Assembly (NCBI GenBank): GCA_964497315.1
Contig: CAZCCH010000002.1
Span: 17,519 to 81,518, forward strand
Length of the DNA stretch: 64,000 bases
Direction: 5' to 3'
DNA from: an uncultured Planctomycetia bacterium
GTDB taxonomy: Bacteria; Omnitrophota; Gorgyraeia; Taenaricolales; CAZCCH01
Shown here: one piece after another, positions 1 to 64,000 of the stretch
Layout of the letters: each line of letters starts with the position of its first letter
How positions within the stretch are numbered: position 1 is the stretch's first letter
The notes under the pieces: model-generated
What the model saw: only the letters and a program-made list of their open reading frames with translations
What the model was told of the DNA's origin: nothing
Databases searched by the model: none
Position numbers and translations under genes: made by a program

Positions 1-392
1 CCTGTGTGTTTTTGTATTAAGGCAATAGCCTTTTTATGTTTTATTGTAATCAATAATATATCTGGTAATTTTCTATATACTATGGCCTTTGCAAACTCAG
101 GGTGTTCAGCTAATAACTTATTACTCAAAACCTTTGTATCTATACTAAATATATTTACACCTTGATATAAACCACAAAATGAGAATTGTTTCTCTTCTTT
201 AGAAAAAGCTTTACCTATATACTCTATATGAGAAATTCCAAAAAAAGGGCTATTTAATAAAAATGTCTTAATTTGGTAAAATAAAAATAAACATACCCCT
301 AGAATTACAAGAATTGGGGCTAGGCGCTTTGCTAAAGGAATAGTACGCACAGATTTCAATGCTAGGGTAATCCTTTTTGTTGCCCAACCCAT
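1..392 (-). CDS. ftsQ: Cell division protein FtsQ, 5' part; the gene runs off the left edge of the window
   Basis: A minus-strand ORF starts at about 392 (MGWATKRITLALKSVRTIPLAKRLAPILVILGVCLFLFYQ...). It has an N-terminal TM segment then a POTRA-like region. It sits immediately downstream of ddl, as in canonical dcw clusters. It is below the ORF-track size cutoff because it is truncated by the window edge. Confidence 0.55.
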   Translation of the reverse strand, partial: MGWATKRITLALKSVRTIPLAKRLAPILVILGVCLFLFYQIKTFLLNSPFFGISHIEYIGKAFSKEEKQFSFCGLYQGVNIFSIDTKVLSNKLLAEHPEFAKAIVYRKLPDILLITIKHKKAIALIQKHT

Positions 393-411
393 ATTAAATT
401 TAAGCTTTTTC

Positions 412-1359
412 TTAAATTTCTTTTTTCTTAAGCGTCTTCTTGGCATTTTTTTTTAAACTCAACTCCACTAATTTTACACAAAGCTGGTTAAACTCAATCC
501 CTTCTGCCTTGGCAGCCTTGGGTAGTAAACTCAATTTCGTCAAACCAGGGATAGAATTAAGCTCTAAAACCCTTATTTGGCCGTCCTTCCCATAAATCAT
601 ATCTACCCTGGAAAAATCCTTGCAACCTAGCACCTTATGAGCAAGTAAGGCATACCTTTGTGCTAGCTTGTAAGCCTTCTTTGAAATAGGTGCGGGTACT
701 AAATACTCTGTTATGCCTCTTGTGTATTTTGCCTTATAGTCATAAAAGCTTCTTTTGGGTACTACTTTAATTACAGGTAGGGGCTTTTCATTAAGTATCC
801 CAACTGTTATTTCCGCCCCAGGGATGTATTTCTCTAAGATTATTCTTTCATCATATGAAAATGCCAATTCCAAAGCCTTTTTAAAATCTTTCTTTTTTCT
901 TACAATACTAAGGCCAATACTTGAACCTTCTAAGGCAGGCTTTATAACCATAGGGCATTCATGTATTTCATTAAAAGAGCTAGAGTTTTTCTTAGTTAAT
1001 ACTTTATACTCTGGAGTAGGAATTCCTGCCTTTAAAAAAATCCGCTTAGAGTCAATTTTATTTAAGGCTAAGCGGCTTGCCCTCACACCTGATCCGGTAT
1101 AAGGTATTCTCATTGACTCTAAAATAGTCTGCACTACCCCATCTTCACCGAATTTACCATGTAGCGCAATAAATGCAACTTCTATTTTTTCTTCAACTAA
1201 GTATCTTTGCCAATTATCAATAGCATCTATACATATTACATCAAATCCTGTATTTTTTAAAGCAGAATAAACTGCCTTTCCTGATTTAATAGAAATCTCT
1301 CTTTCATTTGAAGGCCCACCCATTAAGACTGCTATTTTTTTAGGTTTATTATTAATCAT
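412..1359 (-). CDS. ddl: D-alanine--D-alanine ligase
   Basis: 315 aa with an ATP-grasp fold. N-terminal KIAVLMGGPSNEREISIKSG and C-terminal LELNSIPGLT are typical of Ddl. It lies at the dcw cluster end. Confidence 0.9.
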   Translation of the reverse strand: MINNKPKKIAVLMGGPSNEREISIKSGKAVYSALKNTGFDVICIDAIDNWQRYLVEEKIEVAFIALHGKFGEDGVVQTILESMRIPYTGSGVRASRLALNKIDSKRIFLKAGIPTPEYKVLTKKNSSSFNEIHECPMVIKPALEGSSIGLSIVRKKKDFKKALELAFSYDERIILEKYIPGAEITVGILNEKPLPVIKVVPKRSFYDYKAKYTRGITEYLVPAPISKKAYKLAQRYALLAHKVLGCKDFSRVDMIYGKDGQIRVLELNSIPGLTKLSLLPKAAKAEGIEFNQLCVKLVELSLKKNAKKTLKKKEI

Positions 1360-2267
1360 TTTACTACTCTTACCTCTGGTTCAAGCCAAATTCCATGAAT
1401 GGACTTTACTTTCTTTTGAATAAGTCCTATGAGTTCTAGTACGTCAGAGGCCTTTGCATTGCCTGCATTTACTATAAAATTGGCGTGCGTATTTGAAACT
1501 TGCGCTCCACCTATTTTTTCTCCCTTAAGACCCGATAGCTCAATTAACTTACCAGCACTTTTCTGTGAGTCCTTGGGATTTTTAAATATGCAACCTGCAC
1601 TTAAATTCTTTAAATCCTGGCTGATGTGTTTTTCTTCTAGAAAATGCTTCATCCTCCTGGCTATTTTATCATTTGAATCTTTCTTTAAGGTAAGTTTTGC
1701 TTCTAAAATAATAAAACCATCTAAATTAGAACACCTATATCCAAATCTTAACGCATTTTTATCTATAAATTTAATATTCCCGTCATAGTCAATTACCTTT
1801 ACCTGCTCTATTGCATCGCCAATGGAACCAAAATTCCCACCAGCATTCATAAAAACAGCACCACCTAAGGTAGCCGGTATCCCTGTTAAAAATTCCAGCC
1901 CACAAAGCCCTGCTTCAGTAAGAAGTTCTAAGAGCCTGCGAAGGTATATGCCACATCCTGCGCAAACCTCCAAATCAAAAAACTTAACATATCTAAATAC
2001 TTCATTGTCTAAGCTTATTACTATACCCTCATAGCCTTTATCACCAACCAAAAGATTAGAACCTCTGCCGATAACAAAACTTTTAATTTCTTCTTCCTTG
2101 CAAAGTACCAAAATCTTTTTTAACTCATCTAAACTTGCCGGGGATACCCACGCAGAGCAAGGTCCACCAATACCAAATGAGGTATGTTGATAGAGGGGTT
2201 CATTGAATTTTATATCACCCTTAAAATCTTCTAAAATTTTGTTTTTCTTAAAAATCTCTTTAGGCAC
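1356..2267 (-). CDS. murB: UDP-N-acetylenolpyruvoylglucosamine reductase
   Basis: 303 aa with an FAD-binding domain (FGIGGPCSAW...GRGSNLLV) and the MurB C-terminal domain. It has a 4-nt overlap with ddl. Confidence 0.9.
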   Translation of the reverse strand: MPKEIFKKNKILEDFKGDIKFNEPLYQHTSFGIGGPCSAWVSPASLDELKKILVLCKEEEIKSFVIGRGSNLLVGDKGYEGIVISLDNEVFRYVKFFDLEVCAGCGIYLRRLLELLTEAGLCGLEFLTGIPATLGGAVFMNAGGNFGSIGDAIEQVKVIDYDGNIKFIDKNALRFGYRCSNLDGFIILEAKLTLKKDSNDKIARRMKHFLEEKHISQDLKNLSAGCIFKNPKDSQKSAGKLIELSGLKGEKIGGAQVSNTHANFIVNAGNAKASDVLELIGLIQKKVKSIHGIWLEPEVRVVK

Positions 2268-3642
2268 GTCCTTCTAACTCCTTTGCTAAATCATCGACAA
2301 TCCTGTTAATATTACCGGCCCCTAATATTAATACAGAATCTCCCTCTTTTACAATTCTAGAGATGTATCGCGTTATTTTATCTTTGGAAAGATACACAAC
2401 AGATTTATTTTTACCTAGAGTATCGACGCTATGACAAATGGTTTTACCATCAACCCCTTTTATTGGTTTTTCTCCTGCTGGATATATATCTGTTAGAATC
2501 AGGTGGTCACACAAGTTAAAGCATTTACCGAATTCTTCTTTTAATTGAAGTGTACGCGTATACCTATGTGGTTGAAACACAGATATTAACCTATTGGGTC
2601 TCCAAAGCCTTGCTTGCGCTAAGACTGACTCAATCTCTGTCGGGTGATGGGCATAATCTTCAACCAACATAACACCATTATAAGTGCCTTTTATTTGAAA
2701 ACGCCTCTTCACACCAGAAAAGCTCTCTAAAGATTTTTTTATTTCTTTAAAATCAACACCTATATCAATGGCTACTGCAATAGCAGCTAGGGCATTTCGG
2801 CAATTATGCTTACCTCCTAAGGGCAACTTTATCTCACCAAGCCTTTCACCTGATTTATAACAGTCAAATACAGTAAAGTCTTTTTGTAACTCTATATTGC
2901 CTGCTGAGATATCTGCTCCTTTATCCAAGCCAAAACTTACCTTCCTTCCATTAAAAGCCTTTAATAAAGAGTGCTTCTGTGGCTCGTCATACCAGTAGAT
3001 TAAACACCCATCTTGCTTTGTATTAGAGACATATTGGATAAATGCCTTTACTAAACCCTTTTTGTCTTTATGATAATCTAGGTGGTCTTCATCTAAATTT
3101 GTTACTACTGAATATGTAGGCCTTAATGCTAAGAATGAGCCATCGCTTTCATCAGACTCAGCAACTAAATAGTTTCCTTCTCCAAAGACTGCATTGCCAC
3201 CAAGGGAAGGTACCTCACCTCCCACAAGAATAGTTGGCTTTAAATCTGTACCTTTTAAAATAGTCCCTATCAAAGAAGTGGTTGTGGTCTTTCCATGGGT
3301 ACCAGCTATGGATATGCCTATTTTCTCATTCATCAGCCAAGCTAAAACCTCACCTCTTAAAGCTGTAGGTATTCCTAAGGTCTGTGCTGCTTGTATTTCA
3401 GGGTTATTCTTTCTTATGCAAGATGAGTAAATTACTAAGTCTAGAGGTTCTATGATATTAGTCTTTTTGTGTCCTATATAAATCTTAGCGCCTATTTTTT
3501 TAAGTTTCTCTGTAATAGAGCTTTCTTCTACATCAGAACCACTAACCAAAGCCCCCCTTTTTATAAGCACATAGGCTATAGCACTCATACCTATACCACC
3601 TATACCTATAAAATGAATTCTTTTATAATTTGAGTACTTCAT
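2260..3642 (-). CDS. murC: UDP-N-acetylmuramate--L-alanine ligase
   Basis: 460 aa. It has the IHFIGIGGIGMSAIA N-terminal Rossmann motif, the GTHGKTTT P-loop, and Mur ligase middle and C domains. Confidence 0.9.
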   Translation of the reverse strand: MKYSNYKRIHFIGIGGIGMSAIAYVLIKRGALVSGSDVEESSITEKLKKIGAKIYIGHKKTNIIEPLDLVIYSSCIRKNNPEIQAAQTLGIPTALRGEVLAWLMNEKIGISIAGTHGKTTTTSLIGTILKGTDLKPTILVGGEVPSLGGNAVFGEGNYLVAESDESDGSFLALRPTYSVVTNLDEDHLDYHKDKKGLVKAFIQYVSNTKQDGCLIYWYDEPQKHSLLKAFNGRKVSFGLDKGADISAGNIELQKDFTVFDCYKSGERLGEIKLPLGGKHNCRNALAAIAVAIDIGVDFKEIKKSLESFSGVKRRFQIKGTYNGVMLVEDYAHHPTEIESVLAQARLWRPNRLISVFQPHRYTRTLQLKEEFGKCFNLCDHLILTDIYPAGEKPIKGVDGKTICHSVDTLGKNKSVVYLSKDKITRYISRIVKEGDSVLILGAGNINRIVDDLAKELEGRA

Positions 3643-4714
3643 TAGCTAAATCCTCTGCTGCCTTCGGTCTTCCTAATGCCCTACTGGAACCCCTAAAACC
3701 TTCCAGCCTTTCTCTATCCTCCATAATGTCTGATAAAATACCTCTAATCGCATCCCCTGAGATTAGTCTATCTTCCAGTAAAAGGGCTGCTCCATTTTCA
3801 GAAAGAAGACTTGCATTTTTGCTCTGATGTTTATCTCCATGCGGATAAGGGACTAATATCGAGGCAAGCCCCAGAGAGGTCAATTCTGCAATAGTTGTAG
3901 CTCCAGAACGTGCAATTACCAAATCAGAAGCAGCGTAAGCCTCACCTATCCTGTCAAGATACGGCAGGATGCGCCCTGAGGTATTATATTTTTTGTATTC
4001 ACTGCTTACAGAATCAAAATCAGACTTTCCAGTAAGGTGAACGAACTGTAAATTATCATTATTTTTAGAAGAGGAAAAAAATTGCATAACTGCCTGGTTT
4101 ATAGAATGCGCACCAAGGCTGCCACCCATAACTAAAACAGTAAACTTATTCTCTTTTAAACCAAGCCTTGTTATTGCATCATGTTTATCTGTGTTTAAAA
4201 TCTCATCTCTTATGGGGTTTCCTGTAAAGATGGCCTTTTTCTTACTATGCGGGGATAAGGTTTTAATCGTCTGTGTAAAACTTACTGCAATCTTTGTTAC
4301 AAAGGAGGCGCAAAACCTATTTGCTCTTCCCAAGGTTACATTCTGCTCATGAATGAGTGTCTTAACTTTAAGAAACCATCCAGCTAAAACAATAGGTGCT
4401 GAAGCGTAACTACCGAACCCTACTACAAAATTAGGTTTAAAATCATGCAAAATCTTAAGTGAAGTAAAAAAAGATATAAAAGACCTTATAAAAAACAAAA
4501 TGTAGCCTAAATTTACACCATGAGGCATAGGTCCAGCACTAATCATCTTAAATGAAAAACCTTCCCTTTTTATTAATCCCTCAAGTGCGGCTTTACGCCT
4601 TGATGAAATTACAAATAAGACTTCTGCGTCTTTTTTCTTAAGTTCGCGTGCGAGTGCCAGGCCAGGAAAAAAATGTCCTCCGCTACTGCCGCATGCTATT
4701 ATGGCCTTTAACAC
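3623..4714 (-). CDS. murG: Undecaprenyldiphospho-muramoylpentapeptide beta-N-acetylglucosaminyltransferase
   Basis: 363 aa GT28. It carries the CGSSGGHFFPGLALA N-terminal motif and the MGGSLGA donor-binding motif. Confidence 0.9.
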   Translation of the reverse strand: MLKAIIACGSSGGHFFPGLALARELKKKDAEVLFVISSRRKAALEGLIKREGFSFKMISAGPMPHGVNLGYILFFIRSFISFFTSLKILHDFKPNFVVGFGSYASAPIVLAGWFLKVKTLIHEQNVTLGRANRFCASFVTKIAVSFTQTIKTLSPHSKKKAIFTGNPIRDEILNTDKHDAITRLGLKENKFTVLVMGGSLGAHSINQAVMQFFSSSKNNDNLQFVHLTGKSDFDSVSSEYKKYNTSGRILPYLDRIGEAYAASDLVIARSGATTIAELTSLGLASILVPYPHGDKHQSKNASLLSENGAALLLEDRLISGDAIRGILSDIMEDRERLEGFRGSSRALGRPKAAEDLANEVLKL

Positions 4715-5802
4715 TATAAACCTTTCCTCCTTGCTATATTTAACAGGAGTCCTACAGACATCATATTCATTGCAAGGGATGTTCCTCCATAGCTGATAAA
4801 TGGTAAAGGTAATCCTTTTGTAGGAAGCATTCCTGTAGTAACCCCGATATTTACAATAGTTTCAAAGGCAATCTTGACAACTAATCCTAAAGCCAAAAGC
4901 TTACCAAATAAGTCCCCGGCTTTAAGTGCAACCTTAGCACCATGCCAAATAAATATGGTAAAAATTATAATCACACTAAGCGTCCCCAGTAAACCTAACT
5001 CTTCGCCTATAATAGAAAATATAAAATCAGTGTGCGATGCTGGAAGGTAAAATAGTTTCTGCTGGGATTTGCCTAAGCCTACACCTATCAATCCACCCAA
5101 ACCTAATGCCAGGAAGGATTGTATTATTTGAAAACCTGTACCCCTTGGATCAAGCCAGGGATTTAAAAATGCCATCATCCTAGCTTTTCTATAAGGTACG
5201 CTAAAGACTAAAAAATAAAGCACTGGAATTGACACCAAGACACAACTTGTAATATGTTTTAAATTAATCCCGGCAGCAAAATATAAAACAAATGCCACAA
5301 ATATTACTACTACAGAGTTTCCTAAGTCAGGTTGTACAAGAATAAGCCCAGCTACTAGTAATGTTGTAATGGCAGCAGGTAAAAACCCAAAGAAAAAATC
5401 CTTCAGCCTTTCCTGCCTCCTGCTAAAAAAATCTGCAAGATAAATTATTAATACAACCTTAGCAAATTCAGCAGGCTGAAAACTAAACCAGGCAATTTTT
5501 AACCACCTCCTTGCACCACCTGCCTCAATCCCAATATAAGGAACTAATACTAAACCCAAAAGCACTATACTAAATAAATATCCAAATTTCACAAAAAGCT
5601 TAAGCTTTTGATAATCAAAACTCATTACTAAAAAACTTAAAATAAGTCCTATTGCAAGATAAAGCAGGTGTTTTTTCAAGAAAAAGGTACTATCACCAAA
5701 TTTTTCACTAGCATATATGGCACTTGAGCTATAAATCATGACTATGCCAATACACAAAAGAATAGTTGTTGTAATTAAAATTACTATCCGTGTTCTGCGC
5801 AT
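4714..5802 (-). CDS. ftsW: Peptidoglycan glycosyltransferase FtsW (SEDS family)
   Basis: 362 aa polytopic membrane protein in the SEDS family. It sits between murD and murG. Confidence 0.85.
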   Translation of the reverse strand: MRRTRIVILITTTILLCIGIVMIYSSSAIYASEKFGDSTFFLKKHLLYLAIGLILSFLVMSFDYQKLKLFVKFGYLFSIVLLGLVLVPYIGIEAGGARRWLKIAWFSFQPAEFAKVVLIIYLADFFSRRQERLKDFFFGFLPAAITTLLVAGLILVQPDLGNSVVVIFVAFVLYFAAGINLKHITSCVLVSIPVLYFLVFSVPYRKARMMAFLNPWLDPRGTGFQIIQSFLALGLGGLIGVGLGKSQQKLFYLPASHTDFIFSIIGEELGLLGTLSVIIIFTIFIWHGAKVALKAGDLFGKLLALGLVVKIAFETIVNIGVTTGMLPTKGLPLPFISYGGTSLAMNMMSVGLLLNIARRKGL

Positions 5803-7163
5803 TTTACCTTTAATTTTAAACTTTCTACTGCCTTTTTAAACACTCTTCCCCTGTCTTTAAAGTCCTCAAACATATCAAAGCTGGCACACATTGGCGAGAG
5901 CAAAACCTCATCAGGGGCTTTAGCAAGTTCGTGTGCTTTACTAACCGCCTCTTCTAAGGAGCTACTCTCATAAACCTGGACTAAATCTCCCAAAGAAGCC
6001 TTTATCTTTTTTCTTGCCTCACCTATTAATAAAAGTGTCTTTACCTTTTCTTTTACAATATTCCTAATGGTGGAAAAATCAACTTGTTTATCTCTCCCGC
6101 CAGCAATTAATACAACCCTACTACTGCAACTCTCCAAGGCCTTTCTTGTAGCATCTGGGGTCGTAGACTTCGAATCATTTATAAACCTTACACCTTCTAA
6201 TTCTAGTATAAATTCATTCCTGTGCTCAAGCCCTTCAAAACTACTCAAGCCTTTCTTTATATATTCCTTCTCAATACCCAGTAAACTAGCCGCTAAAGAG
6301 GCTGCTAAAGCATTTCCTAAATTATGGGGTCCTTTTATCTTTACATCCTCAATTCTACATAAGCTCTTGCATTCACCTTGCGCTTGAATAAAAAGCTCTT
6401 TTTTATCAATAAAAGCAGTTTTGTTGTGTGTTTTTCTTGTAAAATATAAAATGTTGGAGTTTATTTTTACCTTTGGGTTTTGAAGTATCGGATCATCGAA
6501 ATTCAATATTGCAAAATCTCTTGATGTCTGATTGTGGAATATATTAAATTTGGCCTCTATGTATTCATTGAAGTTTTTATGTCTATCAAGGTGATTTTGT
6601 GTGGCATTTAGAAAAATCGCTATATGGGGTCTAAATTTATCAATCCTAGAAAGTTGAAAAGAACTCACTTCTAAAATCACTATTGTGTCTTTATCTAAGT
6701 CTAAAACCTGCCTGCTGAAGGGGTTTCCGATATTTCCAAGGAGAACAGTCCTTTTCTTCGCACAGGCTGTGATGTGTGCTAGTAAAGACACTGTAGTAGA
6801 TTTACCATTTGTCCCTGTTACGGCTACAATAGGAGATTTACAATACCAAAAAGCAAATTCCACTTCATCGATAATTTCTATATTGTTTTCCTTTGCTATC
6901 CTTATTGCAGGGTTACTATCCCCTACGCCAGGGCTTGCAATAATTAAATCTTGAGTCTTTATTAAATCGTGAGTATCTAAACCTAATTCAACATCAACAC
7001 CTATTTTCTGCAAACTGGCTCTTTTTTGTCTTAAAAGCTCATTATCGCAAGCATCTATTGCCTTAACATGTGCCCCGAGTCTACATGCAAGCTCTGCTGC
7101 TGCATAACCGCTTTTTCCAAGACCAATTATTGTAATTTTTTTATCTTTAATATCTTTTTCCAT
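5784..7163 (-). CDS. murD: UDP-N-acetylmuramoylalanine--D-glutamate ligase
   Basis: 459 aa. It has ITIIGLGKSGYAAA at the N-terminus, the GTNGKSTT P-loop and a Mur ligase C domain. Confidence 0.9.
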   Translation of the reverse strand: MEKDIKDKKITIIGLGKSGYAAAELACRLGAHVKAIDACDNELLRQKRASLQKIGVDVELGLDTHDLIKTQDLIIASPGVGDSNPAIRIAKENNIEIIDEVEFAFWYCKSPIVAVTGTNGKSTTVSLLAHITACAKKRTVLLGNIGNPFSRQVLDLDKDTIVILEVSSFQLSRIDKFRPHIAIFLNATQNHLDRHKNFNEYIEAKFNIFHNQTSRDFAILNFDDPILQNPKVKINSNILYFTRKTHNKTAFIDKKELFIQAQGECKSLCRIEDVKIKGPHNLGNALAASLAASLLGIEKEYIKKGLSSFEGLEHRNEFILELEGVRFINDSKSTTPDATRKALESCSSRVVLIAGGRDKQVDFSTIRNIVKEKVKTLLLIGEARKKIKASLGDLVQVYESSSLEEAVSKAHELAKAPDEVLLSPMCASFDMFEDFKDRGRVFKKAVESLKLKVKCAEHG

Positions 7164-7171
7164 TTTTTACA

Positions 7172-8260
7172 TTAACGTAACTTTAATGTTGCAAGGCTTA
7201 CTAAAGCTAAAATTACTGCAATTATCCAAAATCTAACTATCACCTTTGACTCTGACAAGCCCTTTAGCTGAAAATGGTGATGTATGGGAGCCATTAAAAA
7301 GGGTCTCCTGCCTCTAAATTTAAAAGAGGCAACTTGTATTATTACAGAAAGAGCCTCTACGACAAATATTCCACCTGCTAAGAGCAGCAATAGCTCTTTT
7401 TTTATCAAAACAGCAACTATGCCAATAGCACCGCCTAACGATAAAGAACCTGTGTCCCCCATAAAAACTTGAGCTGGATGAGAGTTGTACCATAAAAATC
7501 CCATAGTTGCCCCAAGCATGGCCGCACAAAACACAGACAATTCTCCAACGCCAGGTACATACGTTATAAAAAGATAATTACTAAAAATGCTATTACCTGC
7601 AATATAGCTTAATACGCAAAATGTAAATGCAACCATTGCCGTACACCCTACAGCTAAACCATCTAAGCCATCGGTGATATTGACTGCATTAGATGAACCA
7701 ACGATTACAAGGACGCAAAACAGCACAAAAAAAGGTCCAAGGTTAATTACCAAGTCCTTCAGAAACGGCAACTCTAACTGTGTTGAAAATTCCGGATTTA
7801 GATAAAGGTATGTACCTATGCTTACGGCCAATATTAACTGCCCAAAAAACTTTGCAAATAAAGATAATCCCTTAGAGCGCTTTTGTATTAACTTCAGGCA
7901 ATCATCAATAAACCCTACAAGACCTAACCACACTGTAGAGGCAAGGACTAAAATGACATATTTATTTGTTAAGTCCGACCAAAGCAGTGTTGTAATAACC
8001 AAAACAGCTAATATTAGAATTCCACCCATTGTTGGAGTGCCTTTTTTATCCTTATGAAGCTCATAGAGCTGTTCTGTGTGTTTCTTACGGATGTATTCAC
8101 CTATATCAAGAAAAGAAAGCATTTTTATAAACACAGGCCCTAAGATGATACTAAGTATAAGGGCTGTTACACTGGCCATAGCAGCCCGAAAGGTTATATA
8201 TCTAAATACATTAAAACCAAACCATAAATCTTTTAACGGGTAGAATAAGTGGTAAAACAT
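7172..8260 (-). CDS. mraY: Phospho-N-acetylmuramoyl-pentapeptide-transferase
   Basis: 362 aa polytopic membrane protein with the MraY signature motifs NAVNITDGLDGLA and HHHF. Confidence 0.9.
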   Translation of the reverse strand: MFYHLFYPLKDLWFGFNVFRYITFRAAMASVTALILSIILGPVFIKMLSFLDIGEYIRKKHTEQLYELHKDKKGTPTMGGILILAVLVITTLLWSDLTNKYVILVLASTVWLGLVGFIDDCLKLIQKRSKGLSLFAKFFGQLILAVSIGTYLYLNPEFSTQLELPFLKDLVINLGPFFVLFCVLVIVGSSNAVNITDGLDGLAVGCTAMVAFTFCVLSYIAGNSIFSNYLFITYVPGVGELSVFCAAMLGATMGFLWYNSHPAQVFMGDTGSLSLGGAIGIVAVLIKKELLLLLAGGIFVVEALSVIIQVASFKFRGRRPFLMAPIHHHFQLKGLSESKVIVRFWIIAVILALVSLATLKLR

Positions 8261-9618
8261 TCTAGTGCTTGCTCCATTTTAATTGCCCTTGAACCCTTTA
8301 TTAACACTACATCCTTGGGCTTAACTATTTTTAACAATAACCTCCCTGCTTCAGTAGAATTCTCACAATGCAAAACTGACTTAAGGTCCATCCCTGCCTT
8401 TAGTGCTGCCTGCACTGCCTCTTTAGATAATTCTCCTACTCCAATAAATATATCTATTGAGTTTTCAGCAGCCTCTTTTCCTACGTGGTGGTGAAAATAC
8501 GCAGAGGCCTCACCCAATTCCAGCATATCCCCACTAACAAGAATTTTACGTCTGTCTTTAAACCCACTCAATGTAGAAATCGCAGATTTCATTGATTTGG
8601 GGTTTGAATTATAGCAATCATTAATTATTAAAATATCCTTTACCTCTAATAATTGCATACGCATCTGTGGGGATTTAAAACTTGCTAAGGCCTCTAGAGC
8701 CTTTGGGATATCAATGTCAAATTCAGATGCTACTGCTATGGCACAAAGGGCATTATAGATATTATGTTCTGCTAGTATATTTATCCTTGCCTTGAATTTA
8801 TCATTCACCAAAAATTCAAAACCATCTTCTTTGCTTTTAATCTCACTCGCTGAAAAATCACATTCTGGCCTTAAACCAAATGTCTTTGACCTGCATTTGG
8901 ATAAATGAAAAAGGTCAGCAAGCATAGGATCATCACCATTCCATATAGCAAGATCTTGCTTTTCAAAATCAGTAAATATAGCAGACTTCTCCTGATAAAC
9001 TGTCTGTAGGTCTTTTAAAAACTCTAAGTGGCTTGGGCCTATATTTGTTATTATGCCTATATTGGGTTTTGCTATTTTTGCAATCTCCCTTATCTCCCCA
9101 GGGAAGTTAGTCCCCATCTCTAACACACAGGCTTGATGTTTGGAATTTAATTTAAGAAGCGCTAAAGAGATTCCTATTAAATTATTCTGTGTCCCTGGTG
9201 TCTTTAATACATTGAGTTTTTCAGAAAGAATAGAGGCAATTAAATCTTTAGTAGTTGTCTTCCCATTTGAACCTGTAATGCCCACAATGGGAATATTGAA
9301 TTTCTTTCTATGAAAACCTGCTAAATTACCTAGAGCATTATAGGTATTTGAGGCAGCTATCAAGAAGAATGGTCGTTGGTTATTGAAATCAGCTACTTTG
9401 CTTAGCTTGTCTTCTGAGATAATACATCCAGCAGCACCTTTTTTTAGGGCCTCATTAAGAAAATCATGTCCATTGAATACTTTGCCTTCTATTGCTAGAA
9501 AGACCTCCTCAGGCATAATAGTACGTGTATCAATGGAAATCCCATAGGAACCTGTACTGGATGATTTCTTTATCAATTTGGCATCCGTTGCCTTTAGTAT
9601 GTCTTCAACTGTAAACAT
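8233..9618 (-). CDS. murF: UDP-N-acetylmuramoyl-tripeptide--D-alanyl-D-alanine ligase
   Basis: 461 aa with the GITGSNGKTTTK P-loop and Mur ligase domains. It sits between murE and mraY. Confidence 0.9.
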   Translation of the reverse strand: MFTVEDILKATDAKLIKKSSSTGSYGISIDTRTIMPEEVFLAIEGKVFNGHDFLNEALKKGAAGCIISEDKLSKVADFNNQRPFFLIAASNTYNALGNLAGFHRKKFNIPIVGITGSNGKTTTKDLIASILSEKLNVLKTPGTQNNLIGISLALLKLNSKHQACVLEMGTNFPGEIREIAKIAKPNIGIITNIGPSHLEFLKDLQTVYQEKSAIFTDFEKQDLAIWNGDDPMLADLFHLSKCRSKTFGLRPECDFSASEIKSKEDGFEFLVNDKFKARINILAEHNIYNALCAIAVASEFDIDIPKALEALASFKSPQMRMQLLEVKDILIINDCYNSNPKSMKSAISTLSGFKDRRKILVSGDMLELGEASAYFHHHVGKEAAENSIDIFIGVGELSKEAVQAALKAGMDLKSVLHCENSTEAGRLLLKIVKPKDVVLIKGSRAIKMEQALECFTTYSTR

Positions 9619-11018
9619 GATTTAGTTACCCTGTAATCATCAAATGGAATTCTTTTATTCTTCAATACCTGATAGTTCTCATGACCTTTGCCTGCTATAA
9701 GAACACAATCATCCTTTTTGGCTGTGTCAATAGCCTCTTTTATTGCCTGTCTTCTATCTAATATAACCTTGTGTGCATCTGATGAGTCTATACCAACTAA
9801 AATCTCATCAACTATAGATTCTGCAGATTCTGTCCTTGGATTGTCATTTGTTATAAAAACCATATCGGAAAGTTCACTGGCAGCCTTACCCATCTTAGGC
9901 CTTTTGGACTTATCCCTGTCTCCACCACAACCAAAGACAGTAAGAATTCTCCCCTTACATATTTCACGAAGGGATGATAGGACATTTCTCAAGGCATCTT
10001 CTGTATGTGCATAGTCAATGAAGACTGAAAAAGGCTGACCGCATACTACTTGCTGCAACCTCCCAGGAACAATTTTTAGGCCTTCTATGCCTTTTTTAAT
10101 GTGTTTAAGGCTTATATCTTGACTTAGGCTACATGCTATGGCTGCTAGTATGTTATAGATGTTGTGCCTGCCGAAAAGTGCGCTTTCTATTTCTACTTCT
10201 CCCTTTATCGTATCCACAGTCAAGCTTAAACCTCCAAGGTGGGTACGGACATCCTTTAGGTTTACATCTGCTTTTTTAGATATAGAATATGTAAACCTCT
10301 TACAGGAAATCTCTTTAAAAAGTGTCCTACCAAAATTATCATCTATATTTAATATTGCAAAAGAATGTTTTGGAAGATTCTTGAAAAGCTTAGCCTTGGT
10401 ATCTTTATAATCCTGCATTGAGTTATGGTAATCTAGGTGCTCTCTTGTTATATTAGTAAAAACTGCACTATTAAATTTTAGGCCCTCTATCCTGCCCTGA
10501 TGTATCGCATGTGAAGAAACTTCCATTACAACTGAATCCGCACCTTTATGGGCCATAGTATTTAAAAAGGAATGCAATTCTAAAACTCCGGGTGTTGTGT
10601 TTTTCGCCTCAATAGAATGAGTTTTAAATCTATAATTTATAGTTCCTATTACACCGGGATTAAAATGCGCCTCTTTTAATATAGACTCAATTAAATAAGA
10701 AGTGGTAGTCTTGCCATTGGTGCCGGTAATGCCTATTAATTTTAAGTTAGTTAAGCCTTCTTTGTAGAAGTTTTTAGCTAATTTAACTAAAGCTTTCCTT
10801 GTATCTTTTACAACAATTTTTTTTACATCCTTACTACAAGGAAAGTCTTTCTCTGCTACTATGCACCTAGCACCATTTTGCATTGCTTCTTGTATAAAAT
10901 CATGACCATCTAAAGAATTACCTTTGATAGCCACGAACATAAAACCTTCCTTTATGTCCTTGGAATTACAGCTTATACCTTGTATCTCTAAATTTTTTAT
11001 TAAGTTATCAATCTTCAT
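9594..11018 (-). CDS. murE: UDP-N-acetylmuramoyl-L-alanyl-D-glutamate--2,6-diaminopimelate (or L-lysine) ligase
   Basis: 474 aa with the GITGTNGKTTT P-loop, a Mur ligase fold and a DNPR-containing C domain. Confidence 0.9.
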   Translation of the reverse strand: MKIDNLIKNLEIQGISCNSKDIKEGFMFVAIKGNSLDGHDFIQEAMQNGARCIVAEKDFPCSKDVKKIVVKDTRKALVKLAKNFYKEGLTNLKLIGITGTNGKTTTSYLIESILKEAHFNPGVIGTINYRFKTHSIEAKNTTPGVLELHSFLNTMAHKGADSVVMEVSSHAIHQGRIEGLKFNSAVFTNITREHLDYHNSMQDYKDTKAKLFKNLPKHSFAILNIDDNFGRTLFKEISCKRFTYSISKKADVNLKDVRTHLGGLSLTVDTIKGEVEIESALFGRHNIYNILAAIACSLSQDISLKHIKKGIEGLKIVPGRLQQVVCGQPFSVFIDYAHTEDALRNVLSSLREICKGRILTVFGCGGDRDKSKRPKMGKAASELSDMVFITNDNPRTESAESIVDEILVGIDSSDAHKVILDRRQAIKEAIDTAKKDDCVLIAGKGHENYQVLKNKRIPFDDYRVTKSCLQLKTY

Positions 11019-11124
11019 ATTAAGATCATTTAGGTTGCTTTAAAGATTTATAAATTCTTTACTAAGCACTTAAACCACAAATTTTCTTTTGTATCATTAT
11101 TTTAAAAACTTATAATACCGATGA

Positions 11125-12798
11125 TTACTTCGATTCTAGATAAGCAATAGATTCTTTAACAACATTTCCAAACGCAGGAGCTGCTACTAAACTTGCATAA
11201 TAAAAAGGTCTTGGTTCATCTACAATAACTATAACTGAAATCAAGGGATCATCGGCAGGTGCAAACCCTACAAATGAACTAATAAATTTAGAATGCGAAT
11301 ACCTGCCATCTTTAGCTACCTTCTGAGCAGTTCCTGTCTTGCCTGCTACGGGGTAACCTTCTATCTTAGCATTTTTCCCGGTACCTCTTTCAACAACACC
11401 TGTTAGAATACCAGTCAATTCTATCGCTGTTTTTCTATCTAGGACCCTTCTAACATAAAAGGTCTTAAAAGACTTTATTAGACCCCCTTTATCATCTATT
11501 ATGCGATCAACCATATAAGGCCTTACCATAACCCCTCGATTGGCTATCGCTGAAACCGCACAAACCATCTGCAAGGCAGTTACGGCTACTTCCTGCCCCA
11601 TTGGTATGGCACACATAGAAAGCCTTGACCAATCCTCAGGCTTCCTGATCATACCAATAGCCTCACCAGGTAAGTCAATACCAGTCTTCTCACCAAAACC
11701 ATAGGTTTTTATATAATTATATAGGTTTTTTTGACCCAAGTGTTGTGCGGCCTTTATGGTGCCTATATTGCTTGAGACTTCTATGATTTCAAAAAAATTC
11801 AACCAGCCATGAGGTTTATGATCATGCAAGGTATGACGGCCTATCTTGTATGCCCCGTTTTCACAAAAGATCTTTTCTTGTGGGTCTATTGAGTCTAAAT
11901 CTAAGATTGCTGAGGCAGTAATAACCTTAAAAACAGAACCAGGCTCATACATGTCAGTTATAGCCCTATTACGCCTGGACTCTGACTCTGATCTTTCAAA
12001 TATGTTCGGATCATAGGTAGGCCTATTGGCCAAGGCTAGTATTTGACCATTTCTTGGATCCATAGCGATAATAGTTGCTGCCTTTGGACTAAAATCCTCA
12101 TAAATTCTATCTAATTCAGTTTCTACAATGTGTTGTATTGCCTCATCTATGGTAAGAACAATATTATGCCCCTCAACTGCAGGTACAAAGTTTTGCTGCA
12201 TAAAAACCAATTCCCGCAGCTTTGCATCCCTCTTTGTAATCTTAAAACCTGGTTGTCCTTTTAAGAATTCATCATAGACAAGTTCTATACCTTCTAGGCC
12301 AACATTGTCCAATCCTGCAAAGCCTAATACATGTGAGCCTAATTCGCCATTTGGGTATACCCTCTTAGGTTCTTTTATTACCCCAAAAGCCCTAGGGTTT
12401 AGCTTGGTTATTTCTTTAGAGATATCATCAGATGTCTTTCTCTTTAGCCAAACAAATGAAGCATCCTTTGTAAGTCTTCGTAAAACCTCAGCTTCCTTCA
12501 TGTCCAAAATCTTAGATAATTCTCTACTTGTAAGCTGGGGGTCTTTTATTCTTTTAGGATTTACGTAAACAGAGTCCATATTTAGGCTAGTTGCAAAAAT
12601 GCGCATGTTCCTATCATAGATATCTCCCCTTTTAGGTTCTGTACGTACCATCATGCTATGCTGCTTATTAGCAACATCGCAAAGATAGTCTGATCTAAGC
12701 AACTGAATATAAAAAAGGCGTACAGTCAAGCAAGAAAGTACGCCAAAAAGAAAAACAAAAATCAAACAGGCCCGTTTGTTGTAGGAGAGTCTGCCCAT
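11125..12798 (-). CDS. ftsI: Peptidoglycan D,D-transpeptidase FtsI (class B PBP)
   Basis: 557 aa. It has an N-terminal TM anchor, a PBP dimerisation domain and a transpeptidase domain (SVFK active-site motif, KTGTA). Confidence 0.9.
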   Translation of the reverse strand: MGRLSYNKRACLIFVFLFGVLSCLTVRLFYIQLLRSDYLCDVANKQHSMMVRTEPKRGDIYDRNMRIFATSLNMDSVYVNPKRIKDPQLTSRELSKILDMKEAEVLRRLTKDASFVWLKRKTSDDISKEITKLNPRAFGVIKEPKRVYPNGELGSHVLGFAGLDNVGLEGIELVYDEFLKGQPGFKITKRDAKLRELVFMQQNFVPAVEGHNIVLTIDEAIQHIVETELDRIYEDFSPKAATIIAMDPRNGQILALANRPTYDPNIFERSESESRRNRAITDMYEPGSVFKVITASAILDLDSIDPQEKIFCENGAYKIGRHTLHDHKPHGWLNFFEIIEVSSNIGTIKAAQHLGQKNLYNYIKTYGFGEKTGIDLPGEAIGMIRKPEDWSRLSMCAIPMGQEVAVTALQMVCAVSAIANRGVMVRPYMVDRIIDDKGGLIKSFKTFYVRRVLDRKTAIELTGILTGVVERGTGKNAKIEGYPVAGKTGTAQKVAKDGRYSHSKFISSFVGFAPADDPLISVIVIVDEPRPFYYASLVAAPAFGNVVKESIAYLESK

Positions 12799-12813
12799 AT
12801 TCGTTTTAACCTC

Positions 12814-13185
12814 TTACTGGTTCGCTTCTGCCTCGGAGCTTAAGCTTAAAAACGCCAGTAGGTTTGAAAAAGGATTTGTATTTTTAAGTTCAGTAGGTGA
12901 CGGTATTACTGATTTTTCTTTGGCCAGAATAATTGTCTTTTTATTATTAAGACATGAAAAGTCACTTTTCTCTGCTAAAAGAAGAGTTTGCTTGAGATTT
13001 TGGGGACTTTCTAGGCTAGCAACATTATATAACAATCCTTGCCTTTGGTCAAGGGCCTGGGTAATGGAAAGTTCTTGGTGCTGTATTTGATAACTTACCT
13101 TGGCAATTTCAACCTGCTGATGCACCAAAATCAAAGATATAGAGGTGATAAGTGCGATGATTACGAAAATCCTAGCTAGATTCAT
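12814..13185 (-). CDS. ftsL: Cell division protein FtsL-like (small bitopic membrane protein)
   Basis: 123 aa with a single N-terminal TM segment and a coiled-coil region. It sits between rsmH and ftsI, the canonical FtsL slot. Confidence 0.5.
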   Translation of the reverse strand: MNLARIFVIIALITSISLILVHQQVEIAKVSYQIQHQELSITQALDQRQGLLYNVASLESPQNLKQTLLLAEKSDFSCLNNKKTIILAKEKSVIPSPTELKNTNPFSNLLAFLSLSSEAEANQ

Positions 13186-13205
13186 TGTCCACCTCCATTA
13201 AAAGT

Positions 13206-14096
13206 TTATAAAGCCATAACTGCTCTTAACATGCCACTGCGCGCCCTTGGATTTTGCTTCACCTCCTCCCATGCAGGCCGTATCGGTTTCTTGGTAAGTA
13301 TCTCTACAACTCCTAGTTGTGAAAATTTTTTAAATCTTTGCTTTACAATCCTGTCTTCTAAGGAATGAAAACTAATTATGCAAACACGCGCTCCGGGTTT
13401 TAAGAATTTAGATATCTTATCTAACCCAGCCTCTAATGCTGCTAATTCTTGATTGACGGCTATCCTAAGTGCTTGAAATGTCCTAGTTGCAGGATGAATC
13501 TTTCCCCGTCTGGAACCTCTGTATGGAATTGAGCGCATTATTAAATCCCTTAGCTGAATTGTCGAATCAATGGGGGCTATCTTTCTTTGCTGAACTATTT
13601 TTCTTGCTATGCGCCTGTGCCATCTTTCCTGGCCAAATTTAAACAATATCTGATCTAATTCTTGTTCTGTTAGATAATTTACGAAATCATAGGCACATAA
13701 TTTTGTTTTTAATCTATCGAAGCGCATATCCAGGGGGCTTTCTTGTTGAAAGCTAAAACCACGTTCTGGATCCTCTAGTTGCTCTGAAGAAAGTCCCAAG
13801 TCAAAGAGTGCACCATCTATTTTTTGTATGCTTAGTTTTTCTAAAACTTTATCAACGTTACGAAAATCTTCATGGATAAACTCACAACGTTTAGAAAACT
13901 TTGATAATTTTTTTCTTGTTCTCTCTAGGGCATTTTTATCTCTATCTATACCAATAAGCTTACCTTCCTCACCAATAAGCTCTAGAATCCTTTCACTATG
14001 CCCACCGCTGCCTATCGTGCAGTCGACGATTATATTGCCCTTCTTTGGATTTAGTATGCTTAAGATTTCTTTACACATAACTGGTATATGACCCAT
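13206..14096 (-). CDS. rsmH: 16S rRNA (cytosine1402-N4)-methyltransferase RsmH (MraW)
   Basis: 296 aa with the GHIPVM start, the CTIGSGGHS SAM-binding motif and an FDLGLSS motif. Confidence 0.9.
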   Translation of the reverse strand: MGHIPVMCKEILSILNPKKGNIIVDCTIGSGGHSERILELIGEEGKLIGIDRDKNALERTRKKLSKFSKRCEFIHEDFRNVDKVLEKLSIQKIDGALFDLGLSSEQLEDPERGFSFQQESPLDMRFDRLKTKLCAYDFVNYLTEQELDQILFKFGQERWHRRIARKIVQQRKIAPIDSTIQLRDLIMRSIPYRGSRRGKIHPATRTFQALRIAVNQELAALEAGLDKISKFLKPGARVCIISFHSLEDRIVKQRFKKFSQLGVVEILTKKPIRPAWEEVKQNPRARSGMLRAVMAL

Positions 14097-14107
14097 AAAC
14101 CTTATTG

Positions 14108-14548
14108 TTATTCTAGCTCCATTAATCTCTCAGCAGTTTCCTCAAAGGTTTCCTTGTTCGATTCATAAAACTCAAGCCAGCGTTCCTTTGCCCAAACTTC
14201 AATCCTATTTGAAACACCTACGATCATTACATCACGCTTGATGTTGGCAAATTGTTTTAAGTAAGTAGGCATAAGTATTCTTCCTTGTTTGTCACACGTT
14301 AATTCACACGCACCGGAAAAATACATCCTGTTAAACTTCCTGGCTTCTTTTTTGGTAAAAGACATTGCCTTGAATTTTTGTTCTTGTGTTTTCCACTCAT
14401 CTTCTGTAAATAAAAAGAGGCAGCCATCTAATCCCCTAGTAATATAGAATTTCTCTACATAGTGCTCTTTAAACACCTGCCTCAGTTTTGAGGGGATTAT
14501 CAATCTGCCTTTTCTATCTATATTATGTTCATATTCACCATAAAACAT
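14108..14548 (-). CDS. mraZ: Transcriptional regulator MraZ
   Basis: 146 aa made of two tandem MraZ repeats (DxxxR-containing). It is the first gene of the dcw cluster. Confidence 0.9.
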   Translation of the reverse strand: MFYGEYEHNIDRKGRLIIPSKLRQVFKEHYVEKFYITRGLDGCLFLFTEDEWKTQEQKFKAMSFTKKEARKFNRMYFSGACELTCDKQGRILMPTYLKQFANIKRDVMIVGVSNRIEVWAKERWLEFYESNKETFEETAERLMELE

Positions 14549-14602
14549 ATTAACCTGCCTCGCAAAAAACTTTTTTAATGTCTATCAAAATCTAGGGAAA
14601 AA

Positions 14603-14691
14603 ATATGGATGCGCCCTATTTAATTTATGCGACGTATGCCGCTATTTTTAGCCTCCCCGACAAAGGCAAATTGTATTGGGCGCATCCATAT
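14603..14691 (-). promoter_or_regulatory. 14-bp perfect inverted repeat in the mraZ 5' leader
   Basis: The arms ATATGGATGCGCCC (14603-14616) and GGGCGCATCCATAT (14678-14691) are separated by a loop of about 61 nt. They lie between the Pmra/MraZ boxes and the mraZ start codon. Confidence 0.4.
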
Positions 14692-14700
14692 GGATTTTCT

Positions 14701-14728
14701 CCACTTCGCTCCACTTTGCTCCACTTAC
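14701..14728 (-). promoter_or_regulatory. MraZ operator: three GTGG direct repeats with 10-bp periodicity
   Basis: The minus strand reads GTGGAGCAAAGTGGAGCGAAGTGG. This matches MraZ boxes (AAGTGG-type direct repeats spaced one helical turn). It lies immediately downstream of the predicted -10 element. Confidence 0.65.
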
Positions 14729-14735
14729 ATATCCA

Positions 14736-14764
14736 AGTATATACAATTATGTTTACTTTGTCAA
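14736..14764 (-). promoter_or_regulatory. Sigma70-type promoter of the mraZ/dcw operon (Pmra)
   Basis: The minus strand reads TTGACA (14764-14759), a 17-nt spacer, then TATACT (14741-14736). It lies upstream of the MraZ boxes and the mraZ start. Confidence 0.55.
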
Positions 14765-14870
14765 GAGAAAAATTCAACTTTTTTTTGTGTATACTATATA
14801 GTGTGGTCTTTGGGAAGTGTTATAGGAATATTTTGTGGTGGGGTGAAAAAAAATAATTACAGAAAATAAA

Positions 14871-15211
14871 AAGGAGTAGGTTCGATAAGCCGAATTCTGT
14901 CGTGGATGGTCATCTGTCTTGCCTCAAACGTTACCATTTGAGGTCGTCTCTTTTAATAAAGAGGTAGCAGCCTACCCGGAACTTTTCTAACGGTGCGGGT
15001 AGCACCTCGTCCCCTATTTGGCCTTGCTCCGCGTAGAGATTGCCTCGTTTCACCCAAATTTGCAAAGCAAATTCGACTCGTCTCTGTGGCTCTAATCCGT
15101 CCGCCACTCTTTGTGGCGGAGGTGGGTGTTACCCACTACGCTACCCTGTGGAGTCCGGACTTTCCTCCCTACCCCTTATGGGGTAAGGCGACCATCTCAA
15201 ACCTACTCCTT
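14871..15211 (-). ncRNA. rnpB: RNase P RNA (bacterial type A)
   Basis: The minus strand contains the universally conserved GGAGGAAAGTCCGGACTCCACAGGG (P4 region). It also has GGAGCAAGGCCAAATAGGGG, GGGTAGGCTGC and GACCATCCACGACAGAATTCGGCTTATCG, which match the E. coli rnpB conserved blocks. A P1 helix forms between AAGGAGTAGGTTT at the 5' end and GAACCTACTCCTT at the 3' end. Confidence 0.85.
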
Positions 15212-15652
15212 AGATAAATTTATAGGTGCATTTGAAGTTGCTTTTTTCTTGGTTTCTTTTATTGCCTTAGTTGCCAGTTTATCTGCACCTTTATTTTTAT
15301 CTCTTGTTATATGAAAGATCCTAACTTCTTCAAAACCCTTAGCAAGATAAAGTATCTTTTCATACAAAGGTTTTAAATTAGAATTCTTAACCTTGTATTC
15401 TTTGTTAAGTTGTTTAGCCAATAATTCACTGTCTGTATTAATATGAACTGACTCTGCTTTTAATGTGCTTGCTTCTTCTAATGCGCATATTGCAGCAGTA
15501 TATTCAGCGATGTTGTTTGTTGTCTCTCCTACATACTTTGAGATATTTTTTAATACTTGACCTGAAGTGCTACATACAATTACCCCAATGCCTGCAGGGC
15601 CTGGGTTTCCAGAGGCTGCTCCATCTATATAAATAGTAAGTTTTTTTGAAGT
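15203..15652 (-). CDS. rnhA: Ribonuclease HI
   Basis: TIYIDGAASGNPGPAGIGVIV...TNNIAEYTAAI...HINTDSELLAKQL...RDKNKGADKLA is a canonical RNase H type 1 fold with DEDD catalytic residues. The ORF track starts it at 15712, but a start at MTSKK (15652) better fits the family and avoids overlap with the upstream gene. The stop codon lies inside the rnpB P1 helix. Confidence 0.8.
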   Translation of the reverse strand, partial: TSKKLTIYIDGAASGNPGPAGIGVIVCSTSGQVLKNISKYVGETTNNIAEYTAAICALEEASTLKAESVHINTDSELLAKQLNKEYKVKNSNLKPLYEKILYLAKGFEEVRIFHITRDKNKGADKLATKAIKETKKKATSNAPINLSKE

Positions 15653-15654
15653 CA

Positions 15655-16404
15655 TTAACTGCTCGCTGGTTGTTCGGTATCGTCTTTTTCTAGATATAAA
15701 ATCCTGGTGCAATTCTCACATATAATTATACTATTGCGTAGTTTTATTTCATTAATAACCTGAGGCGGTAAATTCATATGACACCCCTGACAGGCATGCC
15801 CTTCTGCTGAAACCAAAGCAAGACCATCTTTATTCTTCAATACCCTCTCATATTTAGCAAGAATGGATTTTTCGATCCCAGGAGTCATCGTTTCCCTTTG
15901 AGCATTAAGCTGCGTAAGGTTTTTTTCGATATCAGCAAGCTTAAGCTTTACTTCTTCTCCCTTGACCTTTAATTCTTTTTCCTTTTCTGTTACGCCTTGC
16001 TTTACATCATCTATTTCTTTTTTAGCTTTATCCTGCTCTTCCATCATCAGAAGGATTTCTTCTTCAAGGACAGAATTGTCTGCCTTTAGACCTTCTATCT
16101 CTTTTTGCATTGCAGTGTATTCTTTATTCGTCTTTATCTGAAAAAGTTGGGTTTGTAACTTTTTAATATTCTCTTCTTTTGAGGCTAAATCAATTTCCTT
16201 ATCTTTTCTTTTTACCTGCAAGGCCTTTAAATCATCCTCTGCATCTTTAATCTTTAGCTTTTCTTCTTCTGCGATTTCCTTCAATTTCTCAAACATTCTA
16301 GGTATCTCTTCTTTCTCTCTACACAATGCATAAATCTGCGTATCTATTTTCTGTAAGTTTATGAGAGTACCTATTTGAGATGAATAGTCAATTTGTTCTT
16401 TCAT
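15655..16404 (-). CDS. Zinc-ribbon coiled-coil protein (COG1579/DUF164-like)
   Basis: 249 aa with a long coiled-coil followed by a C-terminal CxxC...CxxC zinc ribbon (HACQGCHMNLP...CENC). Confidence 0.7.
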   Translation of the reverse strand: MKEQIDYSSQIGTLINLQKIDTQIYALCREKEEIPRMFEKLKEIAEEEKLKIKDAEDDLKALQVKRKDKEIDLASKEENIKKLQTQLFQIKTNKEYTAMQKEIEGLKADNSVLEEEILLMMEEQDKAKKEIDDVKQGVTEKEKELKVKGEEVKLKLADIEKNLTQLNAQRETMTPGIEKSILAKYERVLKNKDGLALVSAEGHACQGCHMNLPPQVINEIKLRNSIIICENCTRILYLEKDDTEQPASS

Positions 16405-16414
16405 ATTTAACTAT

Positions 16415-16490
16415 GGTGGGCAATAGAGGATTCGAACCTCTGACCTCGTGCATGTGAGGCACGCGCGCTAACCGACTGCGCCAATTGCCC
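16415..16490 (-). tRNA. tRNA-Val (anticodon CAC)
   Basis: The reverse complement folds as GGGCAAT/ATTGCCC acceptor, GCGC/GCGC D-stem, CGTGC-CTCACAT-GCACG anticodon arm, AGAGG-TTCGAAT-CCTCT T-arm, and encoded CCA. It is 76 nt. Confidence 0.9.
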
Positions 16491-16508
16491 CTATAAATAG
16501 AATAACTA

Positions 16509-16583
16509 TGGTGGGCCCAGAAGGATTTGAACCTCCGACCAAGTGATTATGAGTCACCTGCGCTACCGCTGCGCTATGGGCCC
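16509..16583 (-). tRNA. tRNA-Met, elongator type (anticodon CAT); tRNA-Ile2(LAU) cannot be excluded
   Basis: The reverse complement folds as GGGCCCA/TGGGCCC acceptor, GCGC D-stem, GGTGA-CTCATAA-TCACT anticodon arm and GGAGG-TTCAAAT-CCTTC T-arm, with encoded CCA. It has no 3xGC anticodon stem, so it is not the initiator. Confidence 0.85.
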
Positions 16584-16640
16584 ATTTAGTAGTGTTTCAG
16601 TAAAATTGGATTATACCAGATTTAGGTAGGGTTGTAAAGG
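16547..16640 (-). repeat. Direct repeat copy 1: tRNA-Met 5' half plus its promoter, duplicated at 21478-21562
   Basis: About 90% identity to 21478-21562. The second copy lacks 11 nt (CCGCTGCGCTA) in the D-arm. Confidence 0.85.
16610..16638 (-). promoter_or_regulatory. Sigma70 promoter of the tRNA-Met/tRNA-Val operon
   Basis: The minus strand reads TTTACA (16638-16633), a 17-nt spacer, then TATAAT (16615-16610), about 25 nt upstream of the tRNA-Met 5' end. Confidence 0.7.
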
Positions 16641-16647
16641 GGGATTT

Positions 16648-16932
16648 TTAGTGTCTTTTGGTGTTTTCGTAGTTCTTTCTTAAAATCCTGATAAATCTAA
16701 TAAGAAGATAAAGAGGGTAATAAATAAATGCTAGCCTGACACCAGCACCAAAAAGCAAAGCAGACATTTTATTATCAAAATAAGGATATGGGTTTTTTAA
16801 AAAGATCTTTGTGAAGTATTCAAAGTGATGTCCTGTTGGAACAGCTATCCATACAAGTGCAATGCTAACAACCATAGCAGCAAAAACAATATAAGCTTCT
16901 CTTTTTATGATTCTTTTTAGTTTTTTATCCAT
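16648..16932 (-). CDS. Small hypothetical membrane protein (two predicted TM helices)
   Basis: 94-aa ORF with host-like low GC and two hydrophobic segments. I recognise no family. Confidence 0.45.
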   Translation of the reverse strand: MDKKLKRIIKREAYIVFAAMVVSIALVWIAVPTGHHFEYFTKIFLKNPYPYFDNKMSALLFGAGVRLAFIYYPLYLLIRFIRILRKNYENTKRH

Positions 16933-16991
16933 TTAAACACTTCCTTATGCAATATTATACTGCTACAAGGATATGGAAGTCAAGGTAGGTA

Positions 16992-19900
16992 TTATGCTCC
17001 TGTTTTTGTTTCTTTATGGGACTTTAGCTCTTCAAGGAGTTGTAGTGTTTCTTCTGTGATATAGTGAATTTCATCAATAAATGCAGGTAGAGTTCTTAGC
17101 TCTGTAGCAATAAGTCTAATTAAGATTAAACCTCTTCTGCGTAATTCTTCGGCTGCTTGCTCAATAGTTTCACAAAGAATAACAAGCTCATATCCTAGGG
17201 CTGCATTTAATATATCAACATCTCCTTTAAGATGTGCAGTGTCTCCTGTTATGGCAATTGTTGTACCTTTAGGTAGTTCTAGGTCTTGTAGTGCAGGTAG
17301 AATGTTTTCACCAAGGGGTGATTCTATTATTAGACCTGTGGATAGGTTTTTAAAGTCACCAAATAGGCTTTCAGCGAAGCGACTCAACAAGCCTTTTATC
17401 TTAGAAACCAATAACTCTGTTACCTTATTACATGCTTCATCAATACCTTCTAGCTCCCTATACCGTTCAGCCTCAGCTCCGTCCATGCCCATAGATGTCA
17501 GTATCGTTTTTATCTGTGGATATCTTTTTCTGACTTCCTTTGCTAATTTCGGACCTGCCTCGCTATCAATTTTACCGGTTTCTTCATCTAGCATATTTAA
17601 ATCTGCTACCATTAAGTGAGGAAGTATTTCTAATTCATCTAATTTCCTTAATGCATCTTGTGGGTTAACTGTCTCAATAACCTTATATCCTTCTTTAGTA
17701 AAACCTCTTACTAATCTCTCTCTCTGATCTCCATCATCTTCTACTAAAAGAATTCTTATAGGTTGTGCTCCATCCTGCTCAGTGAAGCGGGGTCTTTCTC
17801 CAGCTAACCGCTGTTCCGACCTTTCTATGCTGGCGAAAGGTCCATATTCTACATCTAACGGATTTACCTTACCTTTTATCTCACTAAATCTGGTCTCATT
17901 TTCTTCTCTTGGTACTTTTATGGATGGGGGTTCGTTGTTAGGAAAAGGTAAGGGCCAGATGAACCCAAGGTCGTAGAATAATTGCCTTGCCTCATCAGGC
18001 ATAAGGTATTTTAAATATACATATGCTTGAGAATCACCGCCTCCTTTTACACACTGACCGGAAAAGAATTCTGGGACAAAACTCCTCAATCCAGAGGCCA
18101 AAAGTACCATGTCGTTAACTACTATGGCATGAGAGAGCGACGTATATGCAGACCCAAAATGCCTATTATCTTTTGAAGTCTCGTATATAACTTCCAATAA
18201 ACGTCTGAACTTATCTGGGTATTTTTTAGATGATAACGCAATGCAATCGTGAAGTATTTCGTGAAGAATAATCCAGTCAATGTCAATTCCGCCTACCACA
18301 ACAACCCTTTGAAAGGGTCGTCCAAATTCCTTTTCTAAATACTCAAATGACTCCTTATTATGGGTATCGTCTCTGTTTATATATACCGCGGTACTAATAA
18401 TACCCATGGCGTCATATTTTGACAATAACCGCAGAATTTCCTTACAAATTGTTTCGTCTACAATCACCATTAGTCCTGGCTCCAAAAAACCCTCCCTAAC
18501 AATTCCTGTCGGCAAAAACTCCTCAGCCGCAAACAACCTTCTTGCCTTAGTAGTGCTGTGCATTCGCTCGCCGGTTTTTAAATGGTCCTGTCCAGAGCTA
18601 TTACTTTCTGAAAACCTGGCTTCTGCTTCTCGTGCCCTCTCTATTTTTTCATTATCATTCTGCTCAGTGAAGCGGGCCCTGCAGACAAATAATCGCCATT
18701 TGTCTAAAGATATTTCCGGAACTTCAACTATGGGCCTTTCACTATCAGTGTCATTTTCAGTCCTTTCTTTAAACCAGATGCTGCCAAGGACATGGTCTAT
18801 CACCGGTTCTATAGGTACCTCTACCCTTTCAGATTCATTTTCAGGTGAGAAAACTACTGCAGTAGAAATACCTCGATCTTGTTTGTTTCTTAACCAGGTA
18901 ACTACAGTTTGTTTTCTATTATATTCATCACTGGCCATCTCATTTAAATGCTCCACAAGAGACTTCACCAAGTCTACCTCGTGATACTCTACGCCTTCCT
19001 CCTCTATCAATAGCTCTTTAAAAACCTGTTCGGTAGTGGCATCTATAGTCATTCCCAACTCCGTTCTCCTTTTAAAAGCCGCCTTAACGTACTCCATTAC
19101 CAAATCAGGATCTATACCATCATCATCTGCCAATCTTCTTCTAAAATTCTGCAGATAAAACGCGAAGTTCACAATCTCTGCTAAGCTTGGCCTATCAATC
19201 TCTGCCTTATGTAAGGCTCTCCTAATCTTCATTAGTTCGTCTAAGCGTTCAGCTTCTATATCCCATTCTCCATCTAATACATCTTCGAATGATTCTTTGG
19301 CGCGGACATTGCAGGCCTGAACCATTCCCCATGCTGCCTTCATTCTTACTGAAGAATGATTACTTTTATCTTTAAAGATTTCCTCCATGGCTTCATAGCC
19401 ATCATCCTCAAAACGGGCTAACGTATATGCAGCGTGCACATGTTTAGAAGAAGGTGTTAAAAGATGCCCTCTCATAAACTGTACTATTTCTTGAGCTATC
19501 TCCCTCTCTCTCCTGAGCATGGTTAAGGCCTCTGCAGCAAAAAGGGCTACATTTGCATTCCGGCCCACAGCTGCCCTTTTTAAGGCTTCCAGGGAACTGG
19601 GGTCACCTATATAACCTAAGGCTTCAGCTAGCCTGTAACGAAAGTCATCGATTCTTTCAGGCTTGGGCGTATCAGGTTCGTAAGAAGAAATGAGCGCTTC
19701 ATTCAGATGAGGTGCTACTGCAACGCCCTTTCTGACAAAAGAGGACATTGCCTCATGTTGAACATGCGCACTCCTATGGGCCAAGCACCTAAGCAATAAT
19801 CTGAGGGCTTCTTGGTCATCATATCCAGCTACAGTTCTCACAGCTGACACTAATGTGTCTGAATCGCCAGCACCTTCTGCTACAAGAGCTGCAATTGCCA

Positions 19901-21128
19901 ACTCTCGTTCACCATCCTGCTCAGTGAAGCGGGCGGGGGATTTGGTGAAATCTAACATATCATGCGCCTTCGGTGCTGGCGCCTTATCTTTATATCCCAC
20001 AATTCCCTTAAGATAAAACCAACCGTCGCAGCGATCAAGCCCATCTTGGACATGAGTCCAATTACCGCTACGCCCATACCTTTCTCTCTTTATTTTGGTC
20101 AGACCCTTCAGAATACCCTTCAGCGTATTCCCGTTACCTAAAGGTGCAAAATTCTCTCGGAGCATATTATATAATAATTCCGCTGGAATGTGTGTTTCGT
20201 CCTTAGGGGCTGCCTGACGTAATCTCTCAACCTCTGATCTGTCGATCAGGCCCAGCAAAAATAATCCTCTCAATGTATAAATCGCTGTGCTTGCGCTGCG
20301 CTTACACTCATCAAAGTCTAAATCTGCCCCATAACAGTCAGAAAAAGTCCTCATGACAAAAATGTTTGGGGTCTTGGTTGTAATTTCGTAGCCTCTAAAA
20401 TGCTGCTCAGCTATTTTTCTCTGAATATTGACAAGCTCTATTATTTTACCGCGTTCTCTTCTGGAGGGATCGACATACAAGGCGTATATGTCAATTCTAG
20501 AATCTTCCTCACAAATACCAATGGTCTGTTCAAAAACATAGGGTGCTTCTGCCTTTAATTTTCTGGTGGCGAAATACGCAAAGCTATCTATCGGCATACG
20601 AACCCAATTTGTCTTAAGCAACCTCTCTAAGGGTGCGACTCTCAGACGAATTATAGCAGGTTCGGCATGCCAATACAGCAACACGATATCCTGATCGTCT
20701 AATTCCTTTTCTTCTTGTAATTCCCTTAATGCTTCTCTGACATCCTTGCCCGGCCTTACGGCCAATTCTGCCTTGGGGTTTAACGATTTGTATAGCTTTG
20801 AGCCACGGCCCCCTAACCAAAAACTCGCCTCTACTCTACCTTCCAAAATTGCTTTCTTCTCCCCTAAACTCTCAGCCGTGATAGTGGGGGGATGTTGAGG
20901 TGGACTTGTAGAGTTTTCAATTTTTTGCTCTAGCTGTTCTCCCTGGTTTGGCCGATCTCCTTCCGTAAACCTTGCAGCTAGTTCTCTTGTAAGCTCTTTA
21001 TCTTTTGCTGTGGTATCAGGCCTGAGGGTCTCTTTGGAAGGGGATGCAAGAATATAGTCTACCCCTATCAGTGACATTGTAAATGCCACAAGTAGACATA
21101 ATGATATTATTTTCTTAGTATAGTTCAT
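16992..21128 (-). CDS. Giant multi-domain protein of unknown function. It has an N-terminal signal or anchor, a possible GNAT-like module, PBS-lyase/HEAT repeats, an HExxH-containing module and a C-terminal CheY-like receiver domain plus a conserved about 130-aa C-terminal domain.
   Basis: 1378-aa uninterrupted ORF with GC about 50-53%, against about 40% in the flanking DNA. Hydrophobic N-terminus (KKIISLCLLVAFTMSLIG). HEAT-like repeats (EALGYIGDPSSLEALKRAA). HEILH motif. REC-like signature IRILLVEDDG...MVADLNM...KTILTS. The motif [AP]RFTEQDG recurs three to four times in-frame. Confidence 0.85.
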   Translation of the reverse strand: MNYTKKIISLCLLVAFTMSLIGVDYILASPSKETLRPDTTAKDKELTRELAARFTEGDRPNQGEQLEQKIENSTSPPQHPPTITAESLGEKKAILEGRVEASFWLGGRGSKLYKSLNPKAELAVRPGKDVREALRELQEEKELDDQDIVLLYWHAEPAIIRLRVAPLERLLKTNWVRMPIDSFAYFATRKLKAEAPYVFEQTIGICEEDSRIDIYALYVDPSRRERGKIIELVNIQRKIAEQHFRGYEITTKTPNIFVMRTFSDCYGADLDFDECKRSASTAIYTLRGLFLLGLIDRSEVERLRQAAPKDETHIPAELLYNMLRENFAPLGNGNTLKGILKGLTKIKRERYGRSGNWTHVQDGLDRCDGWFYLKGIVGYKDKAPAPKAHDMLDFTKSPARFTEQDGERELAIAALVAEGAGDSDTLVSAVRTVAGYDDQEALRLLLRCLAHRSAHVQHEAMSSFVRKGVAVAPHLNEALISSYEPDTPKPERIDDFRYRLAEALGYIGDPSSLEALKRAAVGRNANVALFAAEALTMLRREREIAQEIVQFMRGHLLTPSSKHVHAAYTLARFEDDGYEAMEEIFKDKSNHSSVRMKAAWGMVQACNVRAKESFEDVLDGEWDIEAERLDELMKIRRALHKAEIDRPSLAEIVNFAFYLQNFRRRLADDDGIDPDLVMEYVKAAFKRRTELGMTIDATTEQVFKELLIEEEGVEYHEVDLVKSLVEHLNEMASDEYNRKQTVVTWLRNKQDRGISTAVVFSPENESERVEVPIEPVIDHVLGSIWFKERTENDTDSERPIVEVPEISLDKWRLFVCRARFTEQNDNEKIERAREAEARFSESNSSGQDHLKTGERMHSTTKARRLFAAEEFLPTGIVREGFLEPGLMVIVDETICKEILRLLSKYDAMGIISTAVYINRDDTHNKESFEYLEKEFGRPFQRVVVVGGIDIDWIILHEILHDCIALSSKKYPDKFRRLLEVIYETSKDNRHFGSAYTSLSHAIVVNDMVLLASGLRSFVPEFFSGQCVKGGGDSQAYVYLKYLMPDEARQLFYDLGFIWPLPFPNNEPPSIKVPREENETRFSEIKGKVNPLDVEYGPFASIERSEQRLAGERPRFTEQDGAQPIRILLVEDDGDQRERLVRGFTKEGYKVIETVNPQDALRKLDELEILPHLMVADLNMLDEETGKIDSEAGPKLAKEVRKRYPQIKTILTSMGMDGAEAERYRELEGIDEACNKVTELLVSKIKGLLSRFAESLFGDFKNLSTGLIIESPLGENILPALQDLELPKGTTIAITGDTAHLKGDVDILNAALGYELVILCETIEQAAEELRRRGLILIRLIATELRTLPAFIDEIHYITEETLQLLEELKSHKETKTGA
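17771..17791 (-). repeat. Intragenic 21-bp direct repeat encoding PRFTEQDG (copy 1 of 3)
   Basis: CATCCTGCTCAGTGAAGCGGG is identical to 19913-19933 and differs by one nucleotide from 18657-18677. Confidence 0.8.
18657..18677 (-). repeat. Intragenic 21-bp direct repeat encoding RARFTEQ (copy 2 of 3)
   Basis: CATTCTGCTCAGTGAAGCGGG matches the other two copies at 20 of 21 positions. Confidence 0.8.
19913..19933 (-). repeat. Intragenic 21-bp direct repeat encoding ARFTEQDG (copy 3 of 3)
   Basis: CATCCTGCTCAGTGAAGCGGG is identical to copy 1. Confidence 0.8.
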
Positions 21129-21201
21129 AGAAATGGGATATCCTGCCTTTGTCTTAAGTTAAAATAAAGTATAGCATAAGATTACCCCAAATGCAAGGCT
21201 A

Positions 21202-21260
21202 AAAATCTAGATTTTGTTTTTATTAACAATATTGAGATATAGTGTGTTAATGGGTGGGGC
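21202..21260 (-). promoter_or_regulatory. Conserved upstream module P1 of the 1378-aa gene: putative sigma70 promoter plus perfect 14-bp palindrome AAAATCTAGATTTT
   Basis: A block of about 55 bp (ATCTAGATTTTGTTTTTATTAACAATATTGAGATATAGTGTGTTAATGGGTGGG) is conserved almost identically upstream of the 858-aa gene at 24291-24345. In gene orientation it reads TTAACA, then about 18 nt, then TTAATA, followed by the palindrome. Confidence 0.5.
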
Positions 21261-21400
21261 AAAAGATATAGTGAGCTAGGTGGTGGGGTATCCTCAAAAT
21301 AGTGGTAGAGGGGTACAATTTGTAACAATCCTTATAAAAGCGGTAGGGGTACCCTTAGTGTCCATATAGGTTGTCCATACTACATTAAAATTGGTTAAGA

Positions 21401-21457
21401 CAAAAAAACTCCTTAAGTCCTTTAGAAATAATGTATTTATAAAGAATATAAGGAGTT
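21401..21457 (-). terminator. Hairpin plus T-tract (rho-independent terminator-like) downstream of the 858-aa gene and the pseudo-tRNA
   Basis: On the minus strand AACTCCTTA pairs with TAAGGAGTT as a 9-bp stem around a large AT-rich loop, followed by TTTTT. Confidence 0.45.
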
Positions 21458-21477
21458 ATAAAAACTTACTTGGTCGG

Positions 21478-21562
21478 TTTATGAGTCACCTGCGCTATGG
21501 GCCCAGTTAATAGGGTTTCAGTGAAATTGAATTATACCAGATTTAGGTGGGGTTGTAAAGGC
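21478..21562 (-). repeat. Direct repeat copy 2: truncated pseudo-tRNA-Met (5' half to the anticodon loop, D-arm deletion) plus an intact copy of the tRNA promoter
   Basis: It retains TTTACA-17-TATAAT (21559-21531) and GGGCCCATAGCGCAGGTGACTCATAA. Sequence diverges after the anticodon loop. The 3' half, T-arm and CCA are absent. Confidence 0.85.
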
Positions 21563-21631
21563 GGAAATATTGCCTGTGGTAAGAAAAATCCATTTGCTTT
21601 TCTTGCTAAAAAGAGATAGGGTGTAGGCGGT

Positions 21632-24208
21632 TTATATAGCTCTTGCAGCTGCTTCAAAAGCATCCATTAGGCGTCTTTCATCTTTAGGAGGATACTGTAT
21701 GCCTATTGTATCTATCATGGCTTTAAGCCATTGTGCAATAGCTGTATAGTTACGCTCTATAAGGGGTATTATTTCAATATTAGCTATTTGTTTAAGCTTT
21801 TGTGTGGTATAAAGAAGGAATTTTGGTCTGGCATTGGGGAGTTTTTCTTTTATGTATCTAGTTAGTCTATTCACTAATTCTCCTATAGCAGCTATAGTAT
21901 TACCTTCATATTCTTCTAAGCTTACTACAATTGCTCCAGCAGCAAAACGTGCTGCTTCTTTTTTAGTATTGACTAAAAATGCAAGAGGTGCTTCAGTGAA
22001 GTGTGCTCCTAAAATAGCTAGTTCCTTAGCATCTGTGCAGTCTAGGATACCAACATTTGGTCTTGAGATGTTTGGCGTTGCTTTGTATTGGAAGTCTATT
22101 TTGTTTAGGGTGTTTGTTATTTCAGTGAAGCGGGAAGATATGTGTTCCGAAGCTGCTACTCCAGCAAAGAAATCAAGCACCTTAGAGCGGCTATTTGGAT
22201 GTTGCTGTCCAGGTATCTCATCTTCTCTTCCAAGTATCCACTTAGCAAAGGCATCTGCAAGGCTGAATGCTCTTCCTTGCTTTACAGCAGCTTCAGGAAG
22301 AAGTTCACTTGCATAGTCTTGCATGTAATAAGGAACTCCCTCTCTGGAGTAATCACCTGATAAAATTGCTCCTGCCAACTGCACATCTTCTGGGACTACA
22401 CCGCTTCCTTCATTCCAAATATGAAAGCCTATTCTACAGGCAAAATTTTCCGGTGTCATGCCTTTATAAACATCTGCTGTTCTTGAGCTGGGAGGGTAGA
22501 GCCGTCGTTCTCCAGGCTTATATGGAACTAAAGCTAATCGGCTTACAAAATATGTATTAATTCTTCCTACAATATCTTGAAGTGGTTTCGTTTCATCATC
22601 AGAAAGACCGGCTTCAGCCGCAGCCTGTGGGACATAAAACACTCCAAAAGGATTCCTGGCGATATCCGCTAAGTTCTGTGCTGAAGCTTGGTTAAATCCT
22701 TCACAATCTTCAATGGCATCAATTGCCCCAGTTGCACGAGTAGGTGATTCGGCCATTAGTGCTGCCACGGCATCCCGTAAAGCAGTGCGGTCACCTTCAG
22801 CAACTTCAATCCCTTCTCTTTTAGTAAAATCAGAAATAACTCTACGTACCAAAGAGGCTGTATTCGGTTCATGTTGTTCTAGGGTGGTGTAGCTTCCTTC
22901 TGCAAAGCGGGTAGGGGTCACATCAATCCATTCAGTTGTGTCAAACGGCTGACTGCCTTCCTCCCGACCAAGATAAATATGGAAACCTACACCAGCCCCC
23001 CTTGTTGATACACTTAAATCCCCGGACACAAACTCTGATGGTGATTCTTTAGAAAAACCTACGCTTATATCTCCGCAATGTTTGATTTCACCTCTTTGTA
23101 ATTCCCCTTTAACCTTATCAGCATTTGCTAATATTCTAAGAAAATCTTCTCGATACGTTGTAAATAATAAACTAGTTGGATCTAAGCTAAAAAAAGCTAC
23201 ACCGTCATCATCTAGCTGTTCTCCAAACCGTTTATCTGGGTAATTAACACTAAATCCTACATCTGGTACATCAGGATTGAAAGCCTGCCGGATTTGAACC
23301 ACAATTCTAGTTCTATTAAAATTTATCCAAGCCCTTGGACCATAGAATTCACGTCCTCCAATCCTCTCGATCTCCTCTAATATTCTGGTAGCTACTGCTA
23401 CTTGCACCTCAGGTGATAGCCTTTCAGCTGGTTTAGCTTCAGGAGGGGTTTGCTCGGACTGAGCACCAGCAAGTTCTTTAATAAAGTCATCAGCTATTGC
23501 CATTCTTTCAGCATCAAGATCAGGTGTGCTACGTAGAGCCCTTAAAGTAGCTAAAGCTTTTTCTTTCTGGCGCAGTTCAAGTTGGACTACTGCCAAGTGC
23601 AACCTAGAATCAACAACCACATTCATTGACTCAGAATGCGATGAGCTCCTAGCAACTTCAATAGCCTTCTCAAAAGCATCAGCAGCTCTTTGTGAGTCAT
23701 TAGATTCTGCATGAATTCTACCAATGCATCTATTGGCTTCCGCAAGAGCAAATATGAGCTTTGGGCTCAATCTGTCCTCTCCAAACAACCGACTACCTAA
23801 TTCGTCCGCTGCAGTTAAGGCTTCTAGGGCTTCTTCATTGTCCTGATATTCCATATAACGTCCTTCTTTTGCTCTAAAAAGAAGGCGTCCCCTTGTAAAG
23901 TGGGCCTCCATAAGATGTGGTTCAGAAAGATCTCCCATATTAATAGCTTCATCAAAGAGCTCTATCGCTCTTCCATAGGATTCTACTCCTTCACTAGCTA
24001 AATCTTTGGCCATATCAAAGTAAGCTTCTGCATCTCGTGCTTTCCCATCATCCGCCCCTAATGCTTCTTCTCTAAACCTAGCTGCTATAGGAGTTTTCCT
24101 TGTCATAGGAGTCCTTAAAGCCCAGACATACTGTGACATTGTGGTATTAATAAACATACATACCACTAATAGTGCTATTATTTTGGTTAGGGATTTGTGG
24201 GATAACAT
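21632..24208 (-). CDS. Large secreted-type protein of unknown function, paralogous in its C-terminal domain and motifs to the 1378-aa protein. It has an N-terminal signal peptide and a TPR-like N-terminal region.
   Basis: 858-aa ORF with GC about 55%. Signal-like N-terminus (KIIALLVVCMFINTTMSQYVWA). RF[TA]E motifs are present (ARFREE, TRFAEG, SSRFTEITN). The C-terminal roughly 120 aa align with the 1378-aa protein C-terminus: SRFTEITNTLNK...ILGAHF aligns with SRFAESLFGDFKNL...ALGYEL. Confidence 0.85.
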   Translation of the reverse strand: MLSHKSLTKIIALLVVCMFINTTMSQYVWALRTPMTRKTPIAARFREEALGADDGKARDAEAYFDMAKDLASEGVESYGRAIELFDEAINMGDLSEPHLMEAHFTRGRLLFRAKEGRYMEYQDNEEALEALTAADELGSRLFGEDRLSPKLIFALAEANRCIGRIHAESNDSQRAADAFEKAIEVARSSSHSESMNVVVDSRLHLAVVQLELRQKEKALATLRALRSTPDLDAERMAIADDFIKELAGAQSEQTPPEAKPAERLSPEVQVAVATRILEEIERIGGREFYGPRAWINFNRTRIVVQIRQAFNPDVPDVGFSVNYPDKRFGEQLDDDGVAFFSLDPTSLLFTTYREDFLRILANADKVKGELQRGEIKHCGDISVGFSKESPSEFVSGDLSVSTRGAGVGFHIYLGREEGSQPFDTTEWIDVTPTRFAEGSYTTLEQHEPNTASLVRRVISDFTKREGIEVAEGDRTALRDAVAALMAESPTRATGAIDAIEDCEGFNQASAQNLADIARNPFGVFYVPQAAAEAGLSDDETKPLQDIVGRINTYFVSRLALVPYKPGERRLYPPSSRTADVYKGMTPENFACRIGFHIWNEGSGVVPEDVQLAGAILSGDYSREGVPYYMQDYASELLPEAAVKQGRAFSLADAFAKWILGREDEIPGQQHPNSRSKVLDFFAGVAASEHISSRFTEITNTLNKIDFQYKATPNISRPNVGILDCTDAKELAILGAHFTEAPLAFLVNTKKEAARFAAGAIVVSLEEYEGNTIAAIGELVNRLTRYIKEKLPNARPKFLLYTTQKLKQIANIEIIPLIERNYTAIAQWLKAMIDTIGIQYPPKDERRLMDAFEAAARAI

Positions 24209-24290
24209 ACTACCTGCCTTTGTCTTATAGAGGTTTTTGAGTTATTTTTAGTAAGTATACCATAAGATTAGCAAAAAAGCAAGGGTAAAT

Positions 24291-24345
24291 ATCTAGATTT
24301 TGTTTTTATTAACAACATTGAGATGTAGTGTGTTAAGGGGTGGGA
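24291..24345 (-). promoter_or_regulatory. Conserved upstream module P2 of the 858-aa gene, homologous to P1 with an ATCTAGAT palindrome core
   Basis: See the P1 entry. Identity with 21206-21260 is over 90%. Confidence 0.5.
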
Positions 24346-24381
24346 TTCTAAGAAACTCTTAAGTCGCTAAATAAAAAAGGG

Positions 24382-26130
24382 TTAGAACACCTTCTCTTCT
24401 GCTAGGGTTACATCAAGAAAGCTCTTTAATCTGCGACTTCTGGTAGGATGTCTTAATTTCCTTAATGCCTTGGCTTCTATTTGCCTTACTCTTTCTCTTG
24501 TTACGTTGAATATACTGCCCACTTCTTCTAATGTCCTTGGATAGCCATCGCCTATACCAAATCTAAGCCTAATGACCTTCTTTTCCCTGTCTGTTAAGGT
24601 ACCTAAGACATTTTCCATTTGTTCTTTAAGCATGCTATAGGCAGTGGCATTGGCAGGTGAAATAGCCTTTTTGTCTTCTATAAAATCACCAAAATGTGTA
24701 TCGCCTTCATCCCCAATAGGGGTTTGCAAAGATATAGGCTCTTGGGCAATTTTTAAAATACCCCTTACTTTCTCAACAGGCATGCGCATTTCATAAGCTA
24801 TTTCTTCTGGCGTAGGTTCCTTACCATTCTCTTGCACTAACATCCTTGAGACCCTGATAAGCTTATTTATCGTCTCTGTCATATGGACCGGGATACGAAT
24901 TGTCCTTGCTTGGTCGGCTATGGCCCTGGTTATGGCTTGCCTGATCCACCAAGTGGCATAAGTAGAAAATTTATAACCCCTTTTATACTCAAATTTTTCT
25001 ACCGCCTTCATTAAACCAATATTACCTTCCTGTATTAAATCTAGGAATGTTAAACCTCTATTCGTATATTTTTTTGCAATTGAGACAACAAGTCTTAAAT
25101 TTGCCTCTACAAGCTTCCTTTTAGACTTGTTGTAATGCACTTGTTTTCTTCTTACAAGCTTTAATTTCTGCTTTACTTTAGAGCGGGGTTCTCCTAGTTG
25201 TTCCTCAAGAGAGCGAACCTTTTTCTCTAATCTTTGTATCTTACCTCTTACCCTTCTTTTGCGCATACGCTCAATTTCTCTTTTTAGTTTCTCTATTTCT
25301 GCAATGTGCGCATATACATCGGATAACATCTCCTCTACTACCGAAATATTTAAATCTAATTCTTTTACAAGTTGTGCTATTGCAGCTTGTTTTCTTGTGC
25401 GCCTGAGTCTTTGGGTAACAGAAGATATTTTCCTGATAAGTTTACTTTTTTTAAATTTTATCTCGTCATTTATTACTTCATCTGGGTTGCAATTGCCATT
25501 TAAAACCTTATTGGCTACATTTAGGGATAGCTGTTTTGCAATTTTACATTCATATATAGATTCACGAAATACTTCTTCCTTGCTCTCAATATCCTTAGCT
25601 AGTTCTATTTCGGATTCTCGGCTTAAAAGTGGAATTTGCCCCATCTGCCTTAGGTACATCCTAACTGGGTCATCTAACTGAACTACCGGAGTAAATTGCT
25701 TTAATTGCCCTTTCGGTTCCGCTACAATATGAGGTCTCTCATTTTGCGTCTGTGTAGTAGCTTCTTCTGAAGAATCAACAACCTTAATCTTCTCATTACC
25801 AAGTATAACAAATACTTTATCTATTACCTTAGAAGAGATAATGTTTTCTGGTAAGATATCGTTTATCTGTTCATATGTCAGAAAACCCTTTTCATGACCT
25901 AAGCCAATCAATTTTTTAATATCCTTTGTGTGTTTTTGCTTTTTTTGGCTGCGTATTTTTTTGGTCTTTTTTCTAGGTTTTTTCACCGAAGATCTTGTTC
26001 TTTTAAAGGTTTTTTTGCCTTTAGAAACTTTTATTTTCTTGCCTTTTCTAGAAATCTTTATCTTCTTTCGCTTAAGAACTTTTTTCTTTGGCTTCTGTCT
26101 CTTTTTTCTGGATAGTTTCTTTCTTTTCAT
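24382..26130 (-). CDS. rpoD: RNA polymerase primary sigma factor (sigma-70/RpoD) with an unusual Lys/Arg-rich N-terminal extension of about 70 aa
   Basis: Region 1.2 and a non-conserved region are present. Region 2.4 ([14 protein letters not shown]), region 3 and region 4.2 ([28 protein letters not shown]) are canonical. The N-terminus reads [32 protein letters not shown]... Confidence 0.9.
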
Positions 26131-27894
26131 CTAGGTCTTTCTCCCCTGGAATTTTTTCACTAATATGCTATATTTATTCACCAATACTGAAATTGTCTTT
26201 TCATCTTTTGTGTTTTGAGCCAAGCTGATCTCTTTTTGCAATTCTCGCAATTTTCTATTCATGTTGGTCTTTTCTATTGCCTTTATACAATCATCTAGGG
26301 TCTTTTTTCTATCTGAAGCCCCAACCATCTTTGTGCATATCTCAGGGACAATCTGACATAGAGATTCATCTTCTAAATTCGCTATCAGTTTACCTGGGCT
26401 AATTGAATCTGTCTTTTTTGATAATGTAAAAATTGCCTCTAGCAAAACCTTAAAATCTTCATCTTCGATTTCTGATATTTTGAGTTCTGATTTTGCATAT
26501 GCGATGAGTCGATTGTCTTCTAATAAGAGTCCTATGATCATCTGTTTAGCTACATCGAGGTTTGCCTGTTTGGATTCAAAAGAACTTTCTAAACCAGTAT
26601 ATGAATAGTCAGGCTTAACCTTCTTTAGCTCTGTCCACAAAGCAGTTTCATTTAGCTTCAAGTTTTCAGCCAGCCTTTTTATATATTCTGATTTTAAAAT
26701 GGCATTTGGTACTTTTGCAATAGTGGGTAACATCTCAGCTGTAACCTTGGTTTTACCCTCTGGGGTGTTGAGGTCGAACCTTGAAATCAAGAGGTCAAAC
26801 TTGTAGTCAAAAAGTGTTTTCGCCCTATCTACTACTTGCAAAAATTGTTCTGGGCCTTTTTCTTTAACAAAGGTATCTGGATCATGGCCCTTAGGTAAAC
26901 TTACAACTTTAACGCTTAAACCTTCGGTTAATGCAATATCCAAACCTCGTAAAGTCGCTCGTTCACCTGCCTGGTCAGCATCAAAAACCATTGCTATATT
27001 CTTTGAATACCTCTTTAATAACCTTACATGTTCAATCGTCAAGGCAGTACCTAGTGAGGCTACTACATTTTTGATGTCAGATTGGTAAAGTGCCAGAAAA
27101 TCAAGGTAGCCTTCTACAATAATTACTAAATCTTTTTGTTTTATATGGTCTTTTGCAAAGTTCAGTCCATATAAATGACGCCCCTTACTAAAAACCTTAG
27201 TCTCTGGGGAATTCACATATTTAGGTAAAGATTTATCCAATACCCTTGCCCCAAAACCTATCACAGAACCCTTTGCATTAAATATTGGAAATACTATCCT
27301 ATTACGAAATCTATCGTAATGTGTACCATCTCTTCCTGGTAAAATAAGCCCTGCTTTCTCAAGGGCATTTCGTTTAGTACCATTCTTTGTAGCATGTGAC
27401 AAGAAGGCATCCCAGGAATTGGGTGCATACCCTATCTTTAATTCTGCTACGGTTTCTTCTTTTACTCCCCTTTGCTTTAAATACTGCAAGGCCTTCTTAC
27501 CGTATTCCATTTTAAGCAAACCATAATGGTAAAACCCTGATGCCGTCTGGTTCGCAGAGTAGATATTTGTCACCTCTGATTGCGAAGAGTCAAAAGAGGT
27601 GCTTTTTCTTGGTATTTCCACACCTGCCTTTTGAGCCAAAAGCTCCGCTGCCTCTGTAAATTCTAATCTTTCATATTTCATCAAAAAGTTAAAGGCATTC
27701 CCACCCATACCGCATCCAAAACAATGGTAAATCTGTTTATCAGGACTAACAACAAAAGAAGGGGTCTTCTCATTATGAAAAGGACAACGTGCCTTAAAGT
27801 TTCTTCCGGCACGTTTTAAGGGGATATAGCTTGAGATTATCTCAACTATATCAGTCCTATCTAAAATTTCATCAAGTGTTGTTTGTGGAATCAT
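26131..27894 (-). CDS. dnaG: DNA primase
   Basis: 587 aa. N-terminal CHC2 zinc finger (CPFHNEKTPSFVV...CFGCG), a TOPRIM domain (IIVEGYLD...DADQAG) and a C-terminal helicase-interaction region. It is immediately upstream of rpoD, the classic macromolecular-synthesis operon arrangement. Confidence 0.9.
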   Translation of the reverse strand: MIPQTTLDEILDRTDIVEIISSYIPLKRAGRNFKARCPFHNEKTPSFVVSPDKQIYHCFGCGMGGNAFNFLMKYERLEFTEAAELLAQKAGVEIPRKSTSFDSSQSEVTNIYSANQTASGFYHYGLLKMEYGKKALQYLKQRGVKEETVAELKIGYAPNSWDAFLSHATKNGTKRNALEKAGLILPGRDGTHYDRFRNRIVFPIFNAKGSVIGFGARVLDKSLPKYVNSPETKVFSKGRHLYGLNFAKDHIKQKDLVIIVEGYLDFLALYQSDIKNVVASLGTALTIEHVRLLKRYSKNIAMVFDADQAGERATLRGLDIALTEGLSVKVVSLPKGHDPDTFVKEKGPEQFLQVVDRAKTLFDYKFDLLISRFDLNTPEGKTKVTAEMLPTIAKVPNAILKSEYIKRLAENLKLNETALWTELKKVKPDYSYTGLESSFESKQANLDVAKQMIIGLLLEDNRLIAYAKSELKISEIEDEDFKVLLEAIFTLSKKTDSISPGKLIANLEDESLCQIVPEICTKMVGASDRKKTLDDCIKAIEKTNMNRKLRELQKEISLAQNTKDEKTISVLVNKYSILVKKFQGRKT

Positions 27895-28850
27895 TTCTTC
27901 CTTCTTACCCTATTAAAACCTGAACAGGTAATAATATCCAAAGTTGTCTTTTTTTGCAGTTGGTCTAAAAATAAATTTAACCCAAGCGCATCACTTGAGA
28001 TATGACCTGCTATCACAACATTAATATGCTCTCTATTAACACTTTTAAAATGACCCTCACTTAAATGCATCGCAACAATTGTATCAATACCTGCCTGGGA
28101 AAGCCTTGCAAATACATCCTTTGAACCTTCAGTGCCTCCGGTCATATCTACAAATATCTTACCTGCCTTATTTTTTTCATTGCCTGCAATAACCTTAGGT
28201 CCTGACTTTTGTAAAATGGCAGATTTATATTCTGGAATTGCCTCTAAGATACGCAGTATATCTCCCACTTTCTTTGGCCTTTTAGTATCCATTAGTTTCT
28301 GAATGTAGTTATTTACAAAATTATCCGTTGGAGTATGCATGCAAATAAGAGGAATCCCCAAAAGTCTAGCTGCATCAACGGGACGCTCGAAATTACCAGG
28401 GGAAACTTTTCTTTCTACCTCTTTTATTCTCTCCTTCATTAAAGACTCTGCTACATCCTTTGTTATGCCGTGTGCTTTTAATACCTCTGTTTGCATATCC
28501 ATAACTTCATAAAACCCTGCCCGTGCCTTGCCAATTGGATGGTGAGATATAATCAAATCTATTTTTTTCCCTGCCTGCTTCAATCTATCTGCTAAAAGAA
28601 TTTCAGAGACCTCTATGTCAATTCCAACCATGCAAGCTTCTATGCGTGTTTGTTTTTTCCCGTGCAAAATCCTAGTGTCGCTATAAGGATTAGTTAAATT
28701 TTCTTTGTCGAAATTTTGTTTTTGTTTCTTTGTGAGTTTTGCGAAAGATTTTCTTTGTTGGTTTAAATATTTTTGGACTCTTTTCTTTCCTCTTGGATCT
28801 TTTTCTATACCTAATCTTATAGCCAATTTATAAATCTCATTTAATGTCAA
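27891..28850 (-). CDS. NIF3 (YqfO/YbgI) family dinuclear metal-centre protein
   Basis: 319 aa with the IISHHP motif and a NIF3 fold. It has a 4-nt overlap with dnaG. NIF3 genes commonly sit upstream of the dnaG-sigA operon in Firmicutes-like arrangements. Confidence 0.7.
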   Translation of the reverse strand: MTLNEIYKLAIRLGIEKDPRGKKRVQKYLNQQRKSFAKLTKKQKQNFDKENLTNPYSDTRILHGKKQTRIEACMVGIDIEVSEILLADRLKQAGKKIDLIISHHPIGKARAGFYEVMDMQTEVLKAHGITKDVAESLMKERIKEVERKVSPGNFERPVDAARLLGIPLICMHTPTDNFVNNYIQKLMDTKRPKKVGDILRILEAIPEYKSAILQKSGPKVIAGNEKNKAGKIFVDMTGGTEGSKDVFARLSQAGIDTIVAMHLSEGHFKSVNREHINVVIAGHISSDALGLNLFLDQLQKKTTLDIITCSGFNRVRRKK

Positions 28851-28929
28851 CGATTACCTCCTTTTGCTTTGAAAACACCTCAAGAAATGCACGGTAAGAT
28901 CTTTTAGGATGAATGAAGTCTAACCAATA

Positions 28930-29427
28930 CTATAAATTGAGACCTTCTGGCTGAATCCTGTTAATTAAAGAATACAGATTTGAAGAAAATTTTACAAAAT
29001 AACGACCTGAAAAAGATTTTAGCTCAATGGACTCTGAAATATATTCAGAGGGTATCTGCTGCAATAAGACAACAATAAAACTTGCTATAATAGCTCCTTT
29101 AAGTAAACCGCAGACTGCTCCACCTATGCTATCAAAATTGGCTGTAAAACTAAGCTGCATTACCTTGCGTGTAAACGAACCCAATACTTTAAATAATGCT
29201 ATACCTAATAGTAATATAACTATAAAACAAACGGCATTTGAGATAGGCTGAGGTATTGAGGTATTAAGTGTTAATATATCACCTAATCGCTCATAATAAT
29301 AAAAAGAGGCAAATCCAGAAACTATCAGGCCTAAAAACCTAAATAGCTCCATGGAAAGGCCTCTTCTAAAACCAATATAACTACTTCTAATCAAAACTAT
29401 TAGGGCGATTAAATCAAACCAATTCAT
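28930..29427 (-). CDS. CvpA family (colicin V production-like) membrane protein
   Basis: 165 aa with four TM segments. The N-terminal pattern WFDLIALIVLIRSSYIGFRRG is typical of CvpA. Confidence 0.65.
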   Translation of the reverse strand: MNWFDLIALIVLIRSSYIGFRRGLSMELFRFLGLIVSGFASFYYYERLGDILTLNTSIPQPISNAVCFIVILLLGIALFKVLGSFTRKVMQLSFTANFDSIGGAVCGLLKGAIIASFIVVLLQQIPSEYISESIELKSFSGRYFVKFSSNLYSLINRIQPEGLNL

Positions 29428-29851
29428 GGACTTTTTAAATTTTTTTAATTACGAAAATCGCCAAGAGTATATCATATAAAATACTATTTGTCAAGGGCAC
29501 CACTAATAAAAAAAGCATACCTTTCATACATAAAGCTGTGCGTTTCTTCGTACTGGGGTATGCCACATTGCAAAAATAAAAAGATGTGGTTTTTTACTTA
29601 GCTAAAGGCGAATCATCAGTTTTACACTGAAGTTTTCGTCTATAGGCCAGTACCCCCATAAGGGCAACTATTAAAACTACTCTAAGTAGACCTATCATGT
29701 TACTACCCTCCTACTTATATAACGCTCGTTTTTGTAAAATATTACATTTTACATTAATAGTATAGCACAAAAAACGCAAAATGTCAAGGTTTGAAAACTT
29801 AATTTTTGTTTAACTAACGTATTATAACTACTTATAAAACATAGAGTTACA

Positions 29852-31774
29852 TTATTCAAATGATATGAGTAATTTTATTTTCTGTTCTGACTGATCTATT
29901 TGTTCTGAAAAGGCAAAAAATGGGGCAGACTCTTCAATGCATTGCAAGGCAAGATCCCCTGCAAGTGTATTATCTTCTTTGATAATTACAGGCTTTTCCT
30001 TTAGGTTTCCATCAGGCTCAATTACAAAAGACAATAATACTTCACCTTTTGTTGTTGAGTCTGAATAGTTTTTTCTCAATGTATGAAAGATCTTTTTCCT
30101 TACAGAAGTACAATAATCCGGTTGCTGTAATTTTGCTAATGTAGATTCTAAAAGCGCCTCCCTTCCTCCTTTGACAGGTGCTTGGGCAGGTGTTTTCTTG
30201 GAAGGCTTCTTTTTATCCTTAGACCTAACAAGGCTACGAATACCTCCATTGATACTAGCTTCTTTTTCAGTTAGAGGAATACCTGTTAAAGATTTATCAC
30301 CAGTTATAACATGTGGTGTAAGAAGTATGACTACTTCCTTTTTTGTCTTTGTGTCATCTATGCTTTGAAACATTTTTCCCAACACTGGTATATTAGATAA
30401 AAAAGGAATTCTTTTGGTAGTTTTGTCTTGTTTATCCTTAATCAATCCTGCGATTATTATGCTATTGCCATCTTTGACTAGGACAGTAGTCTCCGCCTCT
30501 GTAGTTGAAACAACAGGAATTTGATTGCCTTCTGCAGTAGTATAGGGAGTACCTGTAGAGCTAACCTCCGGCCTTATCTTCATTGTAACAAAACCCTCTT
30601 CATTTATTGTTGGGGTAACATAGAGTTTTACACCTACATCAACAAATGTCACCTCTTCAGCTGTGGTGGTGGCCTCGTCGCTGGAGACCACAGACTTTGT
30701 AGCGTAAGGTTCTCTTGTACCTATCAATATCTTTGATTCCTGATTATTTACTGCTGTTATCTTTGGAGCAGACAAAGTATTAACATCGCCTATCGTGCTA
30801 AGCAATTCTAAAAACGCAGAATACTCATCTTCAGCGCCTGCTGTGGTACCGCCAGTCATGGTCCCCACCTTTAACACGCCGCTCTTACTTAAATCCAGGC
30901 TTAACTCTTGCCTGAAACTAACATACTTTGTAACGAAATAATCCCAGTCAATGCCCATCTGGAAGCGATCTGATAAATTGACCTCTAAAATTTTTGCTTC
31001 AATAAGTACCTGTAGATCTTTCTGGTCAATTTCTTTTAGGACACTTGCAATCTCTTCTAATTTTACTGGGGTATCTTTTACTACAATCTTATTTGTACGC
31101 TCATCAATGCTGGCATCTCCTAAGTTTTTGGTAAGCATCTCTGTTACCTTAGACAAAATATCTTCTGCCTTTGAATATTTTAAGGTAAATACCTTTGTTT
31201 GAGTCAATATGTCTATTTGGCTTAAAATCTGTTCCATTTCGGCTATCCTAGAGGGCACATCATCTATCATAATGGTATTTGATGCTTCATCTGCCACTAC
31301 TCTTCCTAAGTCAGTCTTAATTTGGCTAAGGGCCTTGCTGGCATCTACTGCGCTTGCATGTTTAAGTTTTATAATCTTAAGTTGCTTTTTACTATGGAAG
31401 CGTTCCCCATATAAAAGCTCATAGTCTCTATCTGTCATTACGTTTATTATGTTACCCCTTTTTTCATATGCAAGGCTGTTAGCAGCTAGAATAAGCTCTA
31501 AGGCATCCCATACATCCACATCCTTTAAAAATATTGTTACCCGCCCTGTAACATTTCTACCTGCTACTATGTTTAGGCCACTTTTCATAGAGATAATCTT
31601 TAAGACATCCAAGATGTCCATTCCCTTTATATCTAGTGAGATCTTCACTTCTGAAACCGGCCTTGTCTGTTTGGGTAGAGGAATCACCTCTTGAGAAAAG
31701 GCTACATTAGCCATAAAGGTAAATATTACAATGCAAATTGTTATTTTAATATTCCACTTATTCATTTCATCCAC
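29852..31774 (-). CDS. gspD: Type II secretion system secretin (GspD) with a C-terminal TonB-C-like extension
   Basis: 640 aa with a signal peptide and N0/N1-type domains. The secretin C-domain reads GNSIIIAGLIKD...IPFLSNIPVLGKMF...VVILLTPHVI. After a Lys-rich linker the last roughly 110 aa (GEVLLSFVIEPDGNLKEKPVIIKEDNTLAGDLALQCIEESAPFFAF) match the TonB C-terminal domain pattern. Confidence 0.8.
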   Translation of the reverse strand: MDEMNKWNIKITICIVIFTFMANVAFSQEVIPLPKQTRPVSEVKISLDIKGMDILDVLKIISMKSGLNIVAGRNVTGRVTIFLKDVDVWDALELILAANSLAYEKRGNIINVMTDRDYELLYGERFHSKKQLKIIKLKHASAVDASKALSQIKTDLGRVVADEASNTIMIDDVPSRIAEMEQILSQIDILTQTKVFTLKYSKAEDILSKVTEMLTKNLGDASIDERTNKIVVKDTPVKLEEIASVLKEIDQKDLQVLIEAKILEVNLSDRFQMGIDWDYFVTKYVSFRQELSLDLSKSGVLKVGTMTGGTTAGAEDEYSAFLELLSTIGDVNTLSAPKITAVNNQESKILIGTREPYATKSVVSSDEATTTAEEVTFVDVGVKLYVTPTINEEGFVTMKIRPEVSSTGTPYTTAEGNQIPVVSTTEAETTVLVKDGNSIIIAGLIKDKQDKTTKRIPFLSNIPVLGKMFQSIDDTKTKKEVVILLTPHVITGDKSLTGIPLTEKEASINGGIRSLVRSKDKKKPSKKTPAQAPVKGGREALLESTLAKLQQPDYCTSVRKKIFHTLRKNYSDSTTKGEVLLSFVIEPDGNLKEKPVIIKEDNTLAGDLALQCIEESAPFFAFSEQIDQSEQKIKLLISFE

Positions 31775-31799
31775 CCCCTTGAAAAACTATAAATCTTTT

Positions 31800-32495
31800 T
31801 TATAATGACAAAAATATACTTTGATCCTCAAAGGTAAGTTTAACCCTACCATTTGCTATTTCCTCAACAGTCATATCATTAATGCTATCACCTACTTGTA
31901 AGAAAAAACTCTTATTCGTCTTTGAATCTTCAATTATAGCCTGCTGTGGTTCATCTGTCATAATACCTAGTAGTTTTAAATCTTTAGATAAATCTCCGAT
32001 TTTTATCTTTGGTTCTGTCTTTACTTGCTTGGGTCTTTCTGCAATTAAGGGTTTAAAAAGTTGCCTTGCCTTAATCTGTTCTGAATAATAGCTAAAAGGC
32101 TTCTTCTCTGTTATTAAAGTATCTGTATGTTTAGAGAAATCGGATATTCTCCTTGTTACTAATCCTTCCTGGGTTGTAACCTCCGAAACAGCTGCGAGGT
32201 TTTCCTTTTTAGACTTTGAAAAACGAGCATGGTTTATTGCCAAGCTCAGCAGTGTAATTGCAAACATAATACAGAATGCAACCAATAGTATTTTGTTTGT
32301 AAAAAGATGCCAATCAAAATTTTCTGGGAGTTTTTCAATTCTTGCCGCTTTTTTAGGTGGGCTTTTTTGTTTTTGTTCAGGCTGTGGCTTTGGTTTTGGT
32401 TTAGCAGCTTGGGTTTCTTTAGCCTTGCCTGCAGCTGCCTTTGAACCTTTTATTAATCTCAATAATTTTTCTTCAGGGCTTAAGCTTCTTTCCAT
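31800..32495 (-). CDS. GspB/ExeB-like or PilP/GspC-HR-like secretin-interacting protein
   Basis: 231 aa. Basic Pro/Lys-rich N-terminal region, a single TM segment and a C-terminal beta domain resembling the 62744-63268 product (AII.D...VGD.I.D..V.EI..G.V.L). It lies between the exeA-like gene and the secretin gene. Confidence 0.4.
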   Translation of the reverse strand: MERSLSPEEKLLRLIKGSKAAAGKAKETQAAKPKPKPQPEQKQKSPPKKAARIEKLPENFDWHLFTNKILLVAFCIMFAITLLSLAINHARFSKSKKENLAAVSEVTTQEGLVTRRISDFSKHTDTLITEKKPFSYYSEQIKARQLFKPLIAERPKQVKTEPKIKIGDLSKDLKLLGIMTDEPQQAIIEDSKTNKSFFLQVGDSINDMTVEEIANGRVKLTFEDQSIFLSL

Positions 32496-32516
32496 TTTTG
32501 TATTCTGCCTTTTTGT

Positions 32517-33383
32517 TTAATCTGGTTGGGTCATGACTATGCGTTTATATTGATCTTGATCCCAACCTTGTTTTAACTCTTCTACTATTAAATCTGAAAT
32601 TATCTTCTCATCTACAAAATCCTGTCCTTTCATTACTATTGTCTCAAGGGCATTATGACAAAGTATTGATATCCTGCGCGGATAACCCTGGGTATGTCTG
32701 TATATGAGTTTTACTGCACTCTCTGAGAAAAGTTGCTGACTGCTTCCATAACCTGCCTGGCGCAATCTAAAATTTATCATTTCCTTTGTTTCGTTTTCAT
32801 CTAAAGGATTTATAATATACTTTAGGCTAATTCTATCTACAAAGTTCCTTATCTTTCTAATCCTTGGAAACAGTTCCATCTGAGCCATAAGGACTAACTG
32901 AAGAAGTTTATATTCATTAGTCTCATAGTTAAGTAGGGTCCTTAATGCTTCCAACATAGACGGTTTTAGTTTCTGACCTTCATCAATTAATAACACTATA
33001 GTTTTATTTTCATCAACGCCTTTTTGGAATAGATGCCTTTCTATAGCTTCTTTATAATCTAGGGTTGACCTGTATAAGGGTGTTACCCCAAACATCCTTG
33101 CTAGGCTTGACCAAAATTGGAATTCAGACTTATAGCTGGGATCTAAAATCATATGAAATACAAAATCAGGTTCGCTGTTGAATGCCTGCAGGAGCCTTCT
33201 GGAGAGAGTAGTCTTACCTGTACCAACGTCTCCTAATACAACATTTAAGCCTCTTCTAAGTCTTATTGAGATTTCCAACCTATGGAGTGCGGAATCATGT
33301 CCTGAGGAACGATAGAAAAATTCAGGGTCAGGACTTGTAGAAAAAGGTTCTTTTTCTAGGTTTAATATTTTATAGTAGCTCAT
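32517..33383 (-). CDS. ExeA/GspA-like AAA ATPase, short form lacking the peptidoglycan-binding domain
   Basis: 288 aa with Walker A GDVGTGKTT and Walker B LLIDEGQ. It is in the COG3267 family. Confidence 0.7.
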   Translation of the reverse strand: MSYYKILNLEKEPFSTSPDPEFFYRSSGHDSALHRLEISIRLRRGLNVVLGDVGTGKTTLSRRLLQAFNSEPDFVFHMILDPSYKSEFQFWSSLARMFGVTPLYRSTLDYKEAIERHLFQKGVDENKTIVLLIDEGQKLKPSMLEALRTLLNYETNEYKLLQLVLMAQMELFPRIRKIRNFVDRISLKYIINPLDENETKEMINFRLRQAGYGSSQQLFSESAVKLIYRHTQGYPRRISILCHNALETIVMKGQDFVDEKIISDLIVEELKQGWDQDQYKRIVMTQPD

Positions 33384-33603
33384 TCTTTAAGGTCTCTTTT
33401 ATCTCTTTAATGGATTTCTTCTCCAGTCTTAATTTTCTTATCTTCTTAAGTAATTCCACAGTGGCATCATCAAAATATCTAAAATTAGTCTCATTGCTTC
33501 TTCCGATTTCTTTAATCAAACCTATTTTTAAGTAATACTTTAGTGTATATATAGAGTATCCAGTAAGTCCTGCTAAATCCTTAATTAGATAAATGTTTCG
33601 CAT
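33370..33603 (-). CDS. Mini MerR-family HTH DNA-binding protein
   Basis: 77 aa (IKDLAGLTGYSIYTLKYYLKIGLI is a MerR-type helix-turn-helix). It overlaps the exeA-like start by 14 nt. Confidence 0.55.
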   Translation of the reverse strand: MRNIYLIKDLAGLTGYSIYTLKYYLKIGLIKEIGRSNETNFRYFDDATVELLKKIRKLRLEKKSIKEIKETLKNELL

Positions 33604-33763
33604 AGGCTCTTATTCCTGTACTCTCTAAGTAGATAGTATATAATTATTCTGCTCTCTATGTAGAGAGTGAACTATATTCAAATATAGCAAATTCCTTAGT
33701 AATTGTCAAGTAAAATTTCATAATGAGGTGATTTAAAAGGGGTTAGAAAAATGGAAGGTATTC

Positions 33764-34300
33764 TTAATCAAGGGTAATTTTATTTGCAAGGAGGGTAACT
33801 TTAAGCGAGTCCTTTGTTCCGCTTTTGGCATTTAACTCTAAAAATTCCACTCTAAGTATCTGCTTAGAGTGCTGCAATTTATAAAGAAATTCTACTAGCT
33901 TTTCAATAGAACCCTGAGAATCTATCTCAACTGTATACTTTTTGTAAAAGGCTGACTTTGTCACAGGCAGGGGTTTCATACCAAGAATATGTACATTTGC
34001 TCCTCTTGCGAGGGTTTCGATTTCGCTAAAGAGCTTGGCCATCTGTTCTTCCTGAGAACCCCCCTCTGCTGCCATTATCGCAGAAAGCCCTTGGAATCTT
34101 TGGGTTATCTCCTCTTTCTGTCTTAACAGCCTTAAGCCTTTCTCTAAACTCAATCTTTTTACAGTGACTTCTTTGTTTACCTGTCTCCACTGTGTTATTA
34201 TCGGTTCCAAAATGAAGGCATAAACCAAACTAGTAAACAATAATGCTACAGTACATATAAGTATTAACCGTTCTCTTTTTGAAAGTGTTGGAATCATCAT
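33764..34300 (-). CDS. gspM: T2SS protein GspM / PilO-like
   Basis: 178 aa with an N-terminal TM segment and a coiled-coil region. It sits downstream of gspL in the operon. Confidence 0.55.
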   Translation of the reverse strand: MMIPTLSKRERLILICTVALLFTSLVYAFILEPIITQWRQVNKEVTVKRLSLEKGLRLLRQKEEITQRFQGLSAIMAAEGGSQEEQMAKLFSEIETLARGANVHILGMKPLPVTKSAFYKKYTVEIDSQGSIEKLVEFLYKLQHSKQILRVEFLELNAKSGTKDSLKVTLLANKITLD

Positions 34301-34326
34301 GGTTAATGATCTCTTTGCATGACTTG

Positions 34327-35805
34327 TTATTTAGTCAAAGGGCAATTAATCTGAAAATCAGTAATTTCCTCTGCCTCTACTCTCCTCTTATTGGCATAAC
34401 GCAATTTTACTTTTTGAAAATGTGCTGATTTTTCTAAAATAGTTACAAATTTAAAAACATCTGACATAGTTTTTGAAGCACCCCTTAAGGTAACAGACTT
34501 TCCTTCCTCAAAGCTAAACTTCCCTAATGAAATCTCAGGAGGAACTATTTTATATAATTCAGCTAATATCTCAAGGCATGTCCCTTCTGGCCCTAGTCTA
34601 TGTTCTATCAATTTTACTCTTTCCTGCATTTTCTCTATGCGTTTGGCGACGGGTGCAACCTTTTTTAAACTATCCTTGAGACTTCCAAGTTCTAGTTTTC
34701 TGTAATAAAAACTGCTAAATAAACTGATTAATAAAAAGGTTAAGACTAAACCTGACAATACAGCTGTCCTGATAAATTTTAAACGTAAATCTGCTATTGC
34801 CTTCTTATCTTTTATAGCCTTTGGCAAAAGGTCAATGCTTAAATTATCATCTAAGGCACACCCTAAAGCAAAAGAAAGTGAAAATTCTGATGATTTCAAG
34901 CTATTGCTATCTGTTTGTGCTCTTTGGGAAACAGAAAGATTTTGTAAAGGAGCTAAAATTTCTACAGGCCGGCTGAGTTCCTTTAAAAAGACGTCCTTCA
35001 GTGAGTTAAGAAAAGCATTTGCTCCTGTTAGAAATATCTTTGTTGTGGAGGTATCAGTATCGTGTTGCTTTTCATAAGCAGTTAAAGTCCTTAATACCTC
35101 CTCTTTTAAATCCCTCTGCCAGTTTTCCAATGGTCTATGAGGTCCTACTGATATAGACCTACTCATCACAAGACTGGCTGCCTCAAAAATTCCTATCTCA
35201 CAAGATAGTGAATCTATGTTAAGTAAGACTATTGTTTCGTTTCTTAAGGAAAGTTTTTGTTTTTTTCCAACCTGCATGAACCAATGCCATAAGGTTTCCG
35301 AACTAATCCTTACTGCCTCTGGAATTAAATCTGCATTTTTTAATATCTCAAGATGCCTTGTTACAACATCCTGATGGACCATGACTAATAATAAATCAGA
35401 AAAACCTTTTTCATCTGAGGCTATCATTCTAAAATCTGTTATTATTTCTTCTTTCGGAAAAGGTAATTGTCTGGCTGCCTGGATGTTAATCATGCCTTCT
35501 ATTTCTGACTCTTCTGTGGAGGGTAACTTTAAAAATCTTACAGTAGCTGCATACCTGGGTATAAAGGTAATGCAATAACGAGTATCTATATTATTTTCCT
35601 TTATGAGTTCTTTAAGGATATCGGAAATCTGTTTATCTTGCGAGGTCTTTGTTGCCTCATCTTCTGTTGTGCGTGGTATCTTTTTAACTATAAATCTTTT
35701 TATAACCTTCTGAGTGGAGAAATGTTCTACTTCAATTATCCTTACCCATTCACCTGAGATATCGATACCTGTTACTATTTTTTTTGCACTAATATTAAAA
35801 TTCAC
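34327..35805 (-). CDS. gspL: T2SS protein GspL (PilM-like cytoplasmic actin-fold domain, TM segment, PilN-like periplasmic domain)
   Basis: 492 aa. The N-terminus reads VTGIDISGEWVRIIEV, typical of PilM/GspL. A TM segment lies at about residue 355 (LSGLVLTFLLISLFSSFYY). Confidence 0.7.
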   Translation of the reverse strand: MNFNISAKKIVTGIDISGEWVRIIEVEHFSTQKVIKRFIVKKIPRTTEDEATKTSQDKQISDILKELIKENNIDTRYCITFIPRYAATVRFLKLPSTEESEIEGMINIQAARQLPFPKEEIITDFRMIASDEKGFSDLLLVMVHQDVVTRHLEILKNADLIPEAVRISSETLWHWFMQVGKKQKLSLRNETIVLLNIDSLSCEIGIFEAASLVMSRSISVGPHRPLENWQRDLKEEVLRTLTAYEKQHDTDTSTTKIFLTGANAFLNSLKDVFLKELSRPVEILAPLQNLSVSQRAQTDSNSLKSSEFSLSFALGCALDDNLSIDLLPKAIKDKKAIADLRLKFIRTAVLSGLVLTFLLISLFSSFYYRKLELGSLKDSLKKVAPVAKRIEKMQERVKLIEHRLGPEGTCLEILAELYKIVPPEISLGKFSFEEGKSVTLRGASKTMSDVFKFVTILEKSAHFQKVKLRYANKRRVEAEEITDFQINCPLTK

Positions 35806-35807
35806 TT

Positions 35808-36896
35808 TTATTGCTCCTGCCAGGCTAGTACTTTATACTCACCTTCTTTATCAAACTCTAATACAGCCATTATTTGCTTAAGGGCTCTATCTACCTCAGC
35901 GCGTGCTTCTACCCTGAATGTATCTGATGCTACATCTAACAAGGTTTTTCCTTTATCCCTTAATGCTTGAAGTCTTTGCCATTCAATTGAGGTGGCACCG
36001 AGGTATGGATCAGGTGTCCATTTTTCATCAAGATTTTTGGTTTCAATTATACCTTCTCCCTGCGAGTCCAATATAACCTCTGTGCCTTTTATGAACCATC
36101 TATCATCGCTAGTACCTACTTCTCCATCATTTCCGGTTCTATATTTCACTATTTTTTCAGCTAATTCCGGTAAAGCTTCTCCTATAGCAGCAGATAGAAC
36201 CTCCTCTGGTGCTGTATTTATATTAAGTTTTCCATCTCCGTAGACAGTTATAAAATTAGCAATGTCAGATAAAATCTCCTCACTTACTCCTCTAACTAAG
36301 AGAAGCTCTTCGATGCAGTCAAATGGTGCATTTTTGCAGCTATAAGCAACATCCTGGCTCTGATAATATATATCCTCCGCACCAAAGGAAACTTTTGTAT
36401 CAGGATCAGAACTAACCTGACTATCCTCATCCCGCCAGTCAATGATACTTGCTGCTATTTGCTTTGCTTCTAGTTCTGATGTTCCCTTTACTTTTAAAAA
36501 AGCCTCAAGCAGCTTAAAATCAGCCTTGTTTATATTTATTTTTGATTTTTCATCCATCAAGCCATATAGGGTAACAAATTCCTGTTGCCCTAAAACATCA
36601 TAGCTTACTGTAAATTTCCCTGCACCAAGAGAAAAATCTTTCAATTGTTCGTTATTCGCCCAGGATTCATTTAATGCATCTACTTGGTAAGAAACTTTTT
36701 CTTTTAATTCTTTTTGTTTTTCAAAGGCAGCTCTTTTTAAAGCTGCCTTTGCCAGATTAAATGCTTTTAACCTATCAGAATGAAATCCGGAAATCTTAAC
36801 ATCCATAGATATGCGTTGACCTAAACTCACAGCAAATATAGTTAAGATCGAAAGTATCCAAAGTGATACGATTAAAATAGATCCTCTCTGTCTCAT
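35808..36896 (-). CDS. gspK: T2SS minor pseudopilin GspK
   Basis: 362 aa. N-terminal RGSILIVSLWILSILTIFAV hydrophobic segment, with the size and position expected for GspK. Confidence 0.7.
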   Translation of the reverse strand: MRQRGSILIVSLWILSILTIFAVSLGQRISMDVKISGFHSDRLKAFNLAKAALKRAAFEKQKELKEKVSYQVDALNESWANNEQLKDFSLGAGKFTVSYDVLGQQEFVTLYGLMDEKSKININKADFKLLEAFLKVKGTSELEAKQIAASIIDWRDEDSQVSSDPDTKVSFGAEDIYYQSQDVAYSCKNAPFDCIEELLLVRGVSEEILSDIANFITVYGDGKLNINTAPEEVLSAAIGEALPELAEKIVKYRTGNDGEVGTSDDRWFIKGTEVILDSQGEGIIETKNLDEKWTPDPYLGATSIEWQRLQALRDKGKTLLDVASDTFRVEARAEVDRALKQIMAVLEFDKEGEYKVLAWQEQ

Positions 36897-37504
36897 GTCT
36901 CTTGACTCACCTCTTCTGCGCCAATAACACCTGTTGGTATTATAACATATTTTGTAAATGTAACATCAGGCTTTAAAATAATTGTTATCCTAACACCCTT
37001 TGGGGCCTTTTCTTTAGGAAGCCATGCTCCCTGCCAAAAGAAGCTACCTTCAACATCTTCGCTCTTATAGCGGTATTCCAAATTTAAGCTCTTTACATTT
37101 TGAATTAGTTCTTCTGACGCACTCTCTGTGCCGCCCTCACCTAGCAAGGCCTTCAAATCTTTTTGATGTCTCATTAATTTATCATCTTCTAAATAATATC
37201 TGACTTTATAAATATTTCCAAACGCTGATTTTTTCTGTAGCGGGGGGCTTGCAAGCAAAACAAATCCCATTTCTTTGGCTTGGCCTTCAAAAATCCATTT
37301 ATCACTTGCTAGGCTATTGCGCAATTCGTTAGCCATCAATTCAAGCGTTACTCGCGCATCTTGATAAAGGCAGCTTGAGCTTTCAGTCTTTTTCCATGCT
37401 AGCATGCCTGTCGTAAAACACGAATAAACAGCTATGGCCACCACTGAAAAAATAACTACGGCAATACACAGTTCTATAAAAGTAAACCCTTTTCTGTTTT
37501 TCAT
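36893..37504 (-). CDS. gspJ: T2SS minor pseudopilin GspJ
   Basis: 203 aa with a prepilin-type N-terminus (KGFTFIELCIAVVIFSVVA). Confidence 0.7.
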   Translation of the reverse strand: MKNRKGFTFIELCIAVVIFSVVAIAVYSCFTTGMLAWKKTESSSCLYQDARVTLELMANELRNSLASDKWIFEGQAKEMGFVLLASPPLQKKSAFGNIYKVRYYLEDDKLMRHQKDLKALLGEGGTESASEELIQNVKSLNLEYRYKSEDVEGSFFWQGAWLPKEKAPKGVRITIILKPDVTFTKYVIIPTGVIGAEEVSQET

Positions 37505-37869
37505 CTTTTTAAATACGTAACCACATCTAAATCATGCAATTTTTCAGCTCTTTCCCATGCAACAGTAAGTGTAACTTCATTTAAGCTTGCATCTTCTAAG
37601 GCTTTAGATTTTAAAACCCAAGAATAATCTTTGTATCCTTCACCGAAATCCCCGCTTTGTACCTCTGTTTCTAAAATTTCGCCTGTTTCAAGCTGGAACA
37701 TTTTTGCCTCAATTAGACTACTTGCTATTATATAGTCTTGTGAAACCCTCGCTGCATCTATGATGCTAAAAAAAGAATTTAAGGTCAGAGTAATACCCAA
37801 AGATAAAACAGCCACAGCTACCATGGCCTCAAATAGCAAAAATCCTTTATTCTGTGATAATTTTAACAC
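37501..37869 (-). CDS. gspI: T2SS minor pseudopilin GspI
   Basis: 122 aa with a prepilin-type N-terminus (KGFLLFEAMVAVAVLSLG). Confidence 0.7.
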   Translation of the reverse strand: MLKLSQNKGFLLFEAMVAVAVLSLGITLTLNSFFSIIDAARVSQDYIIASSLIEAKMFQLETGEILETEVQSGDFGEGYKDYSWVLKSKALEDASLNEVTLTVAWERAEKLHDLDVVTYLKR

Positions 37870-38311
37870 TTCCCCTTGGTCCTTTTGTGGTTAGCTTATT
37901 AGTTTTTCCGTTCACATTGGTTAATGAAATATTTACTTTATCAGAGCTGCCATCAGGGTAGAAAGATATATGTGGTGATTTACTAAATATGGTTATCTCT
38001 CTTGGCAAAAAATACACCTTTCCAAACTTTCCTTCTACATCTTCGAATTCTCTATCCTCCTTAGAGCTTAACTTCAACCTATTAAGCCAGTATCTATTTT
38101 TATCTACATCTAAGTTCAGTCTATAGGGAGACCTTTCAATAATGGCTCGTTGTCGTGCGTACCTAGCAAGAGAAACTATGCCTTGCGAAGAAGTTGTAAG
38201 TTGAATATCACTAAAAGTTCTTCTAAACAATGGTATTGAAAGACCTGCTAATATACCTATGATAGCAGTCACTAACATTAACTCGATAAATGTAAATCCC
38301 ACCTTCCTCAT
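37847..38311 (-). CDS. gspH: T2SS minor pseudopilin GspH
   Basis: 154 aa with a prepilin-type N-terminus (GFTFIELMLVTAIIGILAGLSIP). Confidence 0.7.
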   Translation of the reverse strand: MRKVGFTFIELMLVTAIIGILAGLSIPLFRRTFSDIQLTTSSQGIVSLARYARQRAIIERSPYRLNLDVDKNRYWLNRLKLSSKEDREFEDVEGKFGKVYFLPREITIFSKSPHISFYPDGSSDKVNISLTNVNGKTNKLTTKGPRGSVKIITE

Positions 38312-38751
38312 TCAACAGACCCTACTTCCTCCCAATTTGTTATATCATCTCCACCACCATCAGCACCATCAGGTCCATAGGAATAAAGGTCATAATCGCT
38401 TACATTGTGTCCCCCAGGAGACTTATAAATATAGGGCCTCCTCCATGGATCAAGGGGCTTTTTCTTTAAATAAGGTCCGTTCCAATTTGTTGGAACTGGT
38501 GATGAGGAAGGTTTGCGCAAAAGGGCATCTAGGTCCTGTTCTGTAGTAGGATAGTTTCCATTGTCTAATTCATACAAGTCTAAAGCCAAGGCAATGCTAG
38601 CTTCAATATCTGCACGTGCCGCTGAAGAGCGCGCCTGCTCAGACCTACCTGCTAACCTTGGAACTACCATAGCTACTAAAATACCAATTATTACCACAAC
38701 CAACATAAGTTCAACTAATGTAAATGCTCTCCTATTCATAGCTACCTCCAA
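38308..38751 (-). CDS. gspG: T2SS major pseudopilin GspG
   Basis: 147 aa. RAFTLVELMLVVVIIGILVAMVVPRL plus the GspG box (ARADIEASIALALDLYELDNGNYPTTEQ). Confidence 0.85.
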   Translation of the reverse strand: MEVAMNRRAFTLVELMLVVVIIGILVAMVVPRLAGRSEQARSSAARADIEASIALALDLYELDNGNYPTTEQDLDALLRKPSSSPVPTNWNGPYLKKKPLDPWRRPYIYKSPGGHNVSDYDLYSYGPDGADGGGDDITNWEEVGSVE

Positions 38752-38752
38752 A

Positions 38753-39970
38753 TTATCTAGCCAAAAGGTTAATTTGAAATATTGGCAAAAGCATTGATAT
38801 CACTATAAACCCAACGATTGCACCTAACATTAATATCATAATTGGCTCAAGCAAGGAAGTCAAAGTTTTTACAGCTCTACCTACATCCCTTTCATAGGTA
38901 TCTGCTACCTTTAACAAAACCTTCTCAAGCTGACCACCCTTTTCTCCAATATGCACCATATTGGTTACAAAGGTGGGAAAAATGGGATTTATTTTTAAAG
39001 ATGCTGAAAAATCAGCTCCATCAGCAACTTCTTTTGCTATCCTTTCTAAATCTTGTTTTAAGACTTCATTTTCTATTGTTTTTGCAGCTACATCAAGTGC
39101 TTTTAATATCGGAACGCCATTAGCCAATAATGCTCCAAGCGTTCTTGTAAATCTTGCAATTTCTGCCTTTTTAACAATAGGTCCTATTAGAAAAAGCGAC
39201 ATCTTTACTCTGTGTAAAATCAGCCTACCTTCTTTAGTAGAAATCCTTCTTTTTATTATAAATCCTACGATTGCTGCCACTGCTGCAATTAACCACCAGA
39301 AATTTATCAAAAAATTACTAATACTAACTAAAAGAGCAGTAGGTAAAGGTAGGACTTGACCCATATCTTCAAACATAGACACAAGCCTTGGGATTACAAA
39401 TATCAAAAGTACTAAGACAGTCCCAAGCCCCACAAACCCCATAAGGGATGGATAAGCCAAGGCAGAACGTACCTTTGTCCTCAAATCATCTTCTGCTTCT
39501 GTAAAGTCTGCGAGCCTATCTAAAACAGGGGCTAATATCCCTCCCACCTCACCTGCTTTGACCATAGAAACATAAAGATTAGAAAAAACCTTTGGGTGCT
39601 TATTTAAAGCCTCTGAGAAATTACCACCGTCTTTTACAAAATCTGCCATGCTGGATGTAATAATCTTTAGTTCTCTATTTTCTACTTGCTGACTTAATAC
39701 CTCAAGTGCACTCAGTATTGTGAGTCCTGAACCTAAAAGGTCTGATATCTGCCTGGTGAATACTGCCAAATCCCTGTATCCAACCCTGTGTTCAAATCTT
39801 GAAAGAGGTGTTTTTCTCTCTTTTTCTTTCTGGTGCTGTTCTTTGATTTCCATAGGATATAGTCCGGATGATTCCAACTTCAACAAGGCCTGTGCTTGTG
39901 TTTCAGCTTCAACAACACCATTTACTATTTGCTTAGGACCTTTTTTTGCTTTATAGAAAAATTTTGGCAT
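38753..39970 (-). CDS. gspF: T2SS inner-membrane platform protein GspF
   Basis: 405 aa with two GspF/PilC repeats and three TM segments. Confidence 0.85.
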   Translation of the reverse strand: MPKFFYKAKKGPKQIVNGVVEAETQAQALLKLESSGLYPMEIKEQHQKEKERKTPLSRFEHRVGYRDLAVFTRQISDLLGSGLTILSALEVLSQQVENRELKIITSSMADFVKDGGNFSEALNKHPKVFSNLYVSMVKAGEVGGILAPVLDRLADFTEAEDDLRTKVRSALAYPSLMGFVGLGTVLVLLIFVIPRLVSMFEDMGQVLPLPTALLVSISNFLINFWWLIAAVAAIVGFIIKRRISTKEGRLILHRVKMSLFLIGPIVKKAEIARFTRTLGALLANGVPILKALDVAAKTIENEVLKQDLERIAKEVADGADFSASLKINPIFPTFVTNMVHIGEKGGQLEKVLLKVADTYERDVGRAVKTLTSLLEPIMILMLGAIVGFIVISMLLPIFQINLLAR

Positions 39971-39976
39971 TTACTT

Positions 39977-41689
39977 TTAAGCCTCGCTCACCCTGGCAAC
40001 TTCACCTATTGTAGTTAGACCTCTGTTAACTTTATCTAGACCATTTAGCCATAACGTAGATATACCCAGTTCAATAGCCTTTTGCTTAATCTTGTCTGCA
40101 GAAACACGCTTTAAGATTAATTCTCTAATGGGTTCTGTTATTATTAAAAATTCATATATGCCGGTTCTTCCTTTGAAACCTGTAAATTTACACTCTTGAC
40201 ACCCCTTACCTTCATAAAACTCCATTTTTGATAAATCACCAATTCTTTTAGTTAATTCATGTTCTCTTTCAAGTTCCTGCAGTAACTCTTTAGAAGGTGC
40301 TACCTTCTGTTTGCATTTTTCACAAATTAACCTGACAAGCCTCTGAGCTATTATGCACTCCACAGAAGAAGCTACTAAAAATGGTTCAATACCCATATCC
40401 AAAAGCCTAGTGACTGCCCCTGAGGCATCATTGGTATGAAGTGTTGAGAACACAAGATGCCCTGTTAGGGCTACCCTTATTGTAATCTCTGCCGTCTCAA
40501 AGTCTCTGACCTCGCCAATCATCATTACATCTGGGTCATGGCGCAGCATAGAGCGTAATCCTTGTGCGAATGTGAGATTTATCTTAGGCATTATTTGAAT
40601 CTGCGTAATGCCTTTAATTTGATATTCAATAGGATCTTCTATTGTAATAATCTTCTTTGTTGCATCATTTATTTTAGTAAGACAAGCATAAAGAGTAGTT
40701 GTTTTTCCACTTCCAGTAGGACCTGTAACAAAGATAATGCCATGTGGCTTTTTAATCATTTGCTCAAGAATAGATAAATCACTCTTGGAAAGCCCCAGCT
40801 TCTCCAAGCTATACAACATTCCACTTGTAAGAATTCTTATATCAACACTTTCACCATGAGGGGTAGGAAGTGTTGAAACCCTCAAATCTAGGACAGCATC
40901 ACCAATTCTTACTTTAATCCTTCCATCTTGCGGTAGGCGACGTTCTGCTATATTAAGGCCTGCCATAATCTTTATCCTTGAAACAATGGCAGGCTGAAAG
41001 TATTTAATTGTATGCGGTATGGCCGTATCATAAAGAACACCGTCCACCCTATATCTCACCCTTGACTCATCTTCAAAAGGCTCTATGTGAATGTCTGTTG
41101 CCCTCTCCTTATAGGCTTGTAAGAGCAGTTGATTAACAAATGTCACTATTGATGCATCTTCAGCCATCTCCTTTATATCTTCAGTAGCAGTAGAACTCAA
41201 GGTCAATTCTTCCTTGCTTGCTGCCTCATCTATAATCTTCTCAATGGTATCAGCACCTATGCCATAATAACGCCTTATGGCATCTAAAATATCATTTTCA
41301 CCGGCTAATACAGGCTTTATTTCAAAACCCAGAAGGAGCTTTATATCATCTAAGGTATGGATATCCATAGGATTGGCAACTGCAATGGTTAAGACATTTG
41401 CTTCCTGAGATATCGGGATTAATTTATAGTGGCAGGCAAACTTGGCGGGAACCTTCTCTATCAATGATGGTTCAATGTGTGTATTTTCTAGCCTTACATG
41501 AGGAATGTGTAATTGCTCAGAAAGTACTGGTAATAATTTCTCTTCTGTCAAAAATCCTAGTTTGACTAACGTACTTCCTAAAAACTGGCCGGTAGTTGCT
41601 TGTTCTTTTAAAGCAACTTCTAATTGCTCATTACTGATTAAACCCTTCTGAACAAGTACTTGGCCTAAAAGTAAATTATCTTTAGGCAT
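39977..41689 (-). CDS. gspE: T2SS assembly ATPase GspE with an N-terminal MshEN-type domain
   Basis: 570 aa with Walker A GPTGSGKTT, Asp box, Walker B, His box and a tetracysteine motif (CEKC...CQEC). The N-terminus LLGQVLVQKGLISNEQLEVALKEQ matches the MshEN c-di-GMP-binding motif. Confidence 0.9.
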   Translation of the reverse strand: MPKDNLLLGQVLVQKGLISNEQLEVALKEQATTGQFLGSTLVKLGFLTEEKLLPVLSEQLHIPHVRLENTHIEPSLIEKVPAKFACHYKLIPISQEANVLTIAVANPMDIHTLDDIKLLLGFEIKPVLAGENDILDAIRRYYGIGADTIEKIIDEAASKEELTLSSTATEDIKEMAEDASIVTFVNQLLLQAYKERATDIHIEPFEDESRVRYRVDGVLYDTAIPHTIKYFQPAIVSRIKIMAGLNIAERRLPQDGRIKVRIGDAVLDLRVSTLPTPHGESVDIRILTSGMLYSLEKLGLSKSDLSILEQMIKKPHGIIFVTGPTGSGKTTTLYACLTKINDATKKIITIEDPIEYQIKGITQIQIMPKINLTFAQGLRSMLRHDPDVMMIGEVRDFETAEITIRVALTGHLVFSTLHTNDASGAVTRLLDMGIEPFLVASSVECIIAQRLVRLICEKCKQKVAPSKELLQELEREHELTKRIGDLSKMEFYEGKGCQECKFTGFKGRTGIYEFLIITEPIRELILKRVSADKIKQKAIELGISTLWLNGLDKVNRGLTTIGEVARVSEA

Positions 41690-41692
41690 ATA

Positions 41693-43006
41693 TTATCTCC
41701 CTATAAGAGCTAAATTATCATAAATAAAGGGCTTTGTCAATCGCACAATAGATCCAAAGGTTGCACTTTCAGTCACCTTTGTTATTTTAACTGGTACTAT
41801 CTGGTTTATCGAATTCTTTTCTGCCGCAAATGAAACCTCAATATATGTATCTGTATAGCCTGAATACAAGTTATTCTTCTTATCTTTCATTTTGTGTATT
41901 AAAACCGGGAGAGTCTTACCGAGAAATTTATTTCTGTATTCAAAAGAACTTTTTCCTGTAACTTCCTTCATTTTAACCAATCTTTTTTTCATTACATTAC
42001 GAGGTGTCTGGTCTTTCATATTAAAGGCTTCTGTCCCTTCTCTTTGGCTATAACGAAATATATGAGATCTACCTGGTGCAATCTTTTTGATAGCCTTTAT
42101 TGTATTTTCAAAAGCAAACTCACTCTCTCCAGGAAAACCTATCATGACATCTGTTGTAATTGCAATATCCGGGATAAATTCTCTGGCCTTTTTTACTTTC
42201 TTAAAAAATTCACTTGCAGTATACCTTCTATTCATCCGATGCAAAATTTCATCATCGCCACTTTGAAGTGGTATGTGTAAATGTGGACAGATTTTTTTAG
42301 AATCTGCTATTTTTTTTAATAAGTCTTCTGTTACATAAATTAACTCAATAGAGCTTAAGCGAATTCTTTCAAGGCCTTGTATTTTTTCTAAGTCCGACAA
42401 TAATCCAACTAAGTCGGGCTTGTATGCACCTAAACATATACCACACAAAACTATCTCTTTAAAACCATTTTGTACAAGTATTTTTACTTCTTCGACAATA
42501 TCCTTACCTGGCCTGCTTTTTGATTTACCACGCACTAAGGATACCTTACAGTAAGAACATTTGTTATTACACCCATCTTGAATTTTAACAAATGCCCTTG
42601 TATGTCCTGAAAAGTTGGTTATATGTTTGCGGGAATTAGATTTTGGGCTAAGGCTTATTGCTTGATTATCGCAAAGACTATTAACGATTTTTACAATGTT
42701 ATCTTTTTGTAAATTTTCGACTATTGCATTAACTCCAGGAATTTTTAAAATTTCCTCTTTGTCTTTTTCAACGTAGCAACCAGTAACAATAACTGCCTTT
42801 GGGTCTTTAAAGGCGCATTCTCTAATTAAGCTCTTTGATTTACTATCTGCCTTTGCTGTGACAGTACAAGTATTTATAATATAAATATCAGCGTCATCTT
42901 CTATATCAGTTTCTTTAAACCCAGCTGATAGCAAAAGTTCTCGCATGGCTTGAGTTTCATACTGGTTGACTTTGCAACCTAAGGTAAAAATTTGAAAGTT
43001 TTTCAT
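41693..43006 (-). CDS. MiaB/RimO-family radical SAM methylthiotransferase (MtaB-like) with a C-terminal TRAM domain
   Basis: 437 aa. N-terminal MTTase domain (IFTLGCKVNQYET), radical SAM CxxxCxxC (CNNKCSYC) and a C-terminal TRAM region. Confidence 0.8.
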   Translation of the reverse strand: MKNFQIFTLGCKVNQYETQAMRELLLSAGFKETDIEDDADIYIINTCTVTAKADSKSKSLIRECAFKDPKAVIVTGCYVEKDKEEILKIPGVNAIVENLQKDNIVKIVNSLCDNQAISLSPKSNSRKHITNFSGHTRAFVKIQDGCNNKCSYCKVSLVRGKSKSRPGKDIVEEVKILVQNGFKEIVLCGICLGAYKPDLVGLLSDLEKIQGLERIRLSSIELIYVTEDLLKKIADSKKICPHLHIPLQSGDDEILHRMNRRYTASEFFKKVKKAREFIPDIAITTDVMIGFPGESEFAFENTIKAIKKIAPGRSHIFRYSQREGTEAFNMKDQTPRNVMKKRLVKMKEVTGKSSFEYRNKFLGKTLPVLIHKMKDKKNNLYSGYTDTYIEVSFAAEKNSINQIVPVKITKVTESATFGSIVRLTKPFIYDNLALIGR

Positions 43007-43041
43007 ATCACTTAAAAACTCTGGCTTTTCCCCTTATTAGA

Positions 43042-43070
43042 TTGACAGGAAGTAGCTTTTCTTGTAGAAT
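43042..43070 (+). promoter_or_regulatory. Near-consensus sigma70 promoter driving the plus-strand glycosylation cluster
   Basis: TTGACA (43042-43047), a 17-nt spacer, then TAGAAT (43065-43070). An AAGGAG RBS precedes the ATG at 43147. Confidence 0.65.
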
Positions 43071-43146
43071 GTCTATAGTGTTATTTTATCAATATTCTAT
43101 CATAAAATATAGTTAATAGCAAAATATTTAAGAAAAAGGAGAACTA

Positions 43147-44325
43147 ATGAGTTTTTCTTCAAAAAGCAATTCAGGGCAAATTGAAGTTTCTGTAGTAATG
43201 CCTTGTTTAAACGAAGCTGATTCAGTGGGAATTTGTATTGAAAAAGCCATTGAGGGCCTTAAGAAAGCTGGCGTTAGTGGAGAAATCATAGTAGTAGATA
43301 ATGGTTCTACTGATAATTCTATCCAAATAGCTAATTCTAAAGGTGCTAGGGTAATAAAAGAACCTATAAAGGGTTACGGAAGTGCTTATATAACAGGTAT
43401 TAGACATGCTAAAGGAAAATATGTGGTTATGGGTGACGCTGACGACAGTTACGATTTTACCCAAATAGAAAAATTTTTAAAACCCTTGCAAAAAGGCTCT
43501 GATCTCGTCATGGGGTCAAGGCTTAAAGGTGAAATACTCAAGGGTGCTATGCCTTGGACACACCGCTATATTGGAAACCCTTTCCTCACCAGCTTCCTGC
43601 AATTTCTATTCCACACAAAGGTATCTGATGCTCACTGCGGAATGCGTGCCTTTAGTAAAGAGGCATTTGATAAAGTTGGGTTTAAAACCAAAGGTATGGA
43701 GTTTGCCTCAGAGATGATAGTTAAAGCCTTGCGAGCTGGTCTAAAAATTAAAGAAGTACCTATTAAATACCATCCGCGTAGAGGTAAATCTAAGTTAGTT
43801 CCTATGGAAGATGCCTGGCGGCATATGCGTTTTATGCTCCTTTTTAGTCCAACGCACTTATTTCTGCTTCCGGGGCTATTTTTATTTATCTTGGGCATAA
43901 TAGGGTTAATAGCATTATTGCCTGGACCGCTGCCTCTTGGATTTCATAAATACGATATACACTTTATGATAATGTCTAGCCTGATGACCATATTGGGTTT
44001 TCAGGTTATAAATCTAGGGTTTTATGCTAAGGTATTTTCCTTCCAAGAAGGTTATATTAAGCTTAGTGAAGACAGAGTTGTAAGTTTTCTTTCTAAAATA
44101 TTCAATTTAGAAAAGGGATTATTGATAGGTCTTTTAATTCTTTTGGCTGGATTAGGAATTAATATCTTTATCTTATGGAAATGGATCCTATCAAATTTTG
44201 GAGAACTTTTCGAAGTAAGACGTGCCCTATTTGCATTAACTCTTATGGTTATAGGCACGCAAACCATTTTTTCTTCTTTTTTCTTAAGCCTATTGGGAGT
44301 TGAACATTTTGAAACAGAAAAATAA
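43147..44325 (+). CDS. GT2 polyprenyl-phosphate glycosyltransferase (DPM1/ArnC/GtrB-like) with a C-terminal four-TM domain
   Basis: 392 aa. The GT-A fold has VVMPCLNEA...VVDNGSTD...DADDS (DxD). Confidence 0.8.
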   Translation: MSFSSKSNSGQIEVSVVMPCLNEADSVGICIEKAIEGLKKAGVSGEIIVVDNGSTDNSIQIANSKGARVIKEPIKGYGSAYITGIRHAKGKYVVMGDADDSYDFTQIEKFLKPLQKGSDLVMGSRLKGEILKGAMPWTHRYIGNPFLTSFLQFLFHTKVSDAHCGMRAFSKEAFDKVGFKTKGMEFASEMIVKALRAGLKIKEVPIKYHPRRGKSKLVPMEDAWRHMRFMLLFSPTHLFLLPGLFLFILGIIGLIALLPGPLPLGFHKYDIHFMIMSSLMTILGFQVINLGFYAKVFSFQEGYIKLSEDRVVSFLSKIFNLEKGLLIGLLILLAGLGINIFILWKWILSNFGELFEVRRALFALTLMVIGTQTIFSSFFLSLLGVEHFETEK

Positions 44326-45652
44326 CAATTTAATTTCAAGCATTCTACCTATTGTTCTAATCCTCCTTTTTGCTTTCTTTCTCAGAATCCCCACCTTTTG
44401 GCTTTCACACACAAACTATGATGAAATGGCATATCTTAGCCTAGCCTTAAAATTAGATAAATTCGGATTTAAAGACTTTAACAATACATATAATTTACGG
44501 AACGTTGATATTATGCGCACGAGGAATCTCGGCGGGCCCTTTTCTTCAGAAAAAGAAATGGGTAACATATTAACTGGTTCAGGGGTAACTTATGAAGCCA
44601 AATCACCTAACCACCGCCCACCTTTATTTAGTTATCTATTGATGCAATCTCATCGTTTTTTTCTTAAAGATAGGCCGTACTTAGTAGCGAATAAAAATCT
44701 CAGTCTAAAATCTCCATTTTTAGTGCAATTGCACGCAGTAATTATTCCTCTGATTTTTAGTCTTGCTCTTATCTTTTTTACATACCTTCTAGGTAAACAC
44801 TTATTTTCACAAAAGGTAGGGGTGTATGCGGCACTATTCATGAGCTTATCTCCAATTGATTTATTGGTTTCTCAAAGGGTTTGGGCTGGAGATCTTCTTG
44901 CATGCCTTACCACGCTAGCTGTTCTTTTTTACTGGCTTGGCTTGAAGAAAAATAAAGTGATTTTTTCTATTTTAGCTGGAATCTCAGTGGGGTTAGCTAT
45001 ATCTACTAAGATGACTGGTATGTTTGCAATAATTGCAATTCTTTCCTTTCATATCTGGCGCACTAGAGGAGAATGGTTAAGATTTAATTTAAAACCTTTA
45101 TTCTTAGATAGGCATATTATCAGTTTATTGCTAGCAGCATTCTTGACCTCAGGCCCCTGGCTTTACATCTATTACGAAGGAAGAATCCCTTTCATTCAAA
45201 CATCAGCAAAAATTCCTACGGGTTCTTTTGAAAAACTAACTCCTTGGCTAAGTTTTACTGCTACCAGACCCTGGTATATGTATTTAATAAATCCTGTAGT
45301 CCAACTGCCTGTATTTATTTTTGCCTACTGGATATTTGCCGAAGCATTCTTCAAGAAGAAACAAAATGATGGAAGCATGCTATTGTTTTTTTGGTTTTTA
45401 ACAACAGTTTTTGTGCTTTCCTTCTTGGTCTCTTGGAGTGAATTAAGGTATCTGCTACCTACATATCCATCATTGGCTATCTTAGCAAGTAAATACTTAT
45501 TACAGCTCTACGATTATTTAGAAAAATACTTAAAGACATGGAGCATGCAATTGTTGTTCATTGTCTTAATGCTACTAAATGGATATCAAGCCCTTAGGTT
45601 GGCAATTCCGCTTATAGTTGCCAGAGCTATTGCAATTCCTATTCCATTTTAA
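44300..45652 (+). CDS. GT-C family glycosyltransferase (PMT / ArnT / GT39-GT83-like)
   Basis: 450 aa polytopic membrane protein with an extracytoplasmic first-loop acidic motif (YDEMAY), typical of polyprenyl-P-sugar-dependent GT-C enzymes. Confidence 0.7.
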   Translation: MNILKQKNNNLISSILPIVLILLFAFFLRIPTFWLSHTNYDEMAYLSLALKLDKFGFKDFNNTYNLRNVDIMRTRNLGGPFSSEKEMGNILTGSGVTYEAKSPNHRPPLFSYLLMQSHRFFLKDRPYLVANKNLSLKSPFLVQLHAVIIPLIFSLALIFFTYLLGKHLFSQKVGVYAALFMSLSPIDLLVSQRVWAGDLLACLTTLAVLFYWLGLKKNKVIFSILAGISVGLAISTKMTGMFAIIAILSFHIWRTRGEWLRFNLKPLFLDRHIISLLLAAFLTSGPWLYIYYEGRIPFIQTSAKIPTGSFEKLTPWLSFTATRPWYMYLINPVVQLPVFIFAYWIFAEAFFKKKQNDGSMLLFFWFLTTVFVLSFLVSWSELRYLLPTYPSLAILASKYLLQLYDYLEKYLKTWSMQLLFIVLMLLNGYQALRLAIPLIVARAIAIPIPF

Positions 45653-45680
45653 GCTTCGACCATTTTTTAACAAAAATCAA

Positions 45681-47036
45681 ATGAAAGTATTACTGGTTAA
45701 TCCTCCACCGGAACAAATAATAGAACCATGGGATGAACTCGCTTATCCGCATTTGGGCTTAGCTTATTTAGCCGCTTTTTTAAAGAAAAATGGCGTAGGT
45801 GTTTCAATTATAGATGGCAAATTTGAAAAATTAAATATTGATCAAATAGCGGAAAAAACAAAGCGCATCTCTCCTGACATAATTGGCATTACAGCAATGA
45901 CTAATTATATAAAAGCATCTGCATGTATGGCTAAAAGGTTAAAAGAAATATTTCCCGATGCTGCTTTTTTAGTTGGTGGCGCGCACCCAACGGCGTTACC
46001 TACGGAAACATTGAGGGAATTTCCAGTTTTTGATTTGGCCATAATGGGCGAAGGGGAAAAAACTTTATTTGAAATTGCTGAATCCAAATCTAATCAGTGG
46101 CATTCAATTCAAGGGATAGCATATAAAAAAAGTGGGACAATAACTCAAAATTCTGCTCGTGAAAAAATTGAAGATTTAGATTCTTTACCCTTTCCGGCCT
46201 GGGATATCTTGCCCCGTGCAAAAACATATCCTTTAATAACTTCAAGGGGGTGTCCTTTTAGGTGTATTTTTTGCATGAGATTGCATGGCAATAAAATACG
46301 CTTGCGTACCACAAGCAACGTATTACAAGAAATGGAAATTTTAGCTGAAGAATATGGTGTCCGGCATATTCCTATAATGGATGAAATATTCACTATTAAT
46401 AAAGATAGAGTTTCAGCAATCTGCAACTCCATGATTACTGAAGGGTTAAATAAAAAACTTACATGGGGTGTAAATTCAAGAGTCACTGGAATTAGTCTTG
46501 AAATGTTTAAAAAAATGCATGAAGCAGGTTGTAGAAAAATAGATTTTGGAGTAGAGTCAGGAAATAATGAAATTTTAAAAATGATTGATAAAGGAATTAC
46601 TACAAAAGATGCTATATCGGCCGTTAAATTGGCTAAAAAAGCACGCATAAAAACTCATAGTTTATTTATCTTAGGTCACCCCCATGAAACTCAAAAAACA
46701 ATTCAGGATACTACCAAATTGATCGTCAAATTAAATACTACTTATTTATCTGTAGGCATTATGGTTCCTTATCCGGGTACAAAGGTATATGAAATGGCCA
46801 GGGCCGGTTTAGGTGGCTATCAAATAATGAGTCGTGATTGGAATGATTATAATAAACAAATAGGAAATGCCTTAGAACTAAAAAATTTAAATAGAAAAAC
46901 GCTAGAGAGGCAGCAGGTTATTTCTTATCTTAAATTCTATTTGTGTAATTTTAGGTTAATAGGTTTACTTAAATTTTTGCTTTCGTATAGAAAGGCGGCT
47001 TATTTCTATCTGAAGAATAAGCTATTGAGGATATAA
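45681..47036 (+). CDS. B12-binding (cobalamin-dependent) radical SAM protein
   Basis: An N-terminal B12-binding domain (MKVLLVNPPP...GITAMT...GGAHPT) is followed by a radical SAM core (CPFRCIFC). The likely start is the MKVLL at 45681 rather than the track start at 45618. Confidence 0.8.
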   Translation: MKVLLVNPPPEQIIEPWDELAYPHLGLAYLAAFLKKNGVGVSIIDGKFEKLNIDQIAEKTKRISPDIIGITAMTNYIKASACMAKRLKEIFPDAAFLVGGAHPTALPTETLREFPVFDLAIMGEGEKTLFEIAESKSNQWHSIQGIAYKKSGTITQNSAREKIEDLDSLPFPAWDILPRAKTYPLITSRGCPFRCIFCMRLHGNKIRLRTTSNVLQEMEILAEEYGVRHIPIMDEIFTINKDRVSAICNSMITEGLNKKLTWGVNSRVTGISLEMFKKMHEAGCRKIDFGVESGNNEILKMIDKGITTKDAISAVKLAKKARIKTHSLFILGHPHETQKTIQDTTKLIVKLNTTYLSVGIMVPYPGTKVYEMARAGLGGYQIMSRDWNDYNKQIGNALELKNLNRKTLERQQVISYLKFYLCNFRLIGLLKFLLSYRKAAYFYLKNKLLRI

Positions 47037-47040
47037 ATAA

Positions 47041-47964
47041 ATGCCAACGATATTTTCCATTATTATTCCTGTAAAAAATGGAGAGAAAACTATAAAAAAA
47101 TGTATAGATTCGCTGTTAAATCTAGATTGCGAAAATTTTGACATACTTGTGGTTGACGATGGTTCAAAGGATAACACTTTAAAAATTTTAAAAGATTACA
47201 CGAAAAAGATAAAGCTTATTACTGTAGATAAAGTTGGTCCATCTAGAGCAAGAAATTTAGCTGTAACGCACGCGGATGCGCAATATATTGCTTTTACAGA
47301 CAGTGATTGTACTGTAGATAAAAATTGGGTAAAAGAACTATTTAAGGGTTTTGAACTATTTCCCGATGCTGTTGCTTGTGGGGGAATTCAAAAATTACCA
47401 AAAGATGCCACAGAATTTGAAAAAAGGGTTTTTTTATTTATGAAAAAAACGGGGTTCGTTTCTGATTATATGCGAACAGCAAAGGACAATAGCATTGTAG
47501 AGGTAAAACACAATCCCTCCTGTAACGTCATGTATAAAAAAGATGTATTTTTAAAAGAAGGTGGTTTCTTAGAAAATTTATGGCCGGGGGAAGATGTGGA
47601 ATTAGATCATCGCTTGATAAAAAATGGACATAAGTTAATTTTTAACCCTAAGGCTGTGGTTTTTCATCACCGTCCTAAAAATCTGAAATCGTTTCTAAGG
47701 ATGATGGATAGATATGGTTGGGCTCAAGGTTTTCTGGTAAAAAAATACGGAATCTTCAGAAGGGTTCATTACGTGCCTTTGGTAAGTTTAGTTGCTTCTA
47801 TTGTTGTCTTAGTTGGTCTGTTTTTAAAGCTTTGGGGCATACCATTACTTTTAGTGCTTAGTTTGCTTTTGCTATTTAGATTTGATTTCCACCTTGCTCT
47901 TCTGGCTCTATTGGGCCTTTTCTTGTGGCAGAAGGGTTTTTTAAAAGGATTTATTAATACTTAA
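47041..47964 (+). CDS. GT2 glycosyltransferase with a C-terminal TM region
   Basis: 307 aa. FSIIIPVKNGEKTIKKCIDSLL...VVDDGSKD...DSD matches a GT-A fold. Confidence 0.8.
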   Translation: MPTIFSIIIPVKNGEKTIKKCIDSLLNLDCENFDILVVDDGSKDNTLKILKDYTKKIKLITVDKVGPSRARNLAVTHADAQYIAFTDSDCTVDKNWVKELFKGFELFPDAVACGGIQKLPKDATEFEKRVFLFMKKTGFVSDYMRTAKDNSIVEVKHNPSCNVMYKKDVFLKEGGFLENLWPGEDVELDHRLIKNGHKLIFNPKAVVFHHRPKNLKSFLRMMDRYGWAQGFLVKKYGIFRRVHYVPLVSLVASIVVLVGLFLKLWGIPLLLVLSLLLLFRFDFHLALLALLGLFLWQKGFLKGFINT

Positions 47965-47970
47965 AACATT

Positions 47971-48714
47971 ATGAAAAACAAAAAGGGTCATTATTCTTAT
48001 TGGGCGAATGCTCTAGAACTACCTCTCTATTCAAAAAAATTAAAATATTGGGGTGAAATGTCATACCTAGCAATGTTAAAAGAGGCCATAACGACAATAG
48101 AGGGTATATCATTATTGGAAATAGGCCCTGGAAAAGGGTACTTCGCAGAAAAGGCAATTGAAAGGGAAATTGATTATTATTCTATCGAAAGATCTGAAAT
48201 TCTAGTTGAGGAGTTATTGCGGAAAAATATAAATGTAATACGTGGGGATGCTTCAATTGTAGATGAAAATATCTTTAAGGATAAAAAGTTTGATGCAGTA
48301 TACCTATCTCATGTCATAGAACATTGCGATACAAGAAAGGAAGTTGAAAACTTAATAAAAAAATGTAGGGGTTGGTTGAAACCAAATGGCTACATTATGA
48401 TAAATGCTCCTAATGTCTTAAGTTATAAATTTGATTTTTGGATATCGGACTATACCCATAATTTTGTTACTACACCTCTTAGAGTAAAAAATTTATTACT
48501 AGATAATGAGTTCGAGCCTCTTTACGAACAAAGAACAGTTTTTGGTCTAAGAAATATTATATTGAGAAAATTTGCAGGTTGCTTATTCTTTCTTTGTCCT
48601 AATGCTATCTTAGATAGAATTGGAAGAATTTTTATGCCAAAAGGAGGAGAAGCTGGCTTTTCTATCTACGGACATGAAAACTTCACCATTATTGCCAAAA
48701 GGATGGAAAAATGA
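47971..48714 (+). CDS. Class I SAM-dependent methyltransferase
   Basis: 247 aa with motif I LLEIGPGKGYFAE. Confidence 0.7.
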   Translation: MKNKKGHYSYWANALELPLYSKKLKYWGEMSYLAMLKEAITTIEGISLLEIGPGKGYFAEKAIEREIDYYSIERSEILVEELLRKNINVIRGDASIVDENIFKDKKFDAVYLSHVIEHCDTRKEVENLIKKCRGWLKPNGYIMINAPNVLSYKFDFWISDYTHNFVTTPLRVKNLLLDNEFEPLYEQRTVFGLRNIILRKFAGCLFFLCPNAILDRIGRIFMPKGGEAGFSIYGHENFTIIAKRMEK

Positions 48715-49436
48715 AAACAAAAGAAGATAATTATGATATAACTTTAAACGAAATCGCATGGCTTCGTAAACCCATGGAAAAAATTCTTAAGAAAATCCAA
48801 AAATATGATTTTATTACCCCGAACTTACTAACTACTCTCTCCTTTGTCTTCGCCTTGATAGCTGCTATATTATTTCTATTGCCAGGCGACTCACGATTAG
48901 CCTTTGGTGCAGCACTGATTATTATTTCATATTTATTAGATTGTGCTGATGGAAGATTGGCGCGTTTGAAAAAGATGGAGTCAAGTTTTGGTTTTTGGTT
49001 TGATAGAATAACTGATCAGATAAAGCTTTCGCTTTTAATTTTATGTCTTGGCATGCGAGCTTATTTCATAGATTTCGCAAGTATTTCTATTTTAATTTTT
49101 AGTGCATTTGTGGTGGTAATTCAACTTGTTAAAGAATTTAATTGGGCGCTATTTGAAATTTTTCTACTCAAAAATAAACCAAAAACAGATTATGGCAAAT
49201 TCATACTGGATAATATAAACATTAAATTTACTAAGCAGACTTTAATAAAGCGGGTTTCTTTTCACATTGTTAGAATTTTGGCTTTTTTGCATTATGAGCA
49301 AATTTTTGTACTAAGCATATTCCCTTGTATCATAAAACCTGAGGCAACCATTTACATCTATGGTATTTTATCCTTAATTTCTCTTATAGGTAGAATTTCA
49401 ATATACGCAAAATTACTTTTAAAAAACAATGCATAA
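48711..49436 (+). CDS. CDP-alcohol phosphatidyltransferase family protein
   Basis: 241 aa membrane protein with the signature D-x2-D-G-x2-A-R...D-x3-D (LLDCADGRLARL...FDRITD). Confidence 0.8.
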   Translation: MKTKEDNYDITLNEIAWLRKPMEKILKKIQKYDFITPNLLTTLSFVFALIAAILFLLPGDSRLAFGAALIIISYLLDCADGRLARLKKMESSFGFWFDRITDQIKLSLLILCLGMRAYFIDFASISILIFSAFVVVIQLVKEFNWALFEIFLLKNKPKTDYGKFILDNINIKFTKQTLIKRVSFHIVRILAFLHYEQIFVLSIFPCIIKPEATIYIYGILSLISLIGRISIYAKLLLKNNA

Positions 49437-50169
49437 AAACCCCATAGCTATAATTCTAGCTGCAGGTAAAGGTATCAGGTTGCAGCCTCTTACGAAAGAA
49501 ATACCGAAACCTCTTATTGAGGTAAACAATGTCCCTATTTTATTTCATACCCTTGAGTGTTTAAAAAAATTAAAAATAGACAAGTGTATTATCGTAGTTG
49601 GATATAAAGCAAAGCTGTTTCAAGAATTGGTAGATAGTAAATATAAACATGATATAGATATTACCTATATTACAAATAAAGATTTTGATAAAACTAACAA
49701 CATGTATTCATTGTGGCTTGCAAGTGATTATCTCAGTAACAACGATTGCATATTAATCGAAGCTGATGTCTTGTTTGATTATAAAATATTGAGTTCTTTG
49801 GATTTTCGTAATCCAACTTCTTTTTGGTTGGTAGATAAATTTAAAGAAAATATGAACGGGGCCCTCCTCATAACAGATAAAACTGGTAAAATTGAAAAAA
49901 TTAAAATAGTAAGAGAAAAATTACTGGAATATAAAAACAACTATTATAAGTCCATTGGTATATTAAAAATTAAAAAAGATTTGGGTAAAAAACTTTCTGC
50001 ATGGTTAAATAAAGAAGTAACGGCTAATAATAAAAATATTTACTATGACCTGGTAATTGCAAAATATTTAAAAGAAGCAAACCTATTTGTAAAATACATA
50101 AATAATCTCAAGTGGTGGGAAATAGATGACGAAAGTGATTTGAAATACGCGCAAAAATTATTTAAGTAA
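49429..50169 (+). CDS. Nucleotidyltransferase (sugar or phospho-alcohol cytidylyl/nucleotidyl transferase, LicC/IspD-like)
   Basis: 246 aa. AIILAAGKGIRLQPLT is the NTP-transferase glycine-rich loop. Confidence 0.75.
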   Translation: MHKNPIAIILAAGKGIRLQPLTKEIPKPLIEVNNVPILFHTLECLKKLKIDKCIIVVGYKAKLFQELVDSKYKHDIDITYITNKDFDKTNNMYSLWLASDYLSNNDCILIEADVLFDYKILSSLDFRNPTSFWLVDKFKENMNGALLITDKTGKIEKIKIVREKLLEYKNNYYKSIGILKIKKDLGKKLSAWLNKEVTANNKNIYYDLVIAKYLKEANLFVKYINNLKWWEIDDESDLKYAQKLFK

Positions 50170-50173
50170 AAAA

Positions 50174-51028
50174 ATGGACGTCCTAAATTATAAAAAAGTC
50201 AAAGAGTTCTGGGAAAATAGATATAAAAGGATAAATGTAGCGGGTGATTTATATCTAGCAAACCTATCTGACAATATTCCCCTACAAGCTATATATAAAG
50301 ATAAGCTGGAAAAACAAATTATAAGCAATAAAGTTTATTTAACTAAAGATATGGATGTATTAGACCTTGGATGCGGAACAGGGAGAATGGCATTGTTTTT
50401 TGCCAAGAAATGCAAACATGTAACAGCTATTGATTTTTCTGCAAATCTTTTAAAGATAGCCGCTAATAAGATAAAAAGTATGGACTTAGACAATATTAAA
50501 TTAATTCAACAATCTATTGCTAATTTTCACAGTAATCACAAATTCGATATTATTTTCATTGGAGGCGTATTGTCCTTTCTGAATGATATAGATGTAGAAA
50601 ATGTAGTGCGCAATATTAAAGATATGCTAAAAGAAAACGGGAAATTGATAATAAGAGATTCTCTTCGTTGGAGAAAAAGATGTGTTTTAAAAGAAAAATT
50701 TATAAATAATTTTAAAGATGATTACAGTATAATATATAGAACAATAGGAGAAATTAAAAGGGTTTTTAAAAAAAATACATTCTATTTAAACTCGGAAAGC
50801 AGCTTAGCTGTTTTCCCTTTCATGGGATTGTACCATTATCCAATAAGGTTAATAGCTGGAAAAAGCAAAATCTATTCCAAATTATCTAAAATCTATTTTG
50901 GGTTAGTCTATCGTTTTATTCCTTATATCCGCTGCTATAAAAATATGAGATTCTATAAAGTGATTTCTTACCTGCTTAATAGGTACGATCAAAGGTTTTT
51001 TATATATTTCCTAAAAAATAGACCCTGA
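50174..51028 (+). CDS. Class I SAM-dependent methyltransferase
   Basis: 284 aa with motif I VLDLGCGTGRMALFFAKK. Confidence 0.75.
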   Translation: MDVLNYKKVKEFWENRYKRINVAGDLYLANLSDNIPLQAIYKDKLEKQIISNKVYLTKDMDVLDLGCGTGRMALFFAKKCKHVTAIDFSANLLKIAANKIKSMDLDNIKLIQQSIANFHSNHKFDIIFIGGVLSFLNDIDVENVVRNIKDMLKENGKLIIRDSLRWRKRCVLKEKFINNFKDDYSIIYRTIGEIKRVFKKNTFYLNSESSLAVFPFMGLYHYPIRLIAGKSKIYSKLSKIYFGLVYRFIPYIRCYKNMRFYKVISYLLNRYDQRFFIYFLKNRP

Positions 51029-51034
51029 AAATCA

Positions 51035-52273
51035 ATGAGAGATACAAAAAATAATTTCTTGCTTCTTCCATCACTATATTTAATATGTTCTAGAATCTCC
51101 TTAGCTATATCTGGTGTATTATTTTGGTGCTTAGCAGCGCGCATTTATTCAATAGAAGATATAGGATTAGGGGCAGCTTTAATCTCAGTCTCTTCTCTTA
51201 TTATCTTTATCTCCTCTCTAGGCATTGCGCCTACTTTTGTAAGATTCCTGCCTCAAAAAGAAAACAAGGGTAAACTATTAGGTACCTTCTTTGGCCTTTC
51301 ACTGTTCTTGTTGGTTGTACTTTGTGTAATATTTCTCATGAATTCAAGTTTCTTTTTACCTAAGGTTGATTTTCTAAAAACTTCCTTTTATCCTTTTGTT
51401 TTCTTTGTTTTTGTTTTATCTATGCAAATTTTTCACACATTGGATAGTGTCTATACAGCCTTTAATGTAACCTGGTTGGTATTATTTAAAAATGTTATTC
51501 AAAATTTCTTAAAGATTGGCTTGCTTCTTTCGCTCTTCTCCTTAGGTAGCTTTGGCATTTTCTCCTCTAATTGTTCAGCAGCAATAGTAGCTATTTTAAT
51601 ATCTGTTATTTATTTTATTAAAAAACATCCATCAATTAACTTTAAACTAGGAATAGACATTTCTGTTCTAAAAAAGCTTCTTCCTTTTTCTTTGACAAAT
51701 TTTTTGAATTCAGCTTCCTTGTATCTTCCTGGAATGGTTTTTCCCATTATCATAATCTCCGCATTTTCACAAAGAGAAGCTGGATTGTTTTACATACCCT
51801 GGATGATATTTCTTACTTATTGCAGTTTTATCACTTCAGTCAATAATATATTTTTAATGAAAGCTTCATATGGCGAAAATATTAAAAAGTTACTTAAAAA
51901 AACAATCGCATTTTCTTTTGCATTGGGACTTGTGGGATTCTTAATTTTTACTATCTGGGGAAATAAGATTCTTCTTATATTTAAGGAAGATTTTTCTCAA
52001 AATTCCCTTATGACTCTAAAGCTTCTTTTTTATTCCATATTCTTTTTTATTATTAACCAGATTTATATTACAATTCTAAATATCAATGAAAAAATACTAA
52101 AATTAGGGATAATTACTTCTTTAATAATCATAAGTATAATTATCTTTACTATAATATTGTTGCCTACAATGAAAACAGAGGGCATGGCATTGGCTTGGTT
52201 AGTTGCCAATCTTATAGGAAGCATTTATGTCTTTGTGGATTTTTTAATTACAGGTAGGAAAATGTTAAAATAG
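51035..52273 (+). CDS. MOP-superfamily oligosaccharide flippase (Wzx-like)
   Basis: 412 aa with 12 or more TM segments and polysaccharide biosynthesis protein architecture. Confidence 0.7.
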   Translation: MRDTKNNFLLLPSLYLICSRISLAISGVLFWCLAARIYSIEDIGLGAALISVSSLIIFISSLGIAPTFVRFLPQKENKGKLLGTFFGLSLFLLVVLCVIFLMNSSFFLPKVDFLKTSFYPFVFFVFVLSMQIFHTLDSVYTAFNVTWLVLFKNVIQNFLKIGLLLSLFSLGSFGIFSSNCSAAIVAILISVIYFIKKHPSINFKLGIDISVLKKLLPFSLTNFLNSASLYLPGMVFPIIIISAFSQREAGLFYIPWMIFLTYCSFITSVNNIFLMKASYGENIKKLLKKTIAFSFALGLVGFLIFTIWGNKILLIFKEDFSQNSLMTLKLLFYSIFFFIINQIYITILNINEKILKLGIITSLIIISIIIFTIILLPTMKTEGMALAWLVANLIGSIYVFVDFLITGRKMLK

Positions 52274-52979
52274 CCACTGTAGCAATGGCTGCTGTATCGC
52301 ATTTTAGAACTGTAGGACCTAAAGAAACTAATTTACAACCTTCCTTTTTTGCTAATCCCATTTCCGACGGACTAAAATCCCCCTCCGGTCCAATAAACAA
52401 TGCCATGCTGGATATTTTTGATTTTGGTAATACACTCTTTAAATCCTTTGTTTCTTCATCAAGGCAGGCTATAAGTTTCAAAGGGTGATTTTTTACCGAC
52501 TTTAAAGCAGTTTTAAAGCTTGTAATATTTTCAATCTTAGGGATATCCCACCTTCCGCATTGCTGTGAAGCCTCTATTGCGATTTTATTCCAACGCTTTA
52601 AGCGAAGTACCTTCTTGGCCTCATTTAGCTTTACAATGGTTCTTTCTGTCTGAATAGGTATAACAATACTCACTCCTAGCTCGGTTGTCTTCTGTATTAT
52701 ATAATCCATTTTATTCTGCTTTGGTACAGCACAAACCAAAGTAATCTTTGGTAGGTTTAAAGGTAATACCTTTCTAACTGATTTAACCCTTACCCTGGCT
52801 TCCCTAGGGGAAATCTTCTCAATAATGCCAACGAACTCTTTTCCTTTGCCATTAAAGGCAACTATGCTATCACCTTCCTTCAGCCTCATTACATCCTTTA
52901 TATGATGAAACCTGTTTCCTGAGATTATAATGGTTGAGTCGTTAACTATGGATTCTGGGGTAACGTAAAATCTACTCAT
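52248..52979 (-). CDS. rsmE: 16S rRNA (uracil1498-N3)-methyltransferase RsmE
   Basis: 243 aa with a PUA-like N-terminus (RFYV...GNRFHHI) and a SPOUT C-terminal domain (GPEGDFSPSE). Confidence 0.85.
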   Translation of the reverse strand: MSRFYVTPESIVNDSTIIISGNRFHHIKDVMRLKEGDSIVAFNGKGKEFVGIIEKISPREARVRVKSVRKVLPLNLPKITLVCAVPKQNKMDYIIQKTTELGVSIVIPIQTERTIVKLNEAKKVLRLKRWNKIAIEASQQCGRWDIPKIENITSFKTALKSVKNHPLKLIACLDEETKDLKSVLPKSKISSMALFIGPEGDFSPSEMGLAKKEGCKLVSLGPTVLKCDTAAIATVAILTFSYL

Positions 52980-54460
52980 TCTTCACCAAAAATACATGCA
53001 GAAAAGATAAAAATCTCAGCATTTTTCTTCCAAGCATCAGCAGGCAGACCTGCCTTGTTGCAGGTATGCGCAAGAAACTCATCCCTATTCCAATCATATT
53101 CTGTAGCTACCTGCGGTAAGAGCAAACCTGAATAAAATCCTTTTCTAATCAAGATACCATGCGTACCAACTTTAATCTTTTCTACATCTTGAATCTTTTC
53201 CAACTCAGATAAAACAGAAATTTCTATTTTTAACTCATCAAGCTCTTCAGCTCCTACCGCAGGAAACCTTGGATCACCGCTTGAAGACTGTATTGCCATC
53301 TCAGCTATAGTATCACATAAAGGCTTATCAGCTATTATGCGACCAATGCACCCTCTAAGGTTTCCATTTTTTTTAATAGTTACAAAGGCACCTTTTTTTG
53401 TAAGTAAAACAGGGTCTTTTTCCTTAAACTTTACTCGCTTTCCTGTTTTAATATAAGTTTCCATAGATTCTTTGGCTATCTTTAATATTCTTGCCTTTTG
53501 AGCTTCTGTTAACATCATTCCTCCTTCGGTATTTTTAAAAGCGGGGCTTTCTGATTGAGGCTCGGGTATTGATGTCTTTTTATAAACAACGGCACTAACA
53601 TAGCCAACAACTTGCCTTTTATCGCCCGTAATATCACCTGAGTTCGCATAATTGAGCACTTCGATATCTTTAGCCCCTATTTTCTCTGCTAACATGAGCG
53701 TGCAAGTAACCGGTGCATATCCACAACAGGGCTGATCTTTAAAAACCCCTCTTTGGAAGATCTCTTTATACTTAAACTCTTTTATTAGATTAATGGTTTC
53801 TGCATCTTGCGTGACTGCTTGGTTATAGCTTTTATAATGAGATAAATCTGTGCTTGCTATAATAACTATATCTTCTCTCTTTGATAATACGTCTAATAAA
53901 ATATCAGAAAGAATATTACAATCTTCATAGTTTGGGTTACCAAAAACAACAGGAACAATTTTAACATCAGGTATTACCTTTTTTAAAAAAGGTAATTGAA
54001 GCTCCAGGGAATTCTCACCTTCAAATACTTCTTTAGAAAACTTTATCCTTTCTGATTTTGATATCATTAAATCAGCTAATTCTTCATCTATTTCAAGATC
54101 TCCCAGCGGAGTAATAAATTCACTAGTCTTATAAACTGAGATACCATCATAATGCTTCCTATGGCTAAATCCTAATATAATAGCTGTTTCTATCTCTTTG
54201 TGTGACAATAAGTTATAGCCATAAGCAGCTACTGCACCTGAAAACATAAGGCCTGCATGTGGAGAGATTATAGCAATTATTTTACCTTCAACTGTGGGTA
54301 CAGTGGCTGAATTTAGGTAGCTGTCAAGTTGCTTATTGAGTGTTTTTTTATTGGAAGGATACCAGTTACCTGCCAAATCTGCTTTTTTAGATTGGGCCAG
54401 GGCTTGGCTATTAAAAAGAATTAAAGACATACACAAGAATACTATAAATTTTGTGCGCAT
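52976..54460 (-). CDS. Signal-peptide-bearing fusion: MEMO1-family (AmmeMemoRadiSam system protein B) domain plus AMMECR1 (protein A) domain
   Basis: 494 aa. Sec signal MRTKFIVFLCMSLILFNSQALA. The Memo region has IISPHAGLMFSG and STDLSHY. The AMMECR1 region has GAFVTIKKNGNLRGCIGRI. Confidence 0.75.
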   Translation of the reverse strand: MRTKFIVFLCMSLILFNSQALAQSKKADLAGNWYPSNKKTLNKQLDSYLNSATVPTVEGKIIAIISPHAGLMFSGAVAAYGYNLLSHKEIETAIILGFSHRKHYDGISVYKTSEFITPLGDLEIDEELADLMISKSERIKFSKEVFEGENSLELQLPFLKKVIPDVKIVPVVFGNPNYEDCNILSDILLDVLSKREDIVIIASTDLSHYKSYNQAVTQDAETINLIKEFKYKEIFQRGVFKDQPCCGYAPVTCTLMLAEKIGAKDIEVLNYANSGDITGDKRQVVGYVSAVVYKKTSIPEPQSESPAFKNTEGGMMLTEAQKARILKIAKESMETYIKTGKRVKFKEKDPVLLTKKGAFVTIKKNGNLRGCIGRIIADKPLCDTIAEMAIQSSSGDPRFPAVGAEELDELKIEISVLSELEKIQDVEKIKVGTHGILIRKGFYSGLLLPQVATEYDWNRDEFLAHTCNKAGLPADAWKKNAEIFIFSACIFGEE

Positions 54461-54494
54461 GGTAAATGAGAGATTTTTTGGTTTTTAGAGGCCT

Positions 54495-54568
54495 TGGTGG
54501 AGCCACCGGGAGTCGAACCCGGAGCTCATCCTTGCGAAGGATGCGTTGTCCCATTCAACTATGGCCCC
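54495..54568 (-). tRNA. tRNA-Ala (anticodon CGC)
   Basis: The reverse complement is GGGGCCA...TGGCTCCACCA, with the G3:U70 identity pair, anticodon arm CATCC-TTCGCAA-GGATG, T-arm CCGGG-TTCGACT-CCCGG and encoded CCA. Confidence 0.8.
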
Positions 54569-54569
54569 G

Positions 54570-55640
54570 TTATTTCTTTTTAAAGGCTTCTGTTAATGAA
54601 ACCAGTTCTTCACTATTTGAGGAGCGACGCATAGCCTCATCCCAGGAAATCACATGGTTTAAGTATAATTCTGCCAATGATTGGTTCATCGTGCTCATGC
54701 CGTATTTTTTTCCTGTTTGAATACATGTATAAATCTGAGGGAGGCTATTTTCTCTGATGAGGCTTCTTATGGGAGGGGTTACAGTCATTAACTCATAAGC
54801 AAGAGCCCTTCCTCCATCCTTGACCTTGGGTATTAACTGCTGTGAAGCAACGCCTATTAGAGCCATAGACAGCTGAACCCTGATCTGTTGCTGTTGGTAG
54901 GGTGGGAAAACATCTATAATTCGGTTAATTGTATGAGTGGCATCTATTGTATGCAGGGTAGCTAAAATAAGATGACCTGTCTCAGCTAAAGTTAAAGCTG
55001 TATGAATTGTATCTAAGTCTCTCATTTCTCCAATCATGATTATGTTTGGGTCTTGCCTAAAAACCCTGCGTAAGGCTTCAGCAAAAGAATGCGTATCTGT
55101 GCCTACCTCTCTTTGGTCTATAGTGGCCTTGTTATGCTTGTGTAAATATTCAATTGGATCTTCAATTGTAACTACATGGCAGGGTCTGTGTTCATTTATA
55201 TATTTTATCATAGCTGCTAGTGTCGTGGACTTTCCACTTCCAACAGCACCTGTAACCAAAAATAAACCGCTGTGCTTTAGGCAAAAATCCTCTATTAGAT
55301 TTGGCAGACCTAATTCTTTAAAACTCGGTATATTAAACGGTACAAGCCTTATACTCATAGCTACGCAATTACGCTGCATATATAAATTAATACGGAATCT
55401 ACTTAAACCCGAAATCCCGTATGAAAAATCTAATTCTTTTGCTTTTTCAAACTCTTCTATCTGTTTTTCTGTCAAAATCGAGTATGCCAATTCCCTTGCC
55501 TGTTCTACACCTAAAGGCTTTTTTGTTCCAGAAAATTCCAAAATACCATCTACCCTAAGTTGCGGAGGAATCCCTGTTGTGATGTGTAAATCTGATGCAT
55601 CGCGCTTCACCATCTCTTTTAATAATTCTAACATTTGCAT
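54570..55640 (-). CDS. pilT: Type IV pilus retraction ATPase PilT
   Basis: 356 aa with Walker A GAVGSGKST, the AIRNLIRE-like motif (IRSLIRENS) and a His box. Confidence 0.9.
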   Translation of the reverse strand: MQMLELLKEMVKRDASDLHITTGIPPQLRVDGILEFSGTKKPLGVEQARELAYSILTEKQIEEFEKAKELDFSYGISGLSRFRINLYMQRNCVAMSIRLVPFNIPSFKELGLPNLIEDFCLKHSGLFLVTGAVGSGKSTTLAAMIKYINEHRPCHVVTIEDPIEYLHKHNKATIDQREVGTDTHSFAEALRRVFRQDPNIIMIGEMRDLDTIHTALTLAETGHLILATLHTIDATHTINRIIDVFPPYQQQQIRVQLSMALIGVASQQLIPKVKDGGRALAYELMTVTPPIRSLIRENSLPQIYTCIQTGKKYGMSTMNQSLAELYLNHVISWDEAMRRSSNSEELVSLTEAFKKK

Positions 55641-55763
55641 TTTATCTATATCCTCCTTTTAATAAAAAACACGAATTTCACGGTTTTTATTTTCATAAGA
55701 CATATTTGTTTCTTCTTTGTCTTGGGAGCAAATAAATTTTCCAACAATCCGTGTAATTCGTGC

Positions 55764-56639
55764 CTAATGCGGAAGGGCCAATACTATTCTCTCGCCCCAA
55801 ACTGTGGGCAGAATTGACACTTCAACATTCACTATAGCATCTTGACATGCAGCAAGTTTTATCTTAAATCTGCCATCTTGTAAAACATTTCTGCATGATG
55901 AATCCAGCACTGATAAATATTTTATCCTGCTTGTTACGGAAGTCAATATGGACTTAGAATACGCTCCTATTTGTTCAAGGCCTTGGCCTATACGGAAAAA
56001 AATCTTTAGATGGGCCTCCCCTGGCTGAATGTGGACAGCTTTCGCATTATCCCTGTAAGCCCTCTCTAGGAGCAAATTAATAAATGAAACAGCAAATGCT
56101 AAATTCTTCTCACCCTTTTTACCCCAAGCTGCGTCTAGCTCGGGCTTCGCCGTAGTCTCAATGGAGTCTAAGGAAGATTTTTGCTGAAGTTCTGTTTCGT
56201 AATAGTCAGTAATATATCGTTTAATTTGATTTTTTGAGCATACTATAATTACTATTCGGCACTTTGTAACCTTTGAAAGCGAATCTGCAGCTGTAAAATC
56301 AAGAGGATCGGACATCGCTACATGGAGAGCAGTTTCTTCTTTTCGTATTGGGAACACATTATGCCTTTTGGCCAAACTAGCAGGAACTAAACTTATAGCC
56401 TCTGGTGAAATCCTGTTAAAACCATCTAAATTTAAAAATGGAAAATTAAGATATGAGGCCAAGAATGAGGCAAAATCTTCATCTTTTAAAAAGCCTAGTT
56501 TTACGGTTATTTCACCGAGAGGTTCTTTTTCCGGGACCTTTCTTTGATAGTGCAAGGCCTCTTTTAGCTGCTCTTCTGTAATTAAATCAGCATCTAAAAG
56601 ACTCTGTCCTATAGGTTTTCTAACTACCATAACTATCAC
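55764..56639 (-). CDS. Standalone MshEN / GspE-N-terminal domain protein (putative c-di-GMP receptor)
   Basis: 291 aa. The N-terminus has two MshEN-type motifs: IGQSLLDADLITEEQLKEALHYQ and LGEITVKLGFLKDEDFASFL. There is no ATPase domain. Confidence 0.6.
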   Translation of the reverse strand: MIVMVVRKPIGQSLLDADLITEEQLKEALHYQRKVPEKEPLGEITVKLGFLKDEDFASFLASYLNFPFLNLDGFNRISPEAISLVPASLAKRHNVFPIRKEETALHVAMSDPLDFTAADSLSKVTKCRIVIIVCSKNQIKRYITDYYETELQQKSSLDSIETTAKPELDAAWGKKGEKNLAFAVSFINLLLERAYRDNAKAVHIQPGEAHLKIFFRIGQGLEQIGAYSKSILTSVTSRIKYLSVLDSSCRNVLQDGRFKIKLAACQDAIVNVEVSILPTVWGERIVLALPH

Positions 56640-56664
56640 ACCCTTGTAAGTCTATATATTTAAA

Positions 56665-57096
56665 TTATGGCTGTGTTACTACACCTGTTTCGTCAATCTG
56701 AAACGTCCCACCACCAAAACCAGGGTTGCTGGCTATATCAGGTGTGGCTACTGATGTAAACTGTACTGCAGTTGAGCTTGGTATAGAAAATATATAATAA
56801 TCATTAGTGGCATTTGGGTCTTCATCTAAGTATTCACCTAAGCCATCAGCTGCAAAATTACCACAAAAAGCATCGCTATCTACATGATGCATCTTCTGTG
56901 CGTTGTAAATTAACTCAAGTGTAACCCGTGCCCGCTTTTCCCTGGCGTAGTCTACTGATTTCTCATAAGCAGGCATAGCAATTGTAGCCAATATACCAAT
57001 AATGACTATTACTATCAACAGCTCCATTAGGGTTAAACCTTTGAAATTTCGCAAAGGCTTAAAGCCCGCCCTGAAAACCCCAATGACCATCTTCAT
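56665..57096 (-). CDS. Type IV pilin-like protein (prepilin N-terminus)
   Basis: KGLTLMELLIVIVIIGILATIAMP. The true start may be internal, because the track start overlaps the upstream pilin gene. Confidence 0.7.
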   Translation of the reverse strand: MKMVIGVFRAGFKPLRNFKGLTLMELLIVIVIIGILATIAMPAYEKSVDYAREKRARVTLELIYNAQKMHHVDSDAFCGNFAADGLGEYLDEDPNATNDYYIFSIPSSTAVQFTSVATPDIASNPGFGGGTFQIDETGVVTQP

Positions 57097-57484
57097 CTAA
57101 TGTAACGTTATAGTCTTTTGTATATAGGTCTTTAGCTTCACTACCATCGGCTGCACTTGTATTTTCTGTCTTTCTTACCGCCCTAAGGGCAAAGTAGCCA
57201 TCCCCTGCATTGAATACTGAGTATTCAAAATAATAATCTGTATCATTATTTAGAGGAAAATCTGCTACGAGGTAACCTGTGTCCCCGGTATAGACAGTAC
57301 CCTGGGTTTCAGTAAGATAGAGTTCCTGTGCAACCCTTATCTGGCCAAGTATGGTCCTGGCTTCTGCTTGCTTTGCCTTCTCAACCATTTTACTATATTG
57401 AGGAACTGCAATGGTAGCCAAAATACCTATAATTATAACTACTATAAGAAGCTCTACTAGGGTAAAACCCTTCTTGTTATGCAT
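57059..57484 (-). CDS. pilA: Type IVa pilin (PilA-like)
   Basis: MHNKKGFTLVELLIVVIIIGILATIAVPQY is a class III signal peptide plus a conserved N-terminal helix. Confidence 0.85.
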   Translation of the reverse strand: MHNKKGFTLVELLIVVIIIGILATIAVPQYSKMVEKAKQAEARTILGQIRVAQELYLTETQGTVYTGDTGYLVADFPLNNDTDYYFEYSVFNAGDGYFALRAVRKTENTSAADGSEAKDLYTKDYNVTLDEDGHWGFQGGL

Positions 57485-57534
57485 TAGCCTTCCCTTATCA
57501 TTTTATAATGAATATTTAAAAAACTCGTACTAAA

Positions 57535-57942
57535 TCAATAAGGTCCTTCAAACTTCCAATCACCATCGTGCTCTAATACGACATTGTATGCGTTTCCATC
57601 ATATTTGATCTTGCTGGGACCCACAACCTTTCTCGTGGCAACTGCATTCCAAACCGTACCATTGGCACCTGCTAAAGTATATATAAAATAAAAATCATTC
57701 TCACCAGCACCAGGTGCATGCACAGCTAAATTACCCACGTCTATTGCGTAGTTACTGTTTGCGTGTTCCATTTTATACAACTCTTGTGCAGTTCTAATTG
57801 AACCGAGTATACGCCTGGCCTCTGCCTGCTTTGCCTTTTCCATCATCCTTGCATACTGCGGAACTGCAAGGGTTGCTAAAATACCTATGATTATAACTAC
57901 TATAAGAAGTTCCACTAGGGTAAAACCTTTCTTGTTTAACAT
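57535..57942 (-). CDS. pilA: Type IVa pilin (PilA-like), paralogue of the 57059-57484 gene
   Basis: MLNKKGFTLVELLIVVIIIGILATLAVPQY. The 5' roughly 70 nt are about 90% identical to 57059-57484 at the DNA level. The C-termini are divergent. Confidence 0.85.
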   Translation of the reverse strand: MLNKKGFTLVELLIVVIIIGILATLAVPQYARMMEKAKQAEARRILGSIRTAQELYKMEHANSNYAIDVGNLAVHAPGAGENDFYFIYTLAGANGTVWNAVATRKVVGPSKIKYDGNAYNVVLEHDGDWKFEGPY

Positions 57943-58080
57943 TTCCTTCCTCCTCCTTTGTTTTTATATCTCCTTACTTATTCTAAGTTCTTATTAATAT
58001 AACACTTATCATATACTATAATAACATTATTCTTTTCTAGGCCTTCACCTCCTCTCATTATTATACACTGTGACAGTTTT

Positions 58081-58110
58081 ATTTTACCAAAATCACCCTG
58101 TAATTGTCAA
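58081..58110 (-). promoter_or_regulatory. Sigma70-like promoter upstream of the pilin genes
   Basis: The minus strand reads TTGACA (58110-58105), an 18-nt spacer, then TAAAAT (58086-58081). An AGGAGG RBS precedes the pilin ATG at 57942. Confidence 0.45.
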
Positions 58111-58138
58111 GCGAAGAATTTTCTCCTAAGTGCAACAA

Positions 58139-59353
58139 TTACATGGTTGTTGTAGCAATTTTGAATATTGGTAAATACATAGCTGCTACTAAGATGCCTA
58201 CTGTTCCACCCATAACTATCAAAAGCATTGGCTCAAATGAAGCAGTAAGCCTGTCAACAAATGTACCCATTTGGTCTTGGTAATACTTAGCGACTCTATC
58301 CAACATATCGCTCAGCTTACCTGTTTCTTCCCCCACGCTAATCATCTGTGTAACCACCGTTGGAAAAACACCACTTGCCTCAAGTGGTTCAGATATTGTC
58401 TTACCATCTTTAACTTGTTGCTTTACATCTTCTAATACGTTTTCTACGACCTTGTTTCCTACTACCTTGGCTACTATATCTAAAGCAAACAATATAGGGA
58501 TGCCACTTTTTACCAATGTGGCAAGACCGTGTGAAAAACGCTCTATTACTATTGCCTGCATCAATGAACCAAACACAGGAATATGTAGTTTAAGCCTATC
58601 AAACTGTAACCTGCCTGCCTTGGTTGCTATAAGCTTACGGAATAAAAACCCCGAAGCTATAACCCCACCTAAACCTAAGAGAAAATACTTCCTCATTAAA
58701 ATGCTAAATGTTAAAACTCCTTGAGTGAGTGCAGGCATTTGAATATCAAAACCCTCATATATTTCTCCAAACATAGGAATTATCTTTAAGGTAAAAATTA
58801 AGATAGCCCCAACGCAGACAACCAGCAATATAATAGGATAAACAAGTGCTGACTTAATCCTTTTTTGAATCATGCCACTTGTCTCAAGATAGCTTGTTAA
58901 CTGCTCAAAAACAGGTGCCAATTGTCCGCTGGTTTCACCGGTTTGGACAAGATTTACCCAGAGCGAGCTAAATACCTTTGGGTGCTTGGCAATTGCCTCA
59001 TGCAGAGAAAGGCCTCCTTCTATATCTTTGCGCATTTGCTCTGTAGCAAGATATAGCGGTTTTGAACTTACCTGGCCTGTCATTATGTTTAAACTCTTAA
59101 GAAGTGTCACACCGGCATTTAAAAGAGTGGCCATTTGGCGACTAAAGGCCGCAAGCTCATCTGTCGTCAACTTCGACTTTAACTTCCTTTTTACCGTCGT
59201 AGCCTTTTGTTTTTTAGTCTCTGGATTTATTGTTACTACCACAAGACCCTTCTTTTGTAAAATAGACAAAGCTGTATCTAGGTCTACTTCTTCGACTGTT
59301 CCTTTTACAACCTTTCCATCTTTGTCTTTGGCGTTATAAGCAAATTTGGCCAT
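58139..59353 (-). CDS. pilC: Type IV pilus platform protein PilC
   Basis: 404 aa. It is a paralogue of the gspF gene at 38753 and has two GspF repeats. Confidence 0.85.
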   Translation of the reverse strand: MAKFAYNAKDKDGKVVKGTVEEVDLDTALSILQKKGLVVVTINPETKKQKATTVKRKLKSKLTTDELAAFSRQMATLLNAGVTLLKSLNIMTGQVSSKPLYLATEQMRKDIEGGLSLHEAIAKHPKVFSSLWVNLVQTGETSGQLAPVFEQLTSYLETSGMIQKRIKSALVYPIILLVVCVGAILIFTLKIIPMFGEIYEGFDIQMPALTQGVLTFSILMRKYFLLGLGGVIASGFLFRKLIATKAGRLQFDRLKLHIPVFGSLMQAIVIERFSHGLATLVKSGIPILFALDIVAKVVGNKVVENVLEDVKQQVKDGKTISEPLEASGVFPTVVTQMISVGEETGKLSDMLDRVAKYYQDQMGTFVDRLTASFEPMLLIVMGGTVGILVAAMYLPIFKIATTTM

Positions 59354-59368
59354 TTTCTTCTCTCCTTT

Positions 59369-61069
59369 TTATCCTTCGTATGCCGCTGATAGCACTTCCT
59401 CTAATGAAGTAACGCCTTCTTCTACCTTCTTGATGCCTGATTGAAAAAGACTCTCCATGCCCTCTTCGCAAGCTACCTTTTTTATACTACTGGCAGGTTC
59501 CCCCTTATAAATAAGATCTCGTATTTTCTCATTTATTGTCAAAATCTCATATATACCCATTCTACCCTTATAGCCTGTCTGCCTACAAGTTTCACACCCT
59601 TTGGCTTTAAAAATCGTTTTTGCCTTTAAGTTGTAATTCTTCACTTCTTCTTCGCTGGGCTGATATTCTACCTTGCACTCAGCACAAAGCTTCCTAATTA
59701 ACCGCTGTGCAACTACCATGAGTATAGAAGAACCTAATAAAAACGGCTCAATACCAAAATCCACTAGTCTTGTTACGGCACTGGGTGCATCATTAGTGTG
59801 CAGGGTAGACAAAACAAGATGTCCTGTTAATGCCGCCCTTACGCATATCTCAGCGGTTTCTAAGTCTCTGACCTCTCCTACTAATATAATATCCGGGTCC
59901 TGTCGCAAGGATGTGCGAAGGCCGCTGGCAAATGTCAACCCTATCTGGGGTTTAACCTGTACTTGATTTATACCTTCGAGTTTGTATTCTACCGGGTCTT
60001 CAATTGTGATGATGTTTTTGTCTGGTTTTGCAATTTCTAAGAGTGTGGCATAAAGTGTGGTGCTTTTTCCACTCCCCGTGGGACCAGTTATAAAAATAAG
60101 TCCATATGGCTTAACTGCAGCAGACCTATAGCGCGTTAAATTTTCTTTAGCAAAGCCCATATCTTCAAGCGTTAACATTATAGAACTTTTATCTAAAATT
60201 CTTATAACTACCTTCTCCCCTGTTATGGTTGGCATAGTAGAAACCCTAAAATCTATTGATTTATTATGCATCTTTACAGTAAAGGAACCATCCTGTGGAA
60301 GACGTTTTTCAGCTATATCTAATTTTGATAAAATCTTAATTCTTGATATTAAAGGATGTACCATTTGTTCTGCGGGAGGGGGAATTTCACATAGTTTTCC
60401 ATCTATCCTGTATCTTAGCTTCATCTTTCGTTCAAAAGGCTCTATATGTATATCACTCGCCCCTGACTTTATTGCCTCCATAAGAATCAAATCAACAAGT
60501 TTTTTAATAGGTGCTGTTTCTGCTTTGGCCATTATTTCATCTAACTTGGCCGTTTCTTCAGTTTTTTCCCCTTCACCTGCAGCTAAGTCATAGGATTTAT
60601 CAACCGCTTCTTTTAGTAAATCTTCCTCACCATAAAAAGTATCTATGGCCTTTCTAATGTCTGCCTTTATGGCTATTACAGGATTTATCTTGCATTTGGT
60701 GAGGTTTTTTATATTATCTATTAATACAATATCATATGGATCTGCTAAAACAAGAGTCAATGTATTACCTTCTCTGGATAATGGTAAAACTAAATTGGCT
60801 CTGGCCACTTCTGCAGGTACAAGTCTCTCAAGGCCTTGCTCCGTTTTAGGAGTCATTAGTCCTTTTTCTAAGGACATATATGGTATTTCAAGCTGCATGG
60901 CTAAGGTTTCAACAATATCCTTCTCAGTCAAAATACCCATTTCTACTAATAAATCACCTAAGGGCTTTTTTTCTCTTTTTTGCCTTGCTAGGGCTTTATC
61001 TAATTGTTCCTGGGTAACTAAATTTGACTTTAGCAATAACTCACCCAGACGCATACCAGATCTTTTCAT
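59369..61069 (-). CDS. pilB: Type IV pilus assembly ATPase PilB with an N-terminal MshEN domain
   Basis: 566 aa with Walker A GPTGSGKST and a tetracysteine motif (CAEC...CETC). The N-terminus RLGELLLKSNLVTQEQLDKALARQ matches the MshEN motif. Confidence 0.9.
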   Translation of the reverse strand: MKRSGMRLGELLLKSNLVTQEQLDKALARQKREKKPLGDLLVEMGILTEKDIVETLAMQLEIPYMSLEKGLMTPKTEQGLERLVPAEVARANLVLPLSREGNTLTLVLADPYDIVLIDNIKNLTKCKINPVIAIKADIRKAIDTFYGEEDLLKEAVDKSYDLAAGEGEKTEETAKLDEIMAKAETAPIKKLVDLILMEAIKSGASDIHIEPFERKMKLRYRIDGKLCEIPPPAEQMVHPLISRIKILSKLDIAEKRLPQDGSFTVKMHNKSIDFRVSTMPTITGEKVVIRILDKSSIMLTLEDMGFAKENLTRYRSAAVKPYGLIFITGPTGSGKSTTLYATLLEIAKPDKNIITIEDPVEYKLEGINQVQVKPQIGLTFASGLRTSLRQDPDIILVGEVRDLETAEICVRAALTGHLVLSTLHTNDAPSAVTRLVDFGIEPFLLGSSILMVVAQRLIRKLCAECKVEYQPSEEEVKNYNLKAKTIFKAKGCETCRQTGYKGRMGIYEILTINEKIRDLIYKGEPASSIKKVACEEGMESLFQSGIKKVEEGVTSLEEVLSAAYEG

Positions 61070-61081
61070 AGTTTTTTCCTT

Positions 61082-62680
61082 TTAATGCATATCGGCTTTT
61101 ACATTAAGAAGCTCTGTCTTAATCGCCAACTCATGAGGCGAAATAGGAAGCTCTTGCTCTCTTGCAAACATGTTTAATTCCCCCTTGGCTGTTTTTCCTA
61201 AAGAAGGTAATAAATCTAAGGTGGCCTTTTTTACCTTACCGAGATCTAAGCCAAACTCAGGTCCAAAATCTCTAACTACTTCACTTTCATCTTCTACTAT
61301 ATATGTAGTAATAAAGATTACTATTTCTGAATCATCTTTATCTTTTGATTCACTTTGAAAAATTTTTCCTAAAACCGGTATATCACCCAAAATCGGTACT
61401 TTTCTTTTTGTGATGCTATCCGAAGTAGCAATAAGACCTGCGATGACTATTGTCTCTCCATTTTTCACCATAACAGTAGTCTTTGCATAGCGCTTCTGTG
61501 GATCATAGAATCCGCTAATAGCAGCTGCCTTAACCCTTGAAACTTCAGGCTCTATTGTCATGGTTATATACCCATCTTTATTTATATGGGGGGTTACTTT
61601 AAGAGTTGTACCGACCTCATATCTCTCTGCCGCTTCTGTAGCCTGCGTCATGCCCTCTCCTGCAATTTGAATAGTAGAAGTAGCCACAGCCGCATCCTGG
61701 GTAATCCTCATCTCTGCAGTCCTGTTATCAAGCGTTAGGAGTCTGGGTCTTGCCAGGTATTCTGTGTTTGCATCTGTTAGTATAGCGCGAAAAACACCTG
61801 TAAATGAAGCCAGAGACAAAGTCGCCATTGTAACAGTAGGACTAGCACCTTTTAAAAGACTTTCTTTAAAAGGAAAATGTGTCGAACGCGCTGGCCCAGT
61901 ATATGTACCCATCTGACCTGTACCTGAACCCCAGTCTATCCCAAGATTGTTTAAAGTATCAACGGATACCTCTAGAATTTCCGCAGCTATTAATACCTGC
62001 GGGGTCTTAATGTCTAGCTTGCTAATCATTTCTTCTATCATTGGAAAGCGACTCGGGACATCGGTTATGATAAGGCTATTTGTGCGTGAATCAACAACTA
62101 TCTTGCCATTCTCTGTTAAAAGTTCTTCCAAGACAGCATCTATTGCCTTTTCCTTTCCTCCCATACCTTCTGTCTTCGCCCCTGAAACCGTAGCATAAGC
62201 CATTTTATATATTCGGGTTTCAGTCTCTACTGCGGGTTCACTCGTTGCCTTTAGATAAAAGATATTGCTTCCTTCGGGCTGTTCGTAGGTAAGTTTATTT
62301 GCCCTCAAAATTGCATTCAATGTATCACCAACGCTAACGCTATCTAGGTATAAAGTAACTGTCCGATTCTCTATCTCTTCTGAAGCTACGAAGTTTAGCC
62401 CTGACTCTTGTGAAAATATCTTCAGCAATTGCTTAAGAGGAATATCTTGCAGGTCCATAGATATCCGCGGTTCGGTTTCCTTGGCACTAGAGACCTCTGT
62501 TTCTAACTGTCCTTTTGGGGATAGTGTTACTTCCGGTGGGATTTTTTCACTCTGAGGTAAACATAACGCAGATATACAAAAAACCTGCGTGAACACAACT
62601 GCCATAATACAACTTATTAACCTATAACTCAAATGCCCCCCACGACCCATTTTCCCAAGAAATAATTCTTTCTTTTTCAT
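61082..62680 (-). CDS. pilQ: Type IV pilus secretin PilQ
   Basis: 532 aa with a signal or anchor sequence and the secretin C-domain GETIVIAGLI...VPILGDIPVLGKIFQ...IVIFITTYIV. Confidence 0.85.
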   Translation of the reverse strand: MKKKELFLGKMGRGGHLSYRLISCIMAVVFTQVFCISALCLPQSEKIPPEVTLSPKGQLETEVSSAKETEPRISMDLQDIPLKQLLKIFSQESGLNFVASEEIENRTVTLYLDSVSVGDTLNAILRANKLTYEQPEGSNIFYLKATSEPAVETETRIYKMAYATVSGAKTEGMGGKEKAIDAVLEELLTENGKIVVDSRTNSLIITDVPSRFPMIEEMISKLDIKTPQVLIAAEILEVSVDTLNNLGIDWGSGTGQMGTYTGPARSTHFPFKESLLKGASPTVTMATLSLASFTGVFRAILTDANTEYLARPRLLTLDNRTAEMRITQDAAVATSTIQIAGEGMTQATEAAERYEVGTTLKVTPHINKDGYITMTIEPEVSRVKAAAISGFYDPQKRYAKTTVMVKNGETIVIAGLIATSDSITKRKVPILGDIPVLGKIFQSESKDKDDSEIVIFITTYIVEDESEVVRDFGPEFGLDLGKVKKATLDLLPSLGKTAKGELNMFAREQELPISPHELAIKTELLNVKADMH

Positions 62681-62743
62681 TTTGCATCATCCTTTCTTTA
62701 GGTTTTTTCTTGGTGGCCAGGTCGGGAGCTGACCAGTTCAAAC

Positions 62744-63268
62744 CTATTCTTTAACTTCGATTAAAAACTTTTTTCCTTTATATAAAAACCATGCTCCTCC
62801 TTTGACTATTTCTAAAACTTCAGCATCGTGTGTCTTTTCACCTATGTGATAGATATTATTATCGATAATGATAGCAGGGCTCTTGCCACCCCAAACTATA
62901 CTCTTAATTGCTATTGGTGGTGGGGTCACCACTACTTCTTCTTTAATAATTGGTTCAGGCTCAGGGATAACTTCAGTTTCTCTTGCATAAAACTTGGCCT
63001 TCAACGCAGATGGTATATCGAAGGCATTTTTACCTTCTTGTTGTGCATAATTATATCTAGGGTATTTGATATCTTTCCGTTTTGGCAGTTGTGCAGTAAG
63101 GGCCTTTGGTAATGTTCTTACTGCCGCAGAACCCTTTGTGGGACGTCTCATTTTTTTCCCTTTAAAAAGAATATTTTTTACAAAAGATAAGGCAAAAAGA
63201 GTTGCTAGAGCAATTACTGCGATTTGCTGTATTTTCTTTTTATCTAATTTCTTTGGCATCTCTACCAT
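62744..63268 (-). CDS. PilP-like pilus assembly lipoprotein or membrane protein
   Basis: 174 aa with an N-terminal TM segment, a Pro-rich linker and a C-terminal beta domain similar to the 31800-32495 product C-terminus. It lies immediately upstream of pilQ. Confidence 0.45.
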   Translation of the reverse strand: MVEMPKKLDKKKIQQIAVIALATLFALSFVKNILFKGKKMRRPTKGSAAVRTLPKALTAQLPKRKDIKYPRYNYAQQEGKNAFDIPSALKAKFYARETEVIPEPEPIIKEEVVVTPPPIAIKSIVWGGKSPAIIIDNNIYHIGEKTHDAEVLEIVKGGAWFLYKGKKFLIEVKE

Positions 63269-63284
63269 AGTTTAAAACCTGTCT

Positions 63285-63920
63285 TTAAGCAACAAAAAAT
63301 CCTTTAAATACAATAACTGCTTCAACCCAAACCTGTCGCCTCCATTTGCTAAGCTCTTCATGCGACATTTCCTGCTTAGTGCGAAACTTCTTATTGCCAC
63401 TTTGCAATTCTTCCATAAGAGATGAATTTATATTCAAACGCTCAACCTCTATAAACTCTCTCTGACTTTCTAGTAAGCTTAAAAACTTACCTAAATCATG
63501 ATAGGCGGACTTGCAGCTTATTTTACATCTAAGATATGTGTATTCACCGGATACAACCGGACTATACGACTCTATTGATTCTATTTTAACGCCCGTCTTC
63601 GCTGCTTGTTGGGTTACCGCAGAGACAAGCCAATCAGTTTTGGCAAAAGGAGCGCTACGTGAACGGTAAGTCTGAATTTCTCTGCGAAAATTTCCTATAC
63701 TATCTACGAGATGATTTATCTGTTGTTGTTTTTTGATTTCAATCTGCAAAGAACTTATTTTTGCCTTTCCTGGTTTATAGATAAGGTTAAAGGCTATAAT
63801 GAATGTCAATAGCGCAATAATACCAATGATCAGAAACTTCTTGCCCTTAATCTGCGTTAGCTTTGCAATATTTATATTTATATCACCGAGTTTTATATTG
63901 TCTATCATTCTATCACGCAA
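63285..63920 (-). CDS. PilO-like pilus assembly protein
   Basis: 211 aa with a TM segment (FLIIGIIALLTFIIAF) and a coiled-coil. It sits in the PilO slot of a pilMNOPQ-type arrangement. Confidence 0.5.
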   Translation of the reverse strand: MRDRMIDNIKLGDININIAKLTQIKGKKFLIIGIIALLTFIIAFNLIYKPGKAKISSLQIEIKKQQQINHLVDSIGNFRREIQTYRSRSAPFAKTDWLVSAVTQQAAKTGVKIESIESYSPVVSGEYTYLRCKISCKSAYHDLGKFLSLLESQREFIEVERLNINSSLMEELQSGNKKFRTKQEMSHEELSKWRRQVWVEAVIVFKGFFVA

Positions 63921-64000
63921 ATAATTTTAAATTGCCGAATCTTCACACCGCTAAAAGTAGACTGAGTAACTGATTCTAATTTGATTTCTTTAAACCCTTC

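Follow-up and report, generated by a model that had tools for sequence, protein, structure and literature searches.

Gene content and setting of the operon

In the window (the whole 64-kb stretch of DNA analyzed, from an uncultured and probably Omnitrophota bacterium), nine tightly packed ORFs occupy positions 43147 to 52273 of the plus strand, with gaps of at most 28 nt or overlaps between them, and form a genuine operon. By Pfam, the first five genes encode a GT2, a PMT_2-type GT-C, a protein with B12-binding and Radical_SAM domains, another GT2, and a methyltransferase, and the last four encode CDP-OH_P_transf, NTP_transferase, and methyltransferase proteins and a 12-TM protein that matches Polysacc_synt weakly. 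These domains agree with the nine-gene list of the initial annotation, except that its title counted a single GT2 where two are present. Every other credible gene, three tRNAs, and RNase P RNA lie on the minus strand, confirming that the operon is the only plus-strand block of the window, and T2SS/T4P clusters flank it on both sides (∼29.8 to 41.7 kb and 54.5 to 63.9 kb), as had been described.

The near-consensus promoter proposed upstream was also recovered: a sigma-70-type, promoter-like TTGACA-17-TAGAAT site (43042 to 43070, plus strand; 11 of 12 consensus positions) is the top-scoring site within 42.5 to 53 kb, in a scan that was not enriched overall (40 sites versus 45.6 in shuffles). 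It falls within the 140 nt separating the divergent mtaB from the first operon gene, whose ATG at 43147 follows a GGAG ribosome-binding site at a distance of 6 nt. No Rfam element was present in the operon leader. At the other end, the last gene overlaps the convergent rsmE by 26 nt. The block had further been presented as an AT-rich island of about 30% GC against about 40% for its neighbors. Its GC content is indeed lower than that of all 146 equal-sized windows elsewhere (minimum, 35.5%), but the actual values are 32.5% for the block and 37.5% for the rest of the window. Since GC3 is similar (0.26 to 0.32 versus 0.26 to 0.34 in neighbors) and the drop is confined mainly to the last four genes (28 to 30%), the evidence for a foreign island is weak.

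The CDP-alcohol module and its probable head group

A core composed of a GT2 with a C-terminal transmembrane domain (GT2_TM_C), an optional methyltransferase (MT1), a CDP-alcohol phosphotransferase, a LicC-like nucleotidyltransferase, a further methyltransferase (MT2), and a second GT2 (GT2b) recurs elsewhere. This gene order, with STT3 in front, is shared by four other lineages (L007/8/12, L009, L010, and L011/13; identities of 44 to 62%), two of them labeled Omnitrophota/Omnitrophica; in all four, the preceding STT3 oligosaccharyltransferase carries WWD[FLY]G (WWDxG motif). The window operon differs from these loci by an added B12-radical SAM gene and by a PMT-type GT-C in the slot filled by STT3.

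The signature enzyme of the module is the CDP-alcohol phosphotransferase (48711 to 49436, plus strand, as for all genes below), of the 6-TM prokaryotic type (Pfam CDP-OH_P_transf score of 59.3 for a cutoff of 22). Its catalytic motif is complete (D77xxD80G81xxA84R85x8G94xxxD98xxxD102) and invariant in seven homologues. The subfamily is very rare, with 8 homologues at an E value of ≤1e-5 among 5.8 billion proteins and 4 clusters at ≤1e-30 among 1.84 billion representatives. The AF2 model (pLDDT 75.5) matched best the fold of AF2299 (TM 0.63), followed by PIP synthases and IPCT-DIPPS, and was distant from CEPT1/CHPT1 (TM ∼0.35). The top NCBIfam matches were archaetidylinositol-phosphate synthase (61.5 bits), the BT1523-type PIP synthase (46 bits), and PIPS (36 bits).

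The LicC-family nucleotidyltransferase (49429 to 50169; Pfam NTP_transferase, 64.3 bits) is probably a cytidylyltransferase, and LicC (1JYK; 63.7 bits) and PntC (6PD1; 48 bits) are the closest solved relatives with which it aligns over its whole length. Its residue E111 aligns with PntC E104 and LicC D105, and D207 aligns with LicC D192 and PntC E196; this acidic pair is conserved across the family and contacts, in LicC and PntC, the amine of choline or AEP (PMC6697681). Orthologues with 52 to 61% identity are found in L007, L009, and L013, and the L010 enzyme (33%) carries a fused CobD-like PLP domain resembling phospho-amino-acid decarboxylases. The whole fusion protein has 6OUX as its top PDB match (115.6 bits) and CobD as its top NCBIfam match (149 bits), and the name "threonine phosphate decarboxylase-like enzyme" agrees with SMUL_1544. 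The CobD-like Cj1436 converts serine phosphate into ethanolamine phosphate for a capsule (PMC12409886). A TNNxYSLW motif is common to the nucleotidyltransferase and the fused family. The latter adjoins LicD, Wzx, and Wzy in the O-antigen locus of Proteus terrae and LicD plus a methyltransferase in L023; the L023 methyltransferase is orthologous to that of L010 (99 bits) and to the one beside the phosphotransferase in L028 (59 bits).

A LicC-like nucleotidyltransferase together with a catalytically complete phosphotransferase points most naturally to a head group formed from a CDP-activated phospho-alcohol, as initially annotated. The CobD-like fusion, the LicD neighbor in the Proteus locus, and the conserved amine-contact residues suggest that this group is probably amine bearing and phosphoethanolamine-like, possibly N-methylated, which favors the phosphocholine-type decoration that had been envisaged. 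The pepM and choline kinase genes, named earlier as worth looking for, were absent from the cluster, the other scanned ORFs of the window, and the genes called in the related loci, as were MIPS, LicA, and LicD; tblastn and Pfam scans of the window detected neither a source of the phospho-alcohol (decarboxylase, kinase, or other) nor STT3.

The inositol-phosphate enzymes that head the NCBIfam matches of the phosphotransferase, its best fold match to AF2299, of the IPCT-DIPPS lineage, and a full-length match of the nucleotidyltransferase to the IPCT-DIPPS model (61.7 bits) would fit an IPCT/DIPPS- or CDP-glycerol-like pair that attaches inositol or glycerol phosphate, with methyltransferases O-methylating sugars or the polyol. 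We consider such a pathway quite improbable. The NCBIfam scores are all far under the equivalog cutoffs (170 to 580), the decarboxylase-fused L010 enzyme scores higher on the same IPCT model (71 bits), so that this match is nonspecific, the amine-contact acidic residues are conserved, and an inositol-phosphate synthase was not found in the cluster, the other scanned window ORFs, or the called genes of the related loci.

MT1 (47971 to 48714; Pfam Methyltransf_23, _11, _12, and _25) is variable in the module, with an orthologue (62% identity) in L007 only, none in L009 and L013, and a nonorthologous methyltransferase in its place in L010. MT2 (50174 to 51028; Methyltransf_25, _31, _12, and _11 and near-full-length Methyltransf_PK and NodS) is the conserved methyltransferase, with orthologues of 51 to 54% identity in L007, L009, and L013. 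Many N-methyltransferases are among its PDB matches; the top-ranked plant PEAMTs owe their rank to the sum of two domains of ∼35 bits each, and MT2 has no His where PfPMT would have its catalytic His (..AILHL.., the position that we take to hold this residue in PfPMT). MT1 matched PEAMT in the PDB weakly (34 bits). The two proteins show a weak and partly artefactual likeness to phosphoethanolamine methyltransferases, which does not bear out the earlier proposal that they act on the head group.

Both methyltransferases have hydrophobic C termini and MT1 faintly matches PmtA (E = 7.7e-4), features compatible with a phospholipid pathway in which a Kennedy-type reaction of CDP-ethanolamine or CDP-choline with diacylglycerol yields PE, N-methyl-PE, or PC, the methyltransferases being PmtA-like and the glycosyltransferase genes serving a separate adjacent function or making a glycolipid. 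To our knowledge, characterized CDP-alcohol phosphotransferases all use lipids or small alcohols as acceptors, and we know of no family member with a sugar hydroxyl as the acceptor; the fold matches given above are likewise lipid and inositol-phosphate synthases. In Treponema, a LicC and Cpt pair makes PC. A distant relative (L015) sits among MMPL, MlaC, and LPG_synthase genes, and in L027 and L028, which are short contigs, the phosphotransferase and methyltransferase pair comes without upstream glycosyltransferases. We nevertheless regard a phospholipid product as rather unlikely, since GT2_TM_C and GT2b bracket the module, with STT3 first, in four independent lineages, which is unexpected for an unrelated lipid route, and since both the extreme rarity of the phosphotransferase subfamily, unlike a bulk membrane-lipid route, and the low TM score to choline and ethanolamine phosphotransferases argue against it.

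Glycosyltransferases, flippase candidate, and radical SAM enzyme

Judged from its sequence, GT2_TM_C (43147 to 44325; Pfam Glycos_transf_2, 106.6 bits; PF26629 precomputed) is a putative polyprenyl-phosphate hexosyltransferase of the AglJ/DPM1/GtrB/ArnC type. Its top NCBIfam matches are AglJ (158 bits, cutoff of 325 not reached) and a halophile Dol-P-hexose transferase (110 bits), it ends in three TM-like segments, and its orthologues (46 to 53% identity) lie directly 3′ of STT3 in L007, L009, L010, and L013. The GT-C membrane glycosyltransferase (44309 to 45652) is PMT_2/PMT/ALG9-like (PMT_2, 41.6 bits; PMT, 34.1 bits; Glyco_transf_22, 26.4 bits; each above its cutoff), with about 11 predicted TM-like segments; its sequence shows an acidic YDE motif in the loop that follows TM1. 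It probably starts at TTG 44309, which is preceded by GGGAG 9 nt upstream; a start at the first ATG (M43) would lose TM1 and the DE loop. The protein had no sequence similarity to the STT3 proteins of the relatives and no match among PDB sequences.

GT2b (47041 to 47964; Glycos_transf_2, 121 bits, with matches to Glyco_tranf_2_2, Glyco_tranf_2_3, and Glyco_trans_2_3) has a C-terminal membrane anchor and scored under the cutoff on the NCBIfam models MftF (135 bits) and EpsD (127 bits). Its orthologues (44 to 49% identity) end the module in L007, L009, L010, and L013, and its probable role is to extend a lipid-linked intermediate by another sugar. The 12-TM protein (51035 to 52273), with 12 TM-like segments, matches Polysacc_synt weakly (18.4 bits, E = 1.6e-3, under the cutoff of 28.2) and had no NCBIfam match; its L009 orthologue (42%) reaches 22.6 bits (E = 8e-5). 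It is the probable flippase of the lipid-linked product, of MOP/Wzx-like type.

This gene set is in line with the periplasmic glycosylation proposed by the initial annotation. A protein target, perhaps pilins, is a reasonable suggestion because relatives have STT3 in the GT-C slot and because the module of L007 is directly followed by genes for pilin, PilMNO, and secretin; given how common pilus genes are in these genomes, this adjacency may be coincidence. The combination of glycosyltransferases with a flippase-like protein and a nucleotidyltransferase, and the UDP-glucose dehydrogenases and epimerases near the module in relatives, might also point to an ordinary O-antigen, capsule, or teichoic acid locus whose pair makes CDP-glycerol or CDP-ribitol. 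This is very improbable: the cluster is devoid of Wzy, Wzz, an ABC transporter, a WbaP/WecA-type initiating phosphoglycosyltransferase, LicD, Glyphos_transf, and a TagD/TarI-type cytidylyltransferase, and the partner in relatives is STT3. The transferase is moreover of the CDP-OH_P_transf type, for which we know of no use in teichoic acid or capsule pathways. The earlier statement that no standard locus of this kind is matched thus holds.

The cobalamin-binding (class B) radical SAM enzyme (45681 to 47036; Pfam B12-binding, 78.6 bits; Radical_SAM, 91.1 bits) contains a CxxxCxxC motif (GCPFRCIFC) in its translation and starts at ATG 45681, as this version, and not that from TTG 45618, is identical to a public protein. 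It reached the cutoff of no NCBIfam equivalog (score/cutoff: BchE, 201/481; HpnJ, 193/577; PhpK family, 141/600). Its closest solved relative is 9CCB (77 bits), the C-methyltransferase QCMT (PMC12931638). The family is large (3,952 matches at an E value of ≤1e-20); three of the members sampled come from glycan-type clusters, often with a paralogue in tandem, and a fourth, a 65% orthologue, adjoins housekeeping genes. The nearest orthologue (70%) is found in L019, ahead of the closest GT2b orthologue (57%, BLASTP), in a cluster without a CDP-alcohol enzyme, and the gene is absent from all other module-bearing loci.

The enzyme therefore associates with GT2b rather than with the CDP module, which leaves its proposed Fom3-like tie to the head group unsupported; it is probably an accessory enzyme that tailors the sugar or glycan. 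Fom3 belongs to the class B radical SAM enzymes, and together with the PhpK-family P-methyltransferase score, the full-length PntC match, and the Glu conserved at the PntC E104 position, this would fit a phosphonate pathway in which a PntC-type nucleotidyltransferase activates 2-aminoethylphosphonate and the radical SAM enzyme C-methylates the cytidylylated product. Such a pathway is hardly to be expected here, given the distribution of the radical SAM gene and a PhpK score far under its cutoff. Moreover, L010 carries as its fused PLP domain a CobD-like decarboxylase of class I/II, whereas the AEP transaminase of PntC belongs to class V, and PEP mutase and phosphonopyruvate decarboxylase were not found in the cluster, the other scanned window ORFs, or the called genes of the related loci.

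Proposed pathway and its relation to known systems

We tentatively propose, as the reading that we favor, that the operon would combine a lipid-linked small sugar with a CDP-activated, amine-bearing phospho-alcohol (phosphoethanolamine/phosphocholine type) for export and cell surface decoration. All its reactions were inferred from gene content and homology. GT2_TM_C would put a hexose on polyprenyl phosphate at the cytoplasmic face of the membrane, where AglJ, DPM1, and GtrB load hexose onto polyprenyl phosphate, and GT2b would lengthen the lipid-linked intermediate. The B12-radical SAM enzyme, an accessory of this genome's version only, may tailor the sugar, C-methylation being likeliest by analogy. 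The LicC-like enzyme would supply the CDP-activated phospho-alcohol, for which CDP-ethanolamine or a near analogue is the likeliest candidate, and the 6-TM phosphotransferase would move the phospho-alcohol onto the membrane-bound intermediate. One or two of the SAM methyltransferases could then act on the product, N-methylation toward a phosphocholine-like group being plausible, before the MOP-like protein carries it across the membrane and the GT-C hands it to a periplasmic or surface acceptor, probably a protein, because the counterpart in relatives is the N-oligosaccharyltransferase STT3.

Several observations run against this proposal. Besides the IPCT-DIPPS score of the nucleotidyltransferase, the inositol-phosphate matches of the phosphotransferase, and the known acceptors of its family, these are the lack of a phospho-alcohol source and of STT3 in the window, the weak PEAMT similarity of the methyltransferases with the missing His of MT2, and the occurrence of the phosphotransferase and methyltransferase pair in L027 and L028 without glycosyltransferases before it.

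In the proposed pathway, the phosphotransferase would take the role that LicD has in other bacteria. The operon is an unusual variant among known glycan-decoration pathways and not a new type of system.

Layout and setting of the plus-strand operon

We examined the plus strand of the window and found nine ORFs between positions 43147 and 52273, spaced by 28 nt or less or overlapping. Their Pfam assignments are, in order, a GT2 glycosyltransferase, a PMT_2/PMT-type GT-C, a B12-binding and Radical_SAM protein, a second GT2 (GT2b), a class I methyltransferase (MT1), a CDP-alcohol phosphotransferase (CDP-OH_P_transf, here CDP-OH-PT), an NTP_transferase, a second methyltransferase (MT2) and, last, a protein of 412 aa that has 12 TM-like segments and matches Polysacc_synt weakly. 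These ORF and Pfam calls agree with the nine-gene block described in the initial annotation, which had also singled it out as the only plus-strand block; indeed, the minus strand carries all other credible genes of the window, three tRNAs and the RNase P RNA. The proposed TTGACA-17-TAGAAT promoter is present at 43042-43070, where it is the top promoter-like site of the region, the overall frequency of such sites being no higher than in shuffled sequences, and the operon's first ATG has a ribosome-binding site (GGAG) in front of it. T2SS/T4P clusters lie on both sides of the block, as had been noticed from the sequence. The radical SAM gene starts at 45681, a version that matches the public protein exactly (a start at the TTG at 45618 is wrong), and the GT-C gene probably starts at the TTG at 44309.

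The block had also been read as an AT-rich island with 30% GC against about 40% for its neighbors. Its GC content is lower, but the contrast was exaggerated: we obtained 32.5% for the block and 37.5% for the rest of the window, with the drop concentrated in the last four genes and a GC3 similar to that of the neighboring genes. We rejected a foreign AT-rich island on the basis of this neighbor-like GC3, the lack of an integrase, and the lack of a tRNA gene abutting either block end. An ordinary dcw cell-wall cluster makes up the first 14.5 kb of the window, with rpoD and dnaG coming next, and the block therefore sits in the core chromosome.

Several minus-strand features of the window deserve mention in their own right. 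The dcw cluster (412-14548) is complete, with mraZ, mraW, a 123-aa ORF without a Pfam match, an ftsI-type PBP gene, murE, murF, mraY, murD, ftsW, murG, murC, murB, and ddl, and the organism therefore makes the normal set of peptidoglycan precursors. A bacterial class A RNase P RNA (14869-15209, 183 bits) overlaps by a few bases, at its 5' end, the annotated end of an RNase H/RVT_3 ORF (15203-15712). Two large proteins gave little annotation: one of 1,378 aa (16992-21128) with HEAT repeats and a receiver domain only, and one of 858 aa (21632-24208) with only faint TPR matches; the 21- to 22-kb segment is the sole one outside the operon with a positive GC skew. Just downstream of rsmE lies a gene for a fused Memo and AMMECR1 protein of 494 aa (52976-54460), a fusion kept in the public copies of the contig; a tRNA-Ala gene comes after it. 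The pilus and secretion gene content is unusually dense, since two separate sets of secretin, T2SSE, T2SSF, pseudopilin, and PilMNO genes (29852-41689 and 54570-63920) occur within 35 kb, along with genes for one more PilT-like ATPase and for a MshEN-T2SSE protein of only 288 aa.

A conserved module, probably for glycosylation, in Omnitrophota and other relatives

We recovered four further lineages (loci L007/8/12, L009, L010, and L011/13) with relatives of the block, all in the order STT3, GT2_TM_C, (MT1), CDP-OH-PT, NTP-transferase, MT2, GT2b. The module proteins of these relatives are 44 to 62% identical to those of the window, and an orthologue of the 12-TM protein encoded by the last gene of the block also occurs in L009 (42%). 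The sequence of the window is identical to that of JGI metagenome contig Ga0117905_1000187 (114.5 kb). Homologues of CDP-OH-PT carry the names Candidatus Omnitrophica or Omnitrophota, and on the strength of these named relatives the window probably comes from an uncultured member of the Omnitrophota. Bacteria of this phylum are tiny, rich in pili, and possibly dependent on a host, and our literature searches found no paper on glycosylation in them.

The window departs from the common order in two respects: a 447-aa PMT_2-type GT-C occupies the place of STT3, and the GT-C gene is separated from MT1 by two inserted genes, those for the B12-radical SAM enzyme and GT2b. A tblastn search found no STT3 in the window. 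The STT3 proteins of the relatives (777 to 853 aa) have the motif WWDFG, WWDLG, or WWDYG (L007, L009, L010, and L013) and look like true N-oligosaccharyltransferases. The window GT-C matched PMT_2 with 41.6 bits (cutoff, 26.1) and PMT with 34.1 bits (cutoff, 22.7) and has a YDE motif after TM1 and about 11 TM-like segments. Comparisons with the STT3 proteins of the relatives, and with multi-TM proteins that lack annotation in L019 and L021, two loci with relatives of the B12-radical SAM enzyme, showed no sequence similarity. The first GT2 of the block matched PF00535 with 106.6 bits, is assigned to GT2_TM_C in the precomputed annotation, and has a GDADD motif and three C-terminal TM-like segments. 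Its best match is AglJ, and GT2b matches AglG (NCBIfam). We found no GtrA domain in the block, which instead ends with the 412-aa, 12-TM protein.

Our best guess is that the acceptor of the glycan would be a protein, because the relatives have STT3. The pilin, PilMNO, and secretin genes directly after the module in L007, like the T2SS/T4P clusters flanking the operon of the window, are suggestive only as to the acceptor. Pilin arabinosylation by TfpW is a precedent for the glycosylation of pilins by a GT-C enzyme.

Activation, transfer, and methylation of the putative head group

We then analyzed the enzymes expected to make and transfer the head group. The best solved relative of the NTP-transferase was LicC (1JYK; 63.7 bits, full length), and the AEP cytidylyltransferase PntC (6PD1) also aligned over the full length. 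The amine is contacted by Asp105 and Asp192 in LicC, equivalent to Glu104 and Glu196 in PntC (PMC6697681). Glu111 and Asp207 of the window enzyme occupy these positions, which are acidic across the family; LicC Asp105 is thus replaced by Glu, as in PntC, and the metal residues of LicC are kept. LicC Trp136, which we take to be part of the choline aromatic box, corresponded to Ala/Thr in a region that aligns poorly.

At the orthologous position, L010 encodes a 607-aa fusion of a nucleotidyltransferase and a class I/II PLP domain, and the motifs TNNxYSLW, [LI]ExD, and YY[DE] are common to the window-type and fusion-type nucleotidyltransferases. The best PDB match of the whole L010 protein was 6OUX ("threonine phosphate decarboxylase-like enzyme"; 115.6 bits), a title which is the name used for SMUL_1544, presumably an L-serine-O-phosphate decarboxylase. 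The best NCBIfam match was CobD (149 bits), and the CobD-like Cj1436 converts serine phosphate into ethanolamine phosphate for a Campylobacter capsule (PMC12409886). The fusion family is widespread (>3,900 matches), and literature searches found no paper on it. The fusion gene adjoins licD, wzx, and wzy in a Proteus terrae O-antigen locus (L022) and licD and a methyltransferase gene in L023.

No decarboxylase was found in the window, and the cluster and other scanned window ORFs contained no LicD, LicA choline kinase, or LicB/choline transporter, nor did the called genes of the related loci include a choline kinase or LicD. That the block is an ordinary O-antigen or teichoic-acid locus seems very improbable to us. 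PEP mutase and phosphonopyruvate decarboxylase were likewise missing from the cluster, the other scanned window ORFs, and the called genes of the related loci; within these sequences, the pepM and choline kinase for which the initial annotation had suggested a genome search were thus not found.

Taken together, the LicC/PntC similarity, the acidic residues, the CobD-like fusion of L010, and the LicD neighborhoods make an amino-alcohol phosphate like phosphoethanolamine, activated with CDP and accompanied by a dedicated methyltransferase, the probable head group, and we infer that CDP-OH-PT would replace LicD in the window-type family. The idea that a head group is activated through a CDP intermediate, already put forward in the initial annotation, is supported by the LicC-like enzyme and the intact CDP-OH-PT motif, the amino-alcohol type being what sequence and gene neighborhood suggest.

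The Proteus terrae stretch (CP116621.1, 7011-13498) lies by cpxA and comprises an Octopine_DH-like gene and the genes for the NTP-transferase/CobD-like fusion, Wzx, LicD, and Wzy. Such a set is in keeping with reports of carboxyethyl-ethanolamine-phosphate decorations on Proteus O-antigens.

CDP-OH-PT matched PF01066 with 59.3 bits (Pfam cutoff, 22), and the signature D(x)2DG(x)2AR(x)7-12G(x)3D(x)3D is complete on TM2-TM3, its residues D77, D80, G81, A84, R85, G94, D98, and D102 being invariant in 7/7 family members. The subfamily is rare, with only 8 homologues at an E value of ≤1e-5 among 5.8 billion proteins and only 4 clusters at ≤1e-30 among 1.84 billion representatives, and a steep drop in score (127 to 110 to <90 bits) sets it apart. 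Its AF2 model (pLDDT, 75.5) matched best the fold of AF2299 (TM score, 0.63), followed by PIP synthases and IPCT-DIPPS, and was far from the eukaryotic choline/ethanolamine phosphotransferases. A Kennedy-type phospholipid route, with which the known acceptors of the CDP-alcohol phosphotransferase family fit, nevertheless appears rather unlikely, as the module is conserved as a sandwich between glycosyltransferase genes.

The top NCBIfam matches of CDP-OH-PT were inositol-phosphate enzymes, far under the cutoffs; against the bifunctional IPCT/DIPPS equivalog cutoff of 580, the NTP part scored 61.7 bits and the CDP-OH part 33.2 bits. These matches are non-specific, because the decarboxylase-fused enzyme of L010 scores higher on the same IPCT model, and we found no inositol-phosphate synthase, including myo-inositol-1-phosphate synthase, in the cluster, the other scanned window ORFs, or the called genes of the related loci. 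On these grounds we discarded the inositol-phosphate reading of the NCBIfam matches, and we consider a head group made of inositol phosphate or glycerol phosphate improbable.

More distant CDP-alcohol enzymes were seen in other settings. A relative of 347 aa in L016 (2077-8472), with an N-terminal cytoplasmic extension like that of AF2299, again has two flanking methyltransferase genes, followed by genes for a UDP-glucose dehydrogenase, an epimerase/dehydratase, and a DegT aminotransferase. L015 encodes an NTP-transferase/CDP-OH-PT fusion of 470 aa and a second CDP-OH-PT of 500 aa (5644-7056 and 12703-14205) near MMPL, MlaC, LPG_synthase_TM, class III aminotransferase, and GFO/IDH/MocA genes; this locus has the appearance of a pathway for a lipid head group, perhaps an aminocyclitol.

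Plant phosphoethanolamine methyltransferases (PEAMTs) led the PDB lists for both methyltransferases of the block. As a profile search showed, they rank first only because two domains of about 35 bits each are summed; a single-domain precorrin methyltransferase reached 51 bits. Many of the other matches were N-methyltransferases (NodS, PRMT, pavine NMT, and the Methyltransf_PK family). MT2 has GGVLSFLN, with no His, at the position that we take to hold the catalytic His of PMTs, and its single-sequence AF2 model had a pLDDT of 34. A profile search with the fusion-associated methyltransferase family gave generic matches only, and we downgraded the PEAMT likeness of both enzymes to weak evidence. 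The methyltransferase of L023 is orthologous to that of L010 (99 bits) and to one beside the CDP-alcohol enzyme of L028 (59 bits). From gene neighborhood, N-methylation of the head group is plausible, and the methyltransferases may alternatively O-methylate a sugar.

The B12-radical SAM enzyme has the features of class B, with matches to PF02310 (78.6 bits; cutoff, 32.1) and PF04055 (91.1 bits; cutoff, 29.5) and a CxxxCxxC motif in the form CPFRCIFC. Its scores fell short of the NCBIfam cutoffs of characterized subfamilies (BchE, 201/481; HpnJ, 193/577; PhpK, 141/600), and its best solved relative was the C-methyltransferase QCMT (9CCB; 77 bits). It belongs to a large, uncharacterized family (3,952 matches at an E value of ≤1e-20), three sampled members of which, from Chloroflexi, a Nealsonbacteria (candidate phyla radiation) genome, and a metagenome contig, are found within glycan-type clusters, where they often occur as paralogues in tandem. 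In L019, a 70% orthologue is followed by the closest GT2b orthologue (57%) in a cluster without a CDP-alcohol enzyme, and L007, L009, L010, and L013 lack the B12-radical SAM gene. A 65% orthologue (L024-26) lies beside housekeeping genes, an uninformative context. Because of its adjacency to GT2b in L019 and its absence from the other module loci, we regard the enzyme as a putative accessory glycan-tailoring enzyme linked to GT2b and not as a Fom3-like head-group methylase. We found no link to a cytidylylated substrate in the sampled gene contexts, and the Fom3-like action on such a substrate that had been envisaged for this enzyme was not supported. We rejected a phosphonate or Fom3-like route as very unlikely: PEP mutase and phosphonopyruvate decarboxylase were not found in the ORFs and called genes scanned, and in the recovered loci the enzyme is not co-inherited with the cytidylyltransferase.

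L021 (Candidatus Nealsonbacteria, GCA_016181985.1; 375-14957) displays a striking expansion of this enzyme family, with eight paralogous B12-binding radical SAM genes in 15 kb. The same stretch has a methyltransferase gene, an LPG_synthase_TM gene, and a gene for a multi-TM protein of 566 aa without a Pfam match. L019 (1-17356) is a heavily radical-SAM-tailored glycan locus that also contains three SPASM radical SAM and two more B12-radical SAM genes, dTDP-sugar enzyme genes, and a GHMP kinase gene paired with an NTP-transferase gene.

Proposed pathway and relation to known systems

In the pathway that we propose, the GT2_TM_C enzyme would prime polyprenyl phosphate with a hexose, GT2b would extend the intermediate, and the B12-radical SAM enzyme would tailor it. 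The LicC-like enzyme and CDP-OH-PT would add a phospho-amino-alcohol at the membrane, the methyltransferases would methylate the product, the MOP-like 12-TM protein would flip it, and the GT-C would transfer it outside the cytoplasmic membrane. As a tentative proposal of low confidence, the rare 6-TM CDP-OH-PT subfamily may be the first in its superfamily whose acceptor is a lipid-linked sugar, putting phosphoethanolamine made de novo, and N-methylated towards phosphocholine, on a polyprenyl-phosphate-linked glycan that is then transferred to proteins such as pilins (by STT3 in the relatives and by the PMT-type GT-C here).

The superfamily of every part is already known, as is the overall logic of a lipid-linked glycan, its decoration, flipping, and GT-C transfer. 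What is new is the occurrence of a rare CDP-OH-PT subfamily within STT3 or GT-C glycosylation operons, at the place expected for LicD, its fixed partnership with methyltransferases, and, in the genome of the window, a PMT-type GT-C that has taken over from STT3. With the rest of the module conserved, this swap amounts to a natural experiment on how the last transferase of a glycosylation pathway can be replaced. If the model holds, Omnitrophota are documented to have compact protein glycosylation operons in the style of archaea (AglJ plus STT3), the acceptor range of CDP-alcohol phosphotransferases widens from lipids and polyols to glycans, and bacteria have a third, mechanistically distinct way of putting phospho-amino-alcohols on surface glycans, beside the LicD and EptC/PptA types. 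Under the tentative proposal above, the route to glycoprotein decoration with PEtn or ChoP would be independent of LicD, EptC, and PptA, and bacteria would have their own equivalent of the phosphobase-methylation pathway, called unique to plants, nematodes, and protozoa in one paper (PMC4805780). The practical value is modest pending enzyme-level proof.

Among known systems, the Lic pathway (LicA/LicB/LicC/LicD; Streptococcus pneumoniae and Haemophilus) likewise has a LicC-family cytidylyltransferase, the 1JYK protein being the best solved relative of ours, and a CDP-activated phospho-alcohol bound for a surface glycan, as proposed for the block. A related LicD-dependent decoration with phospho-amino-alcohols is seen in the Proteus locus L022; there, and in L023, the enzyme working alongside LicD belongs to the same nucleotidyltransferase family and is fused to a decarboxylase. 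In contrast, the block has no LicD, LicA, or LicB, and we assign the transfer to a CDP-alcohol phosphotransferase, a different fold. IPCT/DIPPS and AF2299, which are Archaeoglobus CDP-alcohol phosphotransferases, and bacterial PIP synthases also pair a nucleotidyltransferase with a 6-TM CDP-alcohol phosphotransferase and are the closest to CDP-OH-PT by sequence and fold, with the catalytic motif complete; however, identity is only 17 to 19%, the equivalog cutoffs are missed, the loci scanned have no inositol-phosphate synthase, and the module of the block sits inside a glycosylation operon with methyltransferases. The B12-radical SAM enzyme shares the B12-binding Rossmann domain, radical SAM core, and CxxxCxxC motif of the class B methyltransferases QCMT (9CCB), TokK, GenK, and Fom3, but it reaches only 77 bits with QCMT and no equivalog, and lies within a large uncharacterized family.

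With the archaeal Agl system (AglJ, AglG, AglP, AglR, and AglB) and bacterial PglB, the block shares an AglJ-like GT2_TM_C, an AglG-matching GT2b, a SAM methyltransferase, and a flippase, and its relatives carry an STT3 with WWDxG directly upstream. Unlike these systems, the window has no STT3 and instead has a PMT_2-type GT-C dissimilar in sequence; moreover, we know of no Agl or Pgl system with a CDP-alcohol phosphotransferase. The GtrA/B/C, ArnC/ArnT, CsbB/YfhO, and TfpW systems combine, like the block, a polyprenyl-phosphate GT2 with TM helices, a GT-C, and a flippase. The flippase of the block differs from that of the three-component systems in being a 12-TM, MOP-like protein rather than a small GtrA, and the extra GT2, CDP-module, and methyltransferase steps argue for a decorated oligosaccharide rather than a single sugar.

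Follow-up and report, generated by a model that had tools for sequence, protein, structure and literature searches.

Both Memo and AMMECR1 show conservation all the way from archaea to humans, where AMMECR1 maps to a disease-gene region. In prokaryotes, the two are grouped with a radical SAM (rSAM) protein in the AmmeMemoRadiSam system, which is defined by the profiles TIGR04335 (protein A), TIGR04336 (protein B) and TIGR04337 (rSAM). In the literature that we searched, this system name is absent from the titles and abstracts of the papers mentioning the system, and no description of an exported or Tat-type version came to light. The study by Balaji and Aravind (2007; PMC2034487) reports AMMECR1–dioxygenase gene fusions with an rSAM neighbourhood, describes the AMMECR1 motifs RGChG and DxRa and a double-RAGNYA fold, and predicts a cytoplasmic RNA base modification for AMMECR1. 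Cytoplasmic RNA modification is the sole published functional guess that we found for the prokaryotic Memo–AMMECR1 pair.

The window, by which we mean the whole 64,000-nucleotide stretch of DNA analysed here, encodes a 494-residue protein that fuses the two domains on the minus strand (Table 1); the plus-strand frame across the same interval has stops throughout. Pfam places Memo at residues 27–291 (E 3e-65; PF01875, 220.5 bits against a cut-off of 27) and AMMECR1 at residues 326–491 (E 3e-56; PF01871, 190.2 bits against 25). The corresponding NCBIfam models, TIGR04336 and TIGR04335, give 266.9 bits (cut-off 26) and 186.5 bits (cut-off 99), respectively. Both domains are far above the cut-offs for AmmeMemoRadiSam proteins B and A, relatives of the fusion already bear the name “AmmeMemoRadiSam system protein B/A” in public databases, and a true TIGR04337 protein is encoded at the orthologous loci. 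The window locus differs from the described system in that A and B are fused behind a predicted Sec signal peptide and in that no rSAM gene is present at the locus.

Table 1. Features of the Memo–AMMECR1 locus in window coordinates.
Feature	Position	Strand	Basis or remark
Whole ORF, pre-protein; AmmeMemoRadiSam proteins B and A fused	52976..54460, stop codon included	-	Pfam/NCBIfam profiles, AlphaFold2
Predicted Sec (signal peptidase I) signal peptide, residues 1–22, MRTKFIVFLCMSLILFNSQALA	54395..54460	-	three-part leader, conservation
Memo / LigB-fold domain, residues 26–293	53582..54385	-	profiles, alignment, Foldseek
Inter-domain linker, residues 294–321, disordered in the model	53498..53581	-	pLDDT <50 at 298–315
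AMMECR1 domain, residues 322–494	52979..53497	-	profiles, alignment, Foldseek
tRNA-Ala(CGC), 34 nt upstream of the fusion ORF	54495..54568	-	conserved 5′ operon anchor at full and bare loci
pilT, last gene of the upstream type IV pilus cluster	54570..55640	-	
rsmE, 16S rRNA m3U1498 methyltransferase	52248..52979	-	conserved downstream neighbour
Glycosyl/lipid gene cluster, about 9 kb, inserted between rsmE and mtaB	43147..52273	+	opposite strand
mtaB, tRNA ms2t6A methylthiotransferase, MiaB-family rSAM	41693..43006	-	TIGR01579, 437.6 bits (cut-off 357)

The AlphaFold2 model of the fusion has a mean pLDDT of 92.4. In Foldseek, the Memo domain matches the MEMO1 structures 7m8h, 7l5c and 7kq8 with target TM-scores of 0.81–0.82, and human MEMO1 (3bcz; 7kq8, iron-bound; 7l5c, copper-bound) shares the fold at TM 0.81–0.82 with about 23% identity. 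The residues H68, H100, D205, H208 and C246, invariant across our alignment A2, are all in place within this MEMO1-like fold, so that the metal site, whose integrity the preliminary description had left to structure prediction, is intact in its residues; the candidate catalytic residues are intact as well. We take H49, H81, D189, H192 and C244 of human MEMO1 to be their equivalents. Judging by homology, these residues and this fold would enable the Memo domain to bind a metal and the fusion to act as a catalyst. The AMMECR1 domain contains the motifs RGCIG (369–373) and DPRF (396–399) and matches 1vaj with a target TM-score of 0.82; the archaeal proteins PH0010 (1vaj) and MM0484 (1zq7) show 39–42% identity over the structural alignment, with target TM-scores of 0.72–0.82. 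Unlike the window fusion, both archaeal proteins are stand-alone and cytoplasmic, while human MEMO1, a eukaryotic protein of a single domain, resides in the cytosol and has no rSAM partner, in contrast to the fusion of predicted exported type in the window. The window protein has the domain pair, the fusion, the rSAM association and the RGChG and DxRa motifs in common with the system in PMC2034487. The AMMECR1 passages of that paper make no mention of export signals, whereas every component in the window clade carries one, even though rsmE and mtaB are conserved neighbours.

What would direct the fusion out of the cytoplasm? Its N-terminus consists of MRTK, with two K/R residues, followed by a 12-residue uncharged core with a mean Kyte–Doolittle value of 3.05 and by an A-L-A site that places the predicted cut before QS. 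By our own heuristics for signal peptides (a positive N-region, a core of about 7–15 residues and small residues at −3 and −1), this leader is of the Sec/signal peptidase I type. It lies wholly upstream of the family-model start at residue 26, and its residues 2–20 form a helix in the AlphaFold2 model. The same three-part N-terminus occurs in 105 of the 119 homologues, which argues that the leader has not arisen by chance, and a small-x-small site directly precedes the Memo motif in 103 of these 105. On the strength of these leaders, the fusion is very probably exported, with export as a conserved property of the family. The Memo–AMMECR1 fusion behind a Sec leader, as noted in the preliminary description, is borne out by both profiles and by the leader sequences. 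The leader is not of the Tat type, as the RR motif is absent. Lipobox-like leader variants occur in 14 relatives; the window protein itself does not qualify as a lipoprotein, since it lacks a [LVI][ASTVI][GAS]C lipobox and its sole leader cysteine, C10, lies inside the core (VFLC).

Alternatively, the fusion could stay in the cytoplasm or at the inner face of the membrane, through an uncleaved anchor or a start at M11, and modify RNA together with RsmE and MtaB. In public data the gene is called from M11 (P0001, 484 aa), which cuts off the leader, and no Shine–Dalgarno sequence at M1 or M11 favours either start. The AMMECR1 RAGNYA fold is typical of nucleic acid or nucleotide binders, according to PMC2034487. 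The rsmE–mtaB operon is conserved across Omnitrophota and the rsmE start overlaps the fusion stop by 4 nt, an arrangement that suits the cytoplasmic RNA modification predicted there and speaks against an exported system. However, the short 12-residue core, the positive N-region and the AxA site have the geometry of a signal peptide rather than of an anchor, and the full leader is present in most homologues, some of them with lipoboxes. A start at M11 loses the hydrophobic core and is matched by no homologue; since the complete leader is conserved among the homologues, we prefer M1. Moreover, the partner rSAMs carry canonical Tat signals, and a DsbD/CcdA-like gene belongs to the same operon at the loci of relatives. 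A cytoplasmic or inner-face location therefore seems quite improbable to us.

The fusion is one member of a large family in Omnitrophota. In its ancestral form, the locus reads tRNA-Ala(CGC), rSAM (TIGR04337), fusion, DsbD/CcdA-like gene, rsmE and mtaB. The fusion has an rSAM gene immediately upstream of it and a DsbD_2/DsbD_TM gene immediately downstream at loci L005, L007–L014, L022, L057, L101, L106 and L164. Positional orthology with the window is given by the same tRNA-Ala(CGC) upstream and the same rsmE–mtaB pair downstream, and the rSAM at the orthologous loci scores 388.6 bits with TIGR04337 against a cut-off of 220. An adjacent TIGR04337 gene, our criterion for a complete system, is present at the orthologous loci L005, L007–L014 and L101 and absent in the window. 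The pilT region of the window corresponds to the place where L007 has pilus genes, then the tRNA-Ala, then the rSAM.

These rSAMs themselves carry export signals. A hydrophobic N-terminal leader is found in 109 of the 120 Omnitrophota rSAMs, with a net charge of about +2 on its N-flank and about 0 on its C-flank. At 112 rSAM loci spread over many phyla, the RR Tat motif occurs in 65 leaders and its KR variant in 7, a further 22 leaders are Sec-like, and 18 proteins have none; the leader is of the Tat type in most phyla and Sec-like in Omnitrophota. Six Tat-type rSAMs score 358–396 bits with TIGR04337, and three of the six pass the curated TAT_signal model. The DsbD-like gene accompanies the Sec-like type: 19 of the 22 Sec-like rSAMs have one at a distance of 6 kb or less, as against none of the 72 Tat-type and none of the 18 leaderless ones. 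Leaders on the rSAM and the link between DsbD/CcdA-like genes and the Sec-like type are further differences from the described AmmeMemoRadiSam system. The premise of a cytoplasmic rSAM partner, from which the preliminary description started, is thus contradicted in this clade. Its proposal of an rSAM-independent extracytoplasmic role survives in part: the conserved export signal agrees with it, but as a general statement it fails, since the orthologous loci have TIGR04337 directly upstream of the fusion.

The window is one of 11 bare loci, at least ten others besides it lacking both the rSAM and the DsbD gene; these loci belong to several fusion subclades, and both flanking genes are gone in all of them. 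A motif difference after the leader, ADLAG versus PNVSG, does not mark the rSAM-less state: both motif types are represented among the bare loci, and at L020 and L022 an ADLAG-like fusion stands together with an rSAM. In L020, the next branch to the window in the tree, the rSAM lies 3.5 kb from the ADLAG-type fusion. Of the 47 columns with a conservation of at least 95% among rSAM-linked fusions, 44 are retained in the bare fusions, which therefore show no relaxed constraint. Although both usual operon partners are missing, it is highly improbable that the window fusion is a functionless, decaying remnant of a disrupted operon. Its 494-aa frame is intact and includes 46 of the 47 conserved residues, its structure is modelled with confidence, contigs of several samples encode an identical protein, and a large conserved clade has the same bare arrangement.

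Does the window fusion, then, have an rSAM partner? The preliminary description had noted that no AmmeMemoRadiSam rSAM gene is adjacent, and we concur: apart from mtaB, the window has a single CxxxCxxC gene, that of a B12-binding rSAM (45618–47036), which stays under every curated cut-off. The window and the approximately 83 kb of the parent contig, which we examined 10 kb past each window end, yielded neither a TIGR04337 gene nor a DsbD-like gene. Searches of the window by tblastn for remnants, with four TIGR04337 and three DsbD-like proteins, returned chance or Cys-motif matches only, as did the insert protein of L004/L006. Of four rSAM candidates, none is from the window's organism: P0263 and P0266, although they stem from the same study series, are of other organisms (GC 0.40–0.43; tetranucleotide r 0.82–0.91, as compared to 0.99 for the window's own contig), and P0281 and P0292, which share the source profile of the window protein, come from unrelated samples.

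A less probable reading, though one with a fair chance, is that the genome no longer has the rSAM and DsbD genes and that the fusion works alone in the window lineage, with an exported, rSAM-free activity. Both flanking genes are cleanly gone, the tRNA-Ala standing just 34 nt ahead of the start codon, and the double absence recurs in different fusion subclades. Since the two genes lie on opposite sides of the fusion and all 11 bare loci lack the pair, repeated loss is a simpler explanation than repeated relocation. Strong conservation across the large clade nearest to the window protein (about 100 proteins, 46–55% identity) makes it clear that the bare fusion is functional. To our knowledge, eukaryotic MEMO1 and AMMECR1 also occur without this rSAM. 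The lack of a partner on about 83 kb of contig points in the same direction but says little about the whole genome. In contrast, the conserved residues are unshifted between bare and rSAM-linked fusions, and the same phylum has unlinked rSAM genes and stand-alone rSAM–DsbD pairs (L015, L016, L058; pairs at L015 and L032), as well as a second large Omnitrophota rSAM clade at other loci. Roughly half of the Tat-type rSAMs are likewise unlinked from the fusion, Memo/AMMECR1 being absent nearby for 8 of the 17 whose flanks extend 8 kb or more in either direction. As unlinked rSAMs are common in the clade and partnerless fusions keep full constraint, it is somewhat likelier that the rSAM and DsbD are encoded elsewhere in the window's genome than that the fusion is truly independent.

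We therefore lean, with modest confidence, towards the reading that the product of the ORF is a two-domain enzyme exported through Sec and part of an extracytoplasmic AmmeMemoRadiSam variant, its partner being somewhat likelier than not to be encoded elsewhere. The pre-protein would pass through Sec, and signal peptidase I would cut after Ala22, as its sequence and conservation suggest. The mature fusion would then fold outside the cytoplasmic membrane, where the Memo domain may bind a metal through its three histidines, D205 and C246, and the flexible linker would join it to the AMMECR1 domain with the candidate catalytic Cys371 in RGCIG. From the gene context, the fusion and a PflA-like rSAM (TIGR04337) may act on an envelope or periplasmic substrate. 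The partner rSAM would itself be targeted outside the cytoplasm, through Tat in most phyla and, in Omnitrophota, through a Sec-like leader. Where the leader is Sec-like, the likely task of the DsbD/CcdA-like membrane protein is to maintain the cysteines of exported proteins in reduced form. In the window lineage, the rSAM and DsbD genes would have been removed from the ancestral operon.

A stronger version, in which a multi-phylum clade has its whole system outside the cytoplasm and the window lineage, as one of several, has shed the rSAM and CcdA so that Memo–AMMECR1 is active alone, appears unlikely. If true, whole-system export would make this the first extracytoplasmic radical SAM system, with a CcdA-like reductant channel in Omnitrophota, and the shedding of both genes would show that exported Memo–AMMECR1 has an activity of its own. 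The full operons and the bare loci provide a direct comparative test of whether Memo–AMMECR1 needs the rSAM, and the export signals on Memo, AMMECR1 and the rSAM partner point to an envelope or periplasmic substrate. An exported rSAM also raises an enzymological question, namely how SAM and low-potential electrons would reach it outside the cytoplasm. No supply of either is obvious there, which speaks against an exported rSAM.

An rSAM is also tied to a periplasmic protein in the HXS anti-phage system (PMC13128918) and in the anaerobic sulfatase maturases. In those cases, however, the rSAM is cytoplasmic and acts before export, while here the rSAM itself has an export signal. The CcdA/DsbD pathway of cytochrome c maturation resembles the full loci in that a DsbD_TM/DsbD_2 gene stands beside Cys-rich proteins exported unfolded; its association with rSAM, Memo and AMMECR1 seems undescribed, and the window itself has no such gene.

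A promoter and terminator scan of the window gave counts at background level. The mtaB gene, whose usual place is directly after rsmE, is not the AmmeMemoRadiSam partner. The cluster that separates the two genes in the window encodes GT2 and PMT proteins, the B12-binding rSAM, methyltransferases, a CDP-alcohol phosphatidyltransferase and a nucleotidyltransferase, and it lies outside the AmmeMemoRadiSam system.

The open reading frame of the Memo-AMMECR1 fusion is real and lies on the minus strand, and the plus-strand frame over the same interval is riddled with stops. Pfam places Memo at residues 27-291 (E 3e-65) and AMMECR1 at residues 326-491 (E 3e-56), and in NCBIfam the protein scores 266.9 bits as AmmeMemoRadiSam protein B (TIGR04336; cut-off 26) and 186.5 bits as protein A (TIGR04335; cut-off 99). 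The AlphaFold2 model, built from 57 sequences, has high confidence (mean pLDDT 92.4): a helix at the N-terminus (residues 2-20) is followed by the two folded domains, which a disordered linker (298-315) connects. In Foldseek, the N-terminal domain resembles MEMO1 (target TM-score 0.81-0.82), and the C-terminal domain resembles the AMMECR1 proteins PH0010 and MM0484 (0.72-0.82). The residues of the Memo metal site are intact: the MEMO1 equivalents His68, His100, Asp205, His208 and Cys246 are all present and, like the AMMECR1 motifs RGCIG (369-373) and DPRF (396-399), invariant throughout the family alignment. The window fusion is an ordinary member of a large family that is annotated already.

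The NCBIfam profiles start downstream of the first 25 residues. In the leader, MRTKFIVFLCMSLILFNSQALA (followed by QS), two basic residues are followed by an uncharged core of 12 residues and an A-x-A site. The pattern of basic N-region and hydrophobic core recurs in 105 of 119 homologues (46-54% identity), 103 of these 105 with a small-x-small site immediately ahead of the Memo motif; a lipobox-like site takes its place in 14 fusion homologues. Most of the 14 homologues without the leader pattern look like 5′-truncated gene calls. The public call for this protein (P0001, 484 aa) starts at Met11, which drops the N-region together with half the core and would conceal the export signal from automated annotation. 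Neither Met1 nor Met11 is preceded by a Shine-Dalgarno sequence, and we prefer Met1 because the full leader is conserved among the homologues. Genes for a secretin and a type IV pilus in the window, and for ExbB/ExbD in the contig flank, indicate that the organism has a periplasm bounded by an outer membrane. Export of the fusion, as asserted in the preliminary description, is a well-supported prediction rather than a demonstration.

The closest homologues and syntenic loci of the fusion are in Omnitrophota MAGs (window GC, 36.8%). Among our comparison loci (L numbers; other genomes and metagenomes carrying the fusion, its radical SAM partner (rSAM) or both), the full order in other Omnitrophota is tRNA-Ala(CGC), rSAM, fusion, DsbD_2/DsbD_TM membrane protein, rsmE and mtaB (L005, L007-L014, L022, L057, L101, L106 and L164). 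The type IV pilus cluster upstream of the window fusion recurs at L007, whose rSAM is a genuine AmmeMemoRadiSam enzyme (388.6 bits for TIGR04337; cut-off 220). The window shares the anchor genes, and its fusion overlaps the rsmE start by 4 nt, but both the rSAM and the DsbD-like gene are absent from the slot, with no remnant of either. Adding 10 kb on each side (~83 kb in total of the 114.5-kb JGI metagenome contig 3300009105|Ga0117905_1000187) revealed no partner gene, in agreement with the earlier observation that none is adjacent. L004 and L006 are likewise bare and share the upstream ExbB-ExbD-DUF2582-CutA1 synteny with the window contig. The bare arrangement also occurs at L102, L103, L105, L107, L108, L110, L111 and L112, and probably at L117 and L161; more than one fusion subclade is represented among these loci, the majority of which retain tRNA-Ala as anchor. 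The preliminary description took the missing neighbor as a hint of an extracytoplasmic role independent of an rSAM. The extracytoplasmic reading is well supported, while the independence is not supported for the family, since the full loci carry TIGR04337.

Is the partner encoded elsewhere, or was it lost? We consider it somewhat probable that the window organism encodes its rSAM elsewhere in the genome. Unlinked arrangements are common: among the 17 Tat-type rSAMs with full flanks, 8 lack a fusion within 8-10 kb, and some Omnitrophota loci hold only an rSAM (L016, L058) or only an rSAM-DsbD pair (L015). Another large clade of Omnitrophota rSAMs is found at a separate locus, alongside DsbD and a fusion of its own (L020, L093, L097), and L020 neighbors the window in an approximate tree. 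Moreover, of the 47 most conserved columns, bare fusions retain 44 and the window fusion 46. Loss in the window lineage, which we regard as rather improbable, is favored by the joint absence, in several subclades, of the rSAM and DsbD genes: because genes on opposite sides of the fusion always vanish together, repeated loss is simpler than repeated relocation. In addition, the four candidate rSAMs were found not to belong to the window organism.

Export signals extend to the rSAM itself. The operon rSAM was compared with its 120 best Omnitrophota relatives: 109 are extended at the N-terminus by ~30 residues, with a basic start and a run of 18-19 uncharged residues; the net flank charges (N-flank ~ +2, C-flank ~ 0) predict that the catalytic domain is outside. 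We surveyed 112 loci from species-representative genomes and metagenomes. A canonical twin-arginine motif (e.g., ITRRDFLKKSALVALGG, MNRRRFFQTAAGAGLALG) is present in 65, from many phyla including Thermodesulfobacteriota, Acidobacteriota, Planctomycetota, Aminicenantes, Zixibacteria, Altiarchaeota and Aenigmatarchaeota; the others comprise 7 KR variants, 22 Sec-like leaders and 18 without a leader. All six Tat-type proteins checked score 358-396 bits for TIGR04337, and three also pass the curated TAT_signal_seq model. The Memo-AMMECR1 genes beside these rSAMs are fused and have Sec or lipoprotein leaders; in the Bacteroidales, both the rSAM and the fusion are leaderless. A leaderless 322-aa TIGR04337-like rSAM also occurs in an Omnitrophota MAG (L058), where the nearest 10 kb hold no Memo/AMMECR1; judged by leader, this phylum therefore has both cytoplasmic-type and exported-type rSAMs.

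The DsbD_2/CcdA-like gene accompanies the rSAM only where its leader is Sec-like: with a profile made from three Omnitrophota sequences, it was found within 6 kb of 19/22 Sec-like, 0/72 Tat-type and 0/18 leaderless rSAMs (Fisher p = 4e-17, for phylogenetically related loci). This pattern makes mechanistic sense in terms of unfolded versus folded export. A Cys-rich rSAM exported unfolded would need its thiols held reduced outside the cell, whereas one exported by Tat, already folded, would not.

AMMECR1-dioxygenase fusions and their rSAM neighborhood are already noted by Balaji and Aravind (PMC2034487), who proposed an RNA base modification. The conserved rsmE and mtaB beside the fusion would be consistent with such a role, unlike the export signals that all components carry. 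The literature searched contained no exported or Tat-type AmmeMemoRadiSam version, and the papers in it that mention AmmeMemoRadiSam use the name in neither title nor abstract; a recent Omnitrophota complete-genome survey does not mention the system, and a Tat-targeted rSAM seems undescribed within this literature. In the HXS defense system, an rSAM is likewise linked to an exported protein, which it matures before export, but the HXS rSAM remains cytoplasmic (PMC13128918). The apparent novelty lies in how export signals are arranged over the entire AmmeMemoRadiSam system, and in the naturally occurring contrast of full with bare loci.

Positions of the features in the window and the comparison loci
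Feature	Locus	Position (strand)	Remark
Memo-AMMECR1 fusion	window	52976-54460 (-)	494 aa
Segment dropped in P0001	window	54430-54460 (-)	
tRNA-Ala(CGC)	window	54495-54568 (-)	34 nt upstream of fusion
tRNA-Ala(CGC)	L004; L005; L007; L108	9676-9751; 8804-8879; 9908-9981; 9902-9977	others too
mtaB	window	41693-43006	split from rsmE by opposite-strand cluster
Glycosyl/lipid cluster	window	43147-52273 (+)	~9 kb, between rsmE and mtaB
Similar cluster	L008	1-9577	upstream of operon
412-aa ORF	window	51035-52273 (+)	3′ overlap with rsmE (-), 52248-52273
DsbD_2/CcdA-like gene	L005; L007; L008	11501-12175; 12568-13227; 12587-13237	
DsbD_2/CcdA-like gene	L009-L015, L020, L032, L093, L097		
306-311-aa protein	L004; L006	11464-12384; 11473-12408	between fusion and rsmE
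Second arrangement	L020; L093; L097	9986-15372; 10001-18334; 10001-18320	
Tat-type rSAM	L017, L027, L040, L043, L072, ~60 more	about 10001-11100 in most	bacterial phyla, some archaea
Leaderless rSAM	L058	10109-11077	
Leaderless unfused Memo	L014	9488-10276	
Leaderless unfused AMMECR1	L036	12572-13090	
HxsD and two radical SAM genes	L008	15341-18311	immediately downstream of mtaB
Very long ORFs	L089; L006; L004; L058	13697-20948; 20452-; 20427-; 14322-20672	L089: past locus end

The HxsD segment resembles an anti-phage system of the HXS type (compare PMC13128918). The tRNA-Ala(CGC) is the conserved 5′ neighbor of the operon in full and bare forms across Omnitrophota, and the fusion gene may be co-transcribed with it; upstream, no site stood out as promoter-like. 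In L004 and L006, the protein replacing DsbD has an N-terminal membrane helix and internal repeats, and no NCBIfam match. The leaderless Memo and AMMECR1 copies lie close to exported-type fusions, so predicted exported and cytoplasmic paralogues can coexist. The second Omnitrophota arrangement, at its separate locus, contains a leader-bearing rSAM, a spermine-synthase-like membrane protein (~700 aa), DsbD_2 and the convergent fusion, followed by an 85-aa ORF, an ATP-grasp ligase, a Peptidase_Mx-like gene and a CBM_11 gene, a set that may hint at a substrate pathway.

The window cluster encodes a GT2, a PMT-like protein, a B12-binding rSAM, a second GT2, two methyltransferases, a CDP-alcohol phosphatidyltransferase, a nucleotidyltransferase and the 412-aa polytopic protein; in other Omnitrophota, unlike the window, rsmE and mtaB are adjacent. 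No terminator-like structure was found around the 26-nt overlap of the convergent rsmE and 412-aa ORF. Finally, a 4357-aa ORF with TPR repeats lies near the locus on the window contig, and ORFs of 5905, 2060 and 2116 aa lie near related loci, consistent with reports of giant proteins in Omnitrophota.
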